From: a virus
Lineage: Duplodnaviria; Heunggongvirae; Uroviricota; Caudoviricetes
DNA length: 64,000 nucleotides
Direction: 5' to 3' (one strand)
Virus record (IMG/VR): IMGVR_UViG_3300033121_001869
Coordinates: 109,076-173,075 of that record
Shown here: piece by piece, positions 1 through 64,000 of the stretch
Numbering within the stretch: the first letter of the stretch is position 1
How the letters are laid out: each line of letters starts with the position of its first letter
Notes under the pieces: generated by a model
Told to the model about the DNA's origin: nothing
The model's database searches: none
Seen by the model: the letters and a program-made list of their open reading frames with translations, nothing else
Program-made: the position numbers and the translations under genes

Positions 1-296
1 ATGTTTCAACCGAAAAAGGATTTAAAAGAGTAAAAGCTGTTGGTATAACAAGTGAAAATTCTGAAAAAATAAAAATCGAAACAAAAGATTTCGAATTGAT
101 CGGATCACCATTACATAGAGTAAAATACCTTAATGACTGGCTATATCTCAAGGATATTAAAATAGGCAATAAAATAAATACGAAAAATGGTATTCAAGAA
201 ATTACTAATGTTGATTTGGATAATAGAAGGGAAGATCTTTGGGACATAGAGGTAGATGGACACGAATACTACTCAAATGGGATTCTCAGCCATAAC
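1..296 (+). mobile_element. intein (C-terminal portion, Hint block F/G) inserted in the P-loop of the gp46-like ATPase
   Basis: The sequence ...DIEVDGHEYYSNGILSHN|S has the canonical intein C-terminal splice junction, with the terminal HN followed by a +1 Ser. The extein resumes with the Walker-A serine. Confidence 0.6.
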
Positions 297-1886
297 TCAT
301 CATTATTAGAATCATTCGAATATACATTATACGGTAAAGTTAAATCAGGTAAAAATAAAAAATGGTATAAACTATCAACACTACCAAATAGAATTAATAA
401 TGAATTATTAAACAGGATAAAATTTCAATCTAACTCAATAAATGTTGAAGTAAAAAGAGGTATAAATCCAAATACATTAGAATTGTGGGAAAATGGGGTT
501 CTAAACGATAGAGCCGGAAAAGGAAACATTGATGATAAAATTGAAGAATATATCGGAATGGATATTGAAACATTCAAATCATTTATATCCATGTCAATAA
601 ATGATTTTAAAAATTTTATTTCACTAAGTAATGAAGAAAAACAACTTCTATTAGATAAACTATTTAACCTAGAAGTTATTAATATTTTAAATTCAATTTT
701 AAAAGAATTAGTCAAGAACAATAAAATAAGAATGTCATCCTTGGATTCCGAGATTAATACTCTAAATGAATCCATACAATCTATACAAAGATCTATTGAT
801 AAAGCCATTGAAAAGGAAAAAGAAAATACGCAAGTTGAAATAGACACTATTAAATCTGAAATGGAATCTAAGAAAGGAGATTACACTTCTCTTAAAGAAA
901 AAATGGATAAAATAAAAGCCAAAGAAAAAGAGTTATCAGATGAAATGGATTCTGAGAAAAGACAATTTATTATTATACAAACAGATATAAAAGGAGTACA
1001 ACGTGATATTGATTTATATGATTCAGGTAAATGTCCAACTTGCGCAACACCATTTAATTCAGAACACTTTGTTTCACTTAGAGAAACTTTGGTTAATAAG
1101 AAAGAATCCTTAGAGAAGATAAAAGTAGAATTGGAAAATAATATTAAAGCGGTAAAGGAAAAACAATCCAAATTAAATACTATCTCTGATAATATATCTA
1201 AAGCATTTAATGATGTGACATATTTTCTTAAAAATTGTAAATCACAAATTGAAAAACTGGAATTAAAAAATACAAAAAATGAATCCTCTGAAAATATAAC
1301 AGGATTCTATAAAACAATTGAAGAACTAAAAGACAAGAAAGAAGTCTCAACAGAAAATATTTTAATCTCCAAAGAAAAAGAACATTATTATAAAGAATTA
1401 AATAAGATATTCAGTGAGGATGGTGTAAAGAAATCAATAATATCCGGGATAATTAAGCCCATTAATCACTTCATAAATCAAAATATTAAGAAGATGGGAT
1501 TGTATTTTGAAGTACAATTAGATGATACATTTACAGCTGAAATCAAGCACTTAGGATCAACAATCGACTCTGAAAGTTTATCAACAGGGGAACACAAATT
1601 AACAAACATTTGTATATTAACCGCATACCTAATGTTAATCAGAACAAAAAAGTTTATTAATATTTTATTCTTAGATGAAGTATTCGCCTCCGTTGATTTG
1701 GATAACATACATAAAATACTAACACTACTAAAATCCTTTGCTAATGAATATAAAGTAAATATATTTGTTGTTCACCATGCGATATTAAATAATGAATCTT
1801 TTGATAGAATTATTAAAATTGATAAAAATATTTTCTCTTCGATAGAGGAATTCAATATGGAAGAGTATGAAGAATCAACTTTATAA
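1..1886 (+). CDS. gp46/SbcC/Rad50-like recombination ATPase, 5' truncated at window edge, contains an intein
   Basis: Frame 3 is open from nt 3 (no stop upstream of the TTG at 96). The C-terminal part has CPTC zinc-hook-like motif, D-loop/Walker B LFLDEVFASVDLDN and an H-loop HH, aligning to T4 gp46. The residues after the intein (SSLLESFEYTLYGK) align to gp46 just after the Walker-A GKS. Confidence 0.75.
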   Translation, partial: VSTEKGFKRVKAVGITSENSEKIKIETKDFELIGSPLHRVKYLNDWLYLKDIKIGNKINTKNGIQEITNVDLDNRREDLWDIEVDGHEYYSNGILSHNSSLLESFEYTLYGKVKSGKNKKWYKLSTLPNRINNELLNRIKFQSNSINVEVKRGINPNTLELWENGVLNDRAGKGNIDDKIEEYIGMDIETFKSFISMSINDFKNFISLSNEEKQLLLDKLFNLEVINILNSILKELVKNNKIRMSSLDSEINTLNESIQSIQRSIDKAIEKEKENTQVEIDTIKSEMESKKGDYTSLKEKMDKIKAKEKELSDEMDSEKRQFIIIQTDIKGVQRDIDLYDSGKCPTCATPFNSEHFVSLRETLVNKKESLEKIKVELENNIKAVKEKQSKLNTISDNISKAFNDVTYFLKNCKSQIEKLELKNTKNESSENITGFYKTIEELKDKKEVSTENILISKEKEHYYKELNKIFSEDGVKKSIISGIIKPINHFINQNIKKMGLYFEVQLDDTFTAEIKHLGSTIDSESLSTGEHKLTNICILTAYLMLIRTKKFINILFLDEVFASVDLDNIHKILTLLKSFANEYKVNIFVVHHAILNNESFDRIIKIDKNIFSSIEEFNMEEYEESTL

Positions 1887-1907
1887 TAAATAAAAATAAA
1901 AATAAAT

Positions 1908-2162
1908 ATGGAAATTATAAAATATAAGCTTGATGGTGATTTCGTAGAAGGAGAATTTTATGATATAACGGTTGATTCAACTCTATGTGTAAAAATTATA
2001 AGTTTAGATAATCCAGAAAATAGTGAAAATTTTCTAAATTCTATAAATGGACAAACCATACCAATGCAATATAAAGGAAAATCAAGAATTGATAATATGT
2101 CTATATTTGTTATTTCACCTACACAAGCATTGAGGGATTTAAAGCTGGGAAATATATTGTGA
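1908..2162 (+). CDS. hypothetical protein
   Basis: ORF of 84 aa, packed tightly after gp46. Confidence 0.4.
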   Translation: MEIIKYKLDGDFVEGEFYDITVDSTLCVKIISLDNPENSENFLNSINGQTIPMQYKGKSRIDNMSIFVISPTQALRDLKLGNIL

Positions 2163-2563
2163 TATACTTAATTACTGAAAATGAAAAAAGACAAATCATG
2201 GTATTTGATCTTAAAAGTTTTGATGGTTTTTCCTCACACCGAAGATCCGGACAACCATTTGCCCCATCAGAATTTGATACTCATTTAAAAATGACATTAC
2301 AACATCAAAGTGATTTCTGGACAATTATCAATGAATTATATCAATTTGATTATCAAAATTTGAAGTATATAAAAATTGATATTACAATATACAATGATGA
2401 GAATGAATCATCTTTTAATTATGCTGGATGTTCACTAAGATCATTTTCAATAGATTCTAATGAAATTGAGTTATCTAGTGATTATATGAATTATTCGGAT
2501 TCGGATTCTGATAGATTTAAAATGTTTCGTAGGAATAATAGATTAAAGTCCATTGGTATCTAA
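2159..2563 (+). CDS. hypothetical protein
   Basis: ORF of 134 aa with a 4-nt overlap to the upstream ORF. Confidence 0.45.
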   Translation: MIYLITENEKRQIMVFDLKSFDGFSSHRRSGQPFAPSEFDTHLKMTLQHQSDFWTIINELYQFDYQNLKYIKIDITIYNDENESSFNYAGCSLRSFSIDSNEIELSSDYMNYSDSDSDRFKMFRRNNRLKSIGI

Positions 2564-3175
2564 ATTTATTTTATACCCCAACATCGTTTCTAAATATTTT
2601 AATGTTACTTCCTTAGATTTAGAATCATCATCATTTTCAAAAATTAAAATATGTAATGTCTTATTTGTTTCTAAGTCAATAACAACTTTCCAACAATATT
2701 TTGGAATATAAACATTATCTCCAATTTTTTTACATTTTTCATTAAAAACACCACCACAAATAACTGCTATTTTTTTATTTTGTGAAATCTTCCTCAGAAT
2801 TCCTTCCCATTTCTTCCAAATTCCTCTATTTAAATTCGGAGTCTGTGGAAGACAATTATAATATCGAAATGTTTTTTCTTCTTTATAACAATCAAATGCG
2901 AAATCCTCAGCATTTGCCAAATGTCCAGCATCATATCCACTATTTAAATAGTCCTTATCTGTCGCACATTTCATTTTAATATCATTCTTAAATCGAAACT
3001 TCTCTCTGGTACATTCACCACCTGCCTTATACATATTATATGAAACATATAATGGACATTTATAATGATAAGAAAAATATGACTTATAAAAACCTGTATT
3101 AATAATAGTATCAACACTTTGTGAAAAGGAAGATAAATAAAATAAACAAAAACAGAAAGAGAGGAATAACCGCAT
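2543..3175 (-). CDS. secreted DNA/RNA non-specific endonuclease (EndoG/NucA-like, His-Me finger)
   Basis: N-terminal signal peptide MRLFLSFCFCLFYLSSFSQS. The motif SGYDAGHLANAEDF resembles the EndoG/NucA active site (F)DRGHLAAAAN. Confidence 0.5.
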   Translation of the reverse strand: MRLFLSFCFCLFYLSSFSQSVDTIINTGFYKSYFSYHYKCPLYVSYNMYKAGGECTREKFRFKNDIKMKCATDKDYLNSGYDAGHLANAEDFAFDCYKEEKTFRYYNCLPQTPNLNRGIWKKWEGILRKISQNKKIAVICGGVFNEKCKKIGDNVYIPKYCWKVVIDLETNKTLHILIFENDDDSKSKEVTLKYLETMLGYKINLDTNGL

Positions 3176-3452
3176 GAACTTTTTTATTATATATATCTAT
3201 AAATTAAAAACCAAAACAATGGCAATAGCTACTTATGATTTTAGTGATGTAACTAGTTCATCACTTACAATATCATCAATTCCATCACACAGACACAATG
3301 ATTTAATTTTAGAATCAGAAAAATTAATTGAATATATTGATTTTGCATTTAAAATAATGGGAATTGAAATAAGTTATTCGCAATTTCAAAAAATGAACGA
3401 ATTTGAAAAAAAATCATTTTTAAGAGATTTAAAAATTAATAAAATTATATGA
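3174..3452 (+). CDS. hypothetical protein
   Basis: ORF of 92 aa. Confidence 0.4.
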   Translation: MNFFIIYIYKLKTKTMAIATYDFSDVTSSSLTISSIPSHRHNDLILESEKLIEYIDFAFKIMGIEISYSQFQKMNEFEKKSFLRDLKINKII

Positions 3453-3649
3453 TAGAAATAAAAGTAGAAAGTAAAGACTCATTAGAAAGGTCTTTAAAAT
3501 TACTCAAAAGAAAATTTGATAGAATTGGTGTGGTTAAAGAACTACGAAGAAGAAAAACCTTTACAAAAAAATCTGTTGAGAGAAGAGAAGAAATTAGAAA
3601 AGCAATTAGGAAAAAAGACTGGATTAAAGATAATAACCTTGAAAAATAA
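3449..3649 (+). CDS. rpsU: ribosomal protein bS21 homolog
   Basis: The 66-aa protein IKV..SLERSLKLLKRKFDRIGVVKELRRRKTFTKKSVERREEIRKAIRK aligns along its length to bacterial S21 (IKV..FD.ALRRFKR..EKAGVL.EVRRREFYEKPT.ERKR). Confidence 0.8.
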   Translation: MIEIKVESKDSLERSLKLLKRKFDRIGVVKELRRRKTFTKKSVERREEIRKAIRKKDWIKDNNLEK

Positions 3650-3959
3650 AGCCCAACAATCTTTAAAAGAATTATTTAATAATTATAATTCAACAAATCC
3701 AGTTGTAAATAATATCCCAATTAATTATTATGTGAAAAATCACACTTGTCCAAAATGTGATAGCATAAACACAGGTGCTAGATTTTTAATTAGTATTCCA
3801 CTAATAGATAATAAACTAGAAACTACAAAGGGAATAACTAAAGCTAATAGTTTCTGCAAAGATTGTGGATACGAAGATGAATATGGCGGATTTGAAAAAA
3901 CACATAGACAAATTAATAGGGATAAAAAAATAAATTCTATTTTAGATGGGGTTTCATAA
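3638..3959 (+). CDS. zinc-ribbon protein (CPKC...CKDC); start uncertain
   Basis: Two CxxC pairs. The tracked ORF (3516..) overlaps bS21 and has no internal ATG. A TTG at 3638 is the first start after the bS21 stop. Confidence 0.35.
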
Positions 3960-4356
3960 AAGAAATATAACAAAAGAAATAATACTTTCTAATATTAATA
4001 ATATTGATTCTTTATTAAGTGCTGATGCCTTTGTATTAGATGATTGGTCATCCAAATTTATACATGATTTAGATATTAAAGAAAGAGAACTCAGAAAAAA
4101 AATCAAAGAGGAAAACAAACTATCATCTGTATCATGTCCAGATAAAAATCCAAATTATAAAGATCTAAAATCTCTATCAGAAACTCTAATTGGATTAATG
4201 ACAGATCCCGATTGGTTAGATATTCATTTCACACAAGATAAAATTGGAAGATTTGATGTTCCATTTGAAAGTCTAGGAGTGTTAGAAGATTTAAAAAAGA
4301 TAGCTACTGATAGAATTATAAAATATTATGATGATAATGATAATATTTGTGCTTAA
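3946..4356 (+). CDS. hypothetical protein
   Basis: ORF of 136 aa. Confidence 0.45.
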   Translation: MGFHKRNITKEIILSNINNIDSLLSADAFVLDDWSSKFIHDLDIKERELRKKIKEENKLSSVSCPDKNPNYKDLKSLSETLIGLMTDPDWLDIHFTQDKIGRFDVPFESLGVLEDLKKIATDRIIKYYDDNDNICA

Positions 4357-4467
4357 AGAACAAAATTAATATAATATATTTTACCAATGAAAATCTTTTA
4401 CCACCTGAATATTTGGCAGAAATTACATCAGATGTGAATATAATACTTGAAAAAATTAAAAAATATA

Positions 4468-5205
4468 ATGGAGTTAAAAAGTTTATTAAATAAAAATCTA
4501 TATCTTATTTTAAATGTGGATAAAAATTCTGAATTAAAAGTCATAAAATCATCATTTTATGCGCTCTCTAAAAAATTACACCCCGATGTGAATCACAATA
4601 TTAGAGAAAATGTTTTATTTCAAGAAATATCCGAAGCATGGTCAGTACTTGGCGATGATTCTCTAAAATCAGAATATGATAAAAAATCTAAGTTTGGAAA
4701 AGACTACAATGAAATTGAAGAATTGTTTAAAATCGACTTAGAATATAATCACAAAGAAACTGAACGAATTTATAATGAGACTAAAAATCGAGAGGTATTA
4801 GATATTATAATTAAAATTAATAAAGATGATTTTGATGGTAGTATTGAATATGCAAGATATGTTTTATGTAAAGAGTGTAAAGGAAGTGGAAAAGATACCT
4901 CAACCAAACTTGCAATCAAAAATGATAAAGGTGAGATAAGATATTTTGAGGCCGATGATGGTTGTGACTATTGTGAAGGCACTGGAAAATCTTGGACAGG
5001 TCAAGATTGTGGATATTGTAATGGGCAAGGAAAAGTTGGAATTAATCCATGTAAAACATGTAATGGCGAGAGAAGAATTTTAGGTAAACAAAAACTTAAT
5101 AATGTTAAACTTTCTGGTGAAGAAACCAAAGTAGAATCTATGGGACATTTAAGCTATTATGATAGAGGAAAATGCGGGAATTTAATACTTAAAACTAATA
5201 TATAA
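4468..5205 (+). CDS. DnaJ-like co-chaperone (J domain plus CxxCxGxG zinc-finger repeats)
   Basis: HPD motif (KLHPDVN) in an N-terminal J domain. Four CxxC(x)G repeats follow (CKECKGSG, CDYCEGTG, CGYCNGQG, CKTCNGER). The ATG at 4468 is preferred over the TTG at 4447. Confidence 0.75.
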   Translation: MELKSLLNKNLYLILNVDKNSELKVIKSSFYALSKKLHPDVNHNIRENVLFQEISEAWSVLGDDSLKSEYDKKSKFGKDYNEIEELFKIDLEYNHKETERIYNETKNREVLDIIIKINKDDFDGSIEYARYVLCKECKGSGKDTSTKLAIKNDKGEIRYFEADDGCDYCEGTGKSWTGQDCGYCNGQGKVGINPCKTCNGERRILGKQKLNNVKLSGEETKVESMGHLSYYDRGKCGNLILKTNI

Positions 5206-5311
5206 ATTATGAAATATCTTAAAAAAATCATCTTAAAGGAATCTATCGAAATGTTAGATTCTAATTATATAGGGGATTCTAAGAGATATAATTGATAATG
5301 ATTATAAAGTA

Positions 5312-5674
5312 TTGATTTTAACCCAATGGTCATCAACCAAAGGTGAAAATATGATAGATATAACTATACATGGAATTGAAGAAAATAGACAAAAGATAAT
5401 TTATTTAGATGATATTATACAACCTATACAATCTCTATGTAGCTATTTAAAAACTGAAGGATATTATCCTATCGAGGCTTCAAAAAATTTAATAGAACTA
5501 ATAGAAAATGTTTTAAATATTAAAAATCCAACACTTGCTGACATTTTAAAAACAAAAAAAGATAATCCTTATAATAAATATGTAGGCAATCTAACAGCAG
5601 AAGATGATAGATGGTGTTTTTTTTGGAAAAGTACCTATGAAAAAGGATTGGTTTTTGATTTTGAACAAATTTAA
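5312..5674 (+). CDS. hypothetical protein
   Basis: ORF of 120 aa. An internal ATG (MIDIT) is a possible alternative start. Confidence 0.4.
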   Translation: MILTQWSSTKGENMIDITIHGIEENRQKIIYLDDIIQPIQSLCSYLKTEGYYPIEASKNLIELIENVLNIKNPTLADILKTKKDNPYNKYVGNLTAEDDRWCFFWKSTYEKGLVFDFEQI

Positions 5675-6882
5675 ATATTATTAAATTTAATATCAATATT
5701 TTCAATTAGTGATGTTAAATATCTTCTCATGTTTTTAACATTATCATGTGATTTACTTGAAATATTTTTAAAACCCAATCCATCAATTATTTCACCTTCT
5801 TGATTAACTCCACTAATTATTGTTTCAATATTATATTGAAACTCACTCAATTCATTAAATAGGTAATGTAGTGAATCTTTAAGTCCTTTAGATATTGTTT
5901 CTATCTTACTTTCTATATTAATAAGTTCTAGAGTGTATTTTGGAACTTTTCCTAATTTTAACTTTGAAACACTTATTCCACTTTTTATTTCAAACTTCTT
6001 ATAATAATTATTTCTCCTAAAATCGTTTGATAATAAATAGATATCGATTTTATCTGAATATTTTAAAGCAATTAAATAAAAATTAACTTCTGCATTACTA
6101 ATTGGAACAGTGGATGAAATTCCACTACACAATTTAATTTGATATTTAACATTATCAGCAATAATATCAGCTTCACTATTATCCTCTACAACCTTAGCAT
6201 TGGGTATCATTCCTGCAATAAATGATTCGAATAAAAATCCTGATGATCCAGGTGTAAAAAAGTCTTTAATCTCATTAATATAATGTAATAAAATTATAGC
6301 TGACATTTCCTTTTGAATAGTTTCTCTGGCTCTTCTCCTCAATTGTAAACCAGAACTAATTCTTTCCAAATCCTCTATTTTACCTATAAGAGATTTAACA
6401 CCCGATTTATTATTACCCAATGATGCTGAATATCTTCTAACTCTCTTTAATACTTCCATATCAATTTTAACATTAACCCATCCAGTTGGTAATATTGGAA
6501 TTAATTTAATATAATCAATATTATCCTCCCAATTTTCTCCAAATTGAGACACTAATTTTTTAGGAATTTTTATCGGAAAATTTTCACCTTCAGGATAATT
6601 GGTATATAGAACACCATCAATAATATTTACACCAACTAACTGACCATTTTTATCAATACCACCTGGGTATGATTTACCATCAATTCCTATAATATCAACT
6701 ATAACATTTCGTTTAAAATTACGTCCATATTCTTCAATTGTAGATTTTTTTAAAACAATATTTCCCTTCATTAAAGGCCTACCAAATTTATTATTATAAA
6801 TATTCCCATCATTATCAATAAGGACATCCAGTGTTGGTATTCTAACATTTTCATTTATTTCAGAAAATTTCTTAATATTCAT
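5671..6882 (-). CDS. hypothetical protein (possible nuclease-like core, unconfirmed)
   Basis: ORF of 403 aa with no confident motif. A weak D...QxK pattern (ADNVKYQIK) is present. Confidence 0.5.
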   Translation of the reverse strand: MNIKKFSEINENVRIPTLDVLIDNDGNIYNNKFGRPLMKGNIVLKKSTIEEYGRNFKRNVIVDIIGIDGKSYPGGIDKNGQLVGVNIIDGVLYTNYPEGENFPIKIPKKLVSQFGENWEDNIDYIKLIPILPTGWVNVKIDMEVLKRVRRYSASLGNNKSGVKSLIGKIEDLERISSGLQLRRRARETIQKEMSAIILLHYINEIKDFFTPGSSGFLFESFIAGMIPNAKVVEDNSEADIIADNVKYQIKLCSGISSTVPISNAEVNFYLIALKYSDKIDIYLLSNDFRRNNYYKKFEIKSGISVSKLKLGKVPKYTLELINIESKIETISKGLKDSLHYLFNELSEFQYNIETIISGVNQEGEIIDGLGFKNISSKSHDNVKNMRRYLTSLIENIDIKFNNI

Positions 6883-6968
6883 TAGTTATATATTAATAAA
6901 AATCTTATATTTGTACAAATTATTTTAAAATATTTCACTATTTATTAGGAAAATCAAAAAATCCTCCT

Positions 6969-6976
6969 TATATTTG
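6969..6976 (+). promoter_or_regulatory. TAnnTTTG (-7-like) element upstream of the small lipoprotein gene
   Basis: TATATTTG lies 28 nt upstream of the ATG at 7005. A second copy sits at 6906..6913 inside the palindrome ATTTGTACAAAT. Confidence 0.35.
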
Positions 6977-7004
6977 TATATTAATTAATCAAAACAACTC
7001 AATT

Positions 7005-7157
7005 ATGAAACGAATTTTATCTATTTTATCAACATTTTTGTTTGCATTAGTGTTGACTTTAACATCTTGCACGAAAGAAAATTTACGAACATCCAACGAA
7101 TGTAATATTTGTGGAACTTGGAAACTAGATTCCATTGTTATCCCCAGATCAAATTGA
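7005..7157 (+). CDS. small putative lipoprotein (50 aa)
   Basis: MKRILSILSTFLFALVLTLTSC has a signal peptide with an LTSC lipobox. The ORF was not in the supplied track because it is shorter than 60 aa. Confidence 0.4.
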   Translation: MKRILSILSTFLFALVLTLTSCTKENLRTSNECNICGTWKLDSIVIPRSN

Positions 7158-7250
7158 TGGATGTGGAGACAGTCTTACAAAAGATTTTGATGTTTATACA
7201 TCCATATTGTGATAGAACAGAAATTTGGCACTTCACGAAAAATTAATGCC

Positions 7251-7280
7251 TACCAAACGTTTGTTTGGTAAATTTATTTT
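7251..7280 (+). terminator. intrinsic terminator hairpin plus T-run
   Basis: TACCAAACG/CGTTTGGTA-type inverted repeat followed by AATTTATTTT. Confidence 0.45.
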
Positions 7281-7290
7281 CAAATAATAT

Positions 7291-7313
7291 AAATGTTCCA
7301 CTTCGGAACATTT
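7291..7313 (-). terminator. intrinsic terminator for the tail-collar gene
   Basis: AAATGTTCC-ACTTC-GGAACATTT is a 9-bp stem immediately after the stop at 7321, with A/T runs on both sides. Confidence 0.5.
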
Positions 7314-7320
7314 ATATTAT

Positions 7321-8127
7321 TTATGATACACGAATAGCAAATGCTAAAATTGTCGTTGGTGGATTATAAAGCTGAGCATTACTTTGTAATTCTAAATAAC
7401 TATTAACATTACTTGTACCATCCAACGTATTAGAAGTAAAAGCATAAGTATTAGCAGGACCTGCTCCTCCCGAATGGTCTCCTAAATCTCCTGGATGATA
7501 CCAGCTATCTTGTCCTCCTCTTTCACCTCTTACAAATCCAGTACCATCTGCATTTGTTCCTAACCAACTCATATAAGCACCTATGTGATTATTATCTGAA
7601 TCTTGATTCGGCCATCCATCTGGCCATCCATCTGCTTCATCATTATGTGCATTTCCTCCTCCCCAGCCACCATCGTCTGGTGAAAACCAACTATATTTGT
7701 GAGCATGTGGTGGTAAATATTCTCTTGTAATAACGCCGTATGTAGCACCAGTAGCAAAGCCAGGGGTGGACCATCCTGGAATATCTTGTTTTGCTGCTTC
7801 AGGATTGATTGGTGATATTCCTGCATTTCCTACTACTGCAGCGGCTACAAATCGACCTCTAAGATCTGGACCACCATTTCGACCATCACAAAGCGCCCAT
7901 CCTTCCCATTCAGTACCATCCAATCCACGTCCAGTAGACTCATCAAAAAATGCACTTAGTGTAGCACCTATAGGATAGAACATCTTGATAGTTCCAATAG
8001 CATCTCTATTTATAACTGTAATTTGATGACCCAATCCATTAAAATATTCCTCTTTTGAGAGATCTGGTTTCTGCATTAAATTTTGGAAAGTATTTGCGAT
8101 AAATTGTCCTCGAAGATCATTTGACAT
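7321..8127 (-). CDS. phage tail collar domain protein (tail fiber tip, MdpB-like)
   Basis: GWALCDGR tail-collar motif, a Gly-rich middle and a C-terminal ...TTILAFAIRV typical of this family. Composition is visibly more G-rich than the surroundings. Confidence 0.7.
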   Translation of the reverse strand: MSNDLRGQFIANTFQNLMQKPDLSKEEYFNGLGHQITVINRDAIGTIKMFYPIGATLSAFFDESTGRGLDGTEWEGWALCDGRNGGPDLRGRFVAAAVVGNAGISPINPEAAKQDIPGWSTPGFATGATYGVITREYLPPHAHKYSWFSPDDGGWGGGNAHNDEADGWPDGWPNQDSDNNHIGAYMSWLGTNADGTGFVRGERGGQDSWYHPGDLGDHSGGAGPANTYAFTSNTLDGTSNVNSYLELQSNAQLYNPPTTILAFAIRVS

Positions 8128-8170
8128 AATTTATATTATTTTTATCCATTTTAATTTATATATTTATTTT

Positions 8171-11100
8171 TTACTCCGCCACACTACTAATATTTAAATT
8201 TGTTTCAGATATTGTAACATTGGCTGATTTTATATAGTTAAAATTAGAATCTCCATAATCAATATCAGGAGCTACGGCAACAAAAGGAGCATTGACGGAT
8301 TCATTGATATAACTCAAACATCCAGCACCAGCCCCTGTTAAATAAAAATTATCCCATGTTGGAAGTCCTTGAGAAGGTATAACTATCAAATTACCATCCA
8401 ATCCCGATGTTGTTGATGTTGAATCAACAGGAAGTGCTTGACCCCAAACACCTGCATAACCACTAACTCCAACTTGTGGATTAGACGGATCATCTACATT
8501 AAATCCTGGATCTCCTGGATTAACTAAAGGACCAACATATCCACCCTCCACACCAGGATTAAGAACAAGTGGTGTAGTGTCCCAAGTAGATATTGTTTTA
8601 AATAGAATACAATCATCTGCAATTTGTGTAAATGGAATCATATCTGTCTCTACGAATCTTATCTTTTTAAATCGTAGTGAGTAAGTAGGTCCTGAGAATA
8701 GTAACATTTTCAAATCTCTCTTATTAAAGAAATACTCTCTTTGTCTAACAACTGAAGGAGATGTTATTTGATTAATAGGTATTGTTATATCACTACCAGC
8801 AAATAATGTATTAATAGCGCCAATAGAATAAGTAGCTGGATAATTATTATAAAATACTATCGGATTAACAACACCATTTGATGATTGTGTAAATGATAAA
8901 TTATCTGCTTCAATTTCGATAAATGAGTATCTTAAATTATCAATTTCAACATTTGAATTATCAAATATATCAACAGTAAAGTTTACATTATCATCCAAAG
9001 GTATCACTTGTGGAGATCTTCTTCCACCTGTTAAATATAACCACTCTGATTCATAACTACCAATATTAGATATAATTGAATTTGTAGCTGGTGAGAATCC
9101 ATCCGATAAATAAGAGAATGTCCAACCATCAGCAATAAAATTACTAATTCCAAATCCTTGATTAGTATTATCAAAATTTGTATAAATTAATTCATTAATA
9201 TCAATAAACTCTCCATATCCATCTAAGAAATCAGTATATTCTTTCCACTTCCAACCTAATCTATAAGTCTGAGAATTTAAGTCAAATCCATTTCTAAATG
9301 TAGAGTTAGATTCCAATACATCGACAGTTGGATATCCATAAAAATTATTCTCAATAAATGATGCTGTAAATCCTAAAGAAGTTTGCTTATAAACATTATT
9401 AATTCTATTAATATTAACACCTTCAGACTCATAAAAATTAACATCTATCCAAGAATTATACTTGAATTGATAGGGTTGTCCGGAAACATTCTCATCATAA
9501 AAATCAAATTTCTGAATAAGTCCTGTGTGGTAAGATATGATATTATCATTATCATCTTCATAACTACTTGTCAATCCTCTAAAAATACCGCCTTTAAATA
9601 CACCATCAACCCATTGAGAGTCTATCATCTGAGTAATATATGGGTGTCCTTTAAATAAACCATTATTCCAAACCCCATTCATAAACATACCATTTAAAAA
9701 TGCACCATTTAGCCAGATATTCTTACTTACATAAATTAAGTGATACTCAGAATCTCTTTCAATGCTTCTAATTGGGAAATTAATGTTTACTTCTAAAGTA
9801 ATAGATGTTTTATTTGTAATATTATCATAATTAATATCAATTATTTCTAAATAATCTCTTATTAATCTTCGATTATTATTTATATCAATAGTTACAATAT
9901 TACCAACAGATACTTTATCACCAATATTAAAATCAGTAATTAGCCCTGGACTATTAGCACCAACATTCAAAACATTCAAATCAAATGTCCATGTCCAAAT
10001 ATTATTCTTATATGCTTTATTTTTTAAACTATTGTCAAATTGTGCCAAATTATCACAGAAGATAGTTGTCAAATCTTCTCTCCACCCTTCATTCCATATT
10101 CCATTTTCCCAAACACCGGAAAGAAAATATCCATTTCCAAATCTTGTTAAAACCTCACCGTAAATTGGATTATACCCATTAACTCCGGTTTGATTTTCAA
10201 AAACAAACCCATTATAAAGAACTAAATCATTAAATGTATAGGATCCCAATGGATTCCATTGGTAAACTCCACCACCGCCACTAAATGTCCAATTCACAGC
10301 ATCTAAATCAGGAGGTAATTGTGGATTGTTATTTCCAGTAGTATTAAAGTATAATAGATTATTATAAACTACAACACTATCAACAGGGTATTGCCCGGTT
10401 GAAGTCCAAGTTGTATATGATGATGTCCCATTAACCAAAAAGTAAGACCAATCATAATTCTCTGTTAATAGATCATATCCAATTATTGAAAATTCTTTCT
10501 TATATCCGACGCCTGTTGGTAGAGATAATGATGCAGTTATACCATATAAGTCATTATTATAATCAGAATAACTATTTGTTCCTAAAAATGAGTTATTAAT
10601 GTGTATCTTATCCCAATTTGAATATAAGGAATTAAATGAATTAGAAAATGATTGTGAGGCATATGTCGAAATATTCAATATAATATCACTTGTAAATCCT
10701 GGATAGACTACAACCCCAGAGTATGTCGCAGTTTGTGTAAATGGAGATCCATTCCAGTTACCATTCTTCCAAATACCATTTTCCCATAGAACATTATAAG
10801 CATTCATGTATTTTGCAATTCCATTTTTCCAAATAATACCCCAAGAATTTCCCTGAGTAGAATTTGCGTAAGAATCAAAAACACCTTGCTTCCATGTAGA
10901 ATAATAAAAATCCGATGAATAAGCTTCACCATTTTCCCAAATACAAGTTTCTCCTCTAAATCCACTTTGAGTCCCTGGATATAAAAATATTGATTTAATA
11001 TCAATAGATGTTCCCTGAATTATCAATTGGAATGATGTGGTATTAGATGCTGTCCATGAAACACTATAAATACCTGGACCATCTGTACTATCAACAACCT

Positions 11101-14100
11101 TATTAGCAGGATCTATAAAATCAACCCAAACATCTGAATTGTTATTTGATTTAACATCAATTGTAAATGTATAAGGAACACCGATTTCTATTGTGTTAAA
11201 TTGATAATATGTTTGTGTTCCGCTTATTTTATAAACATCATTAATTTTTGATATTCCAAAAATTCTTTCATCAATTAAATTAATATAAGGATTAAAAGCA
11301 GAATTGACAAAATATCCATCTTGGAAAGTACCATCTAACCAAATAGAATTATCCATCGTAGCATCAAAATTTGAGAATGTTCCAGAAAACCATAACATGT
11401 TTTTAAAGGATGTATCAGGTTTCTTTCTTCTCTTGGTTGATATTCTTTCTATTTCTGTATAGATTTTTTCATCTGTAATAAATCTATCTTTATTCTTACT
11501 AACAAATCCATCTTGCCAATATCCATAATAATACGCATTATAAGTTCTTATAAATTCATTATAGTTAGCAACATCTGTGTCTCCAACGTTAGTTCTTAAA
11601 TTAGAAGCATGTCCTTCAAATTGTCCTCTTGTGAATATACCATTTCTCCAATATTTACCCTTAAATTTACCACCATTAAATTCACCAGTGTACCAAGTCG
11701 AATTACTCTCTGTTGATCCAGATCCAAATTCACCACCATTAAATTTACCATTTTGCCAACTAAATTTATCAGATGTATATCCAAGATACATAAAAGGTGT
11801 TACGATCGATCCATCAAATAAATAATAATGTGAAGTAAATTTACCACCATTAAAAATACCATTTTTCCAAGATGCGACATCTGTAAATTCTCCGCCATTA
11901 AATATACCATCATACCATGTAGAGGAATAAGGATACGTATCATCATAAGTATTTAACATACTAACACCAAAAACACCCGCATTAAAAACACCATCTTTCC
12001 ATTCAATAGATGAATTGTTTGCAAAGTTTGATTGTGGATCCTCACATTTAAAATTCGCATTAATAACATTCACATTACTAAATGTTCCTGTCCATACTCT
12101 CGTATTTTTATATGGTATATTAGTTTTTCCAAAATTACCACCAGTAACCAACCCAGTTAAAAAGTTAGAATCATAGAAATTACCACCAACAAATGATCCA
12201 TATTCAAAATTACTTTTTTCAAAATCTCCATTTTTAAAAGTTCCATTTTTCCAAGACCACCTTGTTTTATTATCCACACCATTATTATCATAATAATAAG
12301 CATCATATGTTTGATCATAAACATTGGCATTTCCAGGCAAATTTGTTGTATTTTTATAGAATAATCCGTTTTCAAAAACACCATCATCCCAAGTACTATT
12401 TCTGAATATACCATTTTTAAATCCGCCGGATTTTAACCAATAATTACTTGAAGAAGTTGGTGATATTGAATAAGTAAAAGAAGATGTATTCCAATATCCA
12501 TTATGGAAAATCCCACCTGACCAAACATCACTTCCAGAAATGAAATGTGAGTATTGAACTAAACCACTCTTGATTGTATTTTTGTTGTTACTAAATATAA
12601 TATCAGATAGTAAAAGCTTTCTAAGATTAGATAAATTACTAAGTTCTCTATCCTTAACATCAAATTCAAAATTATCGACAACACAATTTTCAAAATAGGC
12701 TCTTCTAAAAATACCAGAAGATATTATTGAATTTTGGAACTTAACAGGATGCAAATAATTCCAAGAATTTTTGGCATTCATTGTCTTTAAATACTTCTGT
12801 GAACTAAAATCTGTAAATCCAGTAATAACAGATTGTGTATAAATATCCTGTAAGTAAATATTTCTCGAACTTGTTCCAGATGTAATTGAATTTATTTTAT
12901 AAGTATCTGGCATTGGAATTAAATTATCACCACCATTCAAATTAGAATCATAGTATAATCCATTAATAAAAGCTATATTAGAAACAGAATTAGTGCTGCC
13001 AATAATATCATTTCTTTTTTTACCACCAATTGGTAATGAAATTTCATTTGTAGATGATGTTACAGATGCAATATATCCATTTTTAGATTCAAATGAATAG
13101 TCGGCATTATAATTAAAGTAATTACCCGTTACCCATTTTGAGTTTTTAAATAATCCACTAACAAAATCAGAATCAAGTATATATGCTTTTGAGATGTCAA
13201 TAGTGTCTCCAATAAATGGTCTTGTTGAACTAGAAGATGTTCCATAATCAAAATCTTCACCTAAAGAAATAAAAATATCCAATGATGGTAGTGCAATATC
13301 ATTTGGAACTAATAATGTTGCCGTTCCAGAGATTATACCCGGAGAATTTCTATTCTCCTCCTTAGTTGATAATTGAACTAATACCTTACGTTCTGGTTTA
13401 GATCCCGGGATATCATAAGTTTGATTATAGTATCCTATTGAAAATTTATCATCAAAGAAGTTAAGTAATTCGGTACTCGGAATATTAATTCCAAGATCTT
13501 GGAAGTAAAAATTCTGAAATTCCCTCAATCTTAACCAATTAGTATCTGTCAAATAAAATTTGTACATTTTATAAGGAACATCCATATTTGAATCATACCA
13601 AATAATATTACTTTCCTCATATTCTTGAATCTTAACTATTTTATCTGATAACCAAGTTGAATCTAAAAATACAGAAGCGGCAATTTCTGAATTAACTGAT
13701 TTACACTTTTGTAATAATGAATTAAAAACATAAGAACTTATAATTGTCGAATTACTTATATTAGCAAATAATATATCGCTATTATAATAAACACCACCTC
13801 TTATATTTATTGAATATGTAGTAGAAGTATTAGTTAAGTAATCTTGTAAAACTGATGTTGTTACAGAATTTGTACCATAGACAACAGCCATATTAAATAT
13901 ATTACCATTAATTACATCACCTCCCGTAAAATTTGTATTGAAAATATAATTATACCCACTACCACCATTATTTGATGAATTTGCTCGTATTTGTGGAATC
14001 TCATATCTGTCAAAAACCGTAAAATATGAATTATTATTGACAATTGTAGAATCTAAAATTCCAGACTTCCAATCAACATTTAACGTGGACCCAAGATTCC

Positions 14101-15109
14101 ATTTTATATTATCTCCAACATAGGATATTCTTTCCTCATGTTGTCCAAGAAGTCCTTGATTATATGTTCCACTTTTTAAAAAGCCTCTCCTAAAATGTTG
14201 TTCAGTGATAATAGTTGGTAAATATGTTTTATCTATTTTCCACTTACTTTCTAGTGTATCAAAATAATAAATATATTCATTCTTAAATTTAACTCCACCA
14301 CTCTCAAAATTTCCATTCATTATTCTCAACTTTCCGTTGTTATAAAATCCTGATAACGACTGAGTCCATCCAGAATTTAAATAAGGAATAATGTTATTTG
14401 ATATAACATCTGATGTTATGTTTACAAAATAGTTATTTGATGATGTATTTCCACGAACAACAAATGAATTACCCAAAGATGAATATGTACCTGATAATGA
14501 AAAATCGGAAGCAAAAGATTGTAAGTTATACTCACCATCAACTATTGAAAAAGTCCCATTAAGAAATAGGAAATTATTAAATCCAATATCAAATTTATTT
14601 TGAATAACACCACTATCACTTCTCATTGATAAAACTTGACAATAATAGTCAAACTCATATTGATTAGACGCTACATATATTTTAACAAAATTATCTATTT
14701 CTTCTTCATTTGTCGGTAATTGACCAACATATTTTATATCTAAAACTATCTTACATCTATCAACATATAAAACTTTATATCCATCAACACCTTTTTTATA
14801 TCTATTATTAATAATAAAATTATCAGAATCATAAAATCCACCCTCAATGAAAACTCTATCTCCTAATTTATAATTATGATCTACCTCTGTATAAAAAAGT
14901 GAATAATCAACCCCAGAAATTCTATAAGGCTCAACCCATTTTTTCAATCGTATAGAGAATGTCTTTTTTGTAACATCGGATATTCTTTTTGTATCAATAG
15001 AAACAACACTATTTTCACTAATAGATGAAATATTCAATTGATCATTTTGAGTGATATTTGGCAGTTTTTTTCTTATAGTGACAAGAGGTGATTTACCTTG
15101 AATTTTCAT
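8171..15109 (-). CDS. giant tail fiber or host-recognition structural protein (2312 aa) with internal W-x-NG-x-F-NGG-x-F repeats
   Basis: Single uninterrupted ORF with a repeated motif block (WKDGVFNAGVF, WYDGIFNGGEF, WKNGIFNGGKF, WQNGKFNGGEF, WYTGEFNGGKF, WRNGIFTRGQF). It is immediately followed by the tail-collar gene. Confidence 0.7.
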   Translation of the reverse strand: MKIQGKSPLVTIRKKLPNITQNDQLNISSISENSVVSIDTKRISDVTKKTFSIRLKKWVEPYRISGVDYSLFYTEVDHNYKLGDRVFIEGGFYDSDNFIINNRYKKGVDGYKVLYVDRCKIVLDIKYVGQLPTNEEEIDNFVKIYVASNQYEFDYYCQVLSMRSDSGVIQNKFDIGFNNFLFLNGTFSIVDGEYNLQSFASDFSLSGTYSSLGNSFVVRGNTSSNNYFVNITSDVISNNIIPYLNSGWTQSLSGFYNNGKLRIMNGNFESGGVKFKNEYIYYFDTLESKWKIDKTYLPTIITEQHFRRGFLKSGTYNQGLLGQHEERISYVGDNIKWNLGSTLNVDWKSGILDSTIVNNNSYFTVFDRYEIPQIRANSSNNGGSGYNYIFNTNFTGGDVINGNIFNMAVVYGTNSVTTSVLQDYLTNTSTTYSINIRGGVYYNSDILFANISNSTIISSYVFNSLLQKCKSVNSEIAASVFLDSTWLSDKIVKIQEYEESNIIWYDSNMDVPYKMYKFYLTDTNWLRLREFQNFYFQDLGINIPSTELLNFFDDKFSIGYYNQTYDIPGSKPERKVLVQLSTKEENRNSPGIISGTATLLVPNDIALPSLDIFISLGEDFDYGTSSSSTRPFIGDTIDISKAYILDSDFVSGLFKNSKWVTGNYFNYNADYSFESKNGYIASVTSSTNEISLPIGGKKRNDIIGSTNSVSNIAFINGLYYDSNLNGGDNLIPMPDTYKINSITSGTSSRNIYLQDIYTQSVITGFTDFSSQKYLKTMNAKNSWNYLHPVKFQNSIISSGIFRRAYFENCVVDNFEFDVKDRELSNLSNLRKLLLSDIIFSNNKNTIKSGLVQYSHFISGSDVWSGGIFHNGYWNTSSFTYSISPTSSSNYWLKSGGFKNGIFRNSTWDDGVFENGLFYKNTTNLPGNANVYDQTYDAYYYDNNGVDNKTRWSWKNGTFKNGDFEKSNFEYGSFVGGNFYDSNFLTGLVTGGNFGKTNIPYKNTRVWTGTFSNVNVINANFKCEDPQSNFANNSSIEWKDGVFNAGVFGVSMLNTYDDTYPYSSTWYDGIFNGGEFTDVASWKNGIFNGGKFTSHYYLFDGSIVTPFMYLGYTSDKFSWQNGKFNGGEFGSGSTESNSTWYTGEFNGGKFKGKYWRNGIFTRGQFEGHASNLRTNVGDTDVANYNEFIRTYNAYYYGYWQDGFVSKNKDRFITDEKIYTEIERISTKRRKKPDTSFKNMLWFSGTFSNFDATMDNSIWLDGTFQDGYFVNSAFNPYINLIDERIFGISKINDVYKISGTQTYYQFNTIEIGVPYTFTIDVKSNNNSDVWVDFIDPANKVVDSTDGPGIYSVSWTASNTTSFQLIIQGTSIDIKSIFLYPGTQSGFRGETCIWENGEAYSSDFYYSTWKQGVFDSYANSTQGNSWGIIWKNGIAKYMNAYNVLWENGIWKNGNWNGSPFTQTATYSGVVVYPGFTSDIILNISTYASQSFSNSFNSLYSNWDKIHINNSFLGTNSYSDYNNDLYGITASLSLPTGVGYKKEFSIIGYDLLTENYDWSYFLVNGTSSYTTWTSTGQYPVDSVVVYNNLLYFNTTGNNNPQLPPDLDAVNWTFSGGGGVYQWNPLGSYTFNDLVLYNGFVFENQTGVNGYNPIYGEVLTRFGNGYFLSGVWENGIWNEGWREDLTTIFCDNLAQFDNSLKNKAYKNNIWTWTFDLNVLNVGANSPGLITDFNIGDKVSVGNIVTIDINNNRRLIRDYLEIIDINYDNITNKTSITLEVNINFPIRSIERDSEYHLIYVSKNIWLNGAFLNGMFMNGVWNNGLFKGHPYITQMIDSQWVDGVFKGGIFRGLTSSYEDDNDNIISYHTGLIQKFDFYDENVSGQPYQFKYNSWIDVNFYESEGVNINRINNVYKQTSLGFTASFIENNFYGYPTVDVLESNSTFRNGFDLNSQTYRLGWKWKEYTDFLDGYGEFIDINELIYTNFDNTNQGFGISNFIADGWTFSYLSDGFSPATNSIISNIGSYESEWLYLTGGRRSPQVIPLDDNVNFTVDIFDNSNVEIDNLRYSFIEIEADNLSFTQSSNGVVNPIVFYNNYPATYSIGAINTLFAGSDITIPINQITSPSVVRQREYFFNKRDLKMLLFSGPTYSLRFKKIRFVETDMIPFTQIADDCILFKTISTWDTTPLVLNPGVEGGYVGPLVNPGDPGFNVDDPSNPQVGVSGYAGVWGQALPVDSTSTTSGLDGNLIVIPSQGLPTWDNFYLTGAGAGCLSYINESVNAPFVAVAPDIDYGDSNFNYIKSANVTISETNLNISSVAE
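11570..12560 (-). repeat. imperfect tandem repeats encoding the W-x-NG-x-F-NGG-x-F beta-solenoid-like units
   Basis: The DNA motif (A)AATTTACCACCATTAAA and variants recur at about 11661, 11743, 11839 and 11886. The repeat is visible at protein level throughout. Confidence 0.5.
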
Positions 15110-15207
15110 TAATAGTTAAAGCTTTTAATTATATATTATTATAATAATATTTCTATCTTAAATTCACAAAATCAGCATTAAGATGTAAAAGATTAATATA
15201 TACAAAT

Positions 15208-15966
15208 ATGATAGGAGATAAATATGCAAATCTAATAGTGTTAGAAGAAGTAAACAAAAATAAAAGGAATGAAAGAATGTGGTTATGTCAATGTGATTGT
15301 GGCAATAAAAAAATTATTAAGGGATATAATCTCAAAATTGGCAAAACAAAATCTTGCGGATGTATTAAAACGGGAATTAAGCCAAAAAATAGGATCAATC
15401 TAAAATTAAATGACTTCATTTTAATCAAATTTATTGAAATGGATAAAAATAGAATATCCTTGTGGTTAGCTAAGTGTAAATGTGGGAAAGAAAAAATAAT
15501 TAGAAGTAATACTAGGGTAAAATCTTGCGGGTGTAGGAAGAAGGAAACTGATTCCAATCGAAGTGGTAAAAATAATCCTAGATACAATCCACTACTAAGT
15601 GATGAATCGAGAAATGATAAACGATTATATGAAGGTTATGATAAATGGAGATTTCAAATAAAAGAAAAATATCAATTTCAATGCATAGTCTGTGGAGATG
15701 ATCGCGGCGGAAATCTAATCAGTCATCATTTAAATTCCTATCATGATAACATAGATGAAAGACTAAGCACAAAAAATGGTGTCTGTCTATGTGAAATATG
15801 TCATAAAAAATTTCATAAAGAATATGGATATGGTAAAAATAATAAGTATCAATTCTTTGAATTTATGAAAAAATATTGTATTTTTGTAAAAAATAAAAAT
15901 CATAATGAGTCAGTGGAAAGTTTCAAAAGAGATAATAAGGATTTTTACACATCCATCAGCGGATAA
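15208..15966 (+). CDS. HNH homing endonuclease (free-standing) with N-terminal Cys-rich DNA-binding module
   Basis: N-terminal KYANLIVLEEV...WLCQCDCGNKKII...KTKSCGC module common in phage HNH endonucleases. C-terminal HHL..N..LC..CH..FH HNH motif. Confidence 0.7.
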   Translation: MIGDKYANLIVLEEVNKNKRNERMWLCQCDCGNKKIIKGYNLKIGKTKSCGCIKTGIKPKNRINLKLNDFILIKFIEMDKNRISLWLAKCKCGKEKIIRSNTRVKSCGCRKKETDSNRSGKNNPRYNPLLSDESRNDKRLYEGYDKWRFQIKEKYQFQCIVCGDDRGGNLISHHLNSYHDNIDERLSTKNGVCLCEICHKKFHKEYGYGKNNKYQFFEFMKKYCIFVKNKNHNESVESFKRDNKDFYTSISG

Positions 15967-16993
15967 TTTATCACTATGCAAAGTAGGATCATATCAAGTT
16001 GTTGTTCAGAAAGGATTATATAATGATGGTGATGAAGTAATTTTCGCCCCAGAAAAATCTATATTAACAGGCGATATCAAAAATGAATTTGAAAAATACC
16101 TTGCTGGTCCAACAAAAGACAGAGTAAAAGCAGTTCGTCTGCGTGGTGAAATTTCTTCTGGAATTATCATTCCGAAATTTCTTGTTCCTAATATGAATGA
16201 TTACCCAATTGGGTTAGACATTTCAGAATTATTGGGCATCACACATTACGAACCGCCAATTCCAACACAGTTAGCTGGTAAAGTTAAAACCTATGATATG
16301 CCATTCGTTGGATCTCATGATTGTGAGCACGTCGGTGTATATGTTAATGACTTAATTGATGGTGAAAGGGTTGTTATTACCGAAAAATTACATGGTAGTC
16401 AATTTATTTTAGCTCATAATGTTGATGTAAATGAAACAATTGTTTCTTCAAAAGGTCTTTTGAAGAATGGATTAACAATTGAAGAAAGTGATGATAATGC
16501 ATATTGGATTGCTTCAAAAAATGAAAATTTAATTGAAAAAATCAGACAAAATTTTGAATCTGGTGTAATTCAAATTTTTGGTGAAGTAATTCCAATTCAA
16601 AGTGGATATACATATGGTCAAACAAAGCCTACTGTAAGAATATTTGATGTTCGATTAAATGGTGAATCAATTCCATATGATGTAGTTCCAACTGATTTAA
16701 GAAATATTTGGGTCCCAGTTGTTTTTGATGGAAATATCAATTTAGATAAAAAGGAAATTGTTATATTTTCTGATCCTGAAAGAGGAATTCATAAAACTAA
16801 AATCGATTTCATTTTACCAACAAATATTGTTGAAATGTGCAAAGGAAAGGAATTGGTGTCTGGAAACGAATTACATATCCGAGAAGGTGTTGTTATTCGA
16901 CCATACATTGATAGAAATGCTAAAGATGGAACAAAACTTCGATTGAAAGTAATCAATCCAGCTTACAAAGAAACAGGTGAAGAAATTAACTAA
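15905..16993 (+). CDS. ATP-dependent RNA ligase, Rnl2 family (putative)
   Basis: Nucleotidyltransferase motifs in order: I VITEKLHGSQF (KxHG, as in T4 Rnl2 KIHGTN), III IFGEVI, IV RIFDV, V IREGVVIRP, and a C-terminal lysine motif KLRLKVINP. Confidence 0.55.
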   Translation: MSQWKVSKEIIRIFTHPSADNLSLCKVGSYQVVVQKGLYNDGDEVIFAPEKSILTGDIKNEFEKYLAGPTKDRVKAVRLRGEISSGIIIPKFLVPNMNDYPIGLDISELLGITHYEPPIPTQLAGKVKTYDMPFVGSHDCEHVGVYVNDLIDGERVVITEKLHGSQFILAHNVDVNETIVSSKGLLKNGLTIEESDDNAYWIASKNENLIEKIRQNFESGVIQIFGEVIPIQSGYTYGQTKPTVRIFDVRLNGESIPYDVVPTDLRNIWVPVVFDGNINLDKKEIVIFSDPERGIHKTKIDFILPTNIVEMCKGKELVSGNELHIREGVVIRPYIDRNAKDGTKLRLKVINPAYKETGEEIN

Positions 16994-16997
16994 TAGG

Positions 16998-17024
16998 TTC
17001 CATGCTTTTTAGCATGGAATTTTT
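16998..17024 (+). terminator. intrinsic terminator after the RNA ligase gene
   Basis: TTCCATGC-TTTTTA-GCATGGAA hairpin followed by TTTT. Confidence 0.55.
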
Positions 17025-17030
17025 ATATAT

Positions 17031-17549
17031 ATGAAAATGAAATATATTAAAGATATAGAGACATTCAATGAATCTTTAACTCCTAAAGATTATACAATTT
17101 TTAAAATAAGATATTATTCAGACGCAGTAAATGTAGTAAAAGGAAAATTTTCTGAAACAGATGAAGATAGACAACAAGCTTGGGATAGAGCTAAACAATA
17201 CAATGACTTTTTCTGGAAAATGGTCGAGAAAGTAACTGGAAATCCACATGAATATTGGTCATTAAAATACTTCCTATCATCAACAGATTGTGCTCGTGAA
17301 GAATTACATGAATTATATGATATAATAATTCCTGAATCAGAAGAATATTATTATTGGTATATTCCAAATACAATGACAGATTTAATTGAATGGATAAAAT
17401 CTGAATGTAAATTACCATTTCAAATTGTTCAAAGAGCCCCATATAACCGAGTTATTCAAGATAGAGAAAAAACAACTTGGAGAAGAGAAGAAGCAGAAAA
17501 GTTTGTAAAAAAACATATGCCAGAATTATCACAACATCAGACTAATTAA
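17031..17549 (+). CDS. hypothetical protein
   Basis: ORF of 172 aa lying between the RNA ligase and the sirtuin. Confidence 0.5.
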   Translation: MKMKYIKDIETFNESLTPKDYTIFKIRYYSDAVNVVKGKFSETDEDRQQAWDRAKQYNDFFWKMVEKVTGNPHEYWSLKYFLSSTDCAREELHELYDIIIPESEEYYYWYIPNTMTDLIEWIKSECKLPFQIVQRAPYNRVIQDREKTTWRREEAEKFVKKHMPELSQHQTN

Positions 17550-17563
17550 AAAATATAATTCTT

Positions 17564-18289
17564 ATGAAAAAGAAGATATTAGTATTTAGTGGTGCTGGAA
17601 TTTCAAAAGAAAGTGGAATTGACACTTTTAGAGATTCTGGTGGATTGTGGAACAATTATGATGTAATGAAAGTAGCACATATTGATGCTTGGAAAAAAGA
17701 TCCACAAACCGTCATAGATTTTTATAATTTTAGAAGAAAAGATGTGGGCTCAGTAAAACCAAATAAAGCTCATAAAATTTTGGCAGAATTGGAAAAATAT
17801 TTTGATGTTACAATAGCTACACAAAACGTCGATCCTTTACATGAAATGGCAGGTTCTACAAATGTAATACACCTACATGGTGAAATAACAAAACTAAGAA
17901 GTGAAAAAGATCCAAACTTAGTTGTTGAATGGAAAGAAGAATTAAAACTTGGACAATTAGCAGATGATGGAGAACAATTGAGACCTGATATTGTTTGGTT
18001 TGGTGAAGAATTAAACTATGATCGTGTTAACAAAGCTATGGATGCAGCAAAAAATGCTGATGTGTGTGTAATAGTAGGAACTTCAATGCAAGTAGCTCCA
18101 GCAAATCAAATACCATTTTTGATTCCAGAAACCGCATTAATATACTATGTCGACCCAGGAGACAAAGATTTTTACTTACCAAAAATGAGAGAATTTTTCT
18201 TCTATCATATTCAAAAAAATGCAACTGAAGGGATGCAAGAATTAAAAAAGGATTTATTTTCAACTTTTAAAATAAAAACGAATGCATAA
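17564..18289 (+). CDS. Sir2-family NAD-dependent deacylase or ADP-ribosyltransferase (sirtuin) lacking the zinc ribbon
   Basis: GAGISKESGIDTFR Rossmann motif, TQNVDPLHE, a catalytic His in IHLHGE and RPDIVWFGE. The Cys4 zinc-ribbon cysteines normally flanking this region are absent. Confidence 0.75.
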   Translation: MKKKILVFSGAGISKESGIDTFRDSGGLWNNYDVMKVAHIDAWKKDPQTVIDFYNFRRKDVGSVKPNKAHKILAELEKYFDVTIATQNVDPLHEMAGSTNVIHLHGEITKLRSEKDPNLVVEWKEELKLGQLADDGEQLRPDIVWFGEELNYDRVNKAMDAAKNADVCVIVGTSMQVAPANQIPFLIPETALIYYVDPGDKDFYLPKMREFFFYHIQKNATEGMQELKKDLFSTFKIKTNA

Positions 18290-19583
18290 TATTGAATCAT
18301 TAGCTCGAAAAGCTATTAATGAATTAAAATTATATAACTTACCAAAAAGGGGATTTTTGGCAGGAGGGAGTTTGGCAAATTTAGTGTGGGAATTTGCATC
18401 AGGAAATAAAGCCGTTATTAATGATATTGATATTTTTCAATTTGAAAGTATAATTGAAAAGAACGAAGTTAAAAATGATTGGTATGATAATAAAAAACTC
18501 TACTACCTCAAAAAGGAAATAAAATATTATGAAGATGATTATTCCGGATTTTCACATACATCCAATAATAAAGAATTTTACATAATAAATGATACTGAAA
18601 ATGAAGGAATATTTAATTATATAAACTATTCAGCTAATAGCACTGATCCTCAATTAATTATAAACTCATTTGATATAAATTGTACTCAAATTGGATATCT
18701 AATTGAAGAAGATAAATTCTACTACACCAAAGGATTTGAAGACTTTATTAATACTGGTGAATTAAAACTCACAAATATACTAAGTCCAGCCCACTCTGCC
18801 ATAAGACTTTTTAAAAAGAGTGATGAATTAAATGCAGCTCTAGATGAATTGGAAATTAAAATGTGCCAATATGTTCTTCATCGAAATATGACAGATATAA
18901 ATAGAAAGTGTTTCTCAGATAAGTATGCAAAAACATATAAAAAGTATGAGGATAAATTAAATAAATATTTCAAATTAGTTCTAAGTGAACAATTAACAAA
19001 GTTCTTTCAAGAAGAAAAAGGAGTTAATATAAAAATATATCATCTAGATTTTCCACAGGAAGAAAAAATTGAAATAAACCCATGTGATGAATTATTAATG
19101 AGTATTAGCTCAATTAATCACATCAAAATCTTTGATGATGATAATTTAAATAAAGTTTACAGAAGTGAAGATTTAATATTTTATATTCGTAGTATAAAAA
19201 ATTCCAATTCATTAGAACTTTGGAACAAACTACATTTAATTTTCAATAGAGAAGATTACTCAGATAATACCGAAGATCCTAATGATATTGAATTATTAAT
19301 GAGATTAATAACATATGCTCCCGAAACTATCAATAATTTCAAGTATTTAAAATTATCTGAGCAAATAAAAATAATGAAAACATTATTCAAAAAGTTTGAT
19401 TATGATCCTATCATAGCAATATCTGTTATGGAAAAAATAAAATTAGATCCTGAAACTGACTTAGATGAAGATGATTTATTATTATTGGAACTATCTGTTC
19501 GAAGACAAATAATAAATGATACAAATAATAAAGTAAATAAAGTATTATATGGAGAACCAGCAATTGTCACCAGATATTTTTAA
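18282..19583 (+). CDS. pol-beta-type nucleotidyltransferase, class II CCA-adding enzyme/poly(A) polymerase-like head domain (putative)
   Basis: GFLAGGSLANLV...NDIDIF matches GGxVRD...DxD motif A. NSFDINCTQIG resembles motif B (RDFTINA). GFEDFINTGELKL resembles motif C. SPAHSAIRLFKK resembles the EDPLRxLRAxRF motif D. Confidence 0.45.
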   Translation: MHNIESLARKAINELKLYNLPKRGFLAGGSLANLVWEFASGNKAVINDIDIFQFESIIEKNEVKNDWYDNKKLYYLKKEIKYYEDDYSGFSHTSNNKEFYIINDTENEGIFNYINYSANSTDPQLIINSFDINCTQIGYLIEEDKFYYTKGFEDFINTGELKLTNILSPAHSAIRLFKKSDELNAALDELEIKMCQYVLHRNMTDINRKCFSDKYAKTYKKYEDKLNKYFKLVLSEQLTKFFQEEKGVNIKIYHLDFPQEEKIEINPCDELLMSISSINHIKIFDDDNLNKVYRSEDLIFYIRSIKNSNSLELWNKLHLIFNREDYSDNTEDPNDIELLMRLITYAPETINNFKYLKLSEQIKIMKTLFKKFDYDPIIAISVMEKIKLDPETDLDEDDLLLLELSVRRQIINDTNNKVNKVLYGEPAIVTRYF

Positions 19584-19610
19584 TATATAATTAATAAAAA
19601 ATTAATAAAA

Positions 19611-20162
19611 ATGCAGGAAATATTAGATAAATGGGGAATTAAAGTAGATTATAATTTACTTTTAACAATGTGGAATGAATCTCAAAGATCTTATCACACA
19701 CAAAATCATTTATTAGATTTGATTGATCAGATCAATGAATATAAAGATAATCTAAGTCAGAAGGAATATGATAAATTAGTGCTTTGTGCTTTATTTCATG
19801 ATATAGTTTATGATCCAAAAAAACAAAACAACGAAGAAATGTCTGCTGATTTTTTCATAAACTCTTGCACTGATAAAAATAATCCAGATATTTTAGAAGT
19901 AAAGCAAATGATATTGGACACTAAAAACCATATTCCAAATACTCCGTTATCAGAAATATTTAATTCTTTTGATATGAAAATAGTTGAAAGAGATTATGAT
20001 AAGCTATTAGAATGGGAGCAAGGAATTTATAACGAGTTTGCATCCTATGGGGATTTATATAAAAAAGGCAGAATTGCATTTTTAGAAAAAATGTTGGATA
20101 AATATCCACACAATACACACAATCTACTAAAACTTATTGATTATGTAAAATCAAATTACTAA
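19611..20162 (+). CDS. HD-domain metal-dependent phosphohydrolase
   Basis: H...HD signature (HTQNHLLDL ... ALFHDIVYD), lying directly downstream of the NTase gene. Confidence 0.55.
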   Translation: MQEILDKWGIKVDYNLLLTMWNESQRSYHTQNHLLDLIDQINEYKDNLSQKEYDKLVLCALFHDIVYDPKKQNNEEMSADFFINSCTDKNNPDILEVKQMILDTKNHIPNTPLSEIFNSFDMKIVERDYDKLLEWEQGIYNEFASYGDLYKKGRIAFLEKMLDKYPHNTHNLLKLIDYVKSNY

Positions 20163-20211
20163 GTTAAATAACAGACCAAAAGATGATCCGAATAGATGGA
20201 ATTTTGGAGAA

Positions 20212-20682
20212 ATGCAAGAGTATGGCGTCTTATATGCCAGAGTTTGTTTTCCCAAAGATCATCGATTGAACTGGTTATCATACTGCAATTTATTTAATCT
20301 TTTACCAAAGGATTTGAAAGATGAAGTCATTAGATTAGCGGATCATATAAATCAAAAATATAAAGATGTTATAGTTGTCCCGATGGATAAGTCGATTATA
20401 CCAGGATGTGTAACAAAACCAGAGGCAATTGAGGAAATTGCTAAGGAAATATATGATGGAATGAATGAAATATTCAATAAACTAATCGGTGAAACCAATG
20501 TTATTAGATTAGTATATGGTATTGGAGAAATGAATAAAGAGTGGATAGAAAAAGAAACAACCACAACTCATGAAATAGGAAATTTTCCTATAATGGTTAA
20601 ATTAGGACATTTTCTTGATTATGGTGAAGCTGGCAAGAAATCTGGTATTATTTGCTATGATGTTGGGTTATATAAGGTCTAA
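20212..20682 (+). CDS. hypothetical protein
   Basis: ORF of 156 aa. Confidence 0.45.
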   Translation: MQEYGVLYARVCFPKDHRLNWLSYCNLFNLLPKDLKDEVIRLADHINQKYKDVIVVPMDKSIIPGCVTKPEAIEEIAKEIYDGMNEIFNKLIGETNVIRLVYGIGEMNKEWIEKETTTTHEIGNFPIMVKLGHFLDYGEAGKKSGIICYDVGLYKV

Positions 20683-20936
20683 ACCTTAGATATTTCATCA
20701 GCTTTTAATTTTTGTAATCCGCCTGATATTTTACAAACAAAAATAGCATTACCATCATCATCCTTCCAAATATGGTGAATTTTACCTACGATTTTAGATT
20801 CATCATTTTTTCTTATAATATTATCATCCTCTTTAAATCCACCAAAATTACTAACCATAGTTTTTCCTTGGAAATCCGGATCATCGTAATAACCCTCATT
20901 TAATGAGAATGAATTAAAATATTTCAAATGTTTCAT
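20679..20936 (-). CDS. hypothetical protein
   Basis: ORF of 85 aa. Confidence 0.4.
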   Translation of the reverse strand: MKHLKYFNSFSLNEGYYDDPDFQGKTMVSNFGGFKEDDNIIRKNDESKIVGKIHHIWKDDDGNAIFVCKISGGLQKLKADEISKV

Positions 20937-20946
20937 AAATTATATA

Positions 20947-21663
20947 TTAAGATTTTATAATCAGAAATTCCGTACCCATAACTTGTTTCTTGGAAACTAT
21001 TTTATGATCTTTATACCACTCTTTCATTTCTGGAAAATTATAAGAACTTAATATCCAATTAGATTTAACAGAAGATAAAAAATTAAAGAGCTCAAAATGT
21101 GAATCATCATCAAAATTATGAAATGTGTAATATTTTGAATAGCCTTTATAGGGCGGATCCAAATATATGAAAGTATCCGAGTCAGTATCATACTTTTGAA
21201 TTATTTTTTTATAATCCACATTATGGATTTCTAATCTATCAAAATATTCTTTATACCTTTTTATTTTATATTTAAAAATCTCAAAATTGGAACTACCGAT
21301 ATACTCACGACTCATTAGATCCTTCATATTAGAAGAACATAAAATTATTAACCAAGCTAGAGCTCTATCACTTTTAAATCTGGAATTAATATCCTCAAAA
21401 GACTTATTAAAAGTATCCTCATTTAGTGTTGTTGAATCCAACCTATTGATAAATTTCTGTGATTTTAATTGTTCAAAAAGATTTGAATTCAATGGGTTAA
21501 TATCATTATAAATAAATTTAGTATCTGGGTATTCCTTTAGATTCAAAGAAAAGTATAATCCCATCATACCACCAAATGGTTCTATCCAATATTTTGGATT
21601 TTTTGGGCAAAATGGCAAAATAAAATCTGATAACTCCAATTTATTTCCAATATATCGAATCAT
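20947..21663 (-). CDS. N6-adenine DNA methyltransferase, D12 class (Dam-like)
   Basis: N-terminal YIGNK...EPFGG (motif I) and DPPY (IYLDPPYKGY, motif IV). Confidence 0.8.
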   Translation of the reverse strand: MIRYIGNKLELSDFILPFCPKNPKYWIEPFGGMMGLYFSLNLKEYPDTKFIYNDINPLNSNLFEQLKSQKFINRLDSTTLNEDTFNKSFEDINSRFKSDRALAWLIILCSSNMKDLMSREYIGSSNFEIFKYKIKRYKEYFDRLEIHNVDYKKIIQKYDTDSDTFIYLDPPYKGYSKYYTFHNFDDDSHFELFNFLSSVKSNWILSSYNFPEMKEWYKDHKIVSKKQVMGTEFLIIKS

Positions 21664-21884
21664 TGTAGTAATTCCATTAATTTTTTATCTCTTTCATCAG
21701 AAAGATAAGAAGAATAAAGTTTCTCTATAATATGAGTACCAGCAATTATAAAATTGATATCAGAATCAGATTTACGTCCCTTAAGAATAGTGTTATCTAC
21801 AATCGACACATCCTCATATAATGTTATAACCACTCCATTATAATTCCAATCAAATATCTTTTTTATCATCGAGAATATCTTCAA
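21660..21884 (-). CDS. hypothetical protein
   Basis: ORF of 74 aa. Confidence 0.3.
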   Translation of the reverse strand: MKIFSMIKKIFDWNYNGVVITLYEDVSIVDNTILKGRKSDSDINFIIAGTHIIEKLYSSYLSDERDKKLMELLQ

Positions 21885-22080
21885 TTTTTAGATTTCTATT
21901 GTGTGGTAAATAATGTTTTTGAATTATATCTGAAAATTCGATTTTCATTTTTTTTCTATTTTGAGGAGTATCAAGCTCAAATACCCACTTCTCACCTATC
22001 TTATTTAATTTTTCTACTAATTCCTTATCATCTTTATTAAAAGACGGGAAGTCACTTTCATCTAGCCAAATAGATTGCAT
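21850..22080 (-). CDS. hypothetical protein
   Basis: ORF of 76 aa. Confidence 0.3.
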   Translation of the reverse strand: MQSIWLDESDFPSFNKDDKELVEKLNKIGEKWVFELDTPQNRKKMKIEFSDIIQKHYLPHNRNLKIEDILDDKKDI

Positions 22081-22140
22081 TATTTAAATTCTTTTTTATT
22101 ATTTCTGTATTTAATATATATTAAAAATATAGAAAAGATT

Positions 22141-22884
22141 ATGAAAAAATGCAAAAAATGCAATTTTGAAAAAAATGAAAAGGAATTCAGTAAAAATATA
22201 AAATATAAAGATGGATTACAATCTCATTGTAAAGATTGCTTCAAAGATTATTATAAAAATAATAAACACATCATTAAAAAAAACCACAACAATAGACGTG
22301 ATGAAATTAACAAGTATAATAAACATTATAAAAAATTAAATAAAAATAAAATAATAGAATATAATAATGTGTATCGAGATATAAATAAAGATAAAATCAA
22401 AGAAACTCGGAAAAACAATTACGATAAGAATAAAGAGGAAATACTAAAATATCAAAAAGAATATAGATCCAAAAATCCAATTAATAGAGAAATTATTAAA
22501 AAAAGATTCAATGAAAAGTATAATAATGATGAATTATTTAGACTTAGATATAGTATATCAACATTGATTAGAAAATCAATAAAAAAAGGAGGGTATTTAA
22601 AAAAATCAAAAACAATGGATATTTTAGGATGTTCGTTTAATGAATTATTAGATCATCTTAATAACAATTCATATGGATTTACATATAGTAACTCTTATGA
22701 CATTGACCATATAATACCTCTATGTACTGCAAAAAATGAAGAAGATATAATTAAATTAAACCACTATTCAAATTTACAATTATTACCATCAGAATATAAT
22801 AGAAAAATAAAAAGGTCAAACAGTTGGGATCCTCTCAATTTTGAAAACTATTTTGAAAATTCTTTTTTATCGCTTGAAATATAA
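22141..22884 (+). CDS. HNH homing endonuclease (free-standing)
   Basis: N-terminal CKKC...HCKDC zinc motif and C-terminal DIDHIIP...N...N..LL..N HNH_3-type motif. The ATG at 22141 is preferred over the upstream start. Confidence 0.6.
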   Translation: MKKCKKCNFEKNEKEFSKNIKYKDGLQSHCKDCFKDYYKNNKHIIKKNHNNRRDEINKYNKHYKKLNKNKIIEYNNVYRDINKDKIKETRKNNYDKNKEEILKYQKEYRSKNPINREIIKKRFNEKYNNDELFRLRYSISTLIRKSIKKGGYLKKSKTMDILGCSFNELLDHLNNNSYGFTYSNSYDIDHIIPLCTAKNEEDIIKLNHYSNLQLLPSEYNRKIKRSNSWDPLNFENYFENSFLSLEI

Positions 22885-23957
22885 AACTTGGAAAAATCAT
22901 AATTTTTTTCAAAAACATCTTTTATATCTTTTAACTTAATAGTGTCTAAAATATCATAAACGGACCATCCATCTGGAACAAGATACTTTCCAATACTACC
23001 ATATCTTAAAATTTCTTCCTTGTCTCGACGAGCCATATAATAATCTTTAACTAGATTAAATCTATCCTTATTTAGAAATTTATCTTTGTTTTTAAAAACC
23101 TTCTCAACAGCATCAATGACAGCATTAACATTTTTATTAGAAGTTTGTGTTGAAATATTTGTAATTCCTTGCAAATTATGTCTTGATTGATAGCAATGTA
23201 TAAAATATACTAATCCCTTTTCTTCTCTAACTTCTTGGTAAAGAGGAGATTTTAGTCCAAGTGATATCATTGAATTCAAAAAGTGTATTTTATTATTATC
23301 CTCATTCAAAACCGGACTTAACATGATTAAAGATGTCTTATCTTTAAATTGATTTCCGAGTTCAAAAGGAACATTATGATTTGAATATTCAATTGTCTTA
23401 TTTATTTTTCTATCAGAGAAGTCAATATCTAAATTTTTTAATTTTTTTGTTTTTGAAACATTAATGATCTTGGTTGGATTCATGTATTGAGTTTCAAAGA
23501 AATTCAAACAATCCATAAATTTTAAATTTTCCAAATCCTCTCTTAGACCAATAGGATCAAAATCATTAAATAATTTTCTATATAAATTTAGATAATGTGA
23601 TGAAGATTGTTCATTAAAACAATCTTCGTATTCAGATAAGACGATATTTCTTTCATTTTCAAATTGTTCCTTGGTAATATCAAAATTAGAAACTGCTTTT
23701 AAAATTTTATTTCGATACTTATCCAATTTTGATTCCAAACCAGTAAAATGGAAAATAATCTCATTAGTACTTGTACTTGCATTCCAGTCAATGCCATCTC
23801 TATCAAAATCCTCCAATAGGTGGAAAAATGTCTTGCACAAAAGGTGTTCCATGAGGTGAGACAAACCATACCATCCTGGTTTTTCTAAATTTGTTGAACC
23901 CTCATAAACTATATAAAATCCTGAAAGATCATTCTGACTTTTTAAATTAATTATCAT
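22848..23957 (-). CDS. M16 (pitrilysin/insulinase) family zinc peptidase-like protein
   Basis: Inverted zinc-binding motif HxxEH (SHLMEHLL) near the N-terminus. ATG at 23957 (MIINLK). The tracked start at 23966 is a TTG. Confidence 0.6.
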   Translation of the reverse strand: MIINLKSQNDLSGFYIVYEGSTNLEKPGWYGLSHLMEHLLCKTFFHLLEDFDRDGIDWNASTSTNEIIFHFTGLESKLDKYRNKILKAVSNFDITKEQFENERNIVLSEYEDCFNEQSSSHYLNLYRKLFNDFDPIGLREDLENLKFMDCLNFFETQYMNPTKIINVSKTKKLKNLDIDFSDRKINKTIEYSNHNVPFELGNQFKDKTSLIMLSPVLNEDNNKIHFLNSMISLGLKSPLYQEVREEKGLVYFIHCYQSRHNLQGITNISTQTSNKNVNAVIDAVEKVFKNKDKFLNKDRFNLVKDYYMARRDKEEILRYGSIGKYLVPDGWSVYDILDTIKLKDIKDVFEKNYDFSKFYISSDKKEFSK

Positions 23958-24114
23958 TTTCTTCAATATATTTTTTTATCAAGTATTCCAATAATCTTGA
24001 CTTTTTGTAAAATTTTTTAGATATCGCAATCTCTTGTAATTTTTTATTAAGATATGGATCAATACTTATTGATATTTTAATACGTTTATCCTCCTCTGGT
24101 ATCTTATTATTCAT
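23947..24114 (-). CDS. small ribbon-helix-helix (CopG-like) DNA-binding protein (putative)
   Basis: A 55-aa ORF (MNNKIPEEDKRIKISISIDPYLNKKLQEIAISKK...) with a beta-strand then two-helix pattern, placed directly upstream of the M16 peptidase gene. Confidence 0.3.
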   Translation of the reverse strand: MNNKIPEEDKRIKISISIDPYLNKKLQEIAISKKFYKKSRLLEYLIKKYIEENDN

Positions 24115-24187
24115 ATTTATTATATCAAATAATAAAAAAAAGTTAAAAAGGTATAGAGGAAAGTGGTATATTTTAATATATAAATTA

Positions 24188-25006
24188 ATGATATTAGAAA
24201 AAGAGGTAGAAATAAGAAATAACCCGAAAATTAAATCATTCTATAAAAACATAGGATTGGATGTAAGTGGTAAATACATAAAAGTCCCATTAGAATTATT
24301 ATCCAAAACATCTAAAGTAAAAATAACCGCTATTTGTGATGTGTGTACTTCAAAAGTAAGCATGTGTTACTATACATATATAATCCAGACAAAATATGAT
24401 GGACTAAAATATTGCGAAAAATGCTCCACGATTAAAAGAAAAAAAACTATAAAAGAAAAATACGGAGTTGAAAGTTATACTCAAACTCAAGAATTTAAAG
24501 AAAAAACTAAAATATCTTGTCTAAATCACTATGGGACGGAATTCTACCAATCATCAAATGATTACAAATCGAAAATTATTAAAACTTGCATTGAAAAATA
24601 TGGAGTTACCAATTATGCAATCACCGATGAGTGTAAATTAAAAATGGAAAAAACCAGAATTAAAAATGGAAATCAATTAATAAGTAGAAATAAAAAAGAC
24701 TATGAAATTTATCGGGATAAAGTTAGATTATTGACTAAAAAAATAAAAAATGAATTATTTGAGAAGTGGAATGGACATGATTTTTATGATGATGAATATA
24801 TTAAAGAAAATTTAAAAATTTATCATTTTAATTCAGAATTTTATCCAACAATTGATCATAAAATAAGTATTTATTATGGATATCAAAACAACATACCACT
24901 AGAAGAAATTGCAAATATTCAAAATTTATGTATAACTAAAAGAATTTTAAATAGTATTAAAAGAAAAGATTCATATTTTGACTCATACAATAAAATAAGA
25001 AATTAA
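24188..25006 (+). CDS. HNH-type homing endonuclease with duplicated KYGV(x)NY(T/A)QT..EFKEKTK DNA-binding repeats
   Basis: Two KYGVESYTQTQEFKEKTKIS / KYGVTNYAITDECKLKMEKTRI units. C-terminal TIDHKISIYYGY...IANIQNLC HNH-like motif. Confidence 0.55.
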   Translation: MILEKEVEIRNNPKIKSFYKNIGLDVSGKYIKVPLELLSKTSKVKITAICDVCTSKVSMCYYTYIIQTKYDGLKYCEKCSTIKRKKTIKEKYGVESYTQTQEFKEKTKISCLNHYGTEFYQSSNDYKSKIIKTCIEKYGVTNYAITDECKLKMEKTRIKNGNQLISRNKKDYEIYRDKVRLLTKKIKNELFEKWNGHDFYDDEYIKENLKIYHFNSEFYPTIDHKISIYYGYQNNIPLEEIANIQNLCITKRILNSIKRKDSYFDSYNKIRN

Positions 25007-25890
25007 TTCGATGAGATATTGTTTATATGAATATAAAGATACTCGCCGGTATCTTTTAATTGTAAATTATAAAAATTAGAAGTTTGCAATACAAAATCCA
25101 CTAATGTTTTTGTACCTATATCACTATTTAAAAAATTATTTAATTCATCCACAATGCTTTCATAGTAAACAAAACATCCATCATCATCATTAATAACATA
25201 TTTATCAATTACAGAGGGTAAAAACTGAGCATAATTAGATCCCAATTTATTATGATTTATATAATATGAAATATTTTCAATTAATTGATTTTTAATGTAT
25301 TCAGCGATTTTTGATCCGACCATTTCAATAAATTTCTCAGGAGTTAAATTAATTGTTTTTAGTAATAATTGGCCATATAGTGTATTATGATATCCATAAG
25401 AATATTTAATTATCCACTCTTCGGGACTATCATTTAGAGCTGATACCCAACCCTCACCACCAAGTGAACATGAATAATTTAAATTTAATTTATCATTTAA
25501 ATAATATAAATAAGTATCAACATACCCATTAACATCATTTAGATGAAATTCATCAATAAACATTTTGAAATCTTGTGAAATCAATTTAGATACTTTACTA
25601 TCAAAAAGTTTTTTTATTATATCCAATGTGTAACCAGTTACATCTAGTATCTTTTGCATATCAGAGAAATCCTCCTCTGGGTCTGAATCACCACTAGCTA
25701 AATTTGAAAAATATGATTCATAGTAGGATGATAATGATTTTATCTTTTTTGCTAAATCACTTCTGTGTCTTTTAAAATATGAAATTGTTAAAGAAACTTC
25801 ACCATCTGATAAGTTATCTATTTTATCCCAATTAGATAAAAATTTATTATCGAGCTTCTCATTTAGAAATTGAGAATATTTTTTTATCAT
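25003..25890 (-). CDS. hypothetical protein
   Basis: ORF of 295 aa. Confidence 0.5.
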   Translation of the reverse strand: MIKKYSQFLNEKLDNKFLSNWDKIDNLSDGEVSLTISYFKRHRSDLAKKIKSLSSYYESYFSNLASGDSDPEEDFSDMQKILDVTGYTLDIIKKLFDSKVSKLISQDFKMFIDEFHLNDVNGYVDTYLYYLNDKLNLNYSCSLGGEGWVSALNDSPEEWIIKYSYGYHNTLYGQLLLKTINLTPEKFIEMVGSKIAEYIKNQLIENISYYINHNKLGSNYAQFLPSVIDKYVINDDDGCFVYYESIVDELNNFLNSDIGTKTLVDFVLQTSNFYNLQLKDTGEYLYIHINNISSN

Positions 25891-26723
25891 GCTTTTCCAT
25901 ACTTTTTATAAATAGACATAAAAGATTCGAATTTCTTAACAACAGATCCCTGTCCATCTTTCTTATTCCAAACTTTATTTAAAAAAAGTAGTTTATTTTT
26001 ATCAATTTTACAATTTCTGTTAGAGATATTACCTTTATTAAAAAATCCTATCATTTCCTCCATACTCATAGTAGGATGATGTTTATCAAAATTAGGATCT
26101 GGATGTGACCACCCAAACTTAAATAACCAATTTAATAAAGCCTTTTTATTAAAATCCTTATAGTCCTCGGTTGTTCCATTTCCACTTCTTTTGGAAAGTT
26201 TTTTATTTCCCTCAAATAATAAACCAGCGTGTATTACCTCTGGAAACTTTTTCTCTCCCTCAACCTTACATATTTCCTCCCATACCTTTTCTTGCTTTGG
26301 CAAATTACTAATATGGTCAACTCCTCTTATTATATGTGTTATGTCATAATCATAGTCATCCAAAGTTGAGCAAAAGTTATAAGTTGGAAATCCATTTTTT
26401 CTAAGAATTACCATTTTATAAGATCCCATATCTAACTCTAATCCATTCTCACCTTCAATTCCTATTTTTTCAGCAACTTCTTTATATCTATCCAATCTTT
26501 CAGATTCACGGAAAGTTATATCATAATCCAATCCAAATTCATTCATTTGATCATAGATATAATCTATATACTCTTGTTTATTTCTTTCTTGATCCGTATC
26601 ATCAATACGAAGTATAAATTTACCATTATTAGCTCGAGCCATTAAATAATTTAATAAAGCCGTTCTTAATGTGCCTAAATGAAAAATCCCCGTTGGTGAA
26701 GGAGCCACTCTAGTAACTATCAT
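25887..26723 (-). CDS. truncated class I glutamyl-tRNA synthetase core (GluQ-RS/YadB-like, no anticodon-binding domain)
   Basis: VAPSPTGIFHLGTLRTALLNYL...FILRIDDTDQER carries the HIGH motif. KLSKRSG is the KMSKS motif. GFPTYNFCSTLDD is conserved. The protein ends where the catalytic domain ends, at about 278 aa. Confidence 0.7.
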   Translation of the reverse strand: MIVTRVAPSPTGIFHLGTLRTALLNYLMARANNGKFILRIDDTDQERNKQEYIDYIYDQMNEFGLDYDITFRESERLDRYKEVAEKIGIEGENGLELDMGSYKMVILRKNGFPTYNFCSTLDDYDYDITHIIRGVDHISNLPKQEKVWEEICKVEGEKKFPEVIHAGLLFEGNKKLSKRSGNGTTEDYKDFNKKALLNWLFKFGWSHPDPNFDKHHPTMSMEEMIGFFNKGNISNRNCKIDKNKLLFLNKVWNKKDGQGSVVKKFESFMSIYKKYGKA

Positions 26724-26757
26724 GTGTTTAGTTTTTTTATTATATATTAAATTTTAA

Positions 26758-27723
26758 TTAAAATTTTCTGTTTTGTAGATATTTAAGAAAATCAAACGAG
26801 TTATCATTTTTCTTATCTATCATACTTGTTGTAATCTTTACATATTCCAAATCATTCATACTCAAACCTTTCTCAAAGAAATGTTCTGAAGCATCTTTAC
26901 ATTCCTTAGACCTAATTGTGACAGATGGTATTCCAACTAAATTAAAAAATTTGTGCATTATAGCCCCAGTCTTTAGTCCGACTCTATCATTATCTGAAAA
27001 TATTATAATATTTTTAGGATTTTTGTTTAAAAGTTGGTAAAGTTGAATACCAGACCACATTGCCGAGGATGGAGAAACAGATTTAACACCAAAGTGCCTT
27101 AGAGTTATCATATCGAATAGTCCCTCACATATCCAAACCTCTTCATTTTCTACATCATCCAATCCCCAAACAGGAACATCTGGAACTGCCAAAGTATATT
27201 TTAATTTACCCACATCACTTAATCTTCTTATTGAGCAATTAACAAGCTTATTATCTTTAAATAGTGGTTGAACAATTCCACCCTCATCAATTCCATCCTC
27301 TAAAAATGTTTTTAATATAGGATGACAAGTAGCTCCTATTTTTACTAAATCATTTTTATTTTTAAAATTGGACAATCCAAGAAACTTCCACTCATTTACT
27401 AAATCTATTGGTATTTTTCTTTTTTGTAAAAAATCAATTTCGTTATCCGAATACTTTCCTGAATTTTCATGAAAAAAGTCAGATAAGTTTGAGAGATCAC
27501 TTTGTGTAATAACTTCATCATCAGCAGTCAAATCCAAAAGAGTAGTATTAATTTCGACCATTTTCTCTAAATTAGAATAAACAGACTTTGCCCAGTGAAA
27601 TTTCTTCTCAATTTCAATTAATTTAGTTGAATTTATATTAGGATCTAAGAAATTTTTAACAGTCCCATTAACTGAACGATTATTATATACAATAAATCCA
27701 ATATCTTCCGCCGAATATTTCAT
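26758..27723 (-). CDS. Toprim-domain protein, DnaG/T4 gp61 primase-like but without an N-terminal zinc finger
   Basis: Toprim motifs VWICEGLFDMITL (E..G..D) and IIIFSDNDRVG (DxD). No CxxC/CxxH zinc-binding module in the N-terminal 130 aa. Confidence 0.5.
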   Translation of the reverse strand: MKYSAEDIGFIVYNNRSVNGTVKNFLDPNINSTKLIEIEKKFHWAKSVYSNLEKMVEINTTLLDLTADDEVITQSDLSNLSDFFHENSGKYSDNEIDFLQKRKIPIDLVNEWKFLGLSNFKNKNDLVKIGATCHPILKTFLEDGIDEGGIVQPLFKDNKLVNCSIRRLSDVGKLKYTLAVPDVPVWGLDDVENEEVWICEGLFDMITLRHFGVKSVSPSSAMWSGIQLYQLLNKNPKNIIIFSDNDRVGLKTGAIMHKFFNLVGIPSVTIRSKECKDASEHFFEKGLSMNDLEYVKITTSMIDKKNDNSFDFLKYLQNRKF

Positions 27724-27728
27724 TTTTA

Positions 27729-27760
27729 TTTGGTTTTTTACATAATATTTATTAAATTTG
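27729..27760 (+). promoter_or_regulatory. candidate Bacteroidetes-type promoter TTTG-N20-TAAATTTG
   Basis: TTTG at 27729..27732 and TAAATTTG at 27753..27760. The ATG of the downstream gene is at 27770. Confidence 0.4.
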
Positions 27761-27769
27761 TACTTCTCT

Positions 27770-28459
27770 ATGGACTATAAATTATTAGACGTTGCCTTAA
27801 CTGGCTCAAGAAAATCAGGAAAACATGGTGTAGCTCAACTATTTAAGAAGTTAGGAGTTCCTATTTTTGATGCTGATACGGTACTTAAATACCTTTTAAA
27901 CTACAAACCTGAATTAATAAATTCTGTCCAAAAACAATTTGGCAAAGAATATGTATTTAATGGATATATAAATCCCATCGCTTTCGATACTGATGATAAA
28001 TTCAATCATCTAATAGATTTAGTGGAGTTTGAATTATTTGAAGCCTATGATAGATTCAAAAAGAAAACTGCTGAAAAAGAAAGTGGTTACCAATACACTA
28101 TGTTTTTATCCTCACTTATTTATGAGAGAAACTGGGTTAAAAAATTTGACAAAATAGTTTGTATTATGTCACCTAAACAAGATAGAATGTTTCGATATCA
28201 ACAAGAAACATTTGATGCTGTTTCGACAGTCAATGCCATTTTTGAAAATGAAATGAATGATTATAGAAAAAATCAAATGAGTGATTTCATTATTCACAAT
28301 TATGATGGATCAATAGAAGATATTTTAACTCAAATTCAAAAAATTGACGATAAATTAGTTGAAACATATTTACTTAAAAAAAGTAGAAATGTATTCAGCG
28401 ATACAGATAGATATGAAAGGGAAGATTATATAGATCTTAAAAATATTTTAACATTTTAA
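27770..28459 (+). CDS. CoaE-like (dephospho-CoA kinase family) P-loop kinase with a degenerate Walker A
   Basis: VALTGSRKSGKHGVAQLFKKLGVPIFDADTV parallels the CoaE N-terminus GLTGGIGSGKST...IDAD, but GK is followed by H rather than S/T. Confidence 0.45.
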   Translation: MDYKLLDVALTGSRKSGKHGVAQLFKKLGVPIFDADTVLKYLLNYKPELINSVQKQFGKEYVFNGYINPIAFDTDDKFNHLIDLVEFELFEAYDRFKKKTAEKESGYQYTMFLSSLIYERNWVKKFDKIVCIMSPKQDRMFRYQQETFDAVSTVNAIFENEMNDYRKNQMSDFIIHNYDGSIEDILTQIQKIDDKLVETYLLKKSRNVFSDTDRYEREDYIDLKNILTF

Positions 28460-28827
28460 TGAGTAAAACTATTGATATTATATTAAGCGGTGATAAATTT
28501 AAACCTAGTAGTCTATGTTTAGAAACTAAAATATTAGCAGAATATGGATCTATAAGTAAGAGAGGAAGATATAAAGGAAAGCCATCACCTTATGGATTAG
28601 CTTATATGATTATACCACTTGATTCTCTGACAGAAACTCTTGATAATTTAATAAGTAACATTAATGATTTAAAACAATCAGGTGTTAGTGATATTGAATT
28701 AGATTCTGTTTTTTGGGATGATGAAAAAAGTGATTTTTTAAATTATAAAAAATCAGAGAAAGTAACAAAATTACTCAACAAAATTAATAGTATATTAAAT
28801 GGAAACAGCTATAATAAGAGTGAATAG
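28459..28827 (+). CDS. hypothetical protein
   Basis: ORF of 122 aa. Confidence 0.45.
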   Translation: MSKTIDIILSGDKFKPSSLCLETKILAEYGSISKRGRYKGKPSPYGLAYMIIPLDSLTETLDNLISNINDLKQSGVSDIELDSVFWDDEKSDFLNYKKSEKVTKLLNKINSILNGNSYNKSE

Positions 28828-29260
28828 GGTTGGTGGACAAAAGTTACAATTTGTCAAATTGATTAAATCCACAACTGGATGGGGACTAAAAGAAGCTAAA
28901 GATTGGTGTGATAAGGTTAATGAATCTCCAGGTCAATACTTTTATATTCCTGTTTTCTCAGTAGAACAATTTAAAAAAGAAATTAAACTAAATGGTATTG
29001 ATGAAGATTACAATCTGACCATTGATGATAGAAATTCTATTAGAAACACTAATTTAGTATTATTGGGTCTTGGTGACAAATCTGATAAAATAAATTTGAT
29101 TTCAGAAAAATTATCCTTATCTTTGTATAATGAAATAAAAAATAATAATTCAAAATCTACCATCTATGAAATATGTAAAGCATTCACAGAAGATTTACTA
29201 GACGGCATAGATGAATTTAATCTCGACAAATTATTAACTAAAACACAAGAAAATGGCTAA
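28799..29260 (+). CDS. protein with N-terminal ribosomal bL12 (L7/L12) C-terminal-domain-like module fused to an unknown C-terminal domain
   Basis: AIIRVNRVGGQKLQFVKLIKSTTGWGLKEAKDWCDKVNESPG...EQFKKEIKLNGIDE aligns to the bL12 CTD [36 protein letters not shown]...EALKKALEEAGAEVE, with GLKEAKD identical. It has no bL12 N-terminal dimerisation or L10-binding domain. Confidence 0.55.
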   Translation: METAIIRVNRVGGQKLQFVKLIKSTTGWGLKEAKDWCDKVNESPGQYFYIPVFSVEQFKKEIKLNGIDEDYNLTIDDRNSIRNTNLVLLGLGDKSDKINLISEKLSLSLYNEIKNNNSKSTIYEICKAFTEDLLDGIDEFNLDKLLTKTQENG

Positions 29261-29651
29261 CGCTTGGAGGCACTCAAAATCATCAGCTTTAAAATTTGGT
29301 GGAACACCCGAAGATTATATGCCAATTCATGAAAAAATGGATTGTTCTAAGGCATATATCGCAGATAATCGACACAGAGCTCTAACACATAATATGTTTT
29401 GGGTAAAAGAAGTAATGATTCCAATTTTCGGATATATGTTTAAAAGACAATCTGATAATGTCGAAGTTTGCACAAAAGATATTTGTGAGCAACACATATT
29501 AGAGGATTTTGGAATGAAATTTATTCCAACTGCTCAAGACTATCTTGAAAATATGGAATTCAAAGATTGGATGCAAAATGGTATAATTGACTACCCATCG
29601 TCATTTAGAAAAATTAAAGAAAAAAGTTTTAAATCTGTAATTAAAGACTAA
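29253..29651 (+). CDS. hypothetical protein
   Basis: ORF of 132 aa. Confidence 0.45.
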   Translation: MANAWRHSKSSALKFGGTPEDYMPIHEKMDCSKAYIADNRHRALTHNMFWVKEVMIPIFGYMFKRQSDNVEVCTKDICEQHILEDFGMKFIPTAQDYLENMEFKDWMQNGIIDYPSSFRKIKEKSFKSVIKD

Positions 29652-30349
29652 TGCAAGTAATTTCTAAAAAAAATAGTAGAAAATTAATATCTGGACAAGT
29701 TTATGAGACAGATTATTTTCATAATGATCCAAATCAAAAAGGATATGGACTAGGTAGAATATCCATAAAAGGGAACGGGTACTATAAACTAGACAACTTT
29801 AAAATGGTTGATGGTAGTGATTTTCCGCAAATAATATATGATACAAGAACCTATGTAAGTTATAAGGCGGAAGACCTTAAAAAAGGTGATATAATTGTTT
29901 GTATTCGAGACAATCAATACAAATACCTTATAAGGGATGGAAAATATCGAATTCAGGATATAACTGAAAGAAAGACAAAATACTCAACTGAAAAACTAAT
30001 GAAACTTGAGGGTTATAATAAATGGCTTAAGTGTAACACCTGGTCATTTAGAAAATTAACTTTACAAGAAACAAGAGATTTAGCTTTATCTCAAATTTTT
30101 GATAAGGCTGAGAATTTCTCTGTCGAATTCAAAACAAAATATGAGCAATCTGACAATAAAGAAAAAATTCTTATTGAAACAATTGCATCTTCTATTTTAG
30201 ACCCATACAGACATCACTTCGATATTATTGACTGGGGGTTGCAAAAAATCAAAAAAGACTTTAAAATTGACAGAAAAGACTATGACCATCTGTTAGGATT
30301 GACATTAGGTGAAATACTATCCAAAGTCGAAAACTTTCCAAAGAAATAA
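29651..30349 (+). CDS. hypothetical protein
   Basis: ORF of 232 aa. Confidence 0.5.
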   Translation: MQVISKKNSRKLISGQVYETDYFHNDPNQKGYGLGRISIKGNGYYKLDNFKMVDGSDFPQIIYDTRTYVSYKAEDLKKGDIIVCIRDNQYKYLIRDGKYRIQDITERKTKYSTEKLMKLEGYNKWLKCNTWSFRKLTLQETRDLALSQIFDKAENFSVEFKTKYEQSDNKEKILIETIASSILDPYRHHFDIIDWGLQKIKKDFKIDRKDYDHLLGLTLGEILSKVENFPKK

Positions 30350-30420
30350 ACTATAACTAAACATAAATTATTAAAATGATATTTTTTTTGAAGAAGACTT
30401 TGAATTAAACTGGTAATAAA

Positions 30421-31020
30421 ATGGAAAAAGAAGGAAAAATGATTACAGATTGGTTAGACCAAAATGGTGATCCGGAAGTAGAACAGTTCATCGAAAAAAA
30501 CCTGGACATTACAGAAAAAGTGCGCTTGGCGCTCGACGAAATTATTCAAGAAGTAAAATCAAAACAGAAAGAAATTCAAGTTTTGAAAAAAGAATTACAA
30601 AAAAAATCTCAAGAAGCATTCTTCAAAGGAGCGAAAGAAATATTTAATACTTGTCCGGATTTTAAGTCAATATCTTGGACACAATACACACCATATTTCA
30701 ATGATGGTGATGAGTGTAAATTCTCCGCAAACATTGACTATCCAGAGATTAACGAAGATGTTGATGGTTTTAATGAAAAATCGCTAAATCCAAATTTAGT
30801 AGTTAATCAAGGTAACTGGAATAGAAACCTAAGAACATATGAAGGAAGGGTAGAGAAACCAAATCCTGATTATAATGTATCTTTATCCAAAGCTGTTGAT
30901 TCAATGTCAAAATTTCTTCAAGTATTTGATCAAGATTTCTATAAAGAACAATTTGGTGATCACGTCAAAGTTACAATAACTCCCGAAGGTGTAAGTACCG
31001 AAGAGTATGAACACGAATAA
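30421..31020 (+). CDS. hypothetical protein (compositionally atypical, GC-richer)
   Basis: ORF of 199 aa with GC-rich stretches (for example gcgcttggcgctcgacgaa) that are unusual for this window. Confidence 0.5.
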   Translation: MEKEGKMITDWLDQNGDPEVEQFIEKNLDITEKVRLALDEIIQEVKSKQKEIQVLKKELQKKSQEAFFKGAKEIFNTCPDFKSISWTQYTPYFNDGDECKFSANIDYPEINEDVDGFNEKSLNPNLVVNQGNWNRNLRTYEGRVEKPNPDYNVSLSKAVDSMSKFLQVFDQDFYKEQFGDHVKVTITPEGVSTEEYEHE

Positions 31021-31060
31021 CAATATTTTTTAACAACTAAACAAATAAAATTTTTTAACA

Positions 31061-32956
31061 ATGATTCAAACATTAATTTCTTTTTGGTGGGTAATTCCAA
31101 TTTTACTTTCACTAGTTTTTTACAAACTCATTTTCCGTCTTTTTGGTATCGTTATCATACCAGAAGATAAAATTGGATTGGTAACCAAGAAATTCGTTCT
31201 TTTTGGAGCCAATAAGCAACTTGATGATGATCGTATCATCGCAACAAAGGGCGAAGCAGGTTTTCAAGCTAAGACACTAGCACCCGGTATTCATTATTGG
31301 TATTGGCCTTGGCAATATGAGATTGATCAACAATCCTTCACTATTATTCCTGAAGGACACATCGGTCTTATTAACTCTAAAGATGGTGCTATTATTAAAA
31401 CAGGTCGAATCCTTTCACGAAAAGTGGAATGTAACAACTTCCAAGATGCTGAGGCGTTTTTGAATAACGGTGGTCAAAAAGGTCGTCAATCAGCTTTTAT
31501 CCCAAATGGTGTTTATAAAATCAACACTTTATTATTTGAAGTCTCAACTGTGCCACAAGTACAAATTCAAGATAATATGGTTGGTATTATTACAACCTTG
31601 GATGGTGAACCACTTGAACCTGGTACGATTGCTGGTAAATTGGTTGATAATGCTAAACACAACAACTTCCAAAATTTTGATGAATTTCTTAACGAAGGTG
31701 GTAATCGTGGTTTACAACAACAAATTATCCAAGCAGGTTCTTACAACTTAAACCCTTGGGCTATTCAAGTTGAAGAATTACCTATGACAGAAGTACCAAT
31801 TGGTAATGTTGGTGTTGTTATGTCTTATTATGGTGATGAAGGTGTTGATGTTACAGGTACCAACTTCAAACATGGTAACCTTGTATCAAAAGAACAAAAA
31901 GGTGTTTGGGCGGACCCTTTAAATCCTGGTAAATATGCCATCAATAAATACACCACAAAAGTTGAGGTTGTTCCAACAACAAACTTGGTTCTTAACTGGG
32001 CAAATGCTCGTAACGAATCTCACAATTTGGATAAAAACCTTAACACAATCACTGTTCGTTCAAAAGATGGTTTCACATTTAATTTGGACGTATCACAAAT
32101 TATTCACATTCCCATGAATGAAGCTCCTAAAGTTATCGCTCGATTTGGAAATATGAATAACCTTGTATCACAAGTTCTTGAGCCGACAATTGGAAACTAT
32201 TTCCGTAACTCAGCACAAGGATCTGATGCTATCTCTTTCTTAACTTCACGTCAAGAAAGACAAACTGAGGCTAAAGCTCACATTTCAAAAGTATTGGAAG
32301 AATATAACGTTTACGCCGTAGATACTTTGATTGGTGACATTACGCCTCCCGCAGCCCTAATGGAAACATTAACCTCTCGTAAAATTGCACAAGAGCAAAT
32401 CATTACGTTTGAGAATCAGAAAAAAGCACAAGTTCAACGTCAATCTCTTGAAAAAGAAACTGCAATTGCAGAAATGCAAAGAGAGGTTGTAAAAGCCGAA
32501 CAAGGTGTTATGATTTCTGAAAGAACTGCTGACGCAGTTGTTAAGAAACAAAGAGGTGATTCTGACGCTATCAAAATCGCAGCTGAAGCAGATGCACAAG
32601 CCACTGAATTGAGAGCAAAAGCTGAATCCACTCGTATCGCCCTTACCGGTCAAGCAGAATCTGAAAAGATTTTGGCAATTGGTAAAGCAAACGCTGAATC
32701 TTATGAATTAGCTGTTAAAGCAATGGGTAAAGAAAACTTCACCAGCTACAAAATCACCGAAGAGATTGGAAAATCTGGTATCCAATTAATGCCACAAGTA
32801 TTAATCGGTGGTAGTGGAGAAGGCGGTGTCAATGGAACTATGAATGGACTGTTGGCATACGAAATGTTGAACACTGTTAAAAAATCAATTCAATCTACTA
32901 CGGCAGAAATTGTCACACCAACAACTGAGCCTAAAAAGGATGAAAAAAAGAAATAA
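31061..32956 (+). CDS. flotillin-like SPFH/band-7 domain protein (YqiK-like)
   Basis: N-terminal TM helix, tandem SPFH-like segments, and a C-terminal Ala/Glu-rich coiled coil (AEADAQATELRAKAEST...). Codon usage is visibly GC3-richer than in neighbouring genes. Confidence 0.75.
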   Translation: MIQTLISFWWVIPILLSLVFYKLIFRLFGIVIIPEDKIGLVTKKFVLFGANKQLDDDRIIATKGEAGFQAKTLAPGIHYWYWPWQYEIDQQSFTIIPEGHIGLINSKDGAIIKTGRILSRKVECNNFQDAEAFLNNGGQKGRQSAFIPNGVYKINTLLFEVSTVPQVQIQDNMVGIITTLDGEPLEPGTIAGKLVDNAKHNNFQNFDEFLNEGGNRGLQQQIIQAGSYNLNPWAIQVEELPMTEVPIGNVGVVMSYYGDEGVDVTGTNFKHGNLVSKEQKGVWADPLNPGKYAINKYTTKVEVVPTTNLVLNWANARNESHNLDKNLNTITVRSKDGFTFNLDVSQIIHIPMNEAPKVIARFGNMNNLVSQVLEPTIGNYFRNSAQGSDAISFLTSRQERQTEAKAHISKVLEEYNVYAVDTLIGDITPPAALMETLTSRKIAQEQIITFENQKKAQVQRQSLEKETAIAEMQREVVKAEQGVMISERTADAVVKKQRGDSDAIKIAAEADAQATELRAKAESTRIALTGQAESEKILAIGKANAESYELAVKAMGKENFTSYKITEEIGKSGIQLMPQVLIGGSGEGGVNGTMNGLLAYEMLNTVKKSIQSTTAEIVTPTTEPKKDEKKK

Positions 32957-32978
32957 TCTAAACAATTAGTTTCTTTCA

Positions 32979-33007
32979 ACCCCGATGAAATCATCGGGGT
33001 TTTTTTA
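32979..33007 (+). terminator. strong intrinsic terminator
   Basis: ACCCCGATGA-AA-TCATCGGGGT perfect hairpin followed by TTTTTTT. Confidence 0.8.
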
Positions 33008-33017
33008 TATATATTAG

Positions 33018-33524
33018 ATGATGAAAAAATTTTCTAAATTGAATGAATCTATAAATAAAAAAATTTTAGATTGGTCACCCAATGATATTTTAGATTATTT
33101 AAATAAAATACCGGATTGTAAAGTCAGTTATAAATCAACACAGTTTGTTTTTCGTGATGATGGACATGAAATATGCACATTAGAAGAGATAAGTAGGGGT
33201 TCTATAAAAACATCTTGGAGTGAAATGGCTTTAGAATCAGATAATGAATACCATTTCCAATATACCTTTATACTCGATTTTGGCAATCTAATCGGCAGTG
33301 GCAACTATCTACTATTTGAACATGAGAAAGAACTTTCAATGGAAGAATTTATACCAATTAGTAAATTAACTAAAATATTTGCAGATATTGAGAATAATCT
33401 AACTACTCTTAGAAATGACTTCTATATTCATTTATATAATGAATCGAATTTGGATCTAAAATCACTATCATTTGAAATAGATTTCACATATAAAGACAGT
33501 GTGGAAAAAGAATATTTAATATGA
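33018..33524 (+). CDS. hypothetical protein
   Basis: ORF of 168 aa. Confidence 0.45.
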   Translation: MMKKFSKLNESINKKILDWSPNDILDYLNKIPDCKVSYKSTQFVFRDDGHEICTLEEISRGSIKTSWSEMALESDNEYHFQYTFILDFGNLIGSGNYLLFEHEKELSMEEFIPISKLTKIFADIENNLTTLRNDFYIHLYNESNLDLKSLSFEIDFTYKDSVEKEYLI

Positions 33525-33625
33525 AATACTTAAATAAATTTAGAATTTATGAGGCATCAAATTGGTGGGAGGAGAAATTAAAGGATTATGAATTAAAGCA
33601 TGATTATATATCCATTGGATGTAAC

Positions 33626-34042
33626 TTAATCCTCAGTCGGATCAATTATTTTACCAACAGACCATTGTCTCCATAAATCCTTATCACGAGTTGAAGTATT
33701 AGACAGGAATTTATTGACTATACTATCAATATTAATTAATATTTTATTTGTATAATATTCTTCTAAAATAGATACCCACTTATTTAACAAATCAATATCT
33801 TCAAAAACCAAATAATTTTCCCATTGTCCAATTTCAATACATTGATTTCTTGTATCAAAAACTATGGATAGTTCTTTTGAAGATTCACCGGTAGTTCCCA
33901 TTGTATTTGTAGATACTTTATCATATCGCAAATGCATAGTCAGATAATAATATCTATATCCATATTTCATTTTCTTAGTTAGAATAATTCTATCACCATC
34001 AATATTGAGATATACAAATGAAATAAATTTATCTATATTCAT
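33626..34042 (-). CDS. hypothetical protein
   Basis: ORF of 138 aa. Confidence 0.45.
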   Translation of the reverse strand: MNIDKFISFVYLNIDGDRIILTKKMKYGYRYYYLTMHLRYDKVSTNTMGTTGESSKELSIVFDTRNQCIEIGQWENYLVFEDIDLLNKWVSILEEYYTNKILINIDSIVNKFLSNTSTRDKDLWRQWSVGKIIDPTED

Positions 34043-34077
34043 AATCTATTTATAAAATAATCACAGTCCCAAGCAAT

Positions 34078-34107
34078 AAAAAATCCCACACTTTTGTGGG
34101 ATTTTTT
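34078..34107. terminator. bidirectional-type hairpin terminator downstream of the S1-like gene
   Basis: AAAAATCCCACA-CTTT-TGTGGGATTTTTT. Confidence 0.55.
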
Positions 34108-34123
34108 ATGATTTTTGGATAAT

Positions 34124-35236
34124 TTAAATCGAGGTAAGGAATATCTTTCGATTAGTTCTATCAATCGCTAAAACTTTAACTCTTATTTCTTGATCAGGTA
34201 GAAATTTTCTACCCAATTTTTCCAATTCAGATGAGTGTATTAAACCCATTGTCTCGTCATCCAATAAGATTAAGGTTCCAAAGTTTTTATTATCTTTAAC
34301 CCTACCATCAATAACTTGTCCAATTTTAATATTATCCCATAGTGATTCACGAATAACTTGTGTTAGGATAATTTTGTCTTTAATAATTTCCTTAACATAG
34401 AAGTCAATTTCCATACCAGGTCGTATATCAGAAATTCTTTCTCTCCAATCAGACTGAATATTAGCCTTATGAATCATTCCTGTTAGACACTCATTAAATT
34501 CAACAAAAACACCAAATGGAGTTGTACCCGTAACATGACCATTATATACCGTTCCTGTCTTCAGTTCTTCAATTGCTTGTGGTATAAGTGTTTTTAAATA
34601 CTTTCTACGGCTAACAATATAAGTTCCTTCTTGGTCAGAATATGATTCAATCATAGCTTCGATTTCCTTCCCGACAATTGAATTTGGATCGTATAATTTA
34701 TTTATACCCGCCAAAGTATTTGGCATAAATCCCGGTAATGTAATACCATCATGTAAAATATCAACGTCATATCCAGCTGGATTCAAATTTTTAATTTGAA
34801 TCATAACAACTAAATCTTCGTCTAGTGATTTTAAATGTTCATGAGCTCTTGACTCATAAATACCACAAATAGATCCTTGTAAATAGTAATTTTCCTCATT
34901 AACTGAAACAAGTAAAATATCAATTCTATCACCAATTTGTGTATTTTTTAAATACTTAACCTCACTGATTCTATTTTCAATATAAACATCATCTTTAAAT
35001 CCATCAATGGAAAAAACATGTTGATTAGCAGAAATTCCCTTGTATATCCCCGAAACAATTTCATTCTCTACGGGTTGGTTAATTTGTACGTTGGTTAGTA
35101 ATTTTAATAAATTTTGGTATTCGGGTGTGTTGGGATATTTAACTTTACGACCTCGACTTTTCCTTTTTTGATCCTGTAATATTAGATCGTCCCAAAATTG
35201 TTTTTCATCAATTTCAATTGATTTATTTTCTATCAT
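34124..35236 (-). CDS. ribosomal protein bS1-like protein with multiple S1 RNA-binding domains (truncated relative to bacterial S1)
   Basis: Several S1 OB-fold repeats. Domain 1 GIYKGISANQHVFSIDGFKDDVYIE...ESRAHEHL parallels E. coli S1 GTVVAIDKDVVLVDAGLKSE...REKAKRHEAW. Later domains carry G.V.G....FG.FV...L.G.IH signatures. Confidence 0.7.
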   Translation of the reverse strand: MIENKSIEIDEKQFWDDLILQDQKRKSRGRKVKYPNTPEYQNLLKLLTNVQINQPVENEIVSGIYKGISANQHVFSIDGFKDDVYIENRISEVKYLKNTQIGDRIDILLVSVNEENYYLQGSICGIYESRAHEHLKSLDEDLVVMIQIKNLNPAGYDVDILHDGITLPGFMPNTLAGINKLYDPNSIVGKEIEAMIESYSDQEGTYIVSRRKYLKTLIPQAIEELKTGTVYNGHVTGTTPFGVFVEFNECLTGMIHKANIQSDWRERISDIRPGMEIDFYVKEIIKDKIILTQVIRESLWDNIKIGQVIDGRVKDNKNFGTLILLDDETMGLIHSSELEKLGRKFLPDQEIRVKVLAIDRTNRKIFLTSI

Positions 35237-35286
35237 TTTTTAAATTTTTAAAGTTCTTTGTTTATAGAATAAGAGTATTATGAAGT

Positions 35287-35709
35287 TTAAAATTTTGAAA
35301 GATTATTTGTCTTCATATAATCTCTTATACGAGCTGCCTCTTCATAATCCTCCATCTCAATTGACTTTTTTAGCTTGAAATTTAATTCTATTTCTAATTC
35401 ATCTTTGGTTTTTTTACGTCTTAAATTTTCTAGATCATCAATTATAGATGAGTAATACTTATTCATATCTGAAATAGAATTAAAATGTAATTGCTTATCA
35501 CTAACCCCATTTACCGACATATCAGATAGTGTATCATTATCATTTATTTTTTTCAAAAAATCTGGATTTATTGCTTTATTTTCTATCAGAAATTTTGATA
35601 AATGATAAGGCCTATTTTTAAATAGTTTTAAAATAACTAGAAAATTATCAAATTCATGATTCATATTATTTTTAAATTTTTTCATAGAACAATTTAAAGA
35701 AATAATCAA
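35287..35709 (-). CDS. hypothetical protein with C-terminal UVR-like motif
   Basis: C-terminal EMEDYEEAARIRDYMK resembles the UvrB/UvrC UVR-domain consensus (..EEAA.LRD.I..). Confidence 0.4.
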   Translation of the reverse strand: MIISLNCSMKKFKNNMNHEFDNFLVILKLFKNRPYHLSKFLIENKAINPDFLKKINDNDTLSDMSVNGVSDKQLHFNSISDMNKYYSSIIDDLENLRRKKTKDELEIELNFKLKKSIEMEDYEEAARIRDYMKTNNLSKF

Positions 35710-36397
35710 AGCAAAATTCTGAACTTTTCTTCTCCTGTGAAAATGTTATAACAGTGGACGAATAATCAAATTCCGTTTGACTTTGAAATTTCTTTAATTG
35801 ATATTGTGACGTTCCAATATCAGCTGGTAAGGATGATGTTCTATACTCATTTGAATATCCAGCCCAAAGATTATCAAATTTTAAAATATTTTGACTTTGT
35901 ATATCAATATACTTCAAATATAATTCAACCCTATTGAGTTTATATCTATCAATTACATTTTTTAAAATATACTCTCGCATAGCAAAATCAATATCTCCAT
36001 TCTTTGTCATATCATTTCTAACACCCTCAAATGTTCTCCATCTTTTCAAAGTAGCAAAAATATAATTCGACAATATTGTTTTTAAATCTATTGTTAGGAT
36101 ATATTGTGTATTTGAATCTCTTTGTGATGCTGATTGCGAAGGATCTATTACTAAAGTATGATTAACTCTTTTATCCTCAGATGATGAATACGAGATAGGA
36201 GTTAAAGAAGATTCAATTGTTAAATCTAATTGCTCCTTAGTTGAAGATTGAAAGTAGACTAAACTTTGATCATCAATAATGATGGTATCATCTATTTCCA
36301 ACATTTTAGATCCAAAAATAGAAGATTCCTCTTTCATATTGAAAGTGCCATATATTCTAGAATAATCATATTCGGGGCTTATATATGTTCTACGCAT
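35672..36397 (-). CDS. hypothetical protein
   Basis: ORF of 241 aa. Confidence 0.45.
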   Translation of the reverse strand: MRRTYISPEYDYSRIYGTFNMKEESSIFGSKMLEIDDTIIIDDQSLVYFQSSTKEQLDLTIESSLTPISYSSSEDKRVNHTLVIDPSQSASQRDSNTQYILTIDLKTILSNYIFATLKRWRTFEGVRNDMTKNGDIDFAMREYILKNVIDRYKLNRVELYLKYIDIQSQNILKFDNLWAGYSNEYRTSSLPADIGTSQYQLKKFQSQTEFDYSSTVITFSQEKKSSEFCFDYFFKLFYEKI

Positions 36398-36762
36398 TAG
36401 ATACTATTATATTTTTTAACTATACTTTGTATATAAAGTGTCTGATATATATTTTGTAAAGTTGGAACAGATGATATTTGCGGTCTGTTAACCTCTAAGT
36501 GATATTCAAAATCCCAAGTTGATTTGAAGATAAAAAAATCAGCAACCATATATCCATATTCATCTAGCATCGGATAGATAGAATCGTAAGTTTCATTATT
36601 TCTCAATTTTAAGATATTCTCCTTACGATTAACCTTAGATAAAACTCTTTGTTTCATTACACCAAAAAGAGATAAATTAGTATCAAAAACATAATTACCT
36701 GATCTCATATAAAATGATTGAGTCGGAAATTGTGTATATATTGTTTGTGCAAAAAATCCCAT
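36397..36762 (-). CDS. hypothetical protein
   Basis: ORF of 121 aa. Confidence 0.45.
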   Translation of the reverse strand: MGFFAQTIYTQFPTQSFYMRSGNYVFDTNLSLFGVMKQRVLSKVNRKENILKLRNNETYDSIYPMLDEYGYMVADFFIFKSTWDFEYHLEVNRPQISSVPTLQNIYQTLYIQSIVKKYNSI

Positions 36763-36776
36763 TAAAATATATATTA

Positions 36777-39700
36777 TTAACCAGTTGTTACATAATAAGT
36801 TGTTACATAATAATTATCTTCATCACAATATATCTTCAATCCATTTCTAAAGATAGAACCCAATAATGATACTTGGTTAGAATTAACCAACAAGATTAGC
36901 TCATACAATTCGGATAATATCCCCGGGCTACCATATTGACCAATTCCATTAGCTAGTGATGCTGGAATAAGTGAGTATATATCGTCAAAAGCATTATCAA
37001 ATTCAGAGTCACTTGTTAATGTTAAAGAATTTAATGATAGATAAGATTCAAAATTACTCCAATTAGGTGAACTACCAGTGGCAGATATCGAACAAGTTCC
37101 AGATATATCCGTAAGAAAATCAGAAAATGGAGTTTTAATGATAAATGCATTAGATGGACCTATCTTATATTGTAGATAGGAAACAAATTGTGGTCCACAA
37201 TCTGGACAACAAAGATTTTGCTCAGATTTTGGAATTGTTAATCCATATGTAATACTACCTAAAATATCCTCAGCATCATAATTATTAATTTCAAATAAAT
37301 ATCGTAAAATTGACTTACAAGATACTTTTTGACTAGCTCCTATTTTAACATCACAAACATCTGATTGATATTTAACTGACAATACATAATGACCCTCTTC
37401 AATTTGAGTATGTATATTTTCATCTCCGGGCGGATATACTCTAAAAATAAAATTTTTACTTAAAAAGATATCTTGTGATAATATTATATCGATTATTTGC
37501 TGATAATAATCTTCCCAATCCTGTTGTGTATTCCCACTTGGAACATCTAATATAGCATCAAAATCAACTGTTACATCGCCAGATTGGAAATGGAATGTTA
37601 TTTCACTACCATCTGTTTCCAATATAAATTGAACATCACATAAATTACCCGTGTCGTATAAAGATGAATTAGTGAATAATTCAATATCATAAAACAAAGG
37701 CATATAATATCCACTATGTCGAAAGAATTTTTTAAAAACATTTGATTTTTGATTATTTAAATTTTTCAAAATTTTATCATCCTTCTTTATATTGAATATT
37801 TCAACACCAAGTGGTAAATCATTATAAAAATCAATCTTCTCAAGATTGTCTATCTGACCATTGATTAAATACCTATATGGTTTTAAATTGGTTTTATCTA
37901 TTGTGTTTGGTTTATATATGAGTGAATTATTTTTTAAATTAAAAGAATCTGGCTCTTCACAGATTAAAATATATGGTAGATTTTCCAAATTATTGCGGAA
38001 GCTGTATTTAGAAATAGATCCATTTTCCTCAATAATAACATATGAGGTATAATCAACAAACCCATACAATGAATCTAAATCATTTATTTGTCTTATAAAA
38101 TTGGCAGCTGTCAATCTGCCATTTGTTTCCTTATATAAATAATCTCTTTCAATATTTTTGGTTTCATCCATGATATTATCATTACCTAAAATTGTATTAT
38201 CATTAATACTTATATTAACTAAAATATTTTTCCATTTTTTATTGATGAATATAGTAATACCACTATCAATAGTCAAATCTGGATTAAATTTACAATAGTA
38301 ATAACAGTCATTTATCTTAATAATTGAATTATCATCAGGTTGATAATTATAAGTTGTATCGGGAACAAAACTATAAATTCTTCTCCAAGATGTAGATTCT
38401 CCCGGTATTTCATCCGAATTTGTACCTATATCAGTAAAATATAAAACATCATTATAACAAACAAATGTATTTGGATCATAAATAGGAAGATTTTTATCCC
38501 ACAATTGAACAGGTATCCATTTTGGGTAAGAACTTCCAACTCCTACTTGAGAAGAAACCTCTGACCAATAATTTGTGACACTTGATGATTGTATTTTTCG
38601 ATTATATGTTAACGGACGAATACCAGATGGGACAGAATAATTAGACATGTAAAATCTATTATTGTAGATAACATATGTTCCGCTTGAATATGTCGTTCCT
38701 GGATTCCAAAAATCAAAACCACTTGGGTTATAATTATAGTAATATTCGTCGAATTTATAAACCCAAGATGATGTTGATCCAGATGTATTATAAGATGACA
38801 CAGAATTCCAAAATTGATTAAATGTAGTTTCAATTTGATAGTTTGTTGATAATGTCGTAGGATTATCATAAGGATTTGATATAGAATCTCCAATAATAAC
38901 TCTAAAAATTATACCTTCATAAAAAACAAAATCATTAATTTGATATTGCTTATCATGCTCCCAATTTTTAATTACATCCCATTGCATTTTCTTTCTCCAT
39001 ATGCCTGGTTGAGCATAAGATGATGTATGATACATTTTATCTAAAACAACACCATATCCAGCAGTTTGTAATGCGCCATATGTTGCAACAATTGATGCAG
39101 TTGCTTGATATTGTGGTGTCACATAAGGATAGAACTGATCTATTTCTAAATAATCACCAATATTGAAAACTGATGGTGTAGCTGAATATGATGTTAATAA
39201 TGATAATTTATTATTAGATTTTGTCGTATCAATAAAATAATCCCATTCATATGGTTTATATAGTCCACCACTATCAGATACCATCCAATCATTACTACTC
39301 AAAAGTATAGAAAATTTATAATCTTGAAATTTATTACTGGACACCAAATTAATATTCTCAATAAATGTTGAATTATATTTAATGTTATCAACTTCGAAAA
39401 GTCTAAATTTTAATCCTCTAAATAATGTAGTATTTGGAATAACATTGTCACCTGTTTCGAACCAAGAATATTTCTTTCGATTCATTACTATCTCACCATC
39501 AATAAATGACTGTGTAGTTGAAAAAAATAAATCAAAATAATTAAAATCATATGAATAATCTAATCCAGAAAGTGAGTAAGATCCAAGTTCTAAATATTTA
39601 TCAATCTCAAATCTATATGAGGAATCTTGAAATTGTCCGAAATTTTTCTCAACATGTAAAGAGTGGAATAAATATGAAGTAGTTCCCGAATTAACTGTAT

Positions 39701-41711
39701 AGAAATAATCTAAATTTCTAGATGTCCTATCAGGAATTAGATTTTGAGTATCGACAGTTCTATTAAATTGCTCATGAATATCATTATTATTCAATAAATA
39801 TGGATAATCATATGATGATAATGAATTTTGATATACCCATCGAGTATGTATTGGATTCTTCCTCCAAATATCGGAAAGCTTTTTATCCAAAATTCTAAAA
39901 GTTTCCCAATTTGCTGTATAATCAGAAGCTACCGGAACATTTTCAGTTTTTCCCTTAAATATAAAATCATCAAAATCTTGTGGTGAGGAAGAACTTCTTA
40001 AATCTGTTAACATCATTTTAGATTCCTCAGTTTTATTTAAATCATTTCTCTTTTCATATTCAAATCTAGAAAATTCAGTGTCTATGATATTTGTATCAAA
40101 ATCTTTAATATCGCTAAATTTAGCTCGATATATTTTAAAATTTTTCGGTGGATTATTAGTTTTTATTAAAAGATCAATAGAGTTTGTATATCCATCTTCT
40201 CCTGAATTAGTATAATATGTAAATTTACTATTTATGGCATATTTAAATCCATAATCCGAGACAACCTTAACATAACCATCTTCAATAATTAAATTGTGAT
40301 AAATACCATCAATATCAATAATATTAACATCAGCAAATGTAAAATCTGATATTTCATATGGGGTGCCATCTATTTTGACTATTTGATTTTGTTCATTAAT
40401 ATAACAAGTTTTTTGATTCAAGTAAGATTGCTGTCCTGATAAATTTATATCTGATATAATTCTATATTTTGTAACAACTGGATTATTAACACTATCAATT
40501 ACTACCTTTTTATTATTAGAACCTTTACTAACTGCACTAACCGATGTCTCTAATGTTTCTTCGAATTTTTTAACTATATAAAAATCACCATTGTATTCAA
40601 CCCACATATCTATATCAGATCTATACCCATCAACAAAAGGATCTCCATGAGAATCACTTGAAATAATATTTCCAGATCCTGTTGGACCATAAATAGTCAC
40701 ATCATTATGTAATCTTGGTAAGACAAAAGGAGTTATTTTATCAATAACTTCTAATTCATCTAAATAAAATCCAGAATATCGATTTAAAGACCATTTTCTT
40801 ATTGAAGTTGGAGATGAAGGGGTATCATCAAAAAGATAACTAATATTTAAAATATGTGGAAATATGACTTTATTAACTCTGAATCCATCCAAAAACATTT
40901 TCTCAAAGTCAAATAAATTATTTTCATTTTCTAAATTCTCATCTAAATAGAAAGATTTTGAAACATATCCACCACTATCATAATCAATGCCATTCCACTT
41001 ACTAAATTCTAATTCATTAAAATCAATCTCTAAAGGAGCAACTGGAAAATTAGCATTATTAGAGAAATTATTATAAATCCACTCACCAAATAAAGTATTT
41101 TTAGTTAAGTCAAATATCTTAACTGTTTTTAATTTTTGTAAAAATTCAGTTCTGAAGTTCTCTCTTGTCAAATTTATAAGTCCAGGACCATCAACTCTAA
41201 AAATAATAAAGTATTTGGGAATGGAATGTTTAAAAACATACAATGGCGCAAAATATTCAAATTCTTCTTTATAATTTTTATTATCAATTATATTTCGAGC
41301 ACCTGATAAATATGTATCATCATATTGTGATGCAAAATCTGTTGACATATTATCATTATCATTATCATATTTTATAGATAATGCCAAATCAATAGGGAAA
41401 TCCTTAAAAAAGTAAGGAATTAATTCATCCAAATAATTGTTTTTATTGAACTGTACCTTCTTAAATCGAGTTGACGATAACTCAGGCGCTGAATCAATGC
41501 TCTCCATATAAAAATTATATTGAGAATCAACCATAATTTTTATATTACCTGTTAATCCAGTATTTGTTCTTAATATTGAGAAACTTCGCAACTTAAAATG
41601 TTTTTTAAATATATATTTAAAAGTTAATGGCTTAATGAGATTTATAAAAAGAATAAATGAATTATCAGATAATAGAATAGATTTTCTTTGGGATTTTTTC
41701 ATTGAAGCCAA
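36777..41711 (-). CDS. large virion structural protein (1644 aa; tail or baseplate-associated); true start probably internal
   Basis: Long uninterrupted ORF. The first about 60 codons are Lys/Phe-rich and look like AT-rich non-coding. M60 (nt 41534) or M69 (nt 41507) is a more plausible start. Confidence 0.65.
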   Translation of the reverse strand: MASMKKSQRKSILLSDNSFILFINLIKPLTFKYIFKKHFKLRSFSILRTNTGLTGNIKIMVDSQYNFYMESIDSAPELSSTRFKKVQFNKNNYLDELIPYFFKDFPIDLALSIKYDNDNDNMSTDFASQYDDTYLSGARNIIDNKNYKEEFEYFAPLYVFKHSIPKYFIIFRVDGPGLINLTRENFRTEFLQKLKTVKIFDLTKNTLFGEWIYNNFSNNANFPVAPLEIDFNELEFSKWNGIDYDSGGYVSKSFYLDENLENENNLFDFEKMFLDGFRVNKVIFPHILNISYLFDDTPSSPTSIRKWSLNRYSGFYLDELEVIDKITPFVLPRLHNDVTIYGPTGSGNIISSDSHGDPFVDGYRSDIDMWVEYNGDFYIVKKFEETLETSVSAVSKGSNNKKVVIDSVNNPVVTKYRIISDINLSGQQSYLNQKTCYINEQNQIVKIDGTPYEISDFTFADVNIIDIDGIYHNLIIEDGYVKVVSDYGFKYAINSKFTYYTNSGEDGYTNSIDLLIKTNNPPKNFKIYRAKFSDIKDFDTNIIDTEFSRFEYEKRNDLNKTEESKMMLTDLRSSSSPQDFDDFIFKGKTENVPVASDYTANWETFRILDKKLSDIWRKNPIHTRWVYQNSLSSYDYPYLLNNNDIHEQFNRTVDTQNLIPDRTSRNLDYFYTVNSGTTSYLFHSLHVEKNFGQFQDSSYRFEIDKYLELGSYSLSGLDYSYDFNYFDLFFSTTQSFIDGEIVMNRKKYSWFETGDNVIPNTTLFRGLKFRLFEVDNIKYNSTFIENINLVSSNKFQDYKFSILLSSNDWMVSDSGGLYKPYEWDYFIDTTKSNNKLSLLTSYSATPSVFNIGDYLEIDQFYPYVTPQYQATASIVATYGALQTAGYGVVLDKMYHTSSYAQPGIWRKKMQWDVIKNWEHDKQYQINDFVFYEGIIFRVIIGDSISNPYDNPTTLSTNYQIETTFNQFWNSVSSYNTSGSTSSWVYKFDEYYYNYNPSGFDFWNPGTTYSSGTYVIYNNRFYMSNYSVPSGIRPLTYNRKIQSSSVTNYWSEVSSQVGVGSSYPKWIPVQLWDKNLPIYDPNTFVCYNDVLYFTDIGTNSDEIPGESTSWRRIYSFVPDTTYNYQPDDNSIIKINDCYYYCKFNPDLTIDSGITIFINKKWKNILVNISINDNTILGNDNIMDETKNIERDYLYKETNGRLTAANFIRQINDLDSLYGFVDYTSYVIIEENGSISKYSFRNNLENLPYILICEEPDSFNLKNNSLIYKPNTIDKTNLKPYRYLINGQIDNLEKIDFYNDLPLGVEIFNIKKDDKILKNLNNQKSNVFKKFFRHSGYYMPLFYDIELFTNSSLYDTGNLCDVQFILETDGSEITFHFQSGDVTVDFDAILDVPSGNTQQDWEDYYQQIIDIILSQDIFLSKNFIFRVYPPGDENIHTQIEEGHYVLSVKYQSDVCDVKIGASQKVSCKSILRYLFEINNYDAEDILGSITYGLTIPKSEQNLCCPDCGPQFVSYLQYKIGPSNAFIIKTPFSDFLTDISGTCSISATGSSPNWSNFESYLSLNSLTLTSDSEFDNAFDDIYSLIPASLANGIGQYGSPGILSELYELILLVNSNQVSLLGSIFRNGLKIYCDEDNYYVTTYYVTTG

Positions 41712-41952
41712 AGATGATGGATTAGATGTAAATATTGATTATAGTTCGGATAGAAAGCTAATTGTAGTAAAAATAAAAGATCCTTTGGAAATTTACGGAC
41801 ATTTATATGTTTTAGAACATAAAAAAGAAATGAGGGAAATGATTGATAGATTATTATCTATTGATAATAATATAATCTCATCTAAACTATATACAAGTGA
41901 TAAATCTCTAATACTGTATATTCGAGTGGATAAACTTGATAAAATTATTTAA
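41635..41952 (+). CDS. hypothetical protein (opposite strand, between two large structural genes)
   Basis: A 105-aa ORF filling the gap between the minus-strand genes. It conflicts with the extended N-terminus of the 1644-aa ORF. Confidence 0.25.
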   Translation: MRFIKRINELSDNRIDFLWDFFIEAKDDGLDVNIDYSSDRKLIVVKIKDPLEIYGHLYVLEHKKEMREMIDRLLSIDNNIISSKLYTSDKSLILYIRVDKLDKII

Positions 41953-44900
41953 CAATTGTGCTATAATTCTTAGGCTTAGATGCGTATGTAACTTTGTTTC
42001 GATTCAAATTAAATGTTAGTGTAAAAACAAACGGCTTATTTTCAGCTTCATTTTCCAAAAAGAAAATAAGCTTCTTAATATGTTTAACTGTCTGTGTTTG
42101 TTTATTCAAATTAATATATTCATAATTTACACCCGTCTGTGTATTATCTAAAGCATTCATTTTAAAATAAATATTAATTGGAATAACAATTTCCCCACCA
42201 CCATCAAGTGTTTTTACCTTATCCTGATTTGTTTCAGTAATATCATCAATTTCATTAATAACTGGATGTATAGTAGTTAAAAATTTAGTTGTAGATCCAA
42301 CTGATAATGTTGTATCTCTCCATTTACTATTATCTAATAATGAGTTATTGCTAGAAACAAATGAGAGTGGTTGATTCTCAGAATATCCAACATTATACTC
42401 ATTTAAACTCAGAATATTTGTTATCGAGTTATTATTCAATGAAGTGAAACTATTCCCAATATTTTCTGATAATCGAGTCACAACATTAGTCTGACTAGTA
42501 ACTGCTTCGTAGTTCACTAACCAAATGAATTGATTATTAACTTGCGTCTTACTAACACCAGAAACATCAGAAAATATTAATTCATCTTGATTATTAACCC
42601 AGAATGACTGAGGAACACCAGTATTATAAACATCAGAATTATTAGCATATGTTCGGTTAGATAGGAGTCCCAATACAGAATCAACAGATTTATTTCTAAC
42701 TCTCAAAGCAAAATCCTTAATAACATAAATATTATTTGAATAAACTCTTCCCGTTGGAATTCCTGTTCCTGTAAAAGGTTCTAAATAGTCTTCACACTCA
42801 ACATTAAAAGTTGTTTCAGAATTATTACCGATAACAAATTCTTGATTATTTCTAATAATAATAATTTCCAATTCTCCCTTGGCTCTTTTGATTTTTTCTT
42901 CTAATGATTTAACTCTTGTTTCTAATTTCTGCAAATATTCAAATAAATCCAAAGCAGTTCCATTCTCATCCTTAAATCCGGATAACATCCTATCTGATGA
43001 ACTTGTGTACACCTTATTATTAATAGTGACGATGTCTGCTAATAAATCGTTCAGACCATTAGCCACCAAATCGTTCTGAACGCTAACTTTTAGATCCTCC
43101 TTAGATGCCTCATTCAATATAAAATCAGTATCATTTAGTACATTGTTCAAATCATCTGGGAAATCGACAGATAAAATTTCAGACCAGTCAGATTCAACAG
43201 GTGATTCCGGCCAACCAACCTCGGATATACTTTTAATTCTCAATTCTACTCTCTCACCAGAATTAATCGCAATATCAATTTGATTAATATTTGGAGTGTC
43301 AGCATTTTCAATATCCTCAATCTGCCATGTATATGTGTTATTAGATTTGTCAAAAACTCTTTTACGGACATCAGTTTTAAATTCATTCCAATTTGAAAAA
43401 GCTGCTGTCTTTTGTTGATTATTTTCCGTAACATTAAATGTTTCAACACTTGGCTCTTTACCATCCTTCGATGTATATCTATATTGAATTCTGAATTGAA
43501 CAATCTCTTGGGGTAAAGTGCCTCTTGTTGAAACAGCTTCTGGCATATTCCAGAATCCTCTTAGTCTGTATTTAGGATCTATTTTTGTTGTACTTTGACG
43601 ACTTAAATCAATAATTTCCTGAACAGTCGTTGATAATAATTTTGATTTTGATACCTTCTTTTTATTCAAATCATCAATTTCTAATTCAAATTTTTTCCGT
43701 TCAGAAGAGGATGTAAACTTAGTTATTTTTAATTTTTTATTTCTATCATCAAGAGCTTCTTGTATTTGTCTAATTTCATTTTTAAGCGAAATCTGATAAT
43801 TGTGTTTATTTTTCAACAAATTAGAATCCGGCGTATCTGTCAAATGTTTATTAACTTGGACCACTTTAAAATTATTAGGATCTAAAACAACAATATTTGG
43901 AGATCCTGAAAGCTTATTTGGAGTTTTTTTCGCAACCAAATCTTGCAAAACTAATCCATAATCATAAACAACATCAACATAAAATTGTTCCATTGTTTGT
44001 CCATTATAAGAATCATTAGATGATACTCTCAAATCATTAGTATAATATCCTGTTCCAAGTGACCAATCTTTAGCTACTAAATTATTATCAGCATTAACCG
44101 GTTTAATAAAAGTAACATTTCTCTCATTATAGCCAATACTTATTCTAACCTTCTTAGTATAAATAACCGGAGAATAGATTTTTAAAGTTCCAATTCCAAC
44201 TGGTATTGGCTGCAATCCCTCAATTCTTTCCAATCTAACTCTTGGATTTGATTCACTTGTAGATATTTCAACAATTCGGTATCTTGTATTAGATATTGCT
44301 TGGTTTATAATCAACTCATTACCAATAGATAATTGTTTTACCTCGGATGTTTCATTTATTAAAAAATCTAATGTATTTAAATGGTACCATAGTTTTCTAT
44401 TAAGTGTATCTTCTTCAATTTTAATAACATTAAAAACACCATCATATAATAGAGTATTTGGCTCTAAATCAAAAACCTGCTCATCATATTTTGGAAAAAT
44501 TGGATCAACAATTCCCGGTGTTGTTTTGTACCATCTTTCAAATTCTTGAATGTCAATATTATTCTTTTGCTTATAAAGAGAATTGAAGCTGTCTAAAGCA
44601 CTTTGTCCTAAATTGGTAAAATTACCATCAGCATCCTTTGAAAATTCAACAATATATCTTCTAACTAAACATTTACGAACATTGTTTTCAATTTTATCAC
44701 TTAGATCAAATTCTATTTTCAAAATTGGATTTAATAAACCATCAAAAAACCAATTCTTCTCAGATTTAAACTGACCAACAATAGATAATGTATCAATAGC
44801 ATTTGGTTCTCTATTTAAATCAACTGTAATTATCTTCTTAAATTGATTTTGTGATGTTGTTTGTATCAAAGCACCAGTTGTATCAATACTATAAAGTGAA

Positions 44901-45118
44901 TTTATAGAATTATTAAGTCTTTCAATTTCCCCCTTAAGATAGGTAAAAGATGGTAATGAGTATGTATTTATCACACCATTAGCATCAAATATGCGAACAT
45001 CAACAGAGGGATCGACTGTGGTTGACAATGAATTTATTTTAGATAGTATCTCAGTAATATTTTTATTATAAGATATTACTTGTTCAGCAACAGTTGCAAA
45101 AGAACTCTGAATTGGCAT
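41945..45118 (-). CDS. large virion structural protein (1057 aa; baseplate or tail)
   Basis: Long ORF in the structural block. The size is similar to T4 baseplate wedge gp7, but no motif-level identification was possible. Confidence 0.65.
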   Translation of the reverse strand: MPIQSSFATVAEQVISYNKNITEILSKINSLSTTVDPSVDVRIFDANGVINTYSLPSFTYLKGEIERLNNSINSLYSIDTTGALIQTTSQNQFKKIITVDLNREPNAIDTLSIVGQFKSEKNWFFDGLLNPILKIEFDLSDKIENNVRKCLVRRYIVEFSKDADGNFTNLGQSALDSFNSLYKQKNNIDIQEFERWYKTTPGIVDPIFPKYDEQVFDLEPNTLLYDGVFNVIKIEEDTLNRKLWYHLNTLDFLINETSEVKQLSIGNELIINQAISNTRYRIVEISTSESNPRVRLERIEGLQPIPVGIGTLKIYSPVIYTKKVRISIGYNERNVTFIKPVNADNNLVAKDWSLGTGYYTNDLRVSSNDSYNGQTMEQFYVDVVYDYGLVLQDLVAKKTPNKLSGSPNIVVLDPNNFKVVQVNKHLTDTPDSNLLKNKHNYQISLKNEIRQIQEALDDRNKKLKITKFTSSSERKKFELEIDDLNKKKVSKSKLLSTTVQEIIDLSRQSTTKIDPKYRLRGFWNMPEAVSTRGTLPQEIVQFRIQYRYTSKDGKEPSVETFNVTENNQQKTAAFSNWNEFKTDVRKRVFDKSNNTYTWQIEDIENADTPNINQIDIAINSGERVELRIKSISEVGWPESPVESDWSEILSVDFPDDLNNVLNDTDFILNEASKEDLKVSVQNDLVANGLNDLLADIVTINNKVYTSSSDRMLSGFKDENGTALDLFEYLQKLETRVKSLEEKIKRAKGELEIIIIRNNQEFVIGNNSETTFNVECEDYLEPFTGTGIPTGRVYSNNIYVIKDFALRVRNKSVDSVLGLLSNRTYANNSDVYNTGVPQSFWVNNQDELIFSDVSGVSKTQVNNQFIWLVNYEAVTSQTNVVTRLSENIGNSFTSLNNNSITNILSLNEYNVGYSENQPLSFVSSNNSLLDNSKWRDTTLSVGSTTKFLTTIHPVINEIDDITETNQDKVKTLDGGGEIVIPINIYFKMNALDNTQTGVNYEYINLNKQTQTVKHIKKLIFFLENEAENKPFVFTLTFNLNRNKVTYASKPKNYSTIVK

Positions 45119-45217
45119 ATTTATAGTTTATTTTGTTTATATATTATTTTATAATTTTTTCCAATAAAAAATTTTGAATTTTAATAATAAAATATTATTT
45201 TACATAGAAATTATTCT

Positions 45218-45454
45218 ATGTTAAAGTTATGGAAAGTCACATTTAATGATGGTGGTTGGCATGAAAGCTTACCGACATATCAAGTAGTTGCAGAAACTTC
45301 CGAAGAAGCTAAAAAAATGGTATTAGAAGAACATAAATATTACAAAGACTGGGACTGTTGGACAACTGAGTTTAAAATAAAGGGTTATATCATCGAGATA
45401 TATGATGAAAAAACATATATGAGAGAAAAAAACCTTGGTAATTTGGTAAAATAA
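45218..45454 (+). CDS. hypothetical protein
   Basis: ORF of 78 aa. Confidence 0.4.
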   Translation: MLKLWKVTFNDGGWHESLPTYQVVAETSEEAKKMVLEEHKYYKDWDCWTTEFKIKGYIIEIYDEKTYMREKNLGNLVK

Positions 45455-45457
45455 CCG

Positions 45458-45465
45458 TATCTTTG
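45458..45465 (+). promoter_or_regulatory. TATCTTTG (-7-like) element 4 nt before the ligA ATG (possible leaderless transcript)
   Basis: TAnnTTTG match. A partial -33-like CTTG sits 20 nt upstream. Confidence 0.3.
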
Positions 45466-45469
45466 TCAA

Positions 45470-47338
45470 ATGATTACTGAATTAATAGAAAAAATAGAAT
45501 CTGCCAATATTGCCTATCGATTAGGCAAACCTATTATGTCAGATTCACAATACGATATTTTAGTTGATGAACTAAAACAATTAGATCCACACAACCCAAT
45601 ACTCACAAAAGTTGGTCATGCTATAATCGATGAAAGTCGTAAAAGAAGATTGCCTATTGAAATGGCATCAATGAATAAAGTCAAGACAATTGATGAAATT
45701 ATTGATTGGTGTCGATTAAAAGGCATTAATACCAACCAAACAGTTGTTATTACTCCAAAATATGATGGACTTTCACTATGTGTTAATGAATTAACTGATG
45801 AAGCATGGACAAGAGGTGATGGAGAATTTGGACAAAAATCTGATGAACATTATAAATTAATCAAAAATCATTTAGAAAAATTACCAAATCCTTGGCCTAA
45901 CGCAGGTGGATTTAAATTCACATATGGTGAGGTAATGATGCCTAAAAAAGTATTCGTTGATAAATATTCAAATGATTATGCCAATCCTCGAAATTTAGTT
46001 GCTGGACTTTTAAATTCCAAAGATATTAATGAATTTTTAAAGGACACTGTGTATATTAAATATGGTGGTGTTCTCGAAGATGAATTTCAAGGATCCTTTA
46101 ACACAAAAAGTGATTTACTCAAATCCTTAAATGATGGACAAGATATTAAAGTTCCATTTGAGGTTATGCCTATCAAAAATATAACTCATGAAATTTTATT
46201 TGATTTATTTAAATCTTGGTCACAAGATTTTGAAATTGATGGGTTAATTATCGAAATAGATTTTTTACAAACTCAAGAAGTTTTAGGACGAGAAACATCT
46301 TCAAATAATCCTTGTTGGGCAAGGGCATATAAATCTCCAGATTTTGAACAGGTTGCTGAAACAACAATAATAGGAATTTCATGGAATATATCCAAACAAG
46401 GATATCTTAAACCGACATTACATGTTAGTCCAATAAAGCTGGATGGTGTCACAATATCTAATGTAACGGGCAATAACGCGAGATTTGTTAAAGATATGGG
46501 TCTCGGAATCGGAGCTAAAGTTCTAATTAAGAGAAGTGGAATGGTTATTCCTGTAATTTATGATGTTATTGAAAAGGTTGATTTTGTCATACCAAATATA
46601 CCAAATATTGACTGGAGTGATTCTGGAGTAGAACTCATAACTCTTTCCGAAACAGATGAACAAAGATTTAAACAAGCTGTATCTTTCTTTAAAATATTAG
46701 AAGTTGATAACGTTGGAGAAGGAGTTGTAAAACAGCTATGGGATGCTGGTTTTAACTCTATACAATCAATACTAGAATTAACACCGGATAAACTTTCTAA
46801 GTTAGATGGGTTTGGAAAGAGAAAGTCAATGATTGTTTATAATTCTATTCAATCAAAAATTAAAAACATACAATTATCAAAATTACAACATGCTACAGGA
46901 CTTTTCAAGGGCCTTGGAAGTAAAAAATTAGCATTATTAGAACACTTTACTTCCAAACCAACATTAGAAGAAGTTTCTTCAATAGAAGGTTTTGCAGAAA
47001 CATTAGCAAAATCCTACTTGGAATCTTATGATAAATTTTTTGATTTTCTAAATCAAATTCCGGTAACAATTGCAAAAAAAGTAGAAGTTGAGAAAGAATC
47101 AAACGATTTAGATGGTAAATCATTTGTTTTTACTGGCATAAGAGTCCCAAAATATGAGGAATTTATTACTGAAAATGGTGGAAAAGTAAGTTCCACAGTA
47201 TCTAAAAATACTACATACTTAGTAATGAAGAGTAAGGGGAGTGGAAGTAGTAAGGAGAAAAAAGCTATAGATCTCGGAGTTAAGATTTTAGAAATAAAGG
47301 ACTTAGAAGATATAATATATACTATTAAAAATAAATAG
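45470..47338 (+). CDS. ligA: NAD-dependent DNA ligase (LigA family) with C-terminal BRCT domain
   Basis: N-terminal Ia domain (SDSQYDILVDELKQL), an adenylation lysine motif KYDGLS, OB, zinc-finger-less HhH region, and a C-terminal BRCT-like segment (GKSFVFTG...TYLVMKSKGSGSSKEKKA). Confidence 0.85.
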   Translation: MITELIEKIESANIAYRLGKPIMSDSQYDILVDELKQLDPHNPILTKVGHAIIDESRKRRLPIEMASMNKVKTIDEIIDWCRLKGINTNQTVVITPKYDGLSLCVNELTDEAWTRGDGEFGQKSDEHYKLIKNHLEKLPNPWPNAGGFKFTYGEVMMPKKVFVDKYSNDYANPRNLVAGLLNSKDINEFLKDTVYIKYGGVLEDEFQGSFNTKSDLLKSLNDGQDIKVPFEVMPIKNITHEILFDLFKSWSQDFEIDGLIIEIDFLQTQEVLGRETSSNNPCWARAYKSPDFEQVAETTIIGISWNISKQGYLKPTLHVSPIKLDGVTISNVTGNNARFVKDMGLGIGAKVLIKRSGMVIPVIYDVIEKVDFVIPNIPNIDWSDSGVELITLSETDEQRFKQAVSFFKILEVDNVGEGVVKQLWDAGFNSIQSILELTPDKLSKLDGFGKRKSMIVYNSIQSKIKNIQLSKLQHATGLFKGLGSKKLALLEHFTSKPTLEEVSSIEGFAETLAKSYLESYDKFFDFLNQIPVTIAKKVEVEKESNDLDGKSFVFTGIRVPKYEEFITENGGKVSSTVSKNTTYLVMKSKGSGSSKEKKAIDLGVKILEIKDLEDIIYTIKNK

Positions 47339-47339
47339 T

Positions 47340-48224
47340 ATGAGAAAATTAACAAATGATGAATTTATAAGAAAAGCAATATCTATACACGGTGAAAAAT
47401 ATGATTACTCATTGGTGGAGTACATAAATTCTAAAAAAAAGATTAAAATAATTTGTGGAAAGCATGGTATATTTGAACAGCAACCATTTAATCATATTTT
47501 AGGTAAGGGGTGTAATATTTGTAATCCTAGTTTTGGACCTAAAATAGAATTAGAAGATTTTATTTTAAGGAGTAATAAAATTCATAACTTTGAATATGAT
47601 TACTCACTGGTTGATTATGTAAATAATAAGACGAAAGTAAAAATAATTTGCAAAAAGCATGGTATTTTTGAACAAGAACCAAGAGGTCATTTATCTGGAT
47701 TGAAATGTTCAATCTGTCAAGGTAATAAAAAAATGACTACACAAGATTTTATTGATAGATGTTCAGTAATATTTCAAAATAAATATGAGTATTCAATATC
47801 TAAAATAAATGGAACAAAGAAAAAAACTAAAATTTTGTGTCCAAAGCATGGTGAATTCTCACAAACTGTCGAGTCACACCTACGAGGACATGGTTGTCCG
47901 AGGTGTAATGACTCAAAGGGTGAAAAAATAATCTCTTGGTTTTTAGATAAGAATAATATTGAATATGAAACTCAAAAAACATTCGAAGGGTGTAAAGATG
48001 TTAGAAAACTAAGATTTGATTTTTTTATACCTGCACTTAATACCTGTATTGAATTTGATGGAAAGCACCATTTTGATATAATTGAATTTGGAGAGGAAAA
48101 ACTAAAAGATACTCTTAAAAAAGATAAGATTAAAAATGAATTTTGTGATGAAAATCAAATAAATTTGATAAGAATATCTTACAAGGAAAACATATTTGAA
48201 CAATTAGAAAAAATATTAAAATGA
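47340..48224 (+). CDS. putative homing endonuclease: three tandem ~55-aa zinc-ribbon repeats plus C-terminal PD-(D/E)xK (Vsr/DUF559-like) nuclease domain
   Basis: Three repeats of the form EFIRKAISIHGEKYDYSLVEYINSKKKIKIICGKHGIFEQQPFNHILGKGCNIC. The C-terminus FDFFIPALNTCIEFDGKHH...D..K is an endonuclease-like fold. It abuts the ligA stop. Confidence 0.6.
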   Translation: MRKLTNDEFIRKAISIHGEKYDYSLVEYINSKKKIKIICGKHGIFEQQPFNHILGKGCNICNPSFGPKIELEDFILRSNKIHNFEYDYSLVDYVNNKTKVKIICKKHGIFEQEPRGHLSGLKCSICQGNKKMTTQDFIDRCSVIFQNKYEYSISKINGTKKKTKILCPKHGEFSQTVESHLRGHGCPRCNDSKGEKIISWFLDKNNIEYETQKTFEGCKDVRKLRFDFFIPALNTCIEFDGKHHFDIIEFGEEKLKDTLKKDKIKNEFCDENQINLIRISYKENIFEQLEKILK

Positions 48225-48511
48225 AAAAAGAATTAAATAATGAATATGACATTGATGTTAGAAACATGAATGACATAGTAGAAGAAATAGGCGGATTTAA
48301 AATAACGGATGGGAAATTCATGATTCCGACCAAAAAATATGATCCTGATAATTTCTTAATAAAGAAAATACTTGTAAAAGAATGTACAGGGGGAGACTCA
48401 CATCATCTTGAACAAATTTTCCTAATGAAAGATGGAAAATTTATTTTAGAAGTTGATAATGGTGAGACTTGTGAGTATTTTTATTCGGAAAATTTAAAAG
48501 ATTTAATATAA
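48221..48511 (+). CDS. hypothetical protein
   Basis: ORF of 96 aa. Confidence 0.4.
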   Translation: MKKELNNEYDIDVRNMNDIVEEIGGFKITDGKFMIPTKKYDPDNFLIKKILVKECTGGDSHHLEQIFLMKDGKFILEVDNGETCEYFYSENLKDLI

Positions 48512-48936
48512 TGGAAAAAAAATTAAACTCATTTACTGAATTAACCAAACCAGGACAATTACTTTTGGTTGATAATCCTCTTATAAAAGATGATTTGGTT
48601 GTTTTTTCAACAAAACATAAAACACATAAATACCCAATTACAGATTCCAATGGCAGAAAGCTAAGAAATGTTAGTCAATCTACCGGCGGAATTGCACCGA
48701 TATATGCTGATACTGTTGGTGATACAGGTGATGAAATGATATGGCAATATGGTTTCGAGTCAAGTACAGCTGGATCCTACACATTTGATGAAACTGATTC
48801 TCCCAAAGGATGGAATTTCAGGATTATTGATGAGAATCATCCAAAGTATGACAAAAAATTTGCATCATATGGAAATATGATGAATAATGTAATGAAAATG
48901 GCGGCTAAAATGTTTGGAGAAAGCGACTTAATTTAA
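48511..48936 (+). CDS. hypothetical protein
   Basis: ORF of 141 aa. Confidence 0.45.
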   Translation: MEKKLNSFTELTKPGQLLLVDNPLIKDDLVVFSTKHKTHKYPITDSNGRKLRNVSQSTGGIAPIYADTVGDTGDEMIWQYGFESSTAGSYTFDETDSPKGWNFRIIDENHPKYDKKFASYGNMMNNVMKMAAKMFGESDLI

Positions 48937-48940
48937 AAAT

Positions 48941-49684
48941 ATGAAAAAGATAGAATTTTATAATGCAATGGTTGATGTCTACCAAAAAACAGGTCAAGGA
49001 GTCCCGTATTTCCTAAAAAATAGATTACCTAATCCAAGAATAGTTGACGATTTAATAAAAGATGGTCTCGTTAAAATTGTAACTACTCATTATTCAACTT
49101 TACCAGATGATAAAACACTATGTCTAACAAAAGGATATTGTGTAGAAGAAGATATAAGTAATAGAGATAGCCAAGCCCTTTCTTATATAAGAATGTATTT
49201 AGATATAGATCCTATTATTAGCTTAGGGAGTATCCAGTTATCTATTGATGATGCAAAAAATAATCCAGACTTTATGGATGGTTACAACGAATGGTTGGCA
49301 GAAAACAAAGATAAATTGGATGAAATGAAAAATGTTACACACTTAAAAGATGGTGATATTAGTGAATTTAAAGCTGAAGATTTGAGCGAGGAAGAATCAG
49401 ATTACCTAAAAACTAGATTTTGGTATAAAAAAAATAAAACCATTAAAGAGTGTTTGATGAATCTTAATGAGGGTAATAATGACATAGAAAAACTACTCAA
49501 GAATTACAAACAAATGATAGATTTAAAATATTCATCTAAATCTGAAAATCATTTAAAAACCGTAAAAAAAGATGAGGAAGAATTTTCTAAGTTGAAAAAA
49601 GAACAAGAAATAAGATCAAAAATTGAACTTTTTCTTCTTTCAATAGAGGATAAAAGTGAACTAATTCAAAATATTATAAATTAA
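48941..49684 (+). CDS. hypothetical protein
   Basis: ORF of 247 aa. Confidence 0.5.
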   Translation: MKKIEFYNAMVDVYQKTGQGVPYFLKNRLPNPRIVDDLIKDGLVKIVTTHYSTLPDDKTLCLTKGYCVEEDISNRDSQALSYIRMYLDIDPIISLGSIQLSIDDAKNNPDFMDGYNEWLAENKDKLDEMKNVTHLKDGDISEFKAEDLSEEESDYLKTRFWYKKNKTIKECLMNLNEGNNDIEKLLKNYKQMIDLKYSSKSENHLKTVKKDEEEFSKLKKEQEIRSKIELFLLSIEDKSELIQNIIN

Positions 49685-49689
49685 TAATC

Positions 49690-50073
49690 ATGTTTACAAC
49701 AATAATTATTGCAATTCTGTGTTTTATTTTTGGATTTTTTATTGGAAAAATAACTGAAAATTCAAAAAAAGTCGAACCTCAATATCTGAGAAGAGGAATC
49801 TCTGATAAAGTATATACTTTATATCGTGATGGTATAAAAAGAGAGGATGTTCATGTGCAAATTGAAGTTGGTGAAATTGAAAGAACCAATACAAAATCCA
49901 AAATAGTATCACTCAATTTAATATTTGATGATTCCTCACACAATAGTTATGGGAATAAAGAAAAGATAAAATCTCTTATGGATAATAGTTGGGTCGAATC
50001 AAATTCAATAGAATGGATTGAAGATAATCTAAACGATAAAAGAAATCAAAAAATTGATCAAATATTAAAATAA
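49690..50073 (+). CDS. hypothetical membrane-anchored protein
   Basis: N-terminal hydrophobic helix FTTIIIAILCFIFGFFIG. Confidence 0.45.
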   Translation: MFTTIIIAILCFIFGFFIGKITENSKKVEPQYLRRGISDKVYTLYRDGIKREDVHVQIEVGEIERTNTKSKIVSLNLIFDDSSHNSYGNKEKIKSLMDNSWVESNSIEWIEDNLNDKRNQKIDQILK

Positions 50074-50150
50074 AAATTATTTATAAATTAGTTAAAAATA
50101 AAGAATTAGAATTTTCCAAGCATCTTTGTTATATTGGGGATGACCCATTA

Positions 50151-50369
50151 TTGGAACGATTCAAGAGATATATTCTAGTAGAATGTGAATACTCAGGAGA
50201 TAACAAAAAAGAAAAAGTATTTCTAATTCATGACATAATGAAAAATAAAACAATTACAAGAAACGATGATCCGAATAAACCATTACATGCAAATTTAGAG
50301 GATTTCACAGATGATTTGGATATTTGGATATTAAATAACAGACATAAAAAATTAAATTCACTATTATGA
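50151..50369 (+). CDS. hypothetical protein
   Basis: ORF of 72 aa with a TTG start in the track. Confidence 0.3.
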   Translation: MERFKRYILVECEYSGDNKKEKVFLIHDIMKNKTITRNDDPNKPLHANLEDFTDDLDIWILNNRHKKLNSLL

Positions 50370-50566
50370 AAACCCAAAAATTACTGAAAAAATTAGGATA
50401 TGGATATTCTATATCATATAACGAATACACAAAAAAATACTTTGTGTATAAAAATGGAGACTGGTCACTTGGAACCGAAATAAAACCTGACTCGAAGATT
50501 TCCTATCATAAAAAATTAAAAAAATCTATAAAATTATATTTAAAAAGGTTTAAAAAATCCACATAA
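50366..50566 (+). CDS. hypothetical protein
   Basis: ORF of 66 aa, Lys-rich. Confidence 0.3.
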   Translation: MKTQKLLKKLGYGYSISYNEYTKKYFVYKNGDWSLGTEIKPDSKISYHKKLKKSIKLYLKRFKKST

Positions 50567-50667
50567 GATAACAAAACTTTTTGAATATATATTTTATAAT
50601 ATTAATTGTGCTATTGTGTAAAACAACACACAAATTTAAGTGCAAATAAAAAAAAATAAACGGCAAT

Positions 50668-51279
50668 ATGACATCGAAGGCAATTTTTTTCCCAGAACAA
50701 GAACAATTTTTTAAAGAAAGAACAGGTAAGGATTTTATATTTTTTTATCAAAAATACTATCCAAAACTACTTTACTACACATCAAAGATGTGTTTATCAG
50801 CTAAAATGGATTCTGCTAAAGCAGAGGACATCTCCACAGATTCATTTCTAATCGCATTTGAAAAAATCGATAAATATGAAAAAGAAAAAGCTCAATTCTC
50901 AACATGGCTATTTACGATAGCTAGAAATCTTATGCTACAAGAAATAAAAAACAATGGCAAAACAATGTCAATGGATATTGAAGTAGATGATGAGGGAACA
51001 ACAATGAAAGATTTTCTAAAAGAGGCAGAATCGGAGCAACCAAGACAAAATCTAATTGAGAAAAAAGCAGAAATAATGCTTAAACATATTTCTCAACTAA
51101 AAGAACCCTATAAACAAGTAATTGAAATGAGGGAAATTAAAAAAATGGCATATAAAGATATTGCCAGTCATTTAGGCAAAAACCTATCTACAATTAAATC
51201 GCAAATAAGAAACGGTAGAGCTATTCTAATTGCAGAATCTGAAAAGGAATTCGCACAACTTGAAGAAATGTATCTATAA
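50668..51279 (+). CDS. RNA polymerase sigma-70 family factor (ECF-like: regions 2 and 4)
   Basis: Region 2 FSTWLFTIARNLMLQEIK and a region 4 helix-turn-helix YKDIASHLGKNLSTIKSQIRNGRAIL. Confidence 0.7.
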   Translation: MTSKAIFFPEQEQFFKERTGKDFIFFYQKYYPKLLYYTSKMCLSAKMDSAKAEDISTDSFLIAFEKIDKYEKEKAQFSTWLFTIARNLMLQEIKNNGKTMSMDIEVDDEGTTMKDFLKEAESEQPRQNLIEKKAEIMLKHISQLKEPYKQVIEMREIKKMAYKDIASHLGKNLSTIKSQIRNGRAILIAESEKEFAQLEEMYL

Positions 51280-51296
51280 AAAAATAATAAAATAAA

Positions 51297-51608
51297 ATGG
51301 CAGTTAAAGTAACAGATGAAAATTTTAAAGACTTCACATCAAATGGTGTGGCTTTAGTGGATATTTATGCAGAATGGTGCGGACCTTGTAAAGTCGTTGG
51401 ACCAATTGTTGAACAATTATCCAATGAGTATGATAACGTGAAAATTGGAAAATTAGATGCAGACGAAAATAAAGAGACAACACTTGAATTAGGAGTTCGT
51501 AGTATTCCAACAATACTAATCTATAAAAATGGTGAAATCGTTGAAAAACATGTTGGAGCAGCATCCAAATCACATTTAAAATCATTAATTGATAAACATT
51601 TGATTTAA
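51297..51608 (+). CDS. trxA: thioredoxin
   Basis: WCGPCK active site in the expected thioredoxin fold, about 103 aa. Confidence 0.85.
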   Translation: MAVKVTDENFKDFTSNGVALVDIYAEWCGPCKVVGPIVEQLSNEYDNVKIGKLDADENKETTLELGVRSIPTILIYKNGEIVEKHVGAASKSHLKSLIDKHLI

Positions 51609-52195
51609 TGTATGTTATTGATAGAATATTAAATTCTAATACTACGCTAATAGGACATGATGCCCGAAATGAAATTTCAGTTGAAAAAATACTAAATTCC
51701 ATTCCGGGCATTGTTTCTTTTGGAAAAGATACAGAAATAACCGATCACGAAATACTAAATTATTTTGATTCGGTTTCACATATTCGAAATTATAAAATTT
51801 CACTACTTAAGAACGAAAACATAATAATATCAGTATATTTAAATAATCTTATCTTTGAAAAAGATGATAACTTAGTAATGGGATTCCCAGAATTTAAATC
51901 GAAAAAAATGAAGAATTTTTTATCAACTCTTCAAAGTAGGATTTATCTATTAAGTTGTGAAAATTCAATTAAAATTAAATTGGTTTTAGTAACTTCTGTT
52001 AATAAAACATTTCTTCCCTCTGGTCAATCAATAGTACTAAAAGGAGGTGACTTTATGTTATATATGTGTGATGTAGCTATACAAATAATTGAAGATAAAA
52101 TTCAAATAATTAAGGATAGACAATATTCTGAAAAAAATTTTCATCTAAAAGAAGAAATAAGAGAATTATCAATTAATCAAATATTAAATGAATAA
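51608..52195 (+). CDS. hypothetical protein
   Basis: ORF of 195 aa. Confidence 0.45.
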   Translation: MYVIDRILNSNTTLIGHDARNEISVEKILNSIPGIVSFGKDTEITDHEILNYFDSVSHIRNYKISLLKNENIIISVYLNNLIFEKDDNLVMGFPEFKSKKMKNFLSTLQSRIYLLSCENSIKIKLVLVTSVNKTFLPSGQSIVLKGGDFMLYMCDVAIQIIEDKIQIIKDRQYSEKNFHLKEEIRELSINQILNE

Positions 52196-52838
52196 ATCAC
52201 AAGTAGAAATATTATCAAAAATAAATATTAAGTCTGATATAAAAACCTCGGGATTTATATGGTTAAATGATGATATAAAATATAAAATTATACAGAATGT
52301 GACCATGACTGAAATATCTAACTTATATCCAAAGATATTAGTAGATCTTTTTAAAAATGGATTAATTCCACAATCTGAATTTGATAATATATCAAAAGTA
52401 AATTTTATATTAAATAATAAAGAACTTCTAAAAAAAACAGAAGATTGGCAAAATCTTAAATTTTTTGTAAATTCTTATTACGGAAAATTATCGGATCCTT
52501 TTAATAATATAAATGAAAAATATGAAGGTATAATATCAACCAAACGACTACAAAAATATATTGAAATGGAATATACTAATCTATTAAGCCTAAATAATAA
52601 TATTTTATATATTGATACTGATATTATATTTAGCCAAGGTGATATTATTACAAACAATATATTCGATATACAACCAATAAAAGAAAATGCAAATATATTT
52701 CTAATCGAATCAATTAAGAAATATTTCTATCATGATGGAGATAATTATGTAATAAGAGGCAAAATAGATATAAACAAATATAAACCCGAAATACAATCTA
52801 TATTTAGAGATCAAAAACTAAATAAATTAGGAGTATGA
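52188..52838 (+). CDS. hypothetical protein
   Basis: ORF of 216 aa. Confidence 0.45.
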   Translation: MNKSQVEILSKINIKSDIKTSGFIWLNDDIKYKIIQNVTMTEISNLYPKILVDLFKNGLIPQSEFDNISKVNFILNNKELLKKTEDWQNLKFFVNSYYGKLSDPFNNINEKYEGIISTKRLQKYIEMEYTNLLSLNNNILYIDTDIIFSQGDIITNNIFDIQPIKENANIFLIESIKKYFYHDGDNYVIRGKIDINKYKPEIQSIFRDQKLNKLGV

Positions 52839-53083
52839 AAATAATCTGTACAGATAATGTTGAAAGATTAGGAGGTATGGGATTTAGACATAGTGATGTT
52901 ACTATCGGTAAAACCTATGATTGTATATTAATTGAAGAAATATTATCTACCGATAACACCTTCACCTATTTGAAATATAAAATAAAAAATGATGATGGTA
53001 GATTAGTATCTAAACCTACTGAGCTTTTTGATACCATTGAGGAAAATCGTAATAAAAAATTATGTCAATTGGATATAATTTAG
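52835..53083 (+). CDS. hypothetical protein
   Basis: ORF of 82 aa. Confidence 0.4.
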   Translation: MKIICTDNVERLGGMGFRHSDVTIGKTYDCILIEEILSTDNTFTYLKYKIKNDDGRLVSKPTELFDTIEENRNKKLCQLDII

Positions 53084-53091
53084 TATCTTTG
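53084..53091 (+). promoter_or_regulatory. TATCTTTG (-7-like) element upstream of the structured smpB leader
   Basis: TAnnTTTG match immediately 5' of the structured element. Confidence 0.3.
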
Positions 53092-53093
53092 TG

Positions 53094-53155
53094 AAAAGTA
53101 GGAAGTAGGTGTGGCGCAACCTGTAAACGGCAGAACCTGTTTACCCTACTTTTTT
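53094..53155 (+). ncRNA. structured leader or attenuator-like RNA element upstream of smpB (or terminator of the upstream operon)
   Basis: Direct repeat GTAGG-AA-GTAGG gives two alternative partners for the downstream CCTAC. Inner hairpin GTAAAC-ggcagaacct-GTTTAC. Duplicated AACCTGT. A U6 run follows. Confidence 0.35.
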
Positions 53156-53167
53156 AATAGAAATAAA

Positions 53168-53611
53168 ATGAAAATAGTTAATAGAAAAGCATATTATGAT
53201 TATCATGTACTCGATGAATTTATCGCCGGTATTATGCTTTCTGGATCTGAAGTAAAGTCATTAAGACAAAGTGATGTTAATTTTAATGATGCATATATTA
53301 TTTTCAGTAAAGGCGAATTATTCATAAAAAATATGAGAATAGCATCGTATAAAGATGCAACATATAATAATCATGATGAAAAGCGTGATAAGAAAATCCT
53401 CTTAAAAAAGAGAGAGATAAATAAGATTTCAAGAGAGATAAGTGAGAAAGGAATATCTGTTATACCACTTGAAATTTTCATGATAAAGAATCGTTTTAAA
53501 ATAAAAATTGGAATTTGTCGTGGTAAAAAGAATTGGAATAAAAAGGAAATTATAAAAACAAAAGATATTGAAAGAGATATAAAAAGAAATGAGGGTTTAA
53601 AATTAAAATAA
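53168..53611 (+). CDS. smpB: SsrA-binding protein SmpB
   Basis: YHVLDEFIAGIMLSGSEVKSLRQSDVNFNDAYIIFSKGELFIKNMRIASYK...HDEKRDKKILLKKREINKI...KGISVIPLEIFMIKNRFKIKIGICRGKK aligns along its length with bacterial SmpB. The ATG at 53168 is preferred over the GTG at 53111. Confidence 0.8.
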   Translation: MKIVNRKAYYDYHVLDEFIAGIMLSGSEVKSLRQSDVNFNDAYIIFSKGELFIKNMRIASYKDATYNNHDEKRDKKILLKKREINKISREISEKGISVIPLEIFMIKNRFKIKIGICRGKKNWNKKEIIKTKDIERDIKRNEGLKLK

Positions 53612-53716
53612 ATTTGTGGTAATACATAGTAAGTTAATAAGTTATTAGTAGAATCTCCTTGATAAACCTTACGAATCCACACTTAAATTAATATAATAAT
53701 AAATGAAGGAGAATAT

Positions 53717-53740
53717 GGTCGGATTTATCCGACCTTTTTT
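53717..53740 (+). terminator. intrinsic terminator after smpB
   Basis: GGTCGGAT-TT-ATCCGACC followed by TTTTTT. Confidence 0.7.
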
Positions 53741-53780
53741 ATTTTATATTTTTAATATATAAGTAAATAAAAATTTTTAA

Positions 53781-54056
53781 ATGAGAAATATTCGTGATTT
53801 TAAATCCTTCATAAATGAATCATCTGACAATATTGATGATGAATTTACACAAATAGTTAATAAATCAATAGAATTGGGACCAATTCGTGATGATGATAAA
53901 GAATCATTTAAAAAATATATTACCGACTTCAAAAATTCTGATTCTAATGGAAAAAATAAAATATTATCTTCATTCTCAGAGGATTTAGAGTGGGCATATG
54001 AAGATATTTATGATGAAGTATCTGATTTAATTAACTCTCTTGCTAAAAAGATATAA
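53781..54056 (+). CDS. hypothetical protein
   Basis: ORF of 91 aa, acidic. Confidence 0.4.
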   Translation: MRNIRDFKSFINESSDNIDDEFTQIVNKSIELGPIRDDDKESFKKYITDFKNSDSNGKNKILSSFSEDLEWAYEDIYDEVSDLINSLAKKI

Positions 54057-54089
54057 ATTTTTAGTATATTTACATAAAATTTATAAAAA

Positions 54090-54494
54090 ATGACTCTTAA
54101 AGAAAAAATTAATGCTGACTTCATGACAGCATTTAAGGAGAAAAGATTTGAAGTAAAATCTTTACTTGGTACAATTAAAGGTGAAATCCAAACCACAGAA
54201 AAAAATCTAAGAATAGAAAATCTTTCTGATGAGGAAGTATCTAAAATTCTTAACAAATTTGTCAAGAATTTAAAAGAAAATATAAAATTGGTTAATGATG
54301 ATAAATCAAAATTTGAGCTTGAAATTATTGAATCATACTTGCCAAAAAATCTTTCAGAAGAGGAAATTGAAATTAAAATCAACTCACTTGTTAATTCAGG
54401 TATTAAAAATATTGGATTAATAATGAAAGAATTTTCTAATTTGCCTGTTGATAAAAAATTAGTATCTGATATAGCCAAAAAGCTAATTTCATGA
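54090..54494 (+). CDS. GatB/YqeY-domain protein
   Basis: MTLKEKINADFMTAFKEK...EIIESYLPKNLSEEEIEIKINSLV parallels YqeY MSLKEQI..DLK.AMKAKD...ILEEYLPQQLSEEEI. Confidence 0.7.
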   Translation: MTLKEKINADFMTAFKEKRFEVKSLLGTIKGEIQTTEKNLRIENLSDEEVSKILNKFVKNLKENIKLVNDDKSKFELEIIESYLPKNLSEEEIEIKINSLVNSGIKNIGLIMKEFSNLPVDKKLVSDIAKKLIS

Positions 54495-54709
54495 AAATAG
54501 ATACAAATGATGTCAGGACATGGCTTCGATATATTCATGAATATCTGATAGTCCGCAATGATGGAAGAACTTCCCAAATAAGGGAAGTTCTTTATTCAGA
54601 TCAAAAAGTAATTGAGGTGTATCGAAATCCATCTAAATTCATAGAATTTTACAATGATGCCTACCCTAATATTAAAACATTAGAGGAGTTTATACGTGAA
54701 CATAAATAA
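54491..54709 (+). CDS. hypothetical protein
   Basis: ORF of 72 aa. Confidence 0.35.
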   Translation: MKIDTNDVRTWLRYIHEYLIVRNDGRTSQIREVLYSDQKVIEVYRNPSKFIEFYNDAYPNIKTLEEFIREHK

Positions 54710-54732
54710 GATTTTTGAATAATATATAAAAA

Positions 54733-55863
54733 GTGAAGCATATAAAAAAATATAATGAATCGACATCATCGATTAAAATGCTTAGTATCTCAAATAGTAT
54801 TCTAAGCTTAATACCAAACCATAAAGTTGTCAATGATGAAGTTATTGTTGATGGTAATGTTGAGTTACAAGGTAAGAAGATAGATTCTATACCATTCAAA
54901 TTTTCAAAAATTAATGGGTATATAAATGTTAGAAACAATAATTTAACTTCATTTGAATTTTTACCAGAAGAATGTTCGGACTATATTATTTCTAAAAATC
55001 CAGGAGTAAAAAGTGGAATATTGGGAGATATATTCAATTTAATGTCAGACTATAATAATGAAATAAAAGGAGTATATAAATCACTATTTAATCTTTTTAT
55101 AAAAAAGTGTGTTCAATATGATTCTTGGCATAATGGAGAAAGTAATGATGTTGCCATTGAATGTGCTTGGATAGATACCAAAATCGAAAAATATAACATA
55201 AATAAGGATTCAATAATTTTTGGAATGCCTGAAATTCTCAATTTAGAAGATGAATATATTCTAAAGGATTTTTTTGAAATTAAAACTAAAAATTGGATAT
55301 CCGAACTGGTTGAGGATTTGGTAAATAAAATTAAATCAAACTCAGAGGATAAAGATGATGTAAGTGAGAAAATACCATTTTTTAAAATACTATACTATCT
55401 AATAAAAGATGATTTCGATAAGCAAATTGAAAAGATAGTTATTGATAAATATGATTTATCAGATATTTATAAAAAAATGGATAAAATACCACATATGAAT
55501 CCAAAAGAACTAAATGAATTTGTTTATTTAATGGGTAAAAAAATAATTAGAACAGATGATATAAAAGACAGAGACAACAATAATGATCTGTTTGTTTTCA
55601 TAGCCAAAGATAAATTCGTAAAATCTGGAGAAGCTTATAGAAAAACAATTGAAATTGAAAATTTATTAAAAATTGATTTATACGACCAATCAGATCTTGA
55701 ACAGGTTAATATGATGAGACTTCGATCTAGAATGAATGCATCAGATTTATATATGATAAGAATGCCAAAAGGTGTCTTTGATGAAGAGAAGGATTCATAT
55801 AGTGAAGATGAAATACCAGAATGGCTTTTAGATTTAATCGATAAAAAAAAGACAAAAATCTAA
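54733..55863 (+). CDS. hypothetical protein
   Basis: ORF of 376 aa. Confidence 0.5.
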   Translation: MKHIKKYNESTSSIKMLSISNSILSLIPNHKVVNDEVIVDGNVELQGKKIDSIPFKFSKINGYINVRNNNLTSFEFLPEECSDYIISKNPGVKSGILGDIFNLMSDYNNEIKGVYKSLFNLFIKKCVQYDSWHNGESNDVAIECAWIDTKIEKYNINKDSIIFGMPEILNLEDEYILKDFFEIKTKNWISELVEDLVNKIKSNSEDKDDVSEKIPFFKILYYLIKDDFDKQIEKIVIDKYDLSDIYKKMDKIPHMNPKELNEFVYLMGKKIIRTDDIKDRDNNNDLFVFIAKDKFVKSGEAYRKTIEIENLLKIDLYDQSDLEQVNMMRLRSRMNASDLYMIRMPKGVFDEEKDSYSEDEIPEWLLDLIDKKKTKI

Positions 55864-55873
55864 TATATAGAAC

Positions 55874-56311
55874 ATGGAACATTTGAAACTCTTTGAAGAT
55901 TTTAAAAATATAACTGAAGAAGAAATTGAAAATTACTTAAAAAGTAATTTCTCCTCAGATTGGTTTGATTCGGAATTGTCTGAGAGGGTATATGATTATA
56001 TCAGTGAAGATGAAGCTGAGGACTATGACGGTAATTTTGAAGAGGCTTATAAAAACTTATCAACTGGCGGTGCTATTGAGTATGACTTACTAAAAGTGAT
56101 GTCTGATGAAACATCATCACACTTTAAAATATCATCAGAAGAAAAAATAGATAAAAGAAGTATATCTGATATTTGTCATGATCATTTAATGGAAACTTGT
56201 GAGTGGTATGATAAATTTGTATTTAATAGGAAATCAACCGAACCATATAAAAGCTTCTTTGGAAATTTAGATTTAAATTTTGATAAAACCGATGATGGAA
56301 TTCAATTATAA
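55874..56311 (+). CDS. hypothetical acidic protein
   Basis: ORF of 145 aa, rich in Asp and Glu. Confidence 0.45.
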   Translation: MEHLKLFEDFKNITEEEIENYLKSNFSSDWFDSELSERVYDYISEDEAEDYDGNFEEAYKNLSTGGAIEYDLLKVMSDETSSHFKISSEEKIDKRSISDICHDHLMETCEWYDKFVFNRKSTEPYKSFFGNLDLNFDKTDDGIQL

Positions 56312-56317
56312 TTTTAT

Positions 56318-56325
56318 TATATTTG
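56318..56325 (+). promoter_or_regulatory. TATATTTG (-7-like) element 4 nt before the ATG of the membrane protein gene (possible leaderless mRNA)
   Basis: Exact TAnnTTTG match. Confidence 0.3.
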
Positions 56326-56329
56326 CTTA

Positions 56330-56686
56330 ATGAAAGATAAAATTGGAATTTGGACATCAATTATTTGCTTGATACATTGTTTAGTATTCCCAATACTTGC
56401 AACATCATTCCCAATATTTCTAAAACTTGATGCAAAGGTTGAAATTACACTATTTGTAATAGCATTTATCATAGGATCCTTATCATTTATTGATAATATA
56501 GTCAAACACAAATATTATCTATCGCTATTATTTTTCATAATAGGATTTATGTTAATATTCGTATCACTTTTTACATATCACCCTTTAACATATCCTGGAT
56601 TGCTATCATTAATAATGGCACATTATCTAAATTATAAAAAAATAAAAGAAAATGATGGATGTCACCCACATGGATGTAAACACTAA
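56330..56686 (+). CDS. small polytopic membrane protein with Cys/His-rich C-terminal tail (possible metal-binding or transport)
   Basis: Three to four hydrophobic helices, CLIHC in TM1, and a C-terminal DGCHPHGCKH. Confidence 0.5.
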   Translation: MKDKIGIWTSIICLIHCLVFPILATSFPIFLKLDAKVEITLFVIAFIIGSLSFIDNIVKHKYYLSLLFFIIGFMLIFVSLFTYHPLTYPGLLSLIMAHYLNYKKIKENDGCHPHGCKH

Positions 56687-56697
56687 AATTTAAAAAA

Positions 56698-57093
56698 ATG
56701 TCACACTGCATATCAATATACATCTTAAAAAAAGAAGAAATAAGAAATGAAAAAATCGATTCTATAATCGATGATAAGAAAAATCAAATTAAATTCACCG
56801 AAATGGATGAGGGTTTATTAGCAACAACTTATATACCAAATATTAAAAACTTCGCATCTAATAAAACAATTGCTAAAATTGAAACAGACTACTTTGGAGG
56901 ATTTGGAGATCAATCAGCAACACTATATGAAAATGGTGTAAAAGTGTTTGAAAAATCAGATCAAGTAGATAGATCATCCGAACCAATAAATGAAGTATTA
57001 AGAATTTTAGGTGTCAAAAAGAAAAATAATATGGATGAATTTGATACAATTGGACTAGGAAAGTATAGAACCAATCAAGATTTTAAACATTAA
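56698..57093 (+). CDS. hypothetical protein
   Basis: ORF of 131 aa. Confidence 0.45.
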   Translation: MSHCISIYILKKEEIRNEKIDSIIDDKKNQIKFTEMDEGLLATTYIPNIKNFASNKTIAKIETDYFGGFGDQSATLYENGVKVFEKSDQVDRSSEPINEVLRILGVKKKNNMDEFDTIGLGKYRTNQDFKH

Positions 57094-57127
57094 TCAAAAC
57101 TTAAAATATAATAGTATTATTAAAAGA

Positions 57128-57655
57128 ATGGCAAAAAAGATTTTCAAGAAAGAAAGAAAACATCGGATTAACAACGAAGTTAAATTTCCACAAGTTAGAA
57201 TTATAGGTGATTTTAACGGTGTGATAATGTCCTCATACGAGGCATATCAGATAGCACAGGATGAAGAAAAAGATTTAATTTTAATAAACGAAAACGCTAA
57301 TCCACCAGTTGTCAGAATTGAAGATTATGGAAAATTCATCTATGATCAAGAAAAAAAGGAAAAAGAGGCTAAAAAAATATCCAAAAAAACTGAATTAAAA
57401 GAAATATCATTATCTCTGACAATAGCAGATCATGACTTAGGAATTAAAGCTAAAAAAGCCAATGAATTTTTGGTGGATGGTGATAAAGTCAAACTTTCAC
57501 TCTTAATGAAGGGAAGACAAAACACAATGAAAGAGCAAGGAGAATTGGTTATGTTAAAATTTGCAACACTTGTTGAAAATCACGGAATTCCTGAAGCAAT
57601 GCCAAGGCTAGAAGGAAATAGATGGCACATGATTCTAAAACCAAAGAAAAAATGA
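57128..57655 (+). CDS. infC: translation initiation factor IF-3
   Basis: RINNEVKFPQVRIIGDFNGVIMSSYEAYQIAQDEEKDLILINENANPPVVRIEDYGKFIYD aligns to E. coli IF3 [63 protein letters not shown]. The C-terminal domain ends ...ILKPKKK. Confidence 0.8.
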   Translation: MAKKIFKKERKHRINNEVKFPQVRIIGDFNGVIMSSYEAYQIAQDEEKDLILINENANPPVVRIEDYGKFIYDQEKKEKEAKKISKKTELKEISLSLTIADHDLGIKAKKANEFLVDGDKVKLSLLMKGRQNTMKEQGELVMLKFATLVENHGIPEAMPRLEGNRWHMILKPKKK

Positions 57656-58071
57656 AAACATCCAGTGGCGTATTAATTACATTTAATAATAAAATATTAT
57701 TATGTCACCCAACTAATGCCTCTCATATAAGCACTTATTCACCACCAAAAGGACTGATAAATGAGGGTGAAAATCTAATAGATGCCGCAATAAGAGAATG
57801 TTTTGAAGAGACATCAATTAAATTAGACAAATCATTGATTGGTGATAGAGTATATGTGCCCTACTACAAGGGAAGTAAAATCTATAAAGAAGTTTTCCTA
57901 TTTAAGGTAAAAATAAACTCTCTTTCGGAAATTGGATTAGAAAATCTAATAATAGATAAAAATAAACTTCAACTTGATGAAGTAGATTGGGCTGGATTTA
58001 TTGATAAAAAGTCAGCTGAAAATAAAATATTCCATCGATTTAAACATATTTTACATGAAATTCTCGATTAA
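57652..58071 (+). CDS. Nudix hydrolase
   Basis: Nudix box GLINEGENLIDAAIRECFEETSI (Gx5Ex7REUxEExGU). The ATG overlaps the infC stop as ATGA. Confidence 0.65.
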   Translation: MKTSSGVLITFNNKILLCHPTNASHISTYSPPKGLINEGENLIDAAIRECFEETSIKLDKSLIGDRVYVPYYKGSKIYKEVFLFKVKINSLSEIGLENLIIDKNKLQLDEVDWAGFIDKKSAENKIFHRFKHILHEILD

Positions 58072-58315
58072 CATAGATGTTGAATTAACAAAAATTGAAA
58101 TTTCTTTTATAAAAAAACACTTTGTCAATAATAAAAAAACACATAACAGATTTTTCTTTTCAACTAATAATGAAGATAGAAGAACATTAGACAATTTATC
58201 CAAACATGAAGTGGTGTATTTTGATAATATGGGTAATATACATCTAACAATAATTGGAAATAATATTGTAGATATGTTAGACAGGGATAAAAAAATTAAT
58301 GATATACTAAAATGA
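58001..58315 (+). CDS. hypothetical protein (start uncertain)
   Basis: A 104-aa ORF overlapping the Nudix 3' end. An internal Met (MKFSINID) may be the real start. Confidence 0.3.
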   Translation: MIKSQLKIKYSIDLNIFYMKFSINIDVELTKIEISFIKKHFVNNKKTHNRFFFSTNNEDRRTLDNLSKHEVVYFDNMGNIHLTIIGNNIVDMLDRDKKINDILK

Positions 58316-58644
58316 ATTTAGATTTAAATAATCCAATATTTGTTCTATACATAAATGTTCATGGAATGTCAAGACAAAGAGCTGAAGAAGCTGCAGCTCA
58401 AATGTTAAAAAATATTAATTATGATAATATAACTACATGGTGCATTCCAATAGAAAATCAAGATTCCAGAATTGAATTGATATGGAAGGGACATCAATAT
58501 GAAATAGGATTGAGAAATCCATCAGAAATATCAAAAATTGAAGATAGAATCAAAATGATAATTGATATTACATCAAAAGGAGCATCGGAAATAGACATAA
58601 AGCAAAGACTACGAGAAATTTTAATTGGTGATATAATAGATTAA
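58312..58644 (+). CDS. hypothetical protein
   Basis: ORF of 110 aa. Confidence 0.4.
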   Translation: MNLDLNNPIFVLYINVHGMSRQRAEEAAAQMLKNINYDNITTWCIPIENQDSRIELIWKGHQYEIGLRNPSEISKIEDRIKMIIDITSKGASEIDIKQRLREILIGDIID

Positions 58645-58658
58645 TTTTTATATTAAAA

Positions 58659-58690
58659 TTTGGATTTTCACAAAAGAATCCGTATATTTG
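58659..58690 (+). promoter_or_regulatory. candidate Bacteroidetes-type promoter TTTG-N20-TATATTTG
   Basis: TTTG at 58659..58662 and TATATTTG at 58683..58690. The palindrome TTTGTAT-TAA-ATACAAA overlaps. A 44-aa ORF starts at 58707. Confidence 0.4.
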
Positions 58691-58706
58691 TATTAAATAC
58701 AAAGAT

Positions 58707-58841
58707 ATGACAAACAACCAATTATCCATTGAACAAGTTCGTGAAAATACACAATTTACAAGTGATAATCAATATGCGGCATTTAATCAAATGTCCGAAG
58801 ACTTCTTATTTCGTCAGTTAATTGAAGAAATTAATTCTTAA
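58707..58841 (+). CDS. small hypothetical protein (44 aa)
   Basis: MTNNQLSIEQVRENTQFTSDNQYAAFNQMSEDFLFRQLIEEINS. It follows the candidate promoter and is below the track size cutoff. Confidence 0.25.
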   Translation: MTNNQLSIEQVRENTQFTSDNQYAAFNQMSEDFLFRQLIEEINS

Positions 58842-59193
58842 ATTTATTATCAATAAATTCATAAATTTCTTTCTTTAGTAATTGTGAACAATCTAACTCT
58901 CGTCGCTCACCATTTTGTGAAATAAAAATCTCAAAAGAATCTTTAGGATACCCCATAAAATTAGAATCCTTTTTCTTTTTTAAAGAAATGGTTTTATCTT
59001 TAAATATCACAGAATATCCCGTTAAATGTCTACCAATAGAATAATTTGAGTTATTCTTAATGGTGTTAATTAATTCTTTAGCAAAAGCAGAATCACTTGT
59101 TTTACTTTTAAAATTCCAAAATTCGTTTAATTCTCTCAATTCACCAATAGTTTTAATTTTGGTTTTTCCATCTTTATTTAAAATAGCCTTCAA
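58831..59193 (-). CDS. hypothetical protein
   Basis: ORF of 120 aa. Confidence 0.45.
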   Translation of the reverse strand: MKAILNKDGKTKIKTIGELRELNEFWNFKSKTSDSAFAKELINTIKNNSNYSIGRHLTGYSVIFKDKTISLKKKKDSNFMGYPKDSFEIFISQNGERRELDCSQLLKKEIYEFIDNKFKN

Positions 59194-59365
59194 TCCATCC
59201 GGAAAATTTAAAATGTAGTTTTTACAATCTACATCTTTAAATTCAGAAACAGAATCAATAATATCTATTAATAAGAAAGAATGTTTAGTTCCTTATATGC
59301 CTCATGATATTCAACTTTTTAAAGTATATCTTATATATTAACTATAAAATTTAAATTACTTAAAA

Positions 59366-60061
59366 ATGAATACTGGATTATCAAAAAAAGATATAAACAA
59401 ATATATGGATAACATAAAAGGATTAACTCCATATATTCTAGAAGAAAGAGAATTAAGAGCAACTCAAATTGATGTTTTTAGTAGGCTATTAAGAGATAGA
59501 ATAATCTGGGTATCAGGAGTTGTTGATCAACACATGTCAGATATTGTGCAAGCTCAATTGTTATTCTTAGATTCAGTTGAAACTAAAGATATTACATTAT
59601 ACATAAATTCACCTGGCGGATCTGTACTATGTGGATTGGGAATAATTGATCTTATGAATTATATTTCATCTGATGTAGCAACAGTTAATATAGGTATGTG
59701 TGCCTCTATGGGTTCTGTTTTACTTTCATCGGGAACAAAGGGTAAAAGATCATCACTACTATATTCAAAAGTAATGACTCATCAGGTTTCACACGGAACA
59801 GAAGGAAATATACAAGATACAAGAATTAATCAAATGGAAGCAGAAAAATACAACTATCTTTTATTTAAAATTCTTGCACAAAATTGTGGTAAAACAGTCG
59901 ATGAAGTTTTAGATTTCTCCAGAAGAGACAGATGGTATAACTCCGATGAAGCACTTTCATTTGGTTTAATTGATGAGGTAATAGGATCAGATAAAATAAC
60001 AATAACCTCAATGTTAGAGGGATTTGATGACTATTATAATAAAGAAGTTCTGAAAAAATAA
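59366..60061 (+). CDS. clpP: ATP-dependent Clp protease proteolytic subunit ClpP
   Basis: Catalytic Ser in GMCASMGS, His in MTHQ, and the conserved RIIWVSG...YINSPGGSV core. Confidence 0.85.
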   Translation: MNTGLSKKDINKYMDNIKGLTPYILEERELRATQIDVFSRLLRDRIIWVSGVVDQHMSDIVQAQLLFLDSVETKDITLYINSPGGSVLCGLGIIDLMNYISSDVATVNIGMCASMGSVLLSSGTKGKRSSLLYSKVMTHQVSHGTEGNIQDTRINQMEAEKYNYLLFKILAQNCGKTVDEVLDFSRRDRWYNSDEALSFGLIDEVIGSDKITITSMLEGFDDYYNKEVLKK

Positions 60062-60088
60062 TCTGCATATTTATTTAATATATAAAGC

Positions 60089-60664
60089 ATGCAAAAATTT
60101 ACCAACCTAAAGACAAATGTTGATTTAACAGATAGTGATAAAGATGAGATTTTATATAAAAATGAATATGTATCACTTATAAAGTATGAAGATTGGACTA
60201 TAATAAAAGAATCTGATTTTGTAGTCTGTATAATTTATCTAATTGAAGAAAATCAATTCATATTAAGGAATGAATACATCCCAACATTTAAATATGTTGA
60301 TGGTCAAGAATATCATCTAACTGTATTAAGTGGATGTGTTAAAAAAGGAGAAATGAATGAAAGGGCTCTTTTAAGGGAAATTGAAGAAGAGGCTGGAATT
60401 GTTATCGATCCGAATTTCAAAATAGAATTTTTAAAGCCTTTATTTGTATCAAAAGGACATGCTTCAAAATATTATCCAGCAATAATACAATTAACTCAAA
60501 AAGATTATCACGAAGTTGTTGCAAAAGGTGATGGATCTAAATCTGAAAAAATGAGCCAATGTGTTAAACTTGATATTAAATATATCAATTCTGTTAATAC
60601 ATCTGATTTAATAACTGATTATATGATTGAAAAATTCAAAAACTATTTAAATATCTATTCGTGA
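60089..60664 (+). CDS. Nudix hydrolase (ADP-ribose pyrophosphatase-like)
   Basis: Nudix box SGCVKKGEMNERALLREIEEEAGIVI. Confidence 0.65.
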   Translation: MQKFTNLKTNVDLTDSDKDEILYKNEYVSLIKYEDWTIIKESDFVVCIIYLIEENQFILRNEYIPTFKYVDGQEYHLTVLSGCVKKGEMNERALLREIEEEAGIVIDPNFKIEFLKPLFVSKGHASKYYPAIIQLTQKDYHEVVAKGDGSKSEKMSQCVKLDIKYINSVNTSDLITDYMIEKFKNYLNIYS

Positions 60665-61059
60665 AAAAGTTTAGTAAAATAAATGAAGAAATAAAATTTG
60701 GAAGAAATGAAATTCCAGAAAAGGATATCTTATATCAAGATTCGGATTTTTTTATCAAATTTGATGGATATCCAGTTAGTCCAGGTCATATATTAATAAT
60801 CACAAAAGGCGAAGAAGTAACCTATTTTGATTTATCAGATTCTAAAAAGAATAAATTATCAGTCCTACTAAATAAAGCAAAAGAAATAATTGAATCAAAT
60901 CATAATCCAGATGGATACAATATTGGTATGAATTGTGGAGAAGCTTCTGGTCAAACCATAATGCAATTTCACTGCCACTTAATTCCAAGGTATAAAGGCG
61001 ATGTTGAAAATCCAAGAGGTGGTGTTCGACACTCTGTGATCGGAAAGGGATTTTACTAA
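60661..61059 (+). CDS. HIT (histidine triad) family nucleotide hydrolase or transferase
   Basis: HxHxHxx motif QFHCHLIP near the C-terminus. Overlaps the upstream Nudix stop. Confidence 0.75.
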   Translation: MKKFSKINEEIKFGRNEIPEKDILYQDSDFFIKFDGYPVSPGHILIITKGEEVTYFDLSDSKKNKLSVLLNKAKEIIESNHNPDGYNIGMNCGEASGQTIMQFHCHLIPRYKGDVENPRGGVRHSVIGKGFY

Positions 61060-61517
61060 TCTAATAGTTTAACAAACTTAAATTCTTCAGAATAATACCC
61101 ATTACTTGTTCCAAAGAATCGAAGATCTACATAACCCTTAATTGTTGCAAATGTATAAAATGTCCAAGTAAAACTATCATCTACAGATCCCTTTTTTGGC
61201 TTATCACCCTCATTATAATTAGTTTTTACTTCAGCTTTTAATATTGGAGGCCCAATTAAATCATCTAAATCTCCAATAATATCTTCCAACCAACAAGATT
61301 CGCAACAATCCTGATCATGGAAGAAAACATATCTTTCCTCATCATTATCTGTTGATACAACAAATAACATCTCATAATCTGAGTATTTTATATCATATAT
61401 TCTTTTTCCAAGTAGATCAGTTACTTGTGCCTCCTCATATGACCCAGTTAATAAAGAGTCATCAGTTTTAAATTCACTATTATCTTCAAGAGATTCAAAT
61501 TTCTTCAAATATTTCAT
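61056..61517 (-). CDS. hypothetical acidic protein
   Basis: ORF of 153 aa. Confidence 0.45.
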   Translation of the reverse strand: MKYLKKFESLEDNSEFKTDDSLLTGSYEEAQVTDLLGKRIYDIKYSDYEMLFVVSTDNDEERYVFFHDQDCCESCWLEDIIGDLDDLIGPPILKAEVKTNYNEGDKPKKGSVDDSFTWTFYTFATIKGYVDLRFFGTSNGYYSEEFKFVKLLD

Positions 61518-61533
61518 ATTTTATATATTAAAA

Positions 61534-61555
61534 AAGGAGTCTAAAAAGACTCCTT
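61534..61555 (-). terminator. intrinsic terminator after the SHOCT-domain gene
   Basis: AAGGAGTC-TAAAAA-GACTCCTT hairpin flanked by A/T runs. Confidence 0.55.
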
Positions 61556-61567
61556 GATAGCTGTTCA
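61556..61567. repeat. left arm of the 12-bp inverted repeat ATAGCTGTTCAA flanking the SHOCT-domain gene
   Basis: Perfect reverse complement of 62587..62598 (TTGAACAGCTAT). Confidence 0.5.
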
Positions 61568-61576
61568 ATTATTTTT

Positions 61577-62503
61577 TTAAATTCTAGAAAGAATTTCTTT
61601 CTTTTTCATTTGAAATTCTTCATCTGTCAATATGCCACCATCTTTTAAATCTTTCAATTTAATTAATAAATCAGCTGCTTGATGGCTACTAGTAAGTGAT
61701 TTTTTCTCAACCTCAACTGGTTTTCTTGATGTTGGTAATAAATTATATACAATATGATGAATATAATTTTTTTCAAAATCCATATCAACTTCCATAAATT
61801 GTTGTTGAGATGGAAGCCCTTTTTCCACTCTACCGGTTTCAATACTATCAGATGTGGTAAACTCTCCAGTGCTGGAATTAAAAGAGCAATTTGTCAGATT
61901 TAAATCTGATGTTCCAGATGTAAGTGTAAATGAATTTGAATAATTAGAATTGGTGGAATTACAAGTTGTCAAATTACCACCAAGTGTTGTGGAAGAGTAA
62001 GATATTGTAGTTCCGGTTGTTCCATACCACCAAGGATTATAAGGATTCCAGGGATTTCTTGGATACCACCAAGGGTATGCAGGATAATATTCTCTAACAA
62101 TGACTTCTTTATACTTATCTCGCCAATTGTTAATAGATACTGCTTGTTCCTTATAAAAGAAAACTTCCATCACTCCATTATTTTCAATAGATTCAAGTGT
62201 TGTTTCATTATTTTCAACTTGATAGGTCTGAAATATAAATTTCTTTTTATCATCAACAAAACAATCTAGGTAGAATCTTTGTCCTGGTTTAACAATAAGT
62301 CCTGTTTTTGATATTGATTGGCCATTTAGTCTTATATCTGCCAATATACATTCTTTAAGTGGATTAAATAATTCTATTTGGAACTCCTCATTGTTTTCCA
62401 AATAAATGTTACTATCACTTTTAATTGATTTTCTGCCTTTATCTTTTGGATTTACTATCCATGCGCCTGGCAAATTAGCGCCTTTTTTCGCTTGTACTTT
62501 CAT
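61577..62503 (-). CDS. hypothetical protein with C-terminal SHOCT domain and Pro/Trp/Tyr-rich low-complexity segment
   Basis: C-terminal ADLLIKLKDLKDGGILTDEEFQMKKKEIL matches the SHOCT pattern. Middle segment YPAYPWWYPRNPWNPYNPWWY. Confidence 0.5.
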   Translation of the reverse strand: MKVQAKKGANLPGAWIVNPKDKGRKSIKSDSNIYLENNEEFQIELFNPLKECILADIRLNGQSISKTGLIVKPGQRFYLDCFVDDKKKFIFQTYQVENNETTLESIENNGVMEVFFYKEQAVSINNWRDKYKEVIVREYYPAYPWWYPRNPWNPYNPWWYGTTGTTISYSSTTLGGNLTTCNSTNSNYSNSFTLTSGTSDLNLTNCSFNSSTGEFTTSDSIETGRVEKGLPSQQQFMEVDMDFEKNYIHHIVYNLLPTSRKPVEVEKKSLTSSHQAADLLIKLKDLKDGGILTDEEFQMKKKEILSRI

Positions 62504-62586
62504 ACTATTCTTTTATTTTTTGTCCTATATCTTTGAATTCTTTCAAATTCTTAAAGTATCACAAGAATACTCGACATAAGATGGCT

Positions 62587-62598
62587 TGAACAGCTATA
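62587..62598. repeat. right arm of the 12-bp inverted repeat (TTGAACAGCTAT)
   Basis: Perfect reverse complement of 61556..61567. Confidence 0.5.
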
Positions 62599-62609
62599 TT
62601 ATATATTGA

Positions 62610-63494
62610 TTATTTAATCTCTTGTTGTACAAAAATATCATTCCATTTAAAATTTAAATTGAGTTCCTCCAAGACATTACTTATTTCTTCTTTAACGCTT
62701 GTTTTATCTAATCTTTTATGGTTTGTGATTCGTGTGGTATCATACTTATTATGTGATAATCTAAATATTAAATTACTCGAATTATACAATTTTTTAAAAA
62801 AATAGGGAGTTATATCAAAAATAAATTGCTTATCCAAATTCATTGGCATTCTTATAGAATCTGCACTGATAGGATCTAATATCCTATCTTCTTTTTTATA
62901 TCCTGAAAATATATCAAAATCCCAATCTCCATGTCTTCGACAAAATGCATCAAAATAATGTTTAACAAATACATTTGGATCTATAGATGAAACATAATCA
63001 ATAATTTCAGATTTATTTTTATCATAAGAATAAATCAAATCATCATAGATATTTTTCTTATAGAAAGGAATAACAATTTTTATACCACTCATTTCCTTTG
63101 GTGTTCCATTATAGAAACTAAAATATTCATCAATATCAATTTCCTTTTTAAAATAGATAATATTATTATTTAGCTTTAAATATCCACTATTATCAATTAG
63201 TTTTTTAACTAATCTATATAAATGTATTTTCATATCATCATTATATTTAGGATCAAAAAATATATCATATTTTATATTAGATCCAGTACGATCATTTTCA
63301 AATTCATGAATAATGAATTTATTTTTAGATATCTTTTCTAATTCTTCCTTGGACGATCTAGCTGCAACTACCTGCTGAGATATATCATTATAATAAACCT
63401 TCACAATATCAAAACTATCACATATCTCATCAATATATTCATCAATATTCGATAAATCCTCATAATATGACTCGAAAATTTTTAAAATTCTCAT
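62610..63494 (-). CDS. hypothetical protein
   Basis: ORF of 294 aa. Confidence 0.5.
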   Translation of the reverse strand: MRILKIFESYYEDLSNIDEYIDEICDSFDIVKVYYNDISQQVVAARSSKEELEKISKNKFIIHEFENDRTGSNIKYDIFFDPKYNDDMKIHLYRLVKKLIDNSGYLKLNNNIIYFKKEIDIDEYFSFYNGTPKEMSGIKIVIPFYKKNIYDDLIYSYDKNKSEIIDYVSSIDPNVFVKHYFDAFCRRHGDWDFDIFSGYKKEDRILDPISADSIRMPMNLDKQFIFDITPYFFKKLYNSSNLIFRLSHNKYDTTRITNHKRLDKTSVKEEISNVLEELNLNFKWNDIFVQQEIK

Positions 63495-63555
63495 GTGTTA
63501 TATATTAAACTTTATGTCAATTATCAAATACAACTAAAAATATAATTATCAAAAA

Positions 63556-63972
63556 ATGATACAAAAAGGAAACACGGTAAAAGTTCATTATACCGGAAAA
63601 TTAGAAGACAATAAAGTATTTGATTCTTCTGCTGGAAGACAGCCAATTGAATTTCAAGTTGGAAATCAACAAGTAATTGAGGGATTTGAATCTGCAGTTT
63701 TAGGATTAAATAAAGGAGACAAAACAACCATCACAATTGATCCTGATAAAGCATATGGTGACATTCGTCCAGAATTAATAATGGCTGTTCCAAAAAATCA
63801 AGTCCCACAAGATGTTAAAGTTGGAGTTCAACTTCAAGGAGTTGGTCAAAATGGAGAGCCATTCAATGTAACAGTTCGAGAAATAAATGAATCAACTGTA
63901 ACATTAGATGCTAATCACCCATTAGCGGGAAAGAAATTAATCTTCGATATTGAAGTTGTGGATGTTGTGTAA
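63556..63972 (+). CDS. FKBP-type peptidyl-prolyl cis-trans isomerase (SlyD/FkpB-like)
   Basis: VKVHYTGKLEDNKVFDSS...PIEFQVG.QQVIEGFE.AVLGL.KGDK motifs of the FKBP fold. Confidence 0.8.
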   Translation: MIQKGNTVKVHYTGKLEDNKVFDSSAGRQPIEFQVGNQQVIEGFESAVLGLNKGDKTTITIDPDKAYGDIRPELIMAVPKNQVPQDVKVGVQLQGVGQNGEPFNVTVREINESTVTLDANHPLAGKKLIFDIEVVDVV

Positions 63973-64000
63973 TGAAAAGGTTATCACTAAATATAAATTT

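Follow-up and report, generated by a model that had tools for sequence, protein, structure and literature searches.

Genes annotated as 'possible rpS1' have been described in huge phages of the Mahaphage clade (Al-Shayeb et al. 2020, Nature 578:425, PMC7162821). The hosts of these phages were predicted to be Bacteroidetes, their genomes were without Shine-Dalgarno (SD) sequences, and the hypothesis that a phage rpS1 hijacks translation initiation was already published in the same study, which left undecided the status of the proteins as 'true' rpS1 and their place of action, on the ribosome or away from it (PMC7162821). The S1-like protein described here shares the clade, the multi-S1-domain build, the SD-less genes and the initiation-hijack hypothesis with that report and, since both the genes and the hypothesis were on record, it belongs to a known class, of which it is a better-characterised representative. 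Our analysis adds an architecture of four OB domains (d1-d4), a putative uS2-pocket lysine, an apparent N-terminal motif of the Bacteroidia type and a large phage-specific family.

A close ribosomal counterpart by N-terminal build is bS1 of Bacteroidia (F. johnsoniae 9zcd_A, PMC13000457). Its N-terminal segment was found by cryo-EM to be bound to uS2/uS8, where the helix FLANFNWHNF touches uS8 on the 30S subunit, and in F. johnsoniae without bS21 the N-terminus of bS1 was destabilised (PMC13000457). Like the phage protein, Bacteroidia bS1 has a helix-loop-helix ahead of d1, an aromatic-acidic F(x)W motif and collinear d1-d4 domains, and both belong to a setting of SD-less translation. F. johnsoniae bS1, however, has six domains in 591 aa, an acidic loop and F-[ND]-W, whereas in the phage protein there are only four domains, the loop is basic and longer, and the motif is F-W.

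In E. coli, S1 without d5-d6 supports growth, and d1-d3 still bind the 30S subunit and mRNA and still melt RNA (Duval et al. 2013, PMC3858243). This variant has the same domain content, d1-d4, as the phage protein; unlike the latter, it is an engineered gamma-proteobacterial deletion that acts alongside SD pairing and is without an N-terminal extension. S1 proteins that are naturally short of six domains are known as well, as in the four-domain S1 of Actinobacteria and Firmicutes, of which the mycobacterial chain 8wi7_b (479 aa) is an example, and the phage protein shares this trait. According to Mizuno et al., bS1 carries the S1 domain 4 to 6 times. The 8wi7_b type is, however, cellular and from other phyla, is without the F-W helix or the basic loop, and its match spans d2-d4 only. 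Among phages, the jumbo cyanophage PhiMa05 encodes a bS1 that was proposed to replace the host protein, groups with Vampirovibrio bS1 and adjoins other ribosomal protein genes (PMC13157829), whereas our family is phage-specific and stands far apart from every cellular S1. An S1-like protein of Lak-C1 (L005:3434-4543, 369 aa) has the d2-d3 core in common with our protein (AFMPGS... and VTGTTSFGVFVE; 42% identity over residues 148-294), but an unrelated N-terminal region of ~190 aa replaces the helix-loop-helix and d1, and there is no d4. As this N-terminal region is unrelated, the Lak-C1 protein is without the ribosome-anchor elements.

Results

The S1-like gene and its surroundings

The features of the locus are collected in Table 1, with positions referring to the window, i.e. 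the whole 64-kb stretch of DNA that was analysed. M1 is the only plausible start of the S1-like protein, because the next ATG does not occur before residue 144 and the N-terminus is kept in homologues. The palindromic hairpin downstream of the gene was reported on the plus strand by the terminator scan; by direct reading its minus strand is AAAAAATCCCACAAAAGTGTGGGATTTTTTATT, and it is likely to be a bidirectional intrinsic terminator of the S1 gene. A scan for sigma-70 promoters returned 30 sites where 27.5 were expected, which is background level, and was disregarded.

Table 1. Features of the S1-like gene, its product and the co-encoded bS21 gene
Feature	Position	Strand	Remarks
S1-like CDS	34124..35236	-	single ORF, ATG start, 370 aa; stop codon 34124-34126
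S1 gene leader	35237..35286	-	50 nt, A/T-rich, without SD motif, read from sequence
Helix 1, residues 11-21 (EKQFWDDLILQ)	35174..35206	-	F14-W15 aromatic-acidic motif
Inter-helix loop, residues 22-37 (DQKRKSRGRKVKYPNT)	35126..35173	-	basic, phage-specific insertion
Helix 2, residues 38-48 (PEYQNLLKLLT)	35093..35125	-	at the position of the helix by which bS1 binds uS2
OB domain 1 (d1), residues 59-122	34871..35062	-	degenerate S1 domain, G79-F80-K81-D82 loop; AlphaFold2 strands 60-122
d1-d2 linking helix, residues 123-136	34829..34870	-	AlphaFold2 helix 124-136; ESRAHEHL
OB domain 2 (d2), residues 137-209	34610..34828	-	best-conserved stretch in the family (PAGYDV...GFMPNTLAGINKL)
OB domain 3 (d3), residues 225-296	34349..34564	-	canonical RNA-binding S1 domain
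OB domain 4 (d4), residues 297-370	34127..34348	-	canonical S1 domain; AlphaFold2 strands 308-369
Palindromic hairpin	34076..34109	.	T-runs at either side; 15 nt past the S1 stop codon
bS21 homologue	3449..3649	+	66 aa; PF01165 44.8 bits, cut-off 27

In Pfam, the immediate neighbours of the S1 gene matched only SPFH (31061-32956), a UVR motif (35287-35709; weak) and CBM_5_12 (36777-41711; faint). Neither the S1 protein nor the small neighbouring genes had a significant match in PHROGs. Since these searches were uninformative, no functional link was drawn from the gene context. Twelve genes are syntenic with LR756502, but the synteny is absent in LR756501 and Lak, so that little about function can be read from gene position at greater depth. 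The window is without tRNA genes. Stop-codon recoding occurs in some megaphages; as a cause of the short S1 it was ruled out by the properties of the window under code 11, namely a coding density of 88%, ORFs of up to 2312 aa and the use of TAA, TGA and TAG as stops 53, 7 and 4 times, respectively.

A phage-specific family of conserved length

Homologues of the S1-like protein were present at 285 IMG/VR loci, on contigs of up to 508 kb. On the cellular side, a search of 185,579 species genomes yielded only 4 matches, all of them on MAG contigs that may be mis-binned phage DNA, and a cellular origin of the family was rejected on this ground. The family is phage-specific. Its members have a conserved length of ~360-380 aa and form more than 120 clusters at 90% identity; at E <= 1e-30, the family comprises 124 clusters at 50% identity. 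The best matches in the phage database came from genomes of 630-735 kb, LR756502 (60% identity) and LR745206 (56%), followed by LR756504 (41%) and LR756501/LR756503 (39%). Because length is conserved across the family, the four-domain form is natural and not a truncation. Furthermore, the identical 370-aa protein was encoded on 15 contigs from several independent datasets and, together with the family-wide length, this led us to reject an explanation by pseudogene formation or assembly truncation.

Homology to rpsA and domain order

The Pfam S1 model (PF00575) scored 74.4 bits (E 9.3e-21) on the phage protein, and its two strong matches fell into the C-terminal half. It matched d3 and d4 and missed d1 and d2, and the Pfam search found no domain other than the S1 type. 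By contrast, full-length NCBIfam rpsA models aligned collinearly over residues 38-367, thus over all four domains, with E values of 1e-28 to 1e-30; in the case of NF004952 (E 1.6e-28), profile positions 28-371 of 580 were covered. TIGR00717 rpsA gave an E value of 5e-24. The curated rpsA cut-offs were not reached, the scores being 84.7 bits against 577 for TIGR00717, 99.3 against 524 for NF004952 and 106.4 against 624 for NF000907. With scores so far under these cut-offs, we regard the phage S1 as a divergent paralogue and not as an rpsA equivalog.

Sequence and fold comparisons agreed with the profiles. In a phmmer search of the PDB, bS1 chains ranked first; phage residues 90-365 were aligned with E. 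coli S1 53-342, and the best single sequence match was the mycobacterial bS1 chain 8wi7_b (E 5.2e-19, phage residues 165-367). The AlphaFold2 model (mean pLDDT 77.7) showed OB barrels at ~60-122, 143-209, 230-293 and 308-369, and its top Foldseek matches were ribosome-bound bS1 chains (9gut_B, E 8.8e-22 over 354 aligned columns). When the d1-d2 half of the family member P0134 was used for a PDB search, only bS1 chains were retrieved, the best being 2mfl_A, with E. coli S1 18-178 as the aligned part. Profiles of PNPase, RNase R and Tex each matched one domain of the phage protein, far more weakly than bS1; the generic S1-domain families considered (PNPase, RNase E/G, RNase R/II, Tex, NusA, CvfB and GSP13/CvfD) gave no more than partial matches to single domains, with scores against their cut-offs of 50/471 bits for PNPase, 36/598 for RNase R and 70/148 for GSP13, and Foldseek likewise placed PNPase-, RNase R- and Tex-type proteins well under bS1. 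Identity with any cellular S1 was about 20-30%. In hhalign, the N-terminal half was aligned with Bacteroidota bS1 at a probability of 99.7% (E 2.9e-25, ~17% identity), starting with phage residue 11 opposite F. johnsoniae bS1 residue 12 and continuing onward. Single-sequence searches showed no preference for Bacteroidota S1 over other S1. The scores of S1 N-termini did not tie the family to one cellular phylum either: they were 88-96 bits for Bacteroidales S1 and 74 for E. coli, but 75 for F. johnsoniae and 92 for one 811-aa protein. The Flavobacterium-like S1, Bacteroides-like S1 and Bacteroidia-like bS21 probes were approximate sequences, and only retrieved database sequences served as evidence; an E. 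coli bS21 probe was additionally run locally.

Together these comparisons show that the phage S1 is of the rpsA domain order d1-d4, with d1-d2 degenerate, as are the domains by which cellular S1 binds the ribosome, and d3-d4 of the canonical RNA-binding type. An earlier note, made from the DNA letters, had called the protein a truncated S1 homologue with multiple S1 domains. The homology is borne out, with PF00575, the rpsA models and Foldseek all well past chance, and the proposed domain parsing with PF00575 detected d3 and d4 strongly. The choice between rpsA order and a generic S1 protein had been set beforehand as the test, and the best profile, sequence and fold matches were all to bS1 or rpsA. 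The pairing of ESRAHEHL with REKAKRHEAW was found in the E. coli S1 alignment, where phage YESRAHEH faces E. coli EKAKRHEA at the d1-d2 linking helix. That several S1-type repeats follow d1 was right, but 'at least two' was too low a count, since three OB domains follow; the protein does fall short of the six-domain S1, but 'truncated' is misleading for a four-domain length that is conserved family-wide.

Residues of the OB domains

As with d1 of cellular S1, d1 of the phage protein is unseen by the Pfam S1 model. Its residue K81 pairs with E. coli Lys43 in the beta2-beta3 loop of d1, which in E. coli enters the zinc pocket of uS2 (PMC4288201, PMC10123108). K81 is invariant in an alignment of 17 sequences, and among 213 family members 92% have K and a further 6% have R at this position. 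The linker between d1 and d2 was aligned with E. coli EKAKRHEAW. Domain d2 forms the invariant block of the 17-sequence family alignment and carries a phage-specific insertion of 4 residues. Here, Y156 and F170 pair with E. coli F120 and F130, which form the OB2 pocket by the mRNA exit channel (PMC10123108); among the 213 family members, the Y156 position is Y or F in 99% and the F170 position is F in 98%. Domain d3 contains the top Pfam S1 stretch (225-288) and pairs with E. coli d3; its residues F241, F244 and H256 are conserved in 88-99% of the 213 members. For d4, matches were obtained with NCBIfam GSP13 (301-367) and CvfD (303-367) and, weakly, with Pfam RRP5 S1 (305-362), and its canonical RNA-binding residues are conserved in 77-91% of the same members. 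The C-terminus of the phage protein coincides with the end of E. coli d4, residue 365 being opposite E. coli 342, and d5-d6 are absent.

The N-terminal helix-loop-helix

AlphaFold2 placed a helix at residues 11-27 with low confidence (pLDDT about 53-65 for the N-terminal helices). In hhalign, helix 1 was paired with the Bacteroidota bS1 motif (F. johnsoniae 12-23, LANFNWHNFQEG). When the segments preceding d1 were compared alone between phage and Bacteroidota bS1, the score was 22.0 (pairwise E 1.4e-5), which none of 200 column shuffles matched; the motif match itself comprises 11 columns. Helix 1 reads Q-F-W-D-D-L, without the spacer residue of the Bacteroidota F-[ND]-W, which was present at the corresponding N-terminal place in 117 of 118 Bacteroidota S1; the full motif of the Bacteroidia type is F-[ND]-W-x-x-[FY]-E. 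Of the 213 family members, 59% have F and 23% have L at position 14, and 52% have W at position 15; across the wider phage family, the F-W motif was found in 78/140 sequences, and in 6/30 of the distant representatives.

The loop at residues 22-37 represents an insertion of 10 residues with respect to Bacteroidota bS1 in hhalign. Residues 19-38 had a median net charge of +2 in 213 phage proteins, 63% of which were at +2 or higher, whereas the corresponding loop of 92 Bacteroidota S1 had a median of -1, with 0% at +2 or higher. AlphaFold2 also predicted the helix at 38-48, which MAFFT paired with E. coli SFAQLFEESL. In E. coli S1, Phe5 and Phe9 of the amphipathic N-terminal helix are essential for uS2 binding and stack on uS2 Phe32 (PMC4288201). 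At the position of F9, 63% of the 213 family members have an aromatic residue and the others a hydrophobic one, which is Leu in the present protein; at the position of F5, L or M prevails. Given a register shift, Y40 could stand in for the uS2-stacking aromatic residue of E. coli; in divergent family members helix 2 reads PYAQELYDL or SYAKDLYAL. Judged by these alignments, the helix-loop-helix resembles the Bacteroidia-specific bS1 anchor. As the whole protein is not clearly closer to Bacteroidota S1, this likeness may reflect retained ancestry, convergence or, in part, chance.

Host, leaders and a co-encoded bS21

An SD-like tetramer was located upstream of only 1 or 2 of the 61-64 genes in the window (1.6-3%), against a background of 7.4%, and the gene leaders of the window are A-rich. 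In 372 genes of related loci, A was over-represented at positions -11 to -13, with z between +3 and +5.9, and likewise at -3 (z +3); A-12 and A-13 were postulated to be bS1 contacts in F. johnsoniae (PMC13000457). The phage furthermore encodes a bS21 homologue (Table 1), and bS21 is also present in each of the four distinct genomes of related megaphages in which the S1-like gene occurs. The closest PDB chains to this bS21 are of the Bacteroidia type, 9i5v_9 (43 bits) and 7jil_z of F. johnsoniae (40 bits), compared with 22-24 bits for bS21 chains of other phyla. The near-absence of SD motifs, the A-rich leaders and the Bacteroidia-like bS21 support the Bacteroidetes-type host that the earlier note had guessed, and they suggest that the host of this Mahaphage/Lak-related megaphage is most likely a member of the Bacteroidia.

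Discussion

Our preferred reading, to which we assign a probability of roughly 55%, is that the phage bS1 paralogue docks on the host 30S subunit and recruits SD-less phage mRNAs. During infection, the phage S1 would occupy the bS1 site of the host 30S, with helix 2 and the K81 loop binding uS2 and with helix 1 (F14-W15) binding near uS8, while the extra basic loop may add contacts to 16S rRNA and thereby aid the competition with host bS1. Domains d3-d4 would then catch the A-rich, SD-less phage leaders and pass the phage mRNA to the decoding channel. The phage S1 would in this way act in addition to host bS1 or in its stead, and the bS21 of the phage would probably take part.

Alternatively, the protein could be an RNA-binding factor that works off the ribosome, be it as a cytoplasmic RNA chaperone, as a protector of mRNA or in association with a phage enzyme, to which it could belong as a subunit or serve as cofactor. 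There are precedents for such a use. Host S1 acts with T4 RegB, and it is part of Q-beta replicase. The replicase is bound by d1-d2, a module for protein-protein interaction, by way of the very residues with which S1 contacts uS2 (PMC4288201); the Foldseek matches to 4q7j and 4r71 and the scores under the rpsA cut-offs are consistent with it. We nevertheless regard this as rather unlikely, because the uS2-pocket lysine is conserved and the Bacteroidia-type N-terminal motif, which has been seen only on the 30S, is kept. Moreover, no enzyme gene is conserved next to the S1 gene, as LR756501 does not share the synteny and the neighbours are without a Pfam or PHROG function. The retained anchor elements, together with a basic loop where the host loop is acidic, would also suit a competitive decoy that excludes host bS1 and, without d5-d6, narrows the range of loadable mRNAs, leading mainly to host shut-off. 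The absence of d5-d6 from the phage S1 fits this idea and, as the binding of bS1 to the ribosome is weak and reversible (PMC7797042), an exchange of S1 on the ribosome is plausible. A pure blocker, however, needs none of the RNA-binding residues that are so strongly conserved in d3 (88-99%) and d4 (77-91%), and E. coli S1 without d5-d6 is functional, not inhibitory (PMC3858243), which makes a decoy improbable in our view.

A recently captured or decaying fragment of host rpsA without adapted function would account for a protein that does not reach the length of Bacteroidia S1 with its six domains (591 aa, 9zcd_A). Yet identity to cellular S1 is no more than ~20-30%, both length and sequence are conserved throughout a family with 285 viral loci, and the gene is an intact ORF with its own leader and putative terminator whose identical product recurs in several samples. 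Judging from the family-wide conservation, decay appears to be effectively refuted.

Docking of a phage S1 on the 30S would bear on how start codons are chosen in Bacteroidia without Shine-Dalgarno pairing, and on the share of bS1 in this choice; in the 2026 structures of F. johnsoniae, bS1 is visible for its N-terminal 40 residues only (PMC13000457). A minimal phage S1 that combines a host-type anchor with two RNA-binding domains, and that comes in hundreds of natural variants, would be a ready-made probe of which parts of S1 suffice for SD-less initiation, of the competition between phage and host S1 for one site, and of phage-specialised ribosomes. In addition, the 'possible rpS1' of huge phages becomes a specific claim that can be tested by mutagenesis of F14/W15, K81 and the basic loop.

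With regard to bS21, we infer that it is the functional partner of the phage S1 at the same ribosomal site. A tentative and rather speculative extension is that four-domain S1 and bS21 form a matched pair that would remodel the platform at the mRNA exit and so turn the Bacteroidia ribosome into one specialised for the phage. The S1 would keep the host-specific uS2/uS8 anchor, its basic loop would outcompete host bS1, and initiation would come to favour those phage leaders that have A at positions -11 to -13. The bS21 of this phage has an Arg where the ASD-sequestering Tyr54 stands, and its hold on the 3' tail of 16S rRNA might therefore change.

A four-domain bS1-like protein

The window has a GC content of 24–33% and, read with the standard code, a high coding density. 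ORFs that begin with ATG and span 90 aa or more, the longest of 2312 aa, cover 88% of it, and its stop codons are TAA (53), TGA (7) and TAG (4). Given this coding density, the long ORFs and the stop usage, nothing suggested a recoding of stop codons that would shift the S1 ORF boundaries.

The earlier note had described the S1 gene product as a truncated homologue of ribosomal protein S1. The homology was confirmed: the Pfam S1 model (PF00575) matched with an E value of 9.3e-21, full-length rpsA models of NCBIfam gave a single collinear alignment over residues 38–367 (E 1e-28 to 1e-30), and the best PDB sequence matches were bS1 chains. In the E. coli S1 alignment from the PDB search, query residues 90–365 correspond to E. 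coli 53–342, and the segment pair quoted in the earlier note was recovered within it (ESRAHEH aligned to KAKRHEA). The curated NCBIfam rpsA cut-offs were not reached (99 versus 524 bits; 85 versus 577 bits).

An AlphaFold2 (AF2) model, with a 17-sequence family alignment as input, had a mean pLDDT of 77.7 and contained the helices and OB barrels listed in the table. The top Foldseek ranks in the PDB were ribosome-bound bS1 chains (9gut_B, E 8.8e-22, 354 aligned columns), with CvfB, RNase R, Tex and NusA ranking far lower. Alignment with E. coli and other cellular S1 proteins (MAFFT) showed that the window protein comprises domains 1–4 (d1–d4) and terminates at the end of d4. As in cellular S1, d1 and d2 are degenerate and missed by the Pfam S1 model, while d3 and d4 retain the canonical aromatic and histidine RNA-binding positions. 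When the d1–d2 half of one family member (P0134) was searched alone, bS1 chains were the only matches, the best being 2mfl_A (E 4e-8, E. coli S1 residues 18–178). The proposed rpsA-like domain order was thus upheld by the collinear profiles, the Foldseek ranking and the d1–d2 search, and the matches did not favour generic S1-domain proteins, the outcome that the earlier note had named as refuting its reading. Because the curated cut-offs were failed and two domains are absent, the protein should, judging from these comparisons, be called a bS1-like paralogue, the name 'rpsA equivalent' not being warranted.

Features of the window and of the S1-like protein (conservation over 213 family members)
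Feature	Position	Strand	Details
SbcC/SMC-like ATPase	96–1886	+	host-takeover or maintenance group
Non-specific endonuclease	2543–3175	-	host-takeover or maintenance group
bS21 homologue	3449–3649	+	66 aa; PF01165 44.8 bits versus cut-off 27
ORF in another frame	3516–3959	+	overlaps 3' end of bS21 gene
DnaJ	4447–5205	+	host-takeover or maintenance group
Giant ORF	8171–15109	-	2312 aa; no match in Pfam or PHROG
RNA ligase	15905–16993	+	PHA02142-type OB domain; PF09414 2e-16, PF21189 4e-8
Sir2	17564–18289	+	host-takeover or maintenance group
Dam-class methyltransferase	20947–21663	-	host-takeover or maintenance group
Class I Glu/Gln tRNA-synthetase catalytic domain, solely	25887–26723	-	278 aa; PF00749, E 1.4e-50
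Dephospho-CoA kinase	27758–28459	+	host-takeover or maintenance group
SPFH/Band 7 protein	31061–32956	+	631 aa; N-terminal hydrophobic segment
Variable stretch	33000–33620		equivalent to ~4600–6300 of L094–L097
Palindromic hairpin between T-runs	34076–34109		15 nt past S1 stop codon; terminator scan and direct reading
S1 gene	34124..35236	-	sole ORF at exact span; ATG start, 370 aa
Giant ORF	36777–41711	-	1644 aa; faint CBM_5_12 match only
Giant ORF	41945–45118	-	1057 aa; matches phrog_29329, function unknown
NAD-dependent DNA ligase	45470–47338	+	host-takeover or maintenance group
ECF-type sigma factor	50668–51279	+	host-takeover or maintenance group
Predicted helices	residues 11–27 and 38–48		AF2
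Four OB barrels	residues ~60–122, 143–209, 230–293, 308–369		AF2
Linker helices	residues 124–136 and 210–223		AF2
K81 (E. coli Lys43)	residue 81		K 92%, R 6%
Y156 (E. coli F120)	residue 156		Y/F 99%
F170 (E. coli F130)	residue 170		F 98%
L47 (E. coli Phe9)	residue 47		aromatic 63%, otherwise hydrophobic
L43 (E. coli Phe5)	residue 43		mostly L or M

A phage-specific family

The best relatives found with tblastn against phage genomes lie in 'uncultured phage' genomes of 630–735 kb (LR756502, 60%; LR745206, 56%; LR756504, 41%; LR756501/LR756503, 39%); Lak Prevotella megaphages gave partial matches. Synteny with LR756502 extends over 12 genes around the S1 gene; in this neighbourhood LR756501 and Lak-C1 have nothing but the S1 gene in common with the window. 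Family length is conserved at ~360–380 aa. More than 120 clusters (90% identity level) are 60% or more identical to the query, and 124 clusters (50% identity level), nearly all of 350–420 aa, matched at E ≤1e-30; in the latter search ordinary long cellular S1 first appears at ~1e-27. IMG/VR holds 285 confirmed loci on contigs of up to 508 kb, as against only four matches, all on MAG contigs, among 185,579 bacterial and archaeal species genomes. The identical protein recurs, flanked by the same genes, on 15 contigs that come from several independent datasets. From these lengths, cluster counts, loci and identical copies, the four-domain architecture is, at the sequence level, conserved and phage-specific. 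Hence 'truncated' is the wrong word for a length conserved across the phage family.

S1 closes a minus-strand block as its last long gene, after genes for proteins of 1057, 1644, 121, 241 and ~132–140 aa, and has an A/T-rich leader of 50 nt. No function could be assigned to its neighbours with Pfam or PHROG. Contigs encoding the identical protein (L094–L097) vary in gene content: downstream of S1, one to four small ORFs are inserted in the stretch that separates the 138-aa gene from the convergent SPFH gene (631 aa), suggesting a local gene-turnover hotspot. The homologue in Prevotella phage Lak-C1 (L005:3434–4543, MK250029.1; 369 aa) shares only the d2–d3 core of the family. Its N-terminal ~190 aa are unrelated to those of the window protein and d4 is absent, so that it lacks the putative ribosome-anchor elements and is a distinct architectural variant.

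Candidate ribosome-binding residues and the N-terminal extension

E. coli S1 has two uS2-binding elements: the N-terminal helix, whose Phe5 and Phe9 are essential and stack on Phe32 of uS2, and Lys43 in the d1 beta2–beta3 loop, which enters the uS2 zinc pocket. In OB2, F120 and F130 make up a pocket where the mRNA exits (PMC4288201, PMC10123108). Conservation of the equivalent phage residues is given in the table. Helix 38–48 occupies the position of the uS2-binding helix (MAFFT, AF2), reading PYAQELYDL or SYAKDLYAL in divergent family members and SFAQLFEESL in E. coli.

In F. johnsoniae initiation-complex and 30S structures, bS1 residues 1–42 form a helix-loop-helix stably placed on uS2 and uS8, the latter being contacted by the helix FLANFNWHNF; without bS21 the N-terminal density disappears (PMC13000457, NAR 2026). 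A 591-aa Flavobacterium-type bS1 with the N-terminus MSEQTKSQEEFLANFNWHNFQEGIDAVDEKNLQEFEELVSKTF (PDB 9zcd_A) was retrieved with a bait sequence and serves here as a database sequence only. Among 120 Bacteroidota S1 N-termini collected from Flavobacterium, Alistipes, Dysgonomonas, Muribaculaceae, Prevotellaceae, Bacteroidaceae and others, F-[ND]-W was present at this site in 117 of 118 scorable sequences; predicted helix 1 of the window protein contains Q-F-W-D-D-L. Profile-profile comparison of the phage N-terminal half with Bacteroidota S1 gave a probability of 99.7% (E 2.9e-25) and an alignment beginning at phage residue 11 opposite F. johnsoniae residue 12, which therefore spans the N-terminal extension. 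The pre-domain-1 segments alone scored 22.0 (pairwise E 1.4e-5), a short match of 11 columns that lacks the spacer residue, and none of 200 column-shuffled controls reached this score (mean 7.2, maximum 15.4). AF2 confidence was low for both N-terminal helices, and of 140 family members scored for F-W only 78 keep it, others varying (e.g. D-[IV]-F-E). In its sequence, the N-terminus resembles a Bacteroidia-type bS1 anchor. What most clearly sets the phage proteins apart is the loop between the two helices, with a median net charge of +2 and a median length of 17 residues in the phage family, whereas the corresponding medians in Bacteroidota S1 are -1 and 11; in the profile-profile alignment the phage basic segment is a 10-residue loop insertion.

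Leaders and a co-encoded bS21

SD-like tetramers are rare upstream of the window genes, with only 2 instances for 64 genes, or 1 for the 61 genes of a second set, versus a background of 7.4%; in 372 genes of related loci (L003 and L006–L047) the fraction is 2.7%. In these 372 genes G does not exceed 9% at any listed leader position from -22 to -1, and A enrichment reaches z +3.0 to +5.9 at -11 to -13 and z +3.0 at -3, positions being approximate as the first ATG was taken as the start. The leaders of the 372 genes and of the 61 window genes alike are A-enriched at these positions and G-depleted throughout, and the larger set is also depleted of A at -1 (z -4.2). The A-enriched leaders resemble the adenine signature of F. 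johnsoniae, in which A-12 and A-13 are postulated bS1 contacts (PMC13000457).

The window bS21 is closest to Bacteroidia bS21 (40–43 bits, versus 22–24 for other phyla), and bS21 was present in all four distinct related megaphage genomes with an S1-like gene; none was found in LR756500 or Lak phages. The rarity of SD motifs, the A-rich leaders and the co-encoded, Bacteroidia-type bS21 support a Bacteroidia host and, as far as sequences can indicate, assign bS1-like protein and bS21 of the phage to one site on the ribosome.

Tyr54, a residue specific to Bacteroidia bS21, stacks on A1534, sequestering the anti-SD. In the window bS21 this residue is Arg (KAIRKKDW), with Trp58 one helical turn later, while LR756504, LR756501, LR745206 and LR756502 keep the Tyr (KAIY[VI]Q). 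An aromatic residue was found there in 61 of 61 phage bS21 analysed by Chen et al. (2022). The ORF overlapping the bS21 gene, which encodes CxxC...CxxC motifs (zinc-ribbon-like) and weakly matches the NMD3 family (E 0.0014), probably starts downstream of the bS21 stop codon.

Proposed role in translation

The reading best supported by these sequence features, to which we assign a probability of roughly 0.55, is that this phage bS1 paralogue would occupy the bS1 site on the host 30S and recruit SD-less phage mRNAs via d3–d4. We infer that the basic loop would aid competition with host bS1 and that phage leaders would be preferred. Because E. coli S1 lacking d5–d6 supports growth, and d1–d3 still bind the 30S and mRNA and remain active in melting (PMC3858243), four domains should by analogy suffice for docking and recruitment. 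The likeness to host S1 in Q-beta replicase lends some plausibility to an off-ribosome RNA chaperone or enzyme cofactor, which we nevertheless regard as unlikely; somewhat less likely still is a competitive decoy with host shut-off as its outcome. A non-functional remnant is effectively excluded by the conservation of the family.

S1-domain proteins in huge phages were reported by Al-Shayeb et al. (2020; PMC7162821), who found true rpS1 status hard to confirm; Mizuno et al. (2019) set S1-domain proteins aside as ambiguous, and Chen et al. (2022) studied phage bS21, not bS1. As the genomes of its closest relatives match the sizes in PMC7162821, the window S1 gene belongs to this reported kind, and its existence will not surprise specialists. 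Added here are the resolved d1–d4 architecture, the family size and phage-specificity, the conservation of the lysine for the uS2 pocket, an N-terminal motif of Bacteroidia type accompanied by a basic loop found only in the phage proteins, and the pairing of S1 with bS21. Sequence and structure support the earlier interpretation as far as they can, the function being putative. With the anchor and loop features, the 'phage S1' hypothesis from the literature becomes open to direct testing in the F. johnsoniae in vitro system that already exists.

Other genes in the window

The translation-related 278-aa protein could, by its size, be a glutamyl-Q tRNA(Asp) synthetase-like tRNA-modifying enzyme, and the RNA ligase possibly serves tRNA repair. 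Three giant ORFs are essentially unannotated; two of them, the 1644-aa and 1057-aa genes, precede S1 within its strand block and have conserved counterparts in LR756502. The SPFH protein, convergent with the S1 block, shares 72% identity with its LR756502 counterpart.

Follow-up and report, generated by a model that had tools for sequence, protein, structure and literature searches.

A full-length SmpB in a Mahaphage-type megaphage and its probable reliance on a host tmRNA

Phage-encoded halves of the ribosome-rescue system

The encoding by a phage of one half of the ribosome-rescue system is documented from the side of the RNA: Hudson et al. (2014; PMC4131195) listed phages that carry ssrA and none that carries smpB, and in having half of the system phage-encoded, the gene described here resembles the Bxz1-group mycobacteriophages, Bacillus phage G, and the TLD-only phage DS6A treated in that work. 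With respect to the ssrA-only phages, however, it is a mirror image, in that the phage here supplies the protein, and it is the RNA that is missing. Huge phages with tmRNAs and SmpB were reported in 2020 by Al-Shayeb et al. (PMC7162821), and the smpB genes of two of their genomes, LR745206 and LR756502, are annotated in the supplementary GenBank files of that paper; these SmpBs, along with those of LR756501/4 and of the Lak phages, are the closest known counterparts of the present gene. A phage-encoded SmpB, as described in the first-pass annotation of this DNA, is accordingly not new. Al-Shayeb et al. nevertheless list tmRNA and SmpB jointly, the state of possessing SmpB without tmRNA not being stated there for LR745206 and LR756502; and our literature search found no paper that draws attention to these megaphages having SmpB alone, a condition that appears to have gone unnoted so far.

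The gene lies in a 64,000-nucleotide stretch of an IMG/VR virus record, which stretch we refer to as the window. In comparison with the smpB genes of LR745206 and LR756502, it has the same syntenic position, a protein identity of 46-51%, and a similar vicinity of tRNA arrays, translation factors, and a sigma factor; the window, in contrast, represents a lineage that is new at the sequence level, and contains an additional gene for the initiation factor IF3. The phage protein resembles the SmpB of the bacterial SmpB-tmRNA system in scoring above the equivalog cutoffs and in retaining the tmRNA-binding residues, the decoding-center residues, and the tail; but its RNA partner would come from the host instead of from the same genome, no bacterial SmpB found is more than 50% identical to the phage SmpB, and the D-K-R motif is replaced by N-K-K. 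A further likeness is to Carsonella ruddii PC and some hemoplasmas, in which smpB is constrained with no tmRNA gene in the genome (PMC4131195). Those genomes, however, are cellular and reduced, no tmRNA can reach them from outside, and several have lost the central loop or the tail of SmpB, whereas the phage SmpB is complete and has the tmRNA of a host available.

The phage and its smpB gene

A nucleotide search of a phage collection with the window gave no match, and the search for close relatives in IMG/VR gave neither an exact 40-mer match nor a tblastn-confirmed relative. Counterparts of the window ORFs were found by tblastn in LR745206 (634,780 bp; 42 of 79 ORFs) and in LR756502 (642,428 bp; 44 of 79), the matches being mostly colinear, with identities of up to 79%, so that positions 558-53611 of the window correspond to 294,779-333,380 of the former genome and 319,536-368,019 of the latter, with smpB at the matching position in both. 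A conserved 1057-aa jumbo-phage protein of the window is 67% identical in a relative, and the window has other PHROG matches typical of jumbo phages, namely an SbcC-like nuclease, an RNA ligase, Sir2, a primase, and a weak tail-fiber match. The two related genomes are curated as complete, with Bacteroidetes as predicted hosts, and every genome of such size is assigned by their authors to the "Mahaphage" clade (PMC7162821); the window agrees with that clade in gene content and gene order, the formal definition of the clade being a terminase/capsid phylogeny. The genome of the window's phage is probably larger than 400 kb. Two long ORFs on the minus strand, at 8171-15109 (2312 aa) and 36777-41702 (1641 aa), had no PHROG match and are 36-46% identical to counterparts in both relatives, their products presumably being virion or tail proteins.

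The smpB gene and its flanks comprise the following features:

53093..53160, plus strand: branched hairpin, rich in G+C, with a T-run after it (fold of -23.2 kcal/mol with z=-3.0)
53168..53611, plus strand: smpB, encoding a 147-aa SsrA-binding protein with a beta-barrel body and a complete C-terminal tail (Pfam, NCBIfam, PDB alignment, dN/dS)
53612..53780, plus strand: spacer from smpB to the next gene, 169 nt, with no tmRNA-like element
53717..53744, plus strand: intrinsic terminator of smpB, with a 7-bp stem, a 4-nt loop, and a T-run

The ORF begins with ATG and ends with TAA. Its product matched Pfam PF01668 with E=6e-49 and 166 bits (cutoff 27) over profile positions 3-140 of 143, as well as the NCBIfam equivalogs TIGR00086 (165 bits, cutoff 119) and NF003843 (165 bits, cutoff 130). 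In phmmer searches, SmpB chains of five species in the PDB (7ljp, 1p6v, 5zey, and the T. thermophilus and E. coli chains; E from 3e-35 to 3e-21) aligned with residues 4-140, the C-terminal tail included, the gaps being of a single residue at most and the central loop being present. Both the profile scores and this end-to-end alignment bear out the earlier description of the protein as a full-length SmpB, whose family in PHROGs, phrog_6791, is annotated as of unknown function. The identical 147-aa product is found in public gene calls, with the same neighbors, on 11 metagenome contigs; a longer reading from a GTG at 53111, which version would cross the upstream hairpin, is absent from the public gene records. 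Within the phage lineage the SmpB identities extend from 46% to 99%, a protein 85% identical to that of the window being found on contigs of 226-444 kb, while a search of 185,579 GTDB species genomes gave a best identity of no more than 50%. The segment 53168-53611 is a genuine full-length smpB within a phage genome.

As to the downstream spacer, which had been described as some 170 nt containing a terminator hairpin and nothing resembling a tRNA or ssrA, we arrived at the same picture: the hairpin GGTCGGATTTATCCGACC at 53717-53734, followed by the T-run, is the sole strong feature in the 169 nt, and neither ARAGORN nor Rfam detected a tRNA-like or ssrA element there. Apart from the terminator, the sequence folds no better than when shuffled (53612-53750, z=-1.1). 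The hairpin is kept, with a different stem sequence, in the relative with the 85%-identical SmpB (contig L011), and the spacer has no aligning counterpart in LR745206 or LR756502. Two candidate elements were rejected: a "CGAATCC" with a slight resemblance to a T-loop, for which there was no tRNA-like fold, no Rfam match at E<=10, and only the aforementioned z value; and a mini-ORF in the terminator that has an AAGGAG resembling a Shine-Dalgarno sequence, which mini-ORF is not conserved in the 85% relative.

On the other side, the upstream hairpin stops 12 nt before the smpB start, contains a terminator-like site at 53123-53144, and resembles a terminator serving the preceding 82-aa gene; it may be a partial terminator or a processing site. 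With such a structure in that position, the expression of smpB would have to come from read-through or from a promoter ahead of the hairpin. A candidate promoter motif 84 nt upstream of smpB, a -7 box of the Bacteroidetes type (TAnnTTTG), was discarded, the observed number of such boxes for the window genes being 9 versus an expected 7.8, and sigma-70-like sites were not enriched upstream of the window genes. In L011, the 3' part of the upstream hairpin is present, but what comes next is an ORF of 64 aa overlapping the start of smpB.

The gene is located among others related to translation and proteostasis, whose products are an ECF-type sigma factor, thioredoxin, YqeY, IF3, NUDIX, ClpP, HIT, and FKBP; genes for an S1-like and a GluRS/GluQRS-like protein are situated further upstream in the window. 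Those with a bearing on what follows are:

34124..35236, minus strand: ribosomal protein S1-like, with multiple S1 domains (all S1 models below their cutoffs)
54090..54494, plus strand: YqeY/GatB-like protein, translation-associated (Pfam PF09424, 57 bits; PHROG 1460)
57128..57655, plus strand: translation initiation factor IF3 (NCBIfam TIGR00168, 152 bits, cutoff 60)
59366..60061, plus strand: cellular-type ClpP subunit with the Ser/His/Asp motifs present (NF011091, 218 bits)

By tblastn, the neighbors of the IF3 gene have counterparts in LR745206 and LR756502 but IF3 itself has none, which finding indicates that the translation-factor content varies between related megaphages. The ClpP match is below the equivalog cutoff of NF011091, and the prohead-protease models gave 65-70 bits; in bacteria, proteins tagged by tmRNA are degraded by the ClpP family of proteases. 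The GluRS/GluQRS-type protein (25887-26723, minus strand; 278 aa) consists of the catalytic domain alone, without the anticodon-binding domain, and is 79% identical to the product of an LR745206 gene at a non-syntenic position. Otherwise near-identical phage populations differed, furthermore, in the presence or absence of homing endonucleases: a GIY-YIG/NUMOD gene that lies between the sigma factor and thioredoxin in some contigs (L002 4387-5100, L003 4474-5172, L005 2751-3464) is absent from the window (51279-51297), and a second GIY-YIG gene, after ClpP, is present only in L002 and L056.

Selection and functional residues of the phage SmpB

In the comparison with the 85%-identical relative, dN/dS was 0.05-0.07 (about 0.06), with a dS above 1, from which values it follows that smpB is under strong purifying selection. 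To locate the functional residues we used the numbering of the E. coli sequence, the PDB alignments being consistent with it. According to that numbering, the phage protein retains N17, Y24, G33, E40, K42, R86, and K89; the Leu90-92 patch is represented by I-L-L (77-79) and K124 by K111, and N5, K7, and Y12, in the phage protein's own numbering, are conserved. With this patch, the K124 equivalent, and the conserved N-terminal residues, the tmRNA-binding surface is preserved in the alignment.

The equivalent of Glu31 in the phage protein is Ile. In a comparison with 16 bacterial sequences and 5 from the PDB, the loss of this Glu stood out as a signature of the clade, but the effect was gone with 150 representatives: since Glu occupies the position in only 97 of 150 diverse SmpBs (65%), its absence is not diagnostic. 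The substitution E31A weakens the binding of tmRNA by SmpB.

The Leu90-92 hydrophobic patch constitutes the stacking surface for G19 of tmRNA, and the His or Tyr at position 136 stacks on G530 of the 16S rRNA and activates EF-Tu (PMC8363625, PMC4151336). The tail of the phage protein, R-G-K-K-N-W-N-K-K-E-I-I-K-T-K-D-I-E-R-D-I-K-R, comprises the hinge Gly132, K133-K134, a Trp at 136, K138, and R/K139, followed by a basic helix, so that the basic stretch, the hinge, and the aromatic residue are all there, with D-K-R in the form of N-K-K. Throughout the roughly 117 phage-clade homologs, tail and body are conserved to the same degree, with the hinge Gly present in 100%, K133 and K134 in 97-98%, K138 in 97%, and an aromatic residue at 136 in 109 of 117 (93%). 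The change from D-K-R to N-K-K is found in this sub-lineage; among 150 diverse SmpBs, the first position of the motif is Asn in 2 and the Arg is replaced by Lys in 15. The N-K-K motif and the Ile at the Glu31 position might possibly alter the behavior of this SmpB.

These features bear on the suggestion of the first-pass annotation that the phage protein would either work with the tmRNA of the host or sequester it. An SmpB acting as an inhibitor, by titrating or misdirecting host tmRNA and so shutting down trans-translation, would be consistent with the missing phage tmRNA partner, with the rarity of N-K-K in place of a near-invariant D-K-R, and with a precedent on the RNA side, since titration of SmpB has been proposed for the TLD-only tmRNA fragment of DS6A (PMC4131195). 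Such a sponge, however, needs only the RNA-binding body, whereas here the tail is complete and conserved in the clade, and the selection is strongly purifying; moreover, single D-K-R substitutions have marginal effects only (PMC8363625), and most clade members have kept D-K-R. A complete, conserved, ribosome-entering tail together with a dN/dS of about 0.06 therefore speaks for a functional factor of ribosome rescue rather than for a sponge of tmRNA. We thus consider unlikely an inhibitory role, which might serve, for instance, to spare phage proteins from tagging or to block a stalled-ribosome alarm. Sequestration of the host tmRNA is less likely than a working rescue with it, and the two options are not on a par.

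The search for a tmRNA and the proposed reliance on the host

In the 64-kb window, ARAGORN detected neither a tmRNA nor a tRNA at default or relaxed thresholds, and Rfam nothing of any family at the gathering score and no tmRNA family at E<=10. When ARAGORN was relaxed in the search for a hidden tmRNA (-ps, -ps90, -ps80), nothing appeared at the mild settings, and the permuted calls, 1 at -ps90 and dozens at -ps80, had nonsense tags in coding or tRNA regions and were rejected as noise. Two sub-threshold Rfam matches, a rimP leader at 34047-34148 (plus strand; 31 bits, E=0.44) adjoining the S1-like gene and a CRISPR-DR35 at 23455-23509 (minus strand; 27 bits, E=0.42), are probably due to chance. 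Since the window spans some 10% of a megaphage genome, scans of the window alone cannot show the absence of a tmRNA from the entire phage. Nor can weight be laid, as had been done, on the lack of ssrA beside smpB, for in 16 bacterial smpB loci from many phyla, scanned with ARAGORN, ssrA was within 3 kb in none, so that a missing tmRNA in the adjacent sequence is uninformative.

A contig of the same phage population, L056, contains the FKBP gene of the window at 10001-10417 and extends 10 kb past the window. In those 10 kb, ARAGORN and Rfam found 15 tRNAs and no tmRNA, the tRNA array (L056 10941-14696) starting about 520 nt after the FKBP stop, just off the window, and being followed by two genes for class II aminoacyl-tRNA synthetases. 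An odd tRNA-like gene of 81 nt at L056 11312-11392, present in L057 and L058 as well, combines a long variable arm with an anticodon loop of 6 nt, its anticodon being read by ARAGORN as "cc"; we considered this gene as a tmRNA-like partner and rejected it on account of the long variable arm and an ordinary acceptor stem without G3:U70. Similar odd tRNAs, with "anticodons" of 2 or 4 nt, occur in LR745206 (L022 11364-11437 and 23836-23923).

Both closed relatives were scanned in 50-kb pieces, the ssrA of E. coli, as a positive control, being detected by the same ARAGORN build. The whole genome of LR745206 has about 60 tRNAs and gave no tmRNA, either with ARAGORN (default and -ps) or with Rfam at the gathering score. 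That of LR756502 has 46 tRNAs and gave no tmRNA with ARAGORN (default, -ps, and -ps90), nor with Rfam in the 100-kb region containing smpB and nearly all of the tRNA arrays. The searches with ARAGORN and tmRNA models that the first-pass annotation had proposed thus located no tmRNA in the same genome as smpB, be it in the window, over the 10 kb next to it, or in the two complete relatives. The SmpB-only state holds for the two nearest closed genomes and probably extends to the window's phage, whose own genome was scanned in the window and the adjacent 10 kb. With tmRNA absent genome-wide in the two complete relatives, dependence on the host tmRNA becomes the natural reading, which part of the earlier suggestion consequently stands.

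Within or adjoining their tRNA arrays, both relatives also have a full-length GOLLD RNA (RF02032; 287 and 275 bits), at L022 24875-25280 (LR745206 420,875-421,280) and L035 38685-39091 (LR756502 434,685-435,091), and in LR756502 a tRNA begins 10 nt beyond the GOLLD RNA. Such an RNA probably exists in the window's phage as well, outside the window.

We propose, with moderate confidence, that this is a functional smpB of a Mahaphage-type megaphage belonging to a lineage without a tmRNA of its own, and that its product, paired with the tmRNA of the host, maintains ribosome rescue. In the infected host, the identity of which is itself a prediction, the phage SmpB would be made beside the phage IF3, the S1-like protein, the aminoacyl-tRNA synthetases, and dozens of tRNAs. 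It would bind the tRNA-like domain of the host tmRNA and, through the entry of its C-terminal tail into stalled ribosomes, would keep trans-translation going, by which means ribosomes might be freed for phage proteins when the supply of host SmpB drops or when non-stop mRNAs accumulate. The phage ClpP, encoded 6 kb downstream of smpB, could help to remove the tagged products.

If, alternatively, the phage possessed a paired system, its tmRNA gene would have to lie beyond the 64 kb of the window, for instance further into the tRNA arrays. Room for such a gene exists in the 85-90% of the phage's own genome that lies beyond the scans, the tRNA arrays begin just past the window with their first 10 kb covered, and there are huge phages that do have a tmRNA (PMC7162821; the unrelated marine megaphage Mar_Mega_1, PMC9723777). 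Against this possibility are the two complete syntenic relatives, with no tmRNA according to ARAGORN and none according to Rfam in the entire LR745206 or in the tRNA region of LR756502, in addition to the negative results in the window and L056; and we regard a paired system as quite improbable. Only a slender chance is given, too, to a takeover, in which a whole lineage among the largest phages known, having long kept the protein half alone of ribosome rescue, would displace the host SmpB or use an unrecognized phage RNA partner. In that event the phage SmpB, with its N-K-K motif and Trp at the base of the tail, would displace the host SmpB on the host tmRNA and so alter the timing or the choice of the ribosomes rescued, or would pair with the phage RNA; a takeover, if true, would amount to more than the topping up of the host system.

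A role independent of tmRNA, whether with another RNA, such as an unrecognized one of the phage, or in a regulation unrelated to trans-translation, is suggested by those bacteria that keep a constrained smpB after the loss of ssrA, which retention points to independent functions (PMC4131195), as well as by the richness of megaphage genomes in structured RNAs, of which GOLLD is an example. We hold such a role to be very unlikely nevertheless, in view of the retention in the phage SmpB of every feature specific to the engagement of tmRNA and the ribosome, and of the lack of any candidate partner RNA adjoining smpB, the flanking spacers being terminators that are not conserved in the 46-51% relatives. 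That the gene could be a host smpB in a phage record or a bacterial contaminant, as are many database matches to "phage" SmpB that prove to be host smpB lying at the edge of a prophage record (for phages of Staphylococcus, Klebsiella, and E. coli, positions 46-459 being an example), is scarcely credible for an internal gene with no ssrA nearby, contained in a colinear block common to curated closed megaphage genomes, in the same order on 11 independent metagenome contigs, and with the low identity to the GTDB SmpBs given above.

The proposal of a phage SmpB working with the host tmRNA refines, without changing, the known picture of the translation genes of huge phages, to which it is a modest addition: a well-supported case, and a pattern at the level of the clade, of giant phages that have one half of trans-translation and would borrow the other half from the host. 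The kind of gene is already known, and a separation of SmpB from tmRNA throughout the clade is the point that can be tested. If the proposal were confirmed experimentally, the phage protein would provide a natural SmpB variant for studying the recognition of tmRNA across species, and the capacity for ribosome rescue would be indicated as a limit to phage production in the long, translation-heavy infections of megaphages.

Follow-up and report, generated by a model that had tools for sequence, protein, structure and literature searches.

What does a huge phage gain from carrying its own copy of translation initiation factor IF3, and does such a copy act as the host factor does or in a way of its own? 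IF3 decides which start sites the bacterial ribosome accepts, and phage copies of the factor have been catalogued since 2020. IF3 genes of huge and jumbo phages have already been published (Al-Shayeb et al., 2020, PMC7162821; Iyer et al., 2021, PMC7824862), among them those of huge phages from soil (PMC11748809), and the IF1, IF3, S1 and S21 proteins of huge phages have been proposed to intercept or redirect host translation initiation (PMC7162821). A literature search turned up no relevant functional study of a phage IF3. The gene considered here lies at positions 57128..57655 on the plus strand of the window, by which we mean the whole 64,000-nucleotide stretch of DNA that was analyzed. It adds to a known class, as phage IF3 is annotated in GenBank phage records and has a PHROG family. 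Three aspects of it may be new: the phage-only clade in which it falls, the canonical start codon together with the lost operon context, and the link to a genome that lacks SD sequences and may transcribe part of its genes without leaders.

The open reading frame is confirmed as a full-length, two-domain IF3 of 175 aa with an ATG start and a TGA stop. The first-pass annotation had claimed as much, and had pointed to an HMM search and to the presence or loss of the C-terminal domain as the way to decide; the searches bear the claim out, with all three profiles above their cutoffs. In Pfam, IF3_N (PF05198) scores 76.8 bits (cutoff 26.9) over profile positions 1–70 of 70 and occupies residues 14–81 (57167..57370, plus strand). 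The C-terminal domain is present as well, IF3_C (PF00707) being found over residues 89–173 (57392..57646, plus strand) with 85.5 bits (cutoff 34.8) over profile positions 2–86 of 86. The NCBIfam infC equivalog TIGR00168 matches with 152.3 bits against a cutoff of 60 (model positions 2–170 of 170), and the PHROG family phrog_9787, "translation initiation factor", with 142 bits. A PDB search returned end-to-end matches to 5me0_Y (E 6e-33), 5lmn_X (E 2e-28) and 8jsg_A (E 2e-25), which, judging by the sequences and entry codes, we take to be the IF3 proteins of Geobacillus, Thermus and E. coli, respectively. An AF2 model built on 18 clade members (mean pLDDT 83) predicts the N-domain, with strands and a helix in residues 23–65; a Lys/Glu-rich linker helix at residues 67–84 (57326..57379, plus strand), which contains Y72, the equivalent of E. 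coli Y75; and a C-domain with the fold beta-alpha-beta-alpha-beta-beta (pLDDT ~90). Neither Pfam nor the model gives any extra domain or truncation.

The residues on which IF3 depends are likewise in place. When 124 sequences of the phage clade were compared column by column with 208 IF3s from outside it, the nearly universal IF3 positions were all found to be kept in the window protein and in the clade. In E. coli numbering, these are N16, R25, A42, A46, D52, L53, P62, P63, Y70, K72, Y75, K79, K94, E95, D106, K110, F117, L118, G121, K123, K125, G132, R133, G141, P162, E166 and G167. Functional roles for Y70, K72, Y75, D106, K110, R133, G141, E166 and G167 are known from the IF3 mutagenesis literature, and Y72, the phage counterpart of Y75, is invariant across the phage clade. 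Of the three N-domain residues that contact the elbow of the initiator tRNA, R25 and R66 of E. coli are among them (PMC9723500), and their equivalents are present in the window protein as R24 and R63. The phage proteins do have some features of their own: at about ten positions, the whole clade shares a residue that few of the other IF3s have, for instance P58E, C65V, M68E, H137M and M170W (E. coli numbering). A separate idea, that 30S binding is altered through the loss of E. coli R99, Y107, R116 and R129, was rejected on column frequencies. The phage residues S, L and E at columns 99, 107 and 116 (R99S, Y107L, R116E) are the commonest ones among the 208 non-clade IF3s, and at column 129 Arg occurs in 49% of that set, where the Leu of the phage is rare (7%). 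Between the window gene and a 91%-identical homologue (locus L001), dN/dS is 0.026, with dS near saturation, and this ratio points to strong purifying selection on the phage IF3.

Sequence comparison also places the protein in a phage-only clade. A protein database contained 1127 IF3 relatives at E <= 1e-10, and the best 120 of the 1127 are 63–91% identical to the window IF3 and come from contigs of up to 480 kb; one of them, P0001, is 91% identical and lies on contigs of 226–444 kb. In an alignment of the retrieved sequences, the clade comprises more than 100 sequences with 54–92% identity to the window protein, and no cellular sequence in the same alignment exceeds 46%. HMMER, run exhaustively against 1.84 billion representatives, found six at 53% identity or more and all others at 50% or less. 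Relatives with 36–70% identity occur on 49 viral contigs of IMG/VR. The best match in a GTDB scan, biased by the two peptide patterns it used, was 47% identical, with most matches in MAGs of Clostridia, Bacilli and Patescibacteria. Given this gap in identity between the clade and everything else, the gene was not captured recently from a host but has been passed on within a phage lineage.

Phages with published IF3s differ from the window in several respects. The IF3s of other huge phages (PMC7162821, PMC11748809) are likewise full-length, reside in genomes above 200 kb and have S1, SmpB and tRNA synthetase genes nearby, but those of LR756504, LR756501/3, LR756500 and LR756511 are only 36–42% identical to the window IF3; compared with deposited huge-phage genomes, the clade of 54–92% identity is represented by metagenomic contigs only. 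The cultured jumbo phages Agrobacterium Atu_ph07, Serratia BF, Yersinia fHe-Yen9-04, the Erwinia SNUABM phages and Sinorhizobium Phosso encode proteins of the same family, although at 27–36% identity, in other gene neighborhoods and with SD-using Proteobacteria as hosts. Bacterial InfC (E. coli P0A707; PDB 5me0, 5lmn, 8jsg) shares the domains, the linker helix and the functional residues at 36–47% identity. Unlike bacterial infC, the phage gene starts with ATG in place of AUU, AUA or AUC, lacks rpmI-rplT and carries the clade-specific substitutions.

The window comes from a huge phage related to LR756502, a curated, circular 642-kb phage genome (PMC7162821). Genomes of at least 634 kb form the "Mahaphage" clade, for which replication in Bacteroidetes has been predicted (Al-Shayeb et al., PMC7162821), and the host of the phage studied here is thus probably also a member of the Bacteroidota. 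The window has 25–30% GC and is 93% coding under the standard code. Its reading frames include an SbcC-like nuclease subunit, an RNA ligase, an NAD-dependent DNA ligase, a primase, HNH and homing endonucleases and, from a weak match, a tail-fiber-like protein. Three are giant, at 2312, 1644 and 1057 aa; neither of the two largest matches a PHROG, and the longest, of 2312 aa, is unmatched in either library. Two uncultured huge phages, LR745206 (635 kb) and LR756502, have proteins that share 67% identity with the 1057-aa one, and more distant relatives of it are found in Lak phages (Prevotella) and in phages of Tenacibaculum, Chryseobacterium and Flavobacterium. A 43-kb stretch of LR756502 shares the order of several window genes at 46–69% protein identity: the 1644-aa and 1057-aa frames, ligase, sigma factor, thioredoxin, SmpB, YqeY and the S1-like protein. 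That the gene is phage-encoded, as first annotated, is upheld by this agreement in gene order with LR756502 and with contigs of 226–480 kb, and by the relatives on IMG/VR viral contigs. The 64-kb window yielded no tRNA, tmRNA or Rfam family and no capsid, portal or terminase gene, no IF1-like or S21-like frame stood out when the translations of its small ORFs were read, and a nucleotide search with positions 50000–64000 matched none of 50,697 phage records. In LR756502 itself, the 5.4 kb that follow YqeY contain no IF3 gene, and this genome is absent among the IF3 matches listed in phage records. As the gene order is the same there, IF3 would seem to be dispensable for this type of phage.

Several neighbors of the IF3 gene also have a part in translation or recur with it. 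SmpB, the tmRNA-binding ribosome-rescue protein, is encoded at 53111..53611 on the plus strand (Pfam 165.5 bits; NCBIfam 166 bits, cutoff 130), and its position upstream of IF3 is kept in L001 and in the related loci L004–L006. A GatB/YqeY-domain protein, YqeY, follows at 54090..54494 on the same strand (Pfam 57 bits), in a conserved gene order. On the minus strand, at 34124..35236, lies the gene of an S1-like multi-domain protein of 370 aa (Pfam S1, 74 bits), which aligns to the rpsA models of NCBIfam over ~330 residues, far below their cutoffs, and is 60% identical to its LR756502 counterpart. At the locus of a clade member with 71% identity (P0056), ligase, sigma factor, thioredoxin, SmpB, YqeY and a few small genes are followed by IF3; the P0001 locus has the same run from sigma factor to IF3, then ClpP, with tRNA synthetases within the 20-kb locus. 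Immediately upstream of the window IF3, three plus-strand genes at 55874..57093 are probably co-transcribed with it: those of a 145-aa protein (55874–56311), a MerC-like membrane protein (56330–56686; Pfam, 70.4 bits) and a 131-aa protein (56698–57093). The order MerC, one further gene, IF3 and Nudix is identical in L001 and in a second close relative, L002.

Cellular infC has two hallmarks that have no counterpart in the window, a non-canonical start codon and the infC-rpmI-rplT operon. The start codon is AUU in E. coli and AUA in F. johnsoniae, and it lets IF3 repress its own synthesis (PMC7797042). In the phage, the ATG at 57128 falls, in the alignment, on the N-terminal Met conserved across the clade. 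A survey of possible starts in the frame that stays open ahead of the conserved domain, covering 56 phage and 80 cellular loci, found that an ATG is available in 46/56 phage loci vs 13/80 cellular ones; the remaining ten of the 56 phage loci have TTG or GTG instead. Only AUU, AUC or AUA is possible in 26 of the 80 cellular loci and in none of the 56 from phages. The Fisher P values for the start-codon contrasts (2e-7 and 9e-15) overstate the evidence, because the loci are phylogenetically non-independent. The operon tells the same way: rplT adjoins infC in 74/80 cellular loci and in 0/56 phage loci, the window among the latter. With an AUG start and detachment from infC-rpmI-rplT, synthesis of the phage IF3 would lie outside the IF3 feedback loop, and the phage gene would thereby escape the autoregulatory circuit of cellular infC.

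Downstream, the IF3 gene meets the next gene in an ATGA overlap (57652..57655, plus strand), which is read directly from the sequence: the TGA of IF3 at 57653–57655 overlaps an ATG at 57652–57654. The second gene (57652..58071, plus strand) encodes a Nudix hydrolase of 139 aa, identified by Pfam NUDIX (PF00293, 39.8 bits vs a cutoff of 21.1), phrog_1185 and a Nudix box. The box is intact in the form G-x5-E-x7-REUxEE, and in the longer form G-x5-E-x7-REUxEExGU a Ser replaces the last Gly. Its nearest solved relatives are Ap4A and ADP-ribose hydrolases, and decapping enzymes match weakly. Were the Nudix gene to start at another in-frame ATG, at 57622, the protein would have 149 aa and the overlap with IF3 34 nt. 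This ATG arises from the coding of IF3 itself, in which Arg/Lys-Trp is invariant (A|TGG), and is therefore uninformative on the Nudix start; relatives have the same forced ATG, yet their downstream gene, which is not Nudix, clearly does not begin there but at the ATG that overlaps the IF3 stop. The start at 57652 is thus favored over that at 57622.

The overlap with a Nudix start had been annotated correctly, but the translational coupling that it was taken to suggest does not hold up as a special link between IF3 and Nudix. Such junctions are common in the genome: among the other same-strand neighbors in the window, five pairs share 4 nt and another five share 1 nt. The partner of IF3 also differs among relatives, and coupling in that special sense was rejected on both counts. 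Nudix follows IF3 only in the window and in three close relatives (L001–L003). In other members of the clade, the IF3 stop overlaps, as ATGA or TAATG, the start of a conserved protein of 110–117 aa. The window has a homologue of this protein, which overlaps the IF3 stop in loci L004–L006 and L087–L090, at 58312..58644 (plus strand; 110 aa, N-terminal "NL(E/D)NPIF"), and it matches nothing in Pfam or NCBIfam. Since the gene that overlaps IF3 elsewhere sits at 58312 here, the Nudix gene and a small ORF were inserted between the two, the Nudix gene recently.

How the messages of this phage are initiated bears on what its IF3 may do. SD cores at −20 to −4 are found for 2 of 74 window genes, vs a background of 7%, and the leaders are poor in G and rich in A, which peaks near −3, −5/−6 and −12. 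Such A-rich leaders without SD resemble the SD-independent initiation described for Bacteroidota. The first-pass annotation had further proposed that many genes use TTG starts or sit directly behind a promoter motif. The TTG starts turned out to be mostly an artefact of extending frames to the first possible start, and 10 of the 14 ORFs with TTG in that position have an ATG 3–22 codons downstream. The proposal of genes directly behind a motif fared better, in that the putative promoter TAATATATA stands 4–5 nt before ten starts.

This motif before genes is the most interesting part of the context of IF3. The 9-mer TAATATATA occurs 21 times in the window, usually with T's before it, and at 18 of the 21 sites an ORF of at least 60 aa starts within 40 nt, vs a baseline of 11%. 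Ten sites lie exactly 4–5 nt before a start codon (baseline 0.6%; binomial P ~1e-17), and a second spacing group lies 17–21 nt before start codons. Related IMG/VR loci have the same bimodal spacing: the motif stands 4 nt from the start in 38 cases and 5 nt in 17, and a second, broad peak spans 18–27 nt, the latter class having A-rich sequence downstream of the motif. Elements made of a hairpin and a T-run are often found directly upstream of TAATATATA. The simplest reading is that TAATATATA is a candidate phage promoter whose transcripts would be either leaderless or nearly so, or would carry short A-rich leaders; for the sites at 4–5 nt, the spacing suggests leaderless or very short-leader mRNAs. 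One copy, at 55861..55869 on the plus strand and 4 nt before the ATG at 55874, is the candidate promoter of the IF3 transcription unit. The stretch from this copy to IF3 showed no terminator-like site, and the copy probably heads the unit that contains IF3. Known promoter types gave little over the window: the Bacteroidetes −7 motif TAnnTTTG is not enriched (120 matches vs 114.6 expected), and sigma-70-type matches (73) are barely above the 60.5 +/- 7.3 of shuffled sequence. A literature search for the TAATATATA motif returned nothing relevant. In E. coli, excess IF3 inhibits leaderless mRNAs, and IF3 is needed for re-initiation by 70S scanning (PMC9031893); the inhibition fits awkwardly with the many phage genes that begin 4–5 nt after a candidate promoter.

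The reading that we favor, with a probability of about 0.65, is that the gene encodes a functional, canonical IF3 of a huge, AT-rich phage lineage without SD sequences, which would simply supply the infected cell with extra factor that is not subject to regulation. As in cellular IF3, the C-domain would bind the host 30S subunit and the N-domain would contact the initiator tRNA. Expression during infection would raise IF3 activity, or maintain it while host gene expression declines, and the host's own feedback would let the added phage IF3 depress the synthesis of host IF3. In general terms, this is the role put forward earlier for the initiation genes of huge phages (PMC7162821). The phage may benefit in two ways: extra IF3 would keep 30S subunits free and favor recycling and re-initiation on its dense polycistronic mRNAs, and it would support the fidelity of start-site choice on messages that are not anchored by SD pairing.

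An IF3 gene and many apparently leaderless genes in one phage raise the possibility of a specialized factor instead, one that re-tunes start selection toward leaderless or short-leader phage mRNAs without SD, so that host messages lose out. This alternative is unlikely. The first-pass annotation had likewise suggested that a phage copy could shift initiation preferences, an idea that loses ground in that every universally conserved IF3 residue is kept. The spacing of TAATATATA speaks for it, at 4–5 nt before 10 starts in the window and 55 in related loci, next to the second, A-rich class at 17–27 nt; terminator-like hairpins upstream of the motif would fit a promoter, and genes for an S1-like protein and a sigma factor are present in the window as well. 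The approximately ten residues that are invariant in the clade and rare elsewhere, such as H137M, M170W, P58E and C65V, could reflect a specialization, although the residues with documented roles are unchanged. A precedent exists in mitochondrial mtIF3, which is reported to act on leaderless mRNAs (PMC11775629). It is an IF3 homologue in a system without SD pairing and with leaderless mRNAs (PMC11775629, PMC9881170), and the likeness is one of context only: mtIF3 is reported to have N- and C-terminal extensions (PMC6321546), whereas the phage protein has none and at 175 aa is as long as bacterial IF3. Against a specialized factor stands LR756502, where the same motif-to-ATG architecture is found without IF3, so that this layout is independent of the window IF3.

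A more elaborate version joins these elements into one scheme, and we regard it as doubtful. The TAATATATA promoter 4–5 nt before AUG would give leaderless or near-leaderless mRNAs for a sizeable share of the genes in a host without SD initiation, and a private, non-autoregulated IF3, co-evolved with the S1-like protein of the phage, would permit or favor them; in the nearest relatives, the coupled Nudix hydrolase could trim 5' triphosphates. If this were true, the phage IF3 would be the bacterial-world counterpart of mtIF3 and not a mere spare copy of a host factor.

It is very improbable that the protein is a dominant-negative or decoy IF3 that occupies host 30S subunits and shuts down host translation. 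Escape from autoregulation could let it accumulate to high levels, and excess IF3 does inhibit some initiation events in E. coli; but neither domain is damaged, the conserved functional residues are all kept, nothing has been added or truncated, and the phage mRNAs, which share the same ribosomes, would suffer too. Least credible of all is a passenger gene without a phage-specific role, or a contig that is cellular and not viral, for although the close relative LR756502 lacks IF3 and the 64-kb window yielded no capsid, portal or terminase, the dN/dS of 0.026, the 54–92% identity over more than 100 sequences on contigs of up to 480 kb, the identity of at most 50% to anything outside the clade, the gene order of the curated circular 642-kb phage genome, the relatives in IMG/VR viral contigs and the missing rplT all stand against it.

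For the functional, canonical IF3 that we favor, and for its specialized alternative alike, the locus is a clean test case: a conserved, phage-only clade, with no autoregulatory start and no ribosomal-protein operon, in a genome without SD sequences, part of whose genes apparently have very short leaders or none. If the phage factor proves to be the same as host IF3, this would be one more huge phage that tops up the translation capacity of its host. If it differs from host IF3, it would show in what way a virus reprograms start-site selection, and it would inform the role of IF3 in the SD-independent initiation of Bacteroidota, a question raised earlier (PMC7797042).

The gene neighborhood of IF3 is partly conserved among related phages. 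In most members of the phage IF3 clade, the gene lying directly downstream of IF3, with a start that overlaps the IF3 stop, encodes a protein that carries an N-terminal "NL(E/D)NPIF" signature. In the window, an inserted Nudix gene (57652–58071, +) separates IF3 from this gene (58312–58644, +), whose 110-aa product has no family match. The Nudix gene is one of three genes for nucleotide-pyrophosphate enzymes located within 3.5 kb. The other two encode a second Nudix-like protein (60089–60664, +), whose matches are weak and of the NudE/ADP-ribose type, and one resembling HIT/HinT (60661–61059, +) that also weakly matched the DcpS C-terminal domain; these two genes overlap by 4 nt. Two genes upstream of IF3 is a gene for a MerC-family membrane protein (56330–56686, +; 70 bits), an uncommon cargo for a phage. 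The sequence TATATTTG (56318–56325), 4 nt before its ATG, fits the Bacteroidetes -7 promoter pattern TAnnTTTG.

The published 642-kb Mahaphage LR756502 (locus L136, LR756502.1 334802–377933) shares the ligase–sigma–thioredoxin–SmpB–YqeY gene order with the window but, unlike the window, has no IF3 in the 5.4 kb past YqeY. Therefore, the presence of IF3 varies among close relatives. Among the cellular matches, loci L030 and L037–L042 from GTDB bins have similar IF3 matches (44–46% identity) of equal extent, and in most of them an identical ATT is found 17 codons before the conserved domain. These bins are labeled Paludibacteraceae, Parasutterella, Lachnospiraceae and "bacterium," which are unrelated taxa from one study series, and the similarity looks like mis-binning or a mobile or contaminant contig in common.

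Elsewhere in the window, three giant ORFs are found on the minus strand: one of 2312 aa (8171–15109) with no family match, one of 1644 aa (36777–41711) with only a marginal CBM_5_12 match, and one of 1057 aa (41945–45118) belonging to phrog_29329, a family annotated as of unknown function and common to Lak, Tenacibaculum and other large phages. The replication region contains HNH (15208–15966, +), homing-endonuclease-like (24188–25006, +) and Sir2-family (NAD-dependent deacetylase-like; 17564–18289, +) genes.

Several genes of the window are related to translation. SmpB (53111–53611, +) scores above its equivalog cutoff in NCBIfam, and a gene for a YqeY-domain protein is located nearby (54090–54494, +). 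Neither ARAGORN nor Rfam detected a tmRNA gene in the window; one may lie elsewhere in the phage genome. A 370-aa multi-S1-domain protein (34124–35236, -), with a counterpart in LR756502 that is 60% identical, aligns with ribosomal protein S1 over ~330 residues and scores far under the equivalog cutoffs for that protein. The protein is a candidate for an S1-like initiation factor of the phage. The genes of the window lack Shine–Dalgarno sequences, which were seen before only 2 of 74 genes, under background. Upstream of gene starts throughout the window, A is frequent and G scarce, and A is most enriched around -3, -5/-6 and -12. This pattern is consistent with Bacteroidota-type initiation independent of Shine–Dalgarno sequences.

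A conserved motif, (T)TTAATATATA, occurs at 21 sites in the window, for instance at 6887–6895, 61522–61530 and 63499–63507 on the minus strand and at 15194–15202, 24174–24182, 54720–54728, 55861–55869 and 60076–60084 on the plus strand. It is also present in the related phage loci (L087–L135) and LR756502; no published description was found in the literature searched. Start codons lie 4–5 nt 3′ of the motif in 10 genes of the window and in 55 instances in related phage loci, whereas a second spacing class has an A-rich spacer of 17–27 nt. A terminator-like hairpin is frequently found just 5′ of the motif. An ECF-type sigma-70 family protein (50668–51279, +), 69% identical to its LR756502 counterpart, has a Bacteroidetes-type sigma subfamily among its best NCBIfam matches and is a candidate for the factor recognizing the TAATATATA motif. 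The motif (T)TTAATATATA is probably a phage promoter that yields mRNAs with no leader or a very short one.
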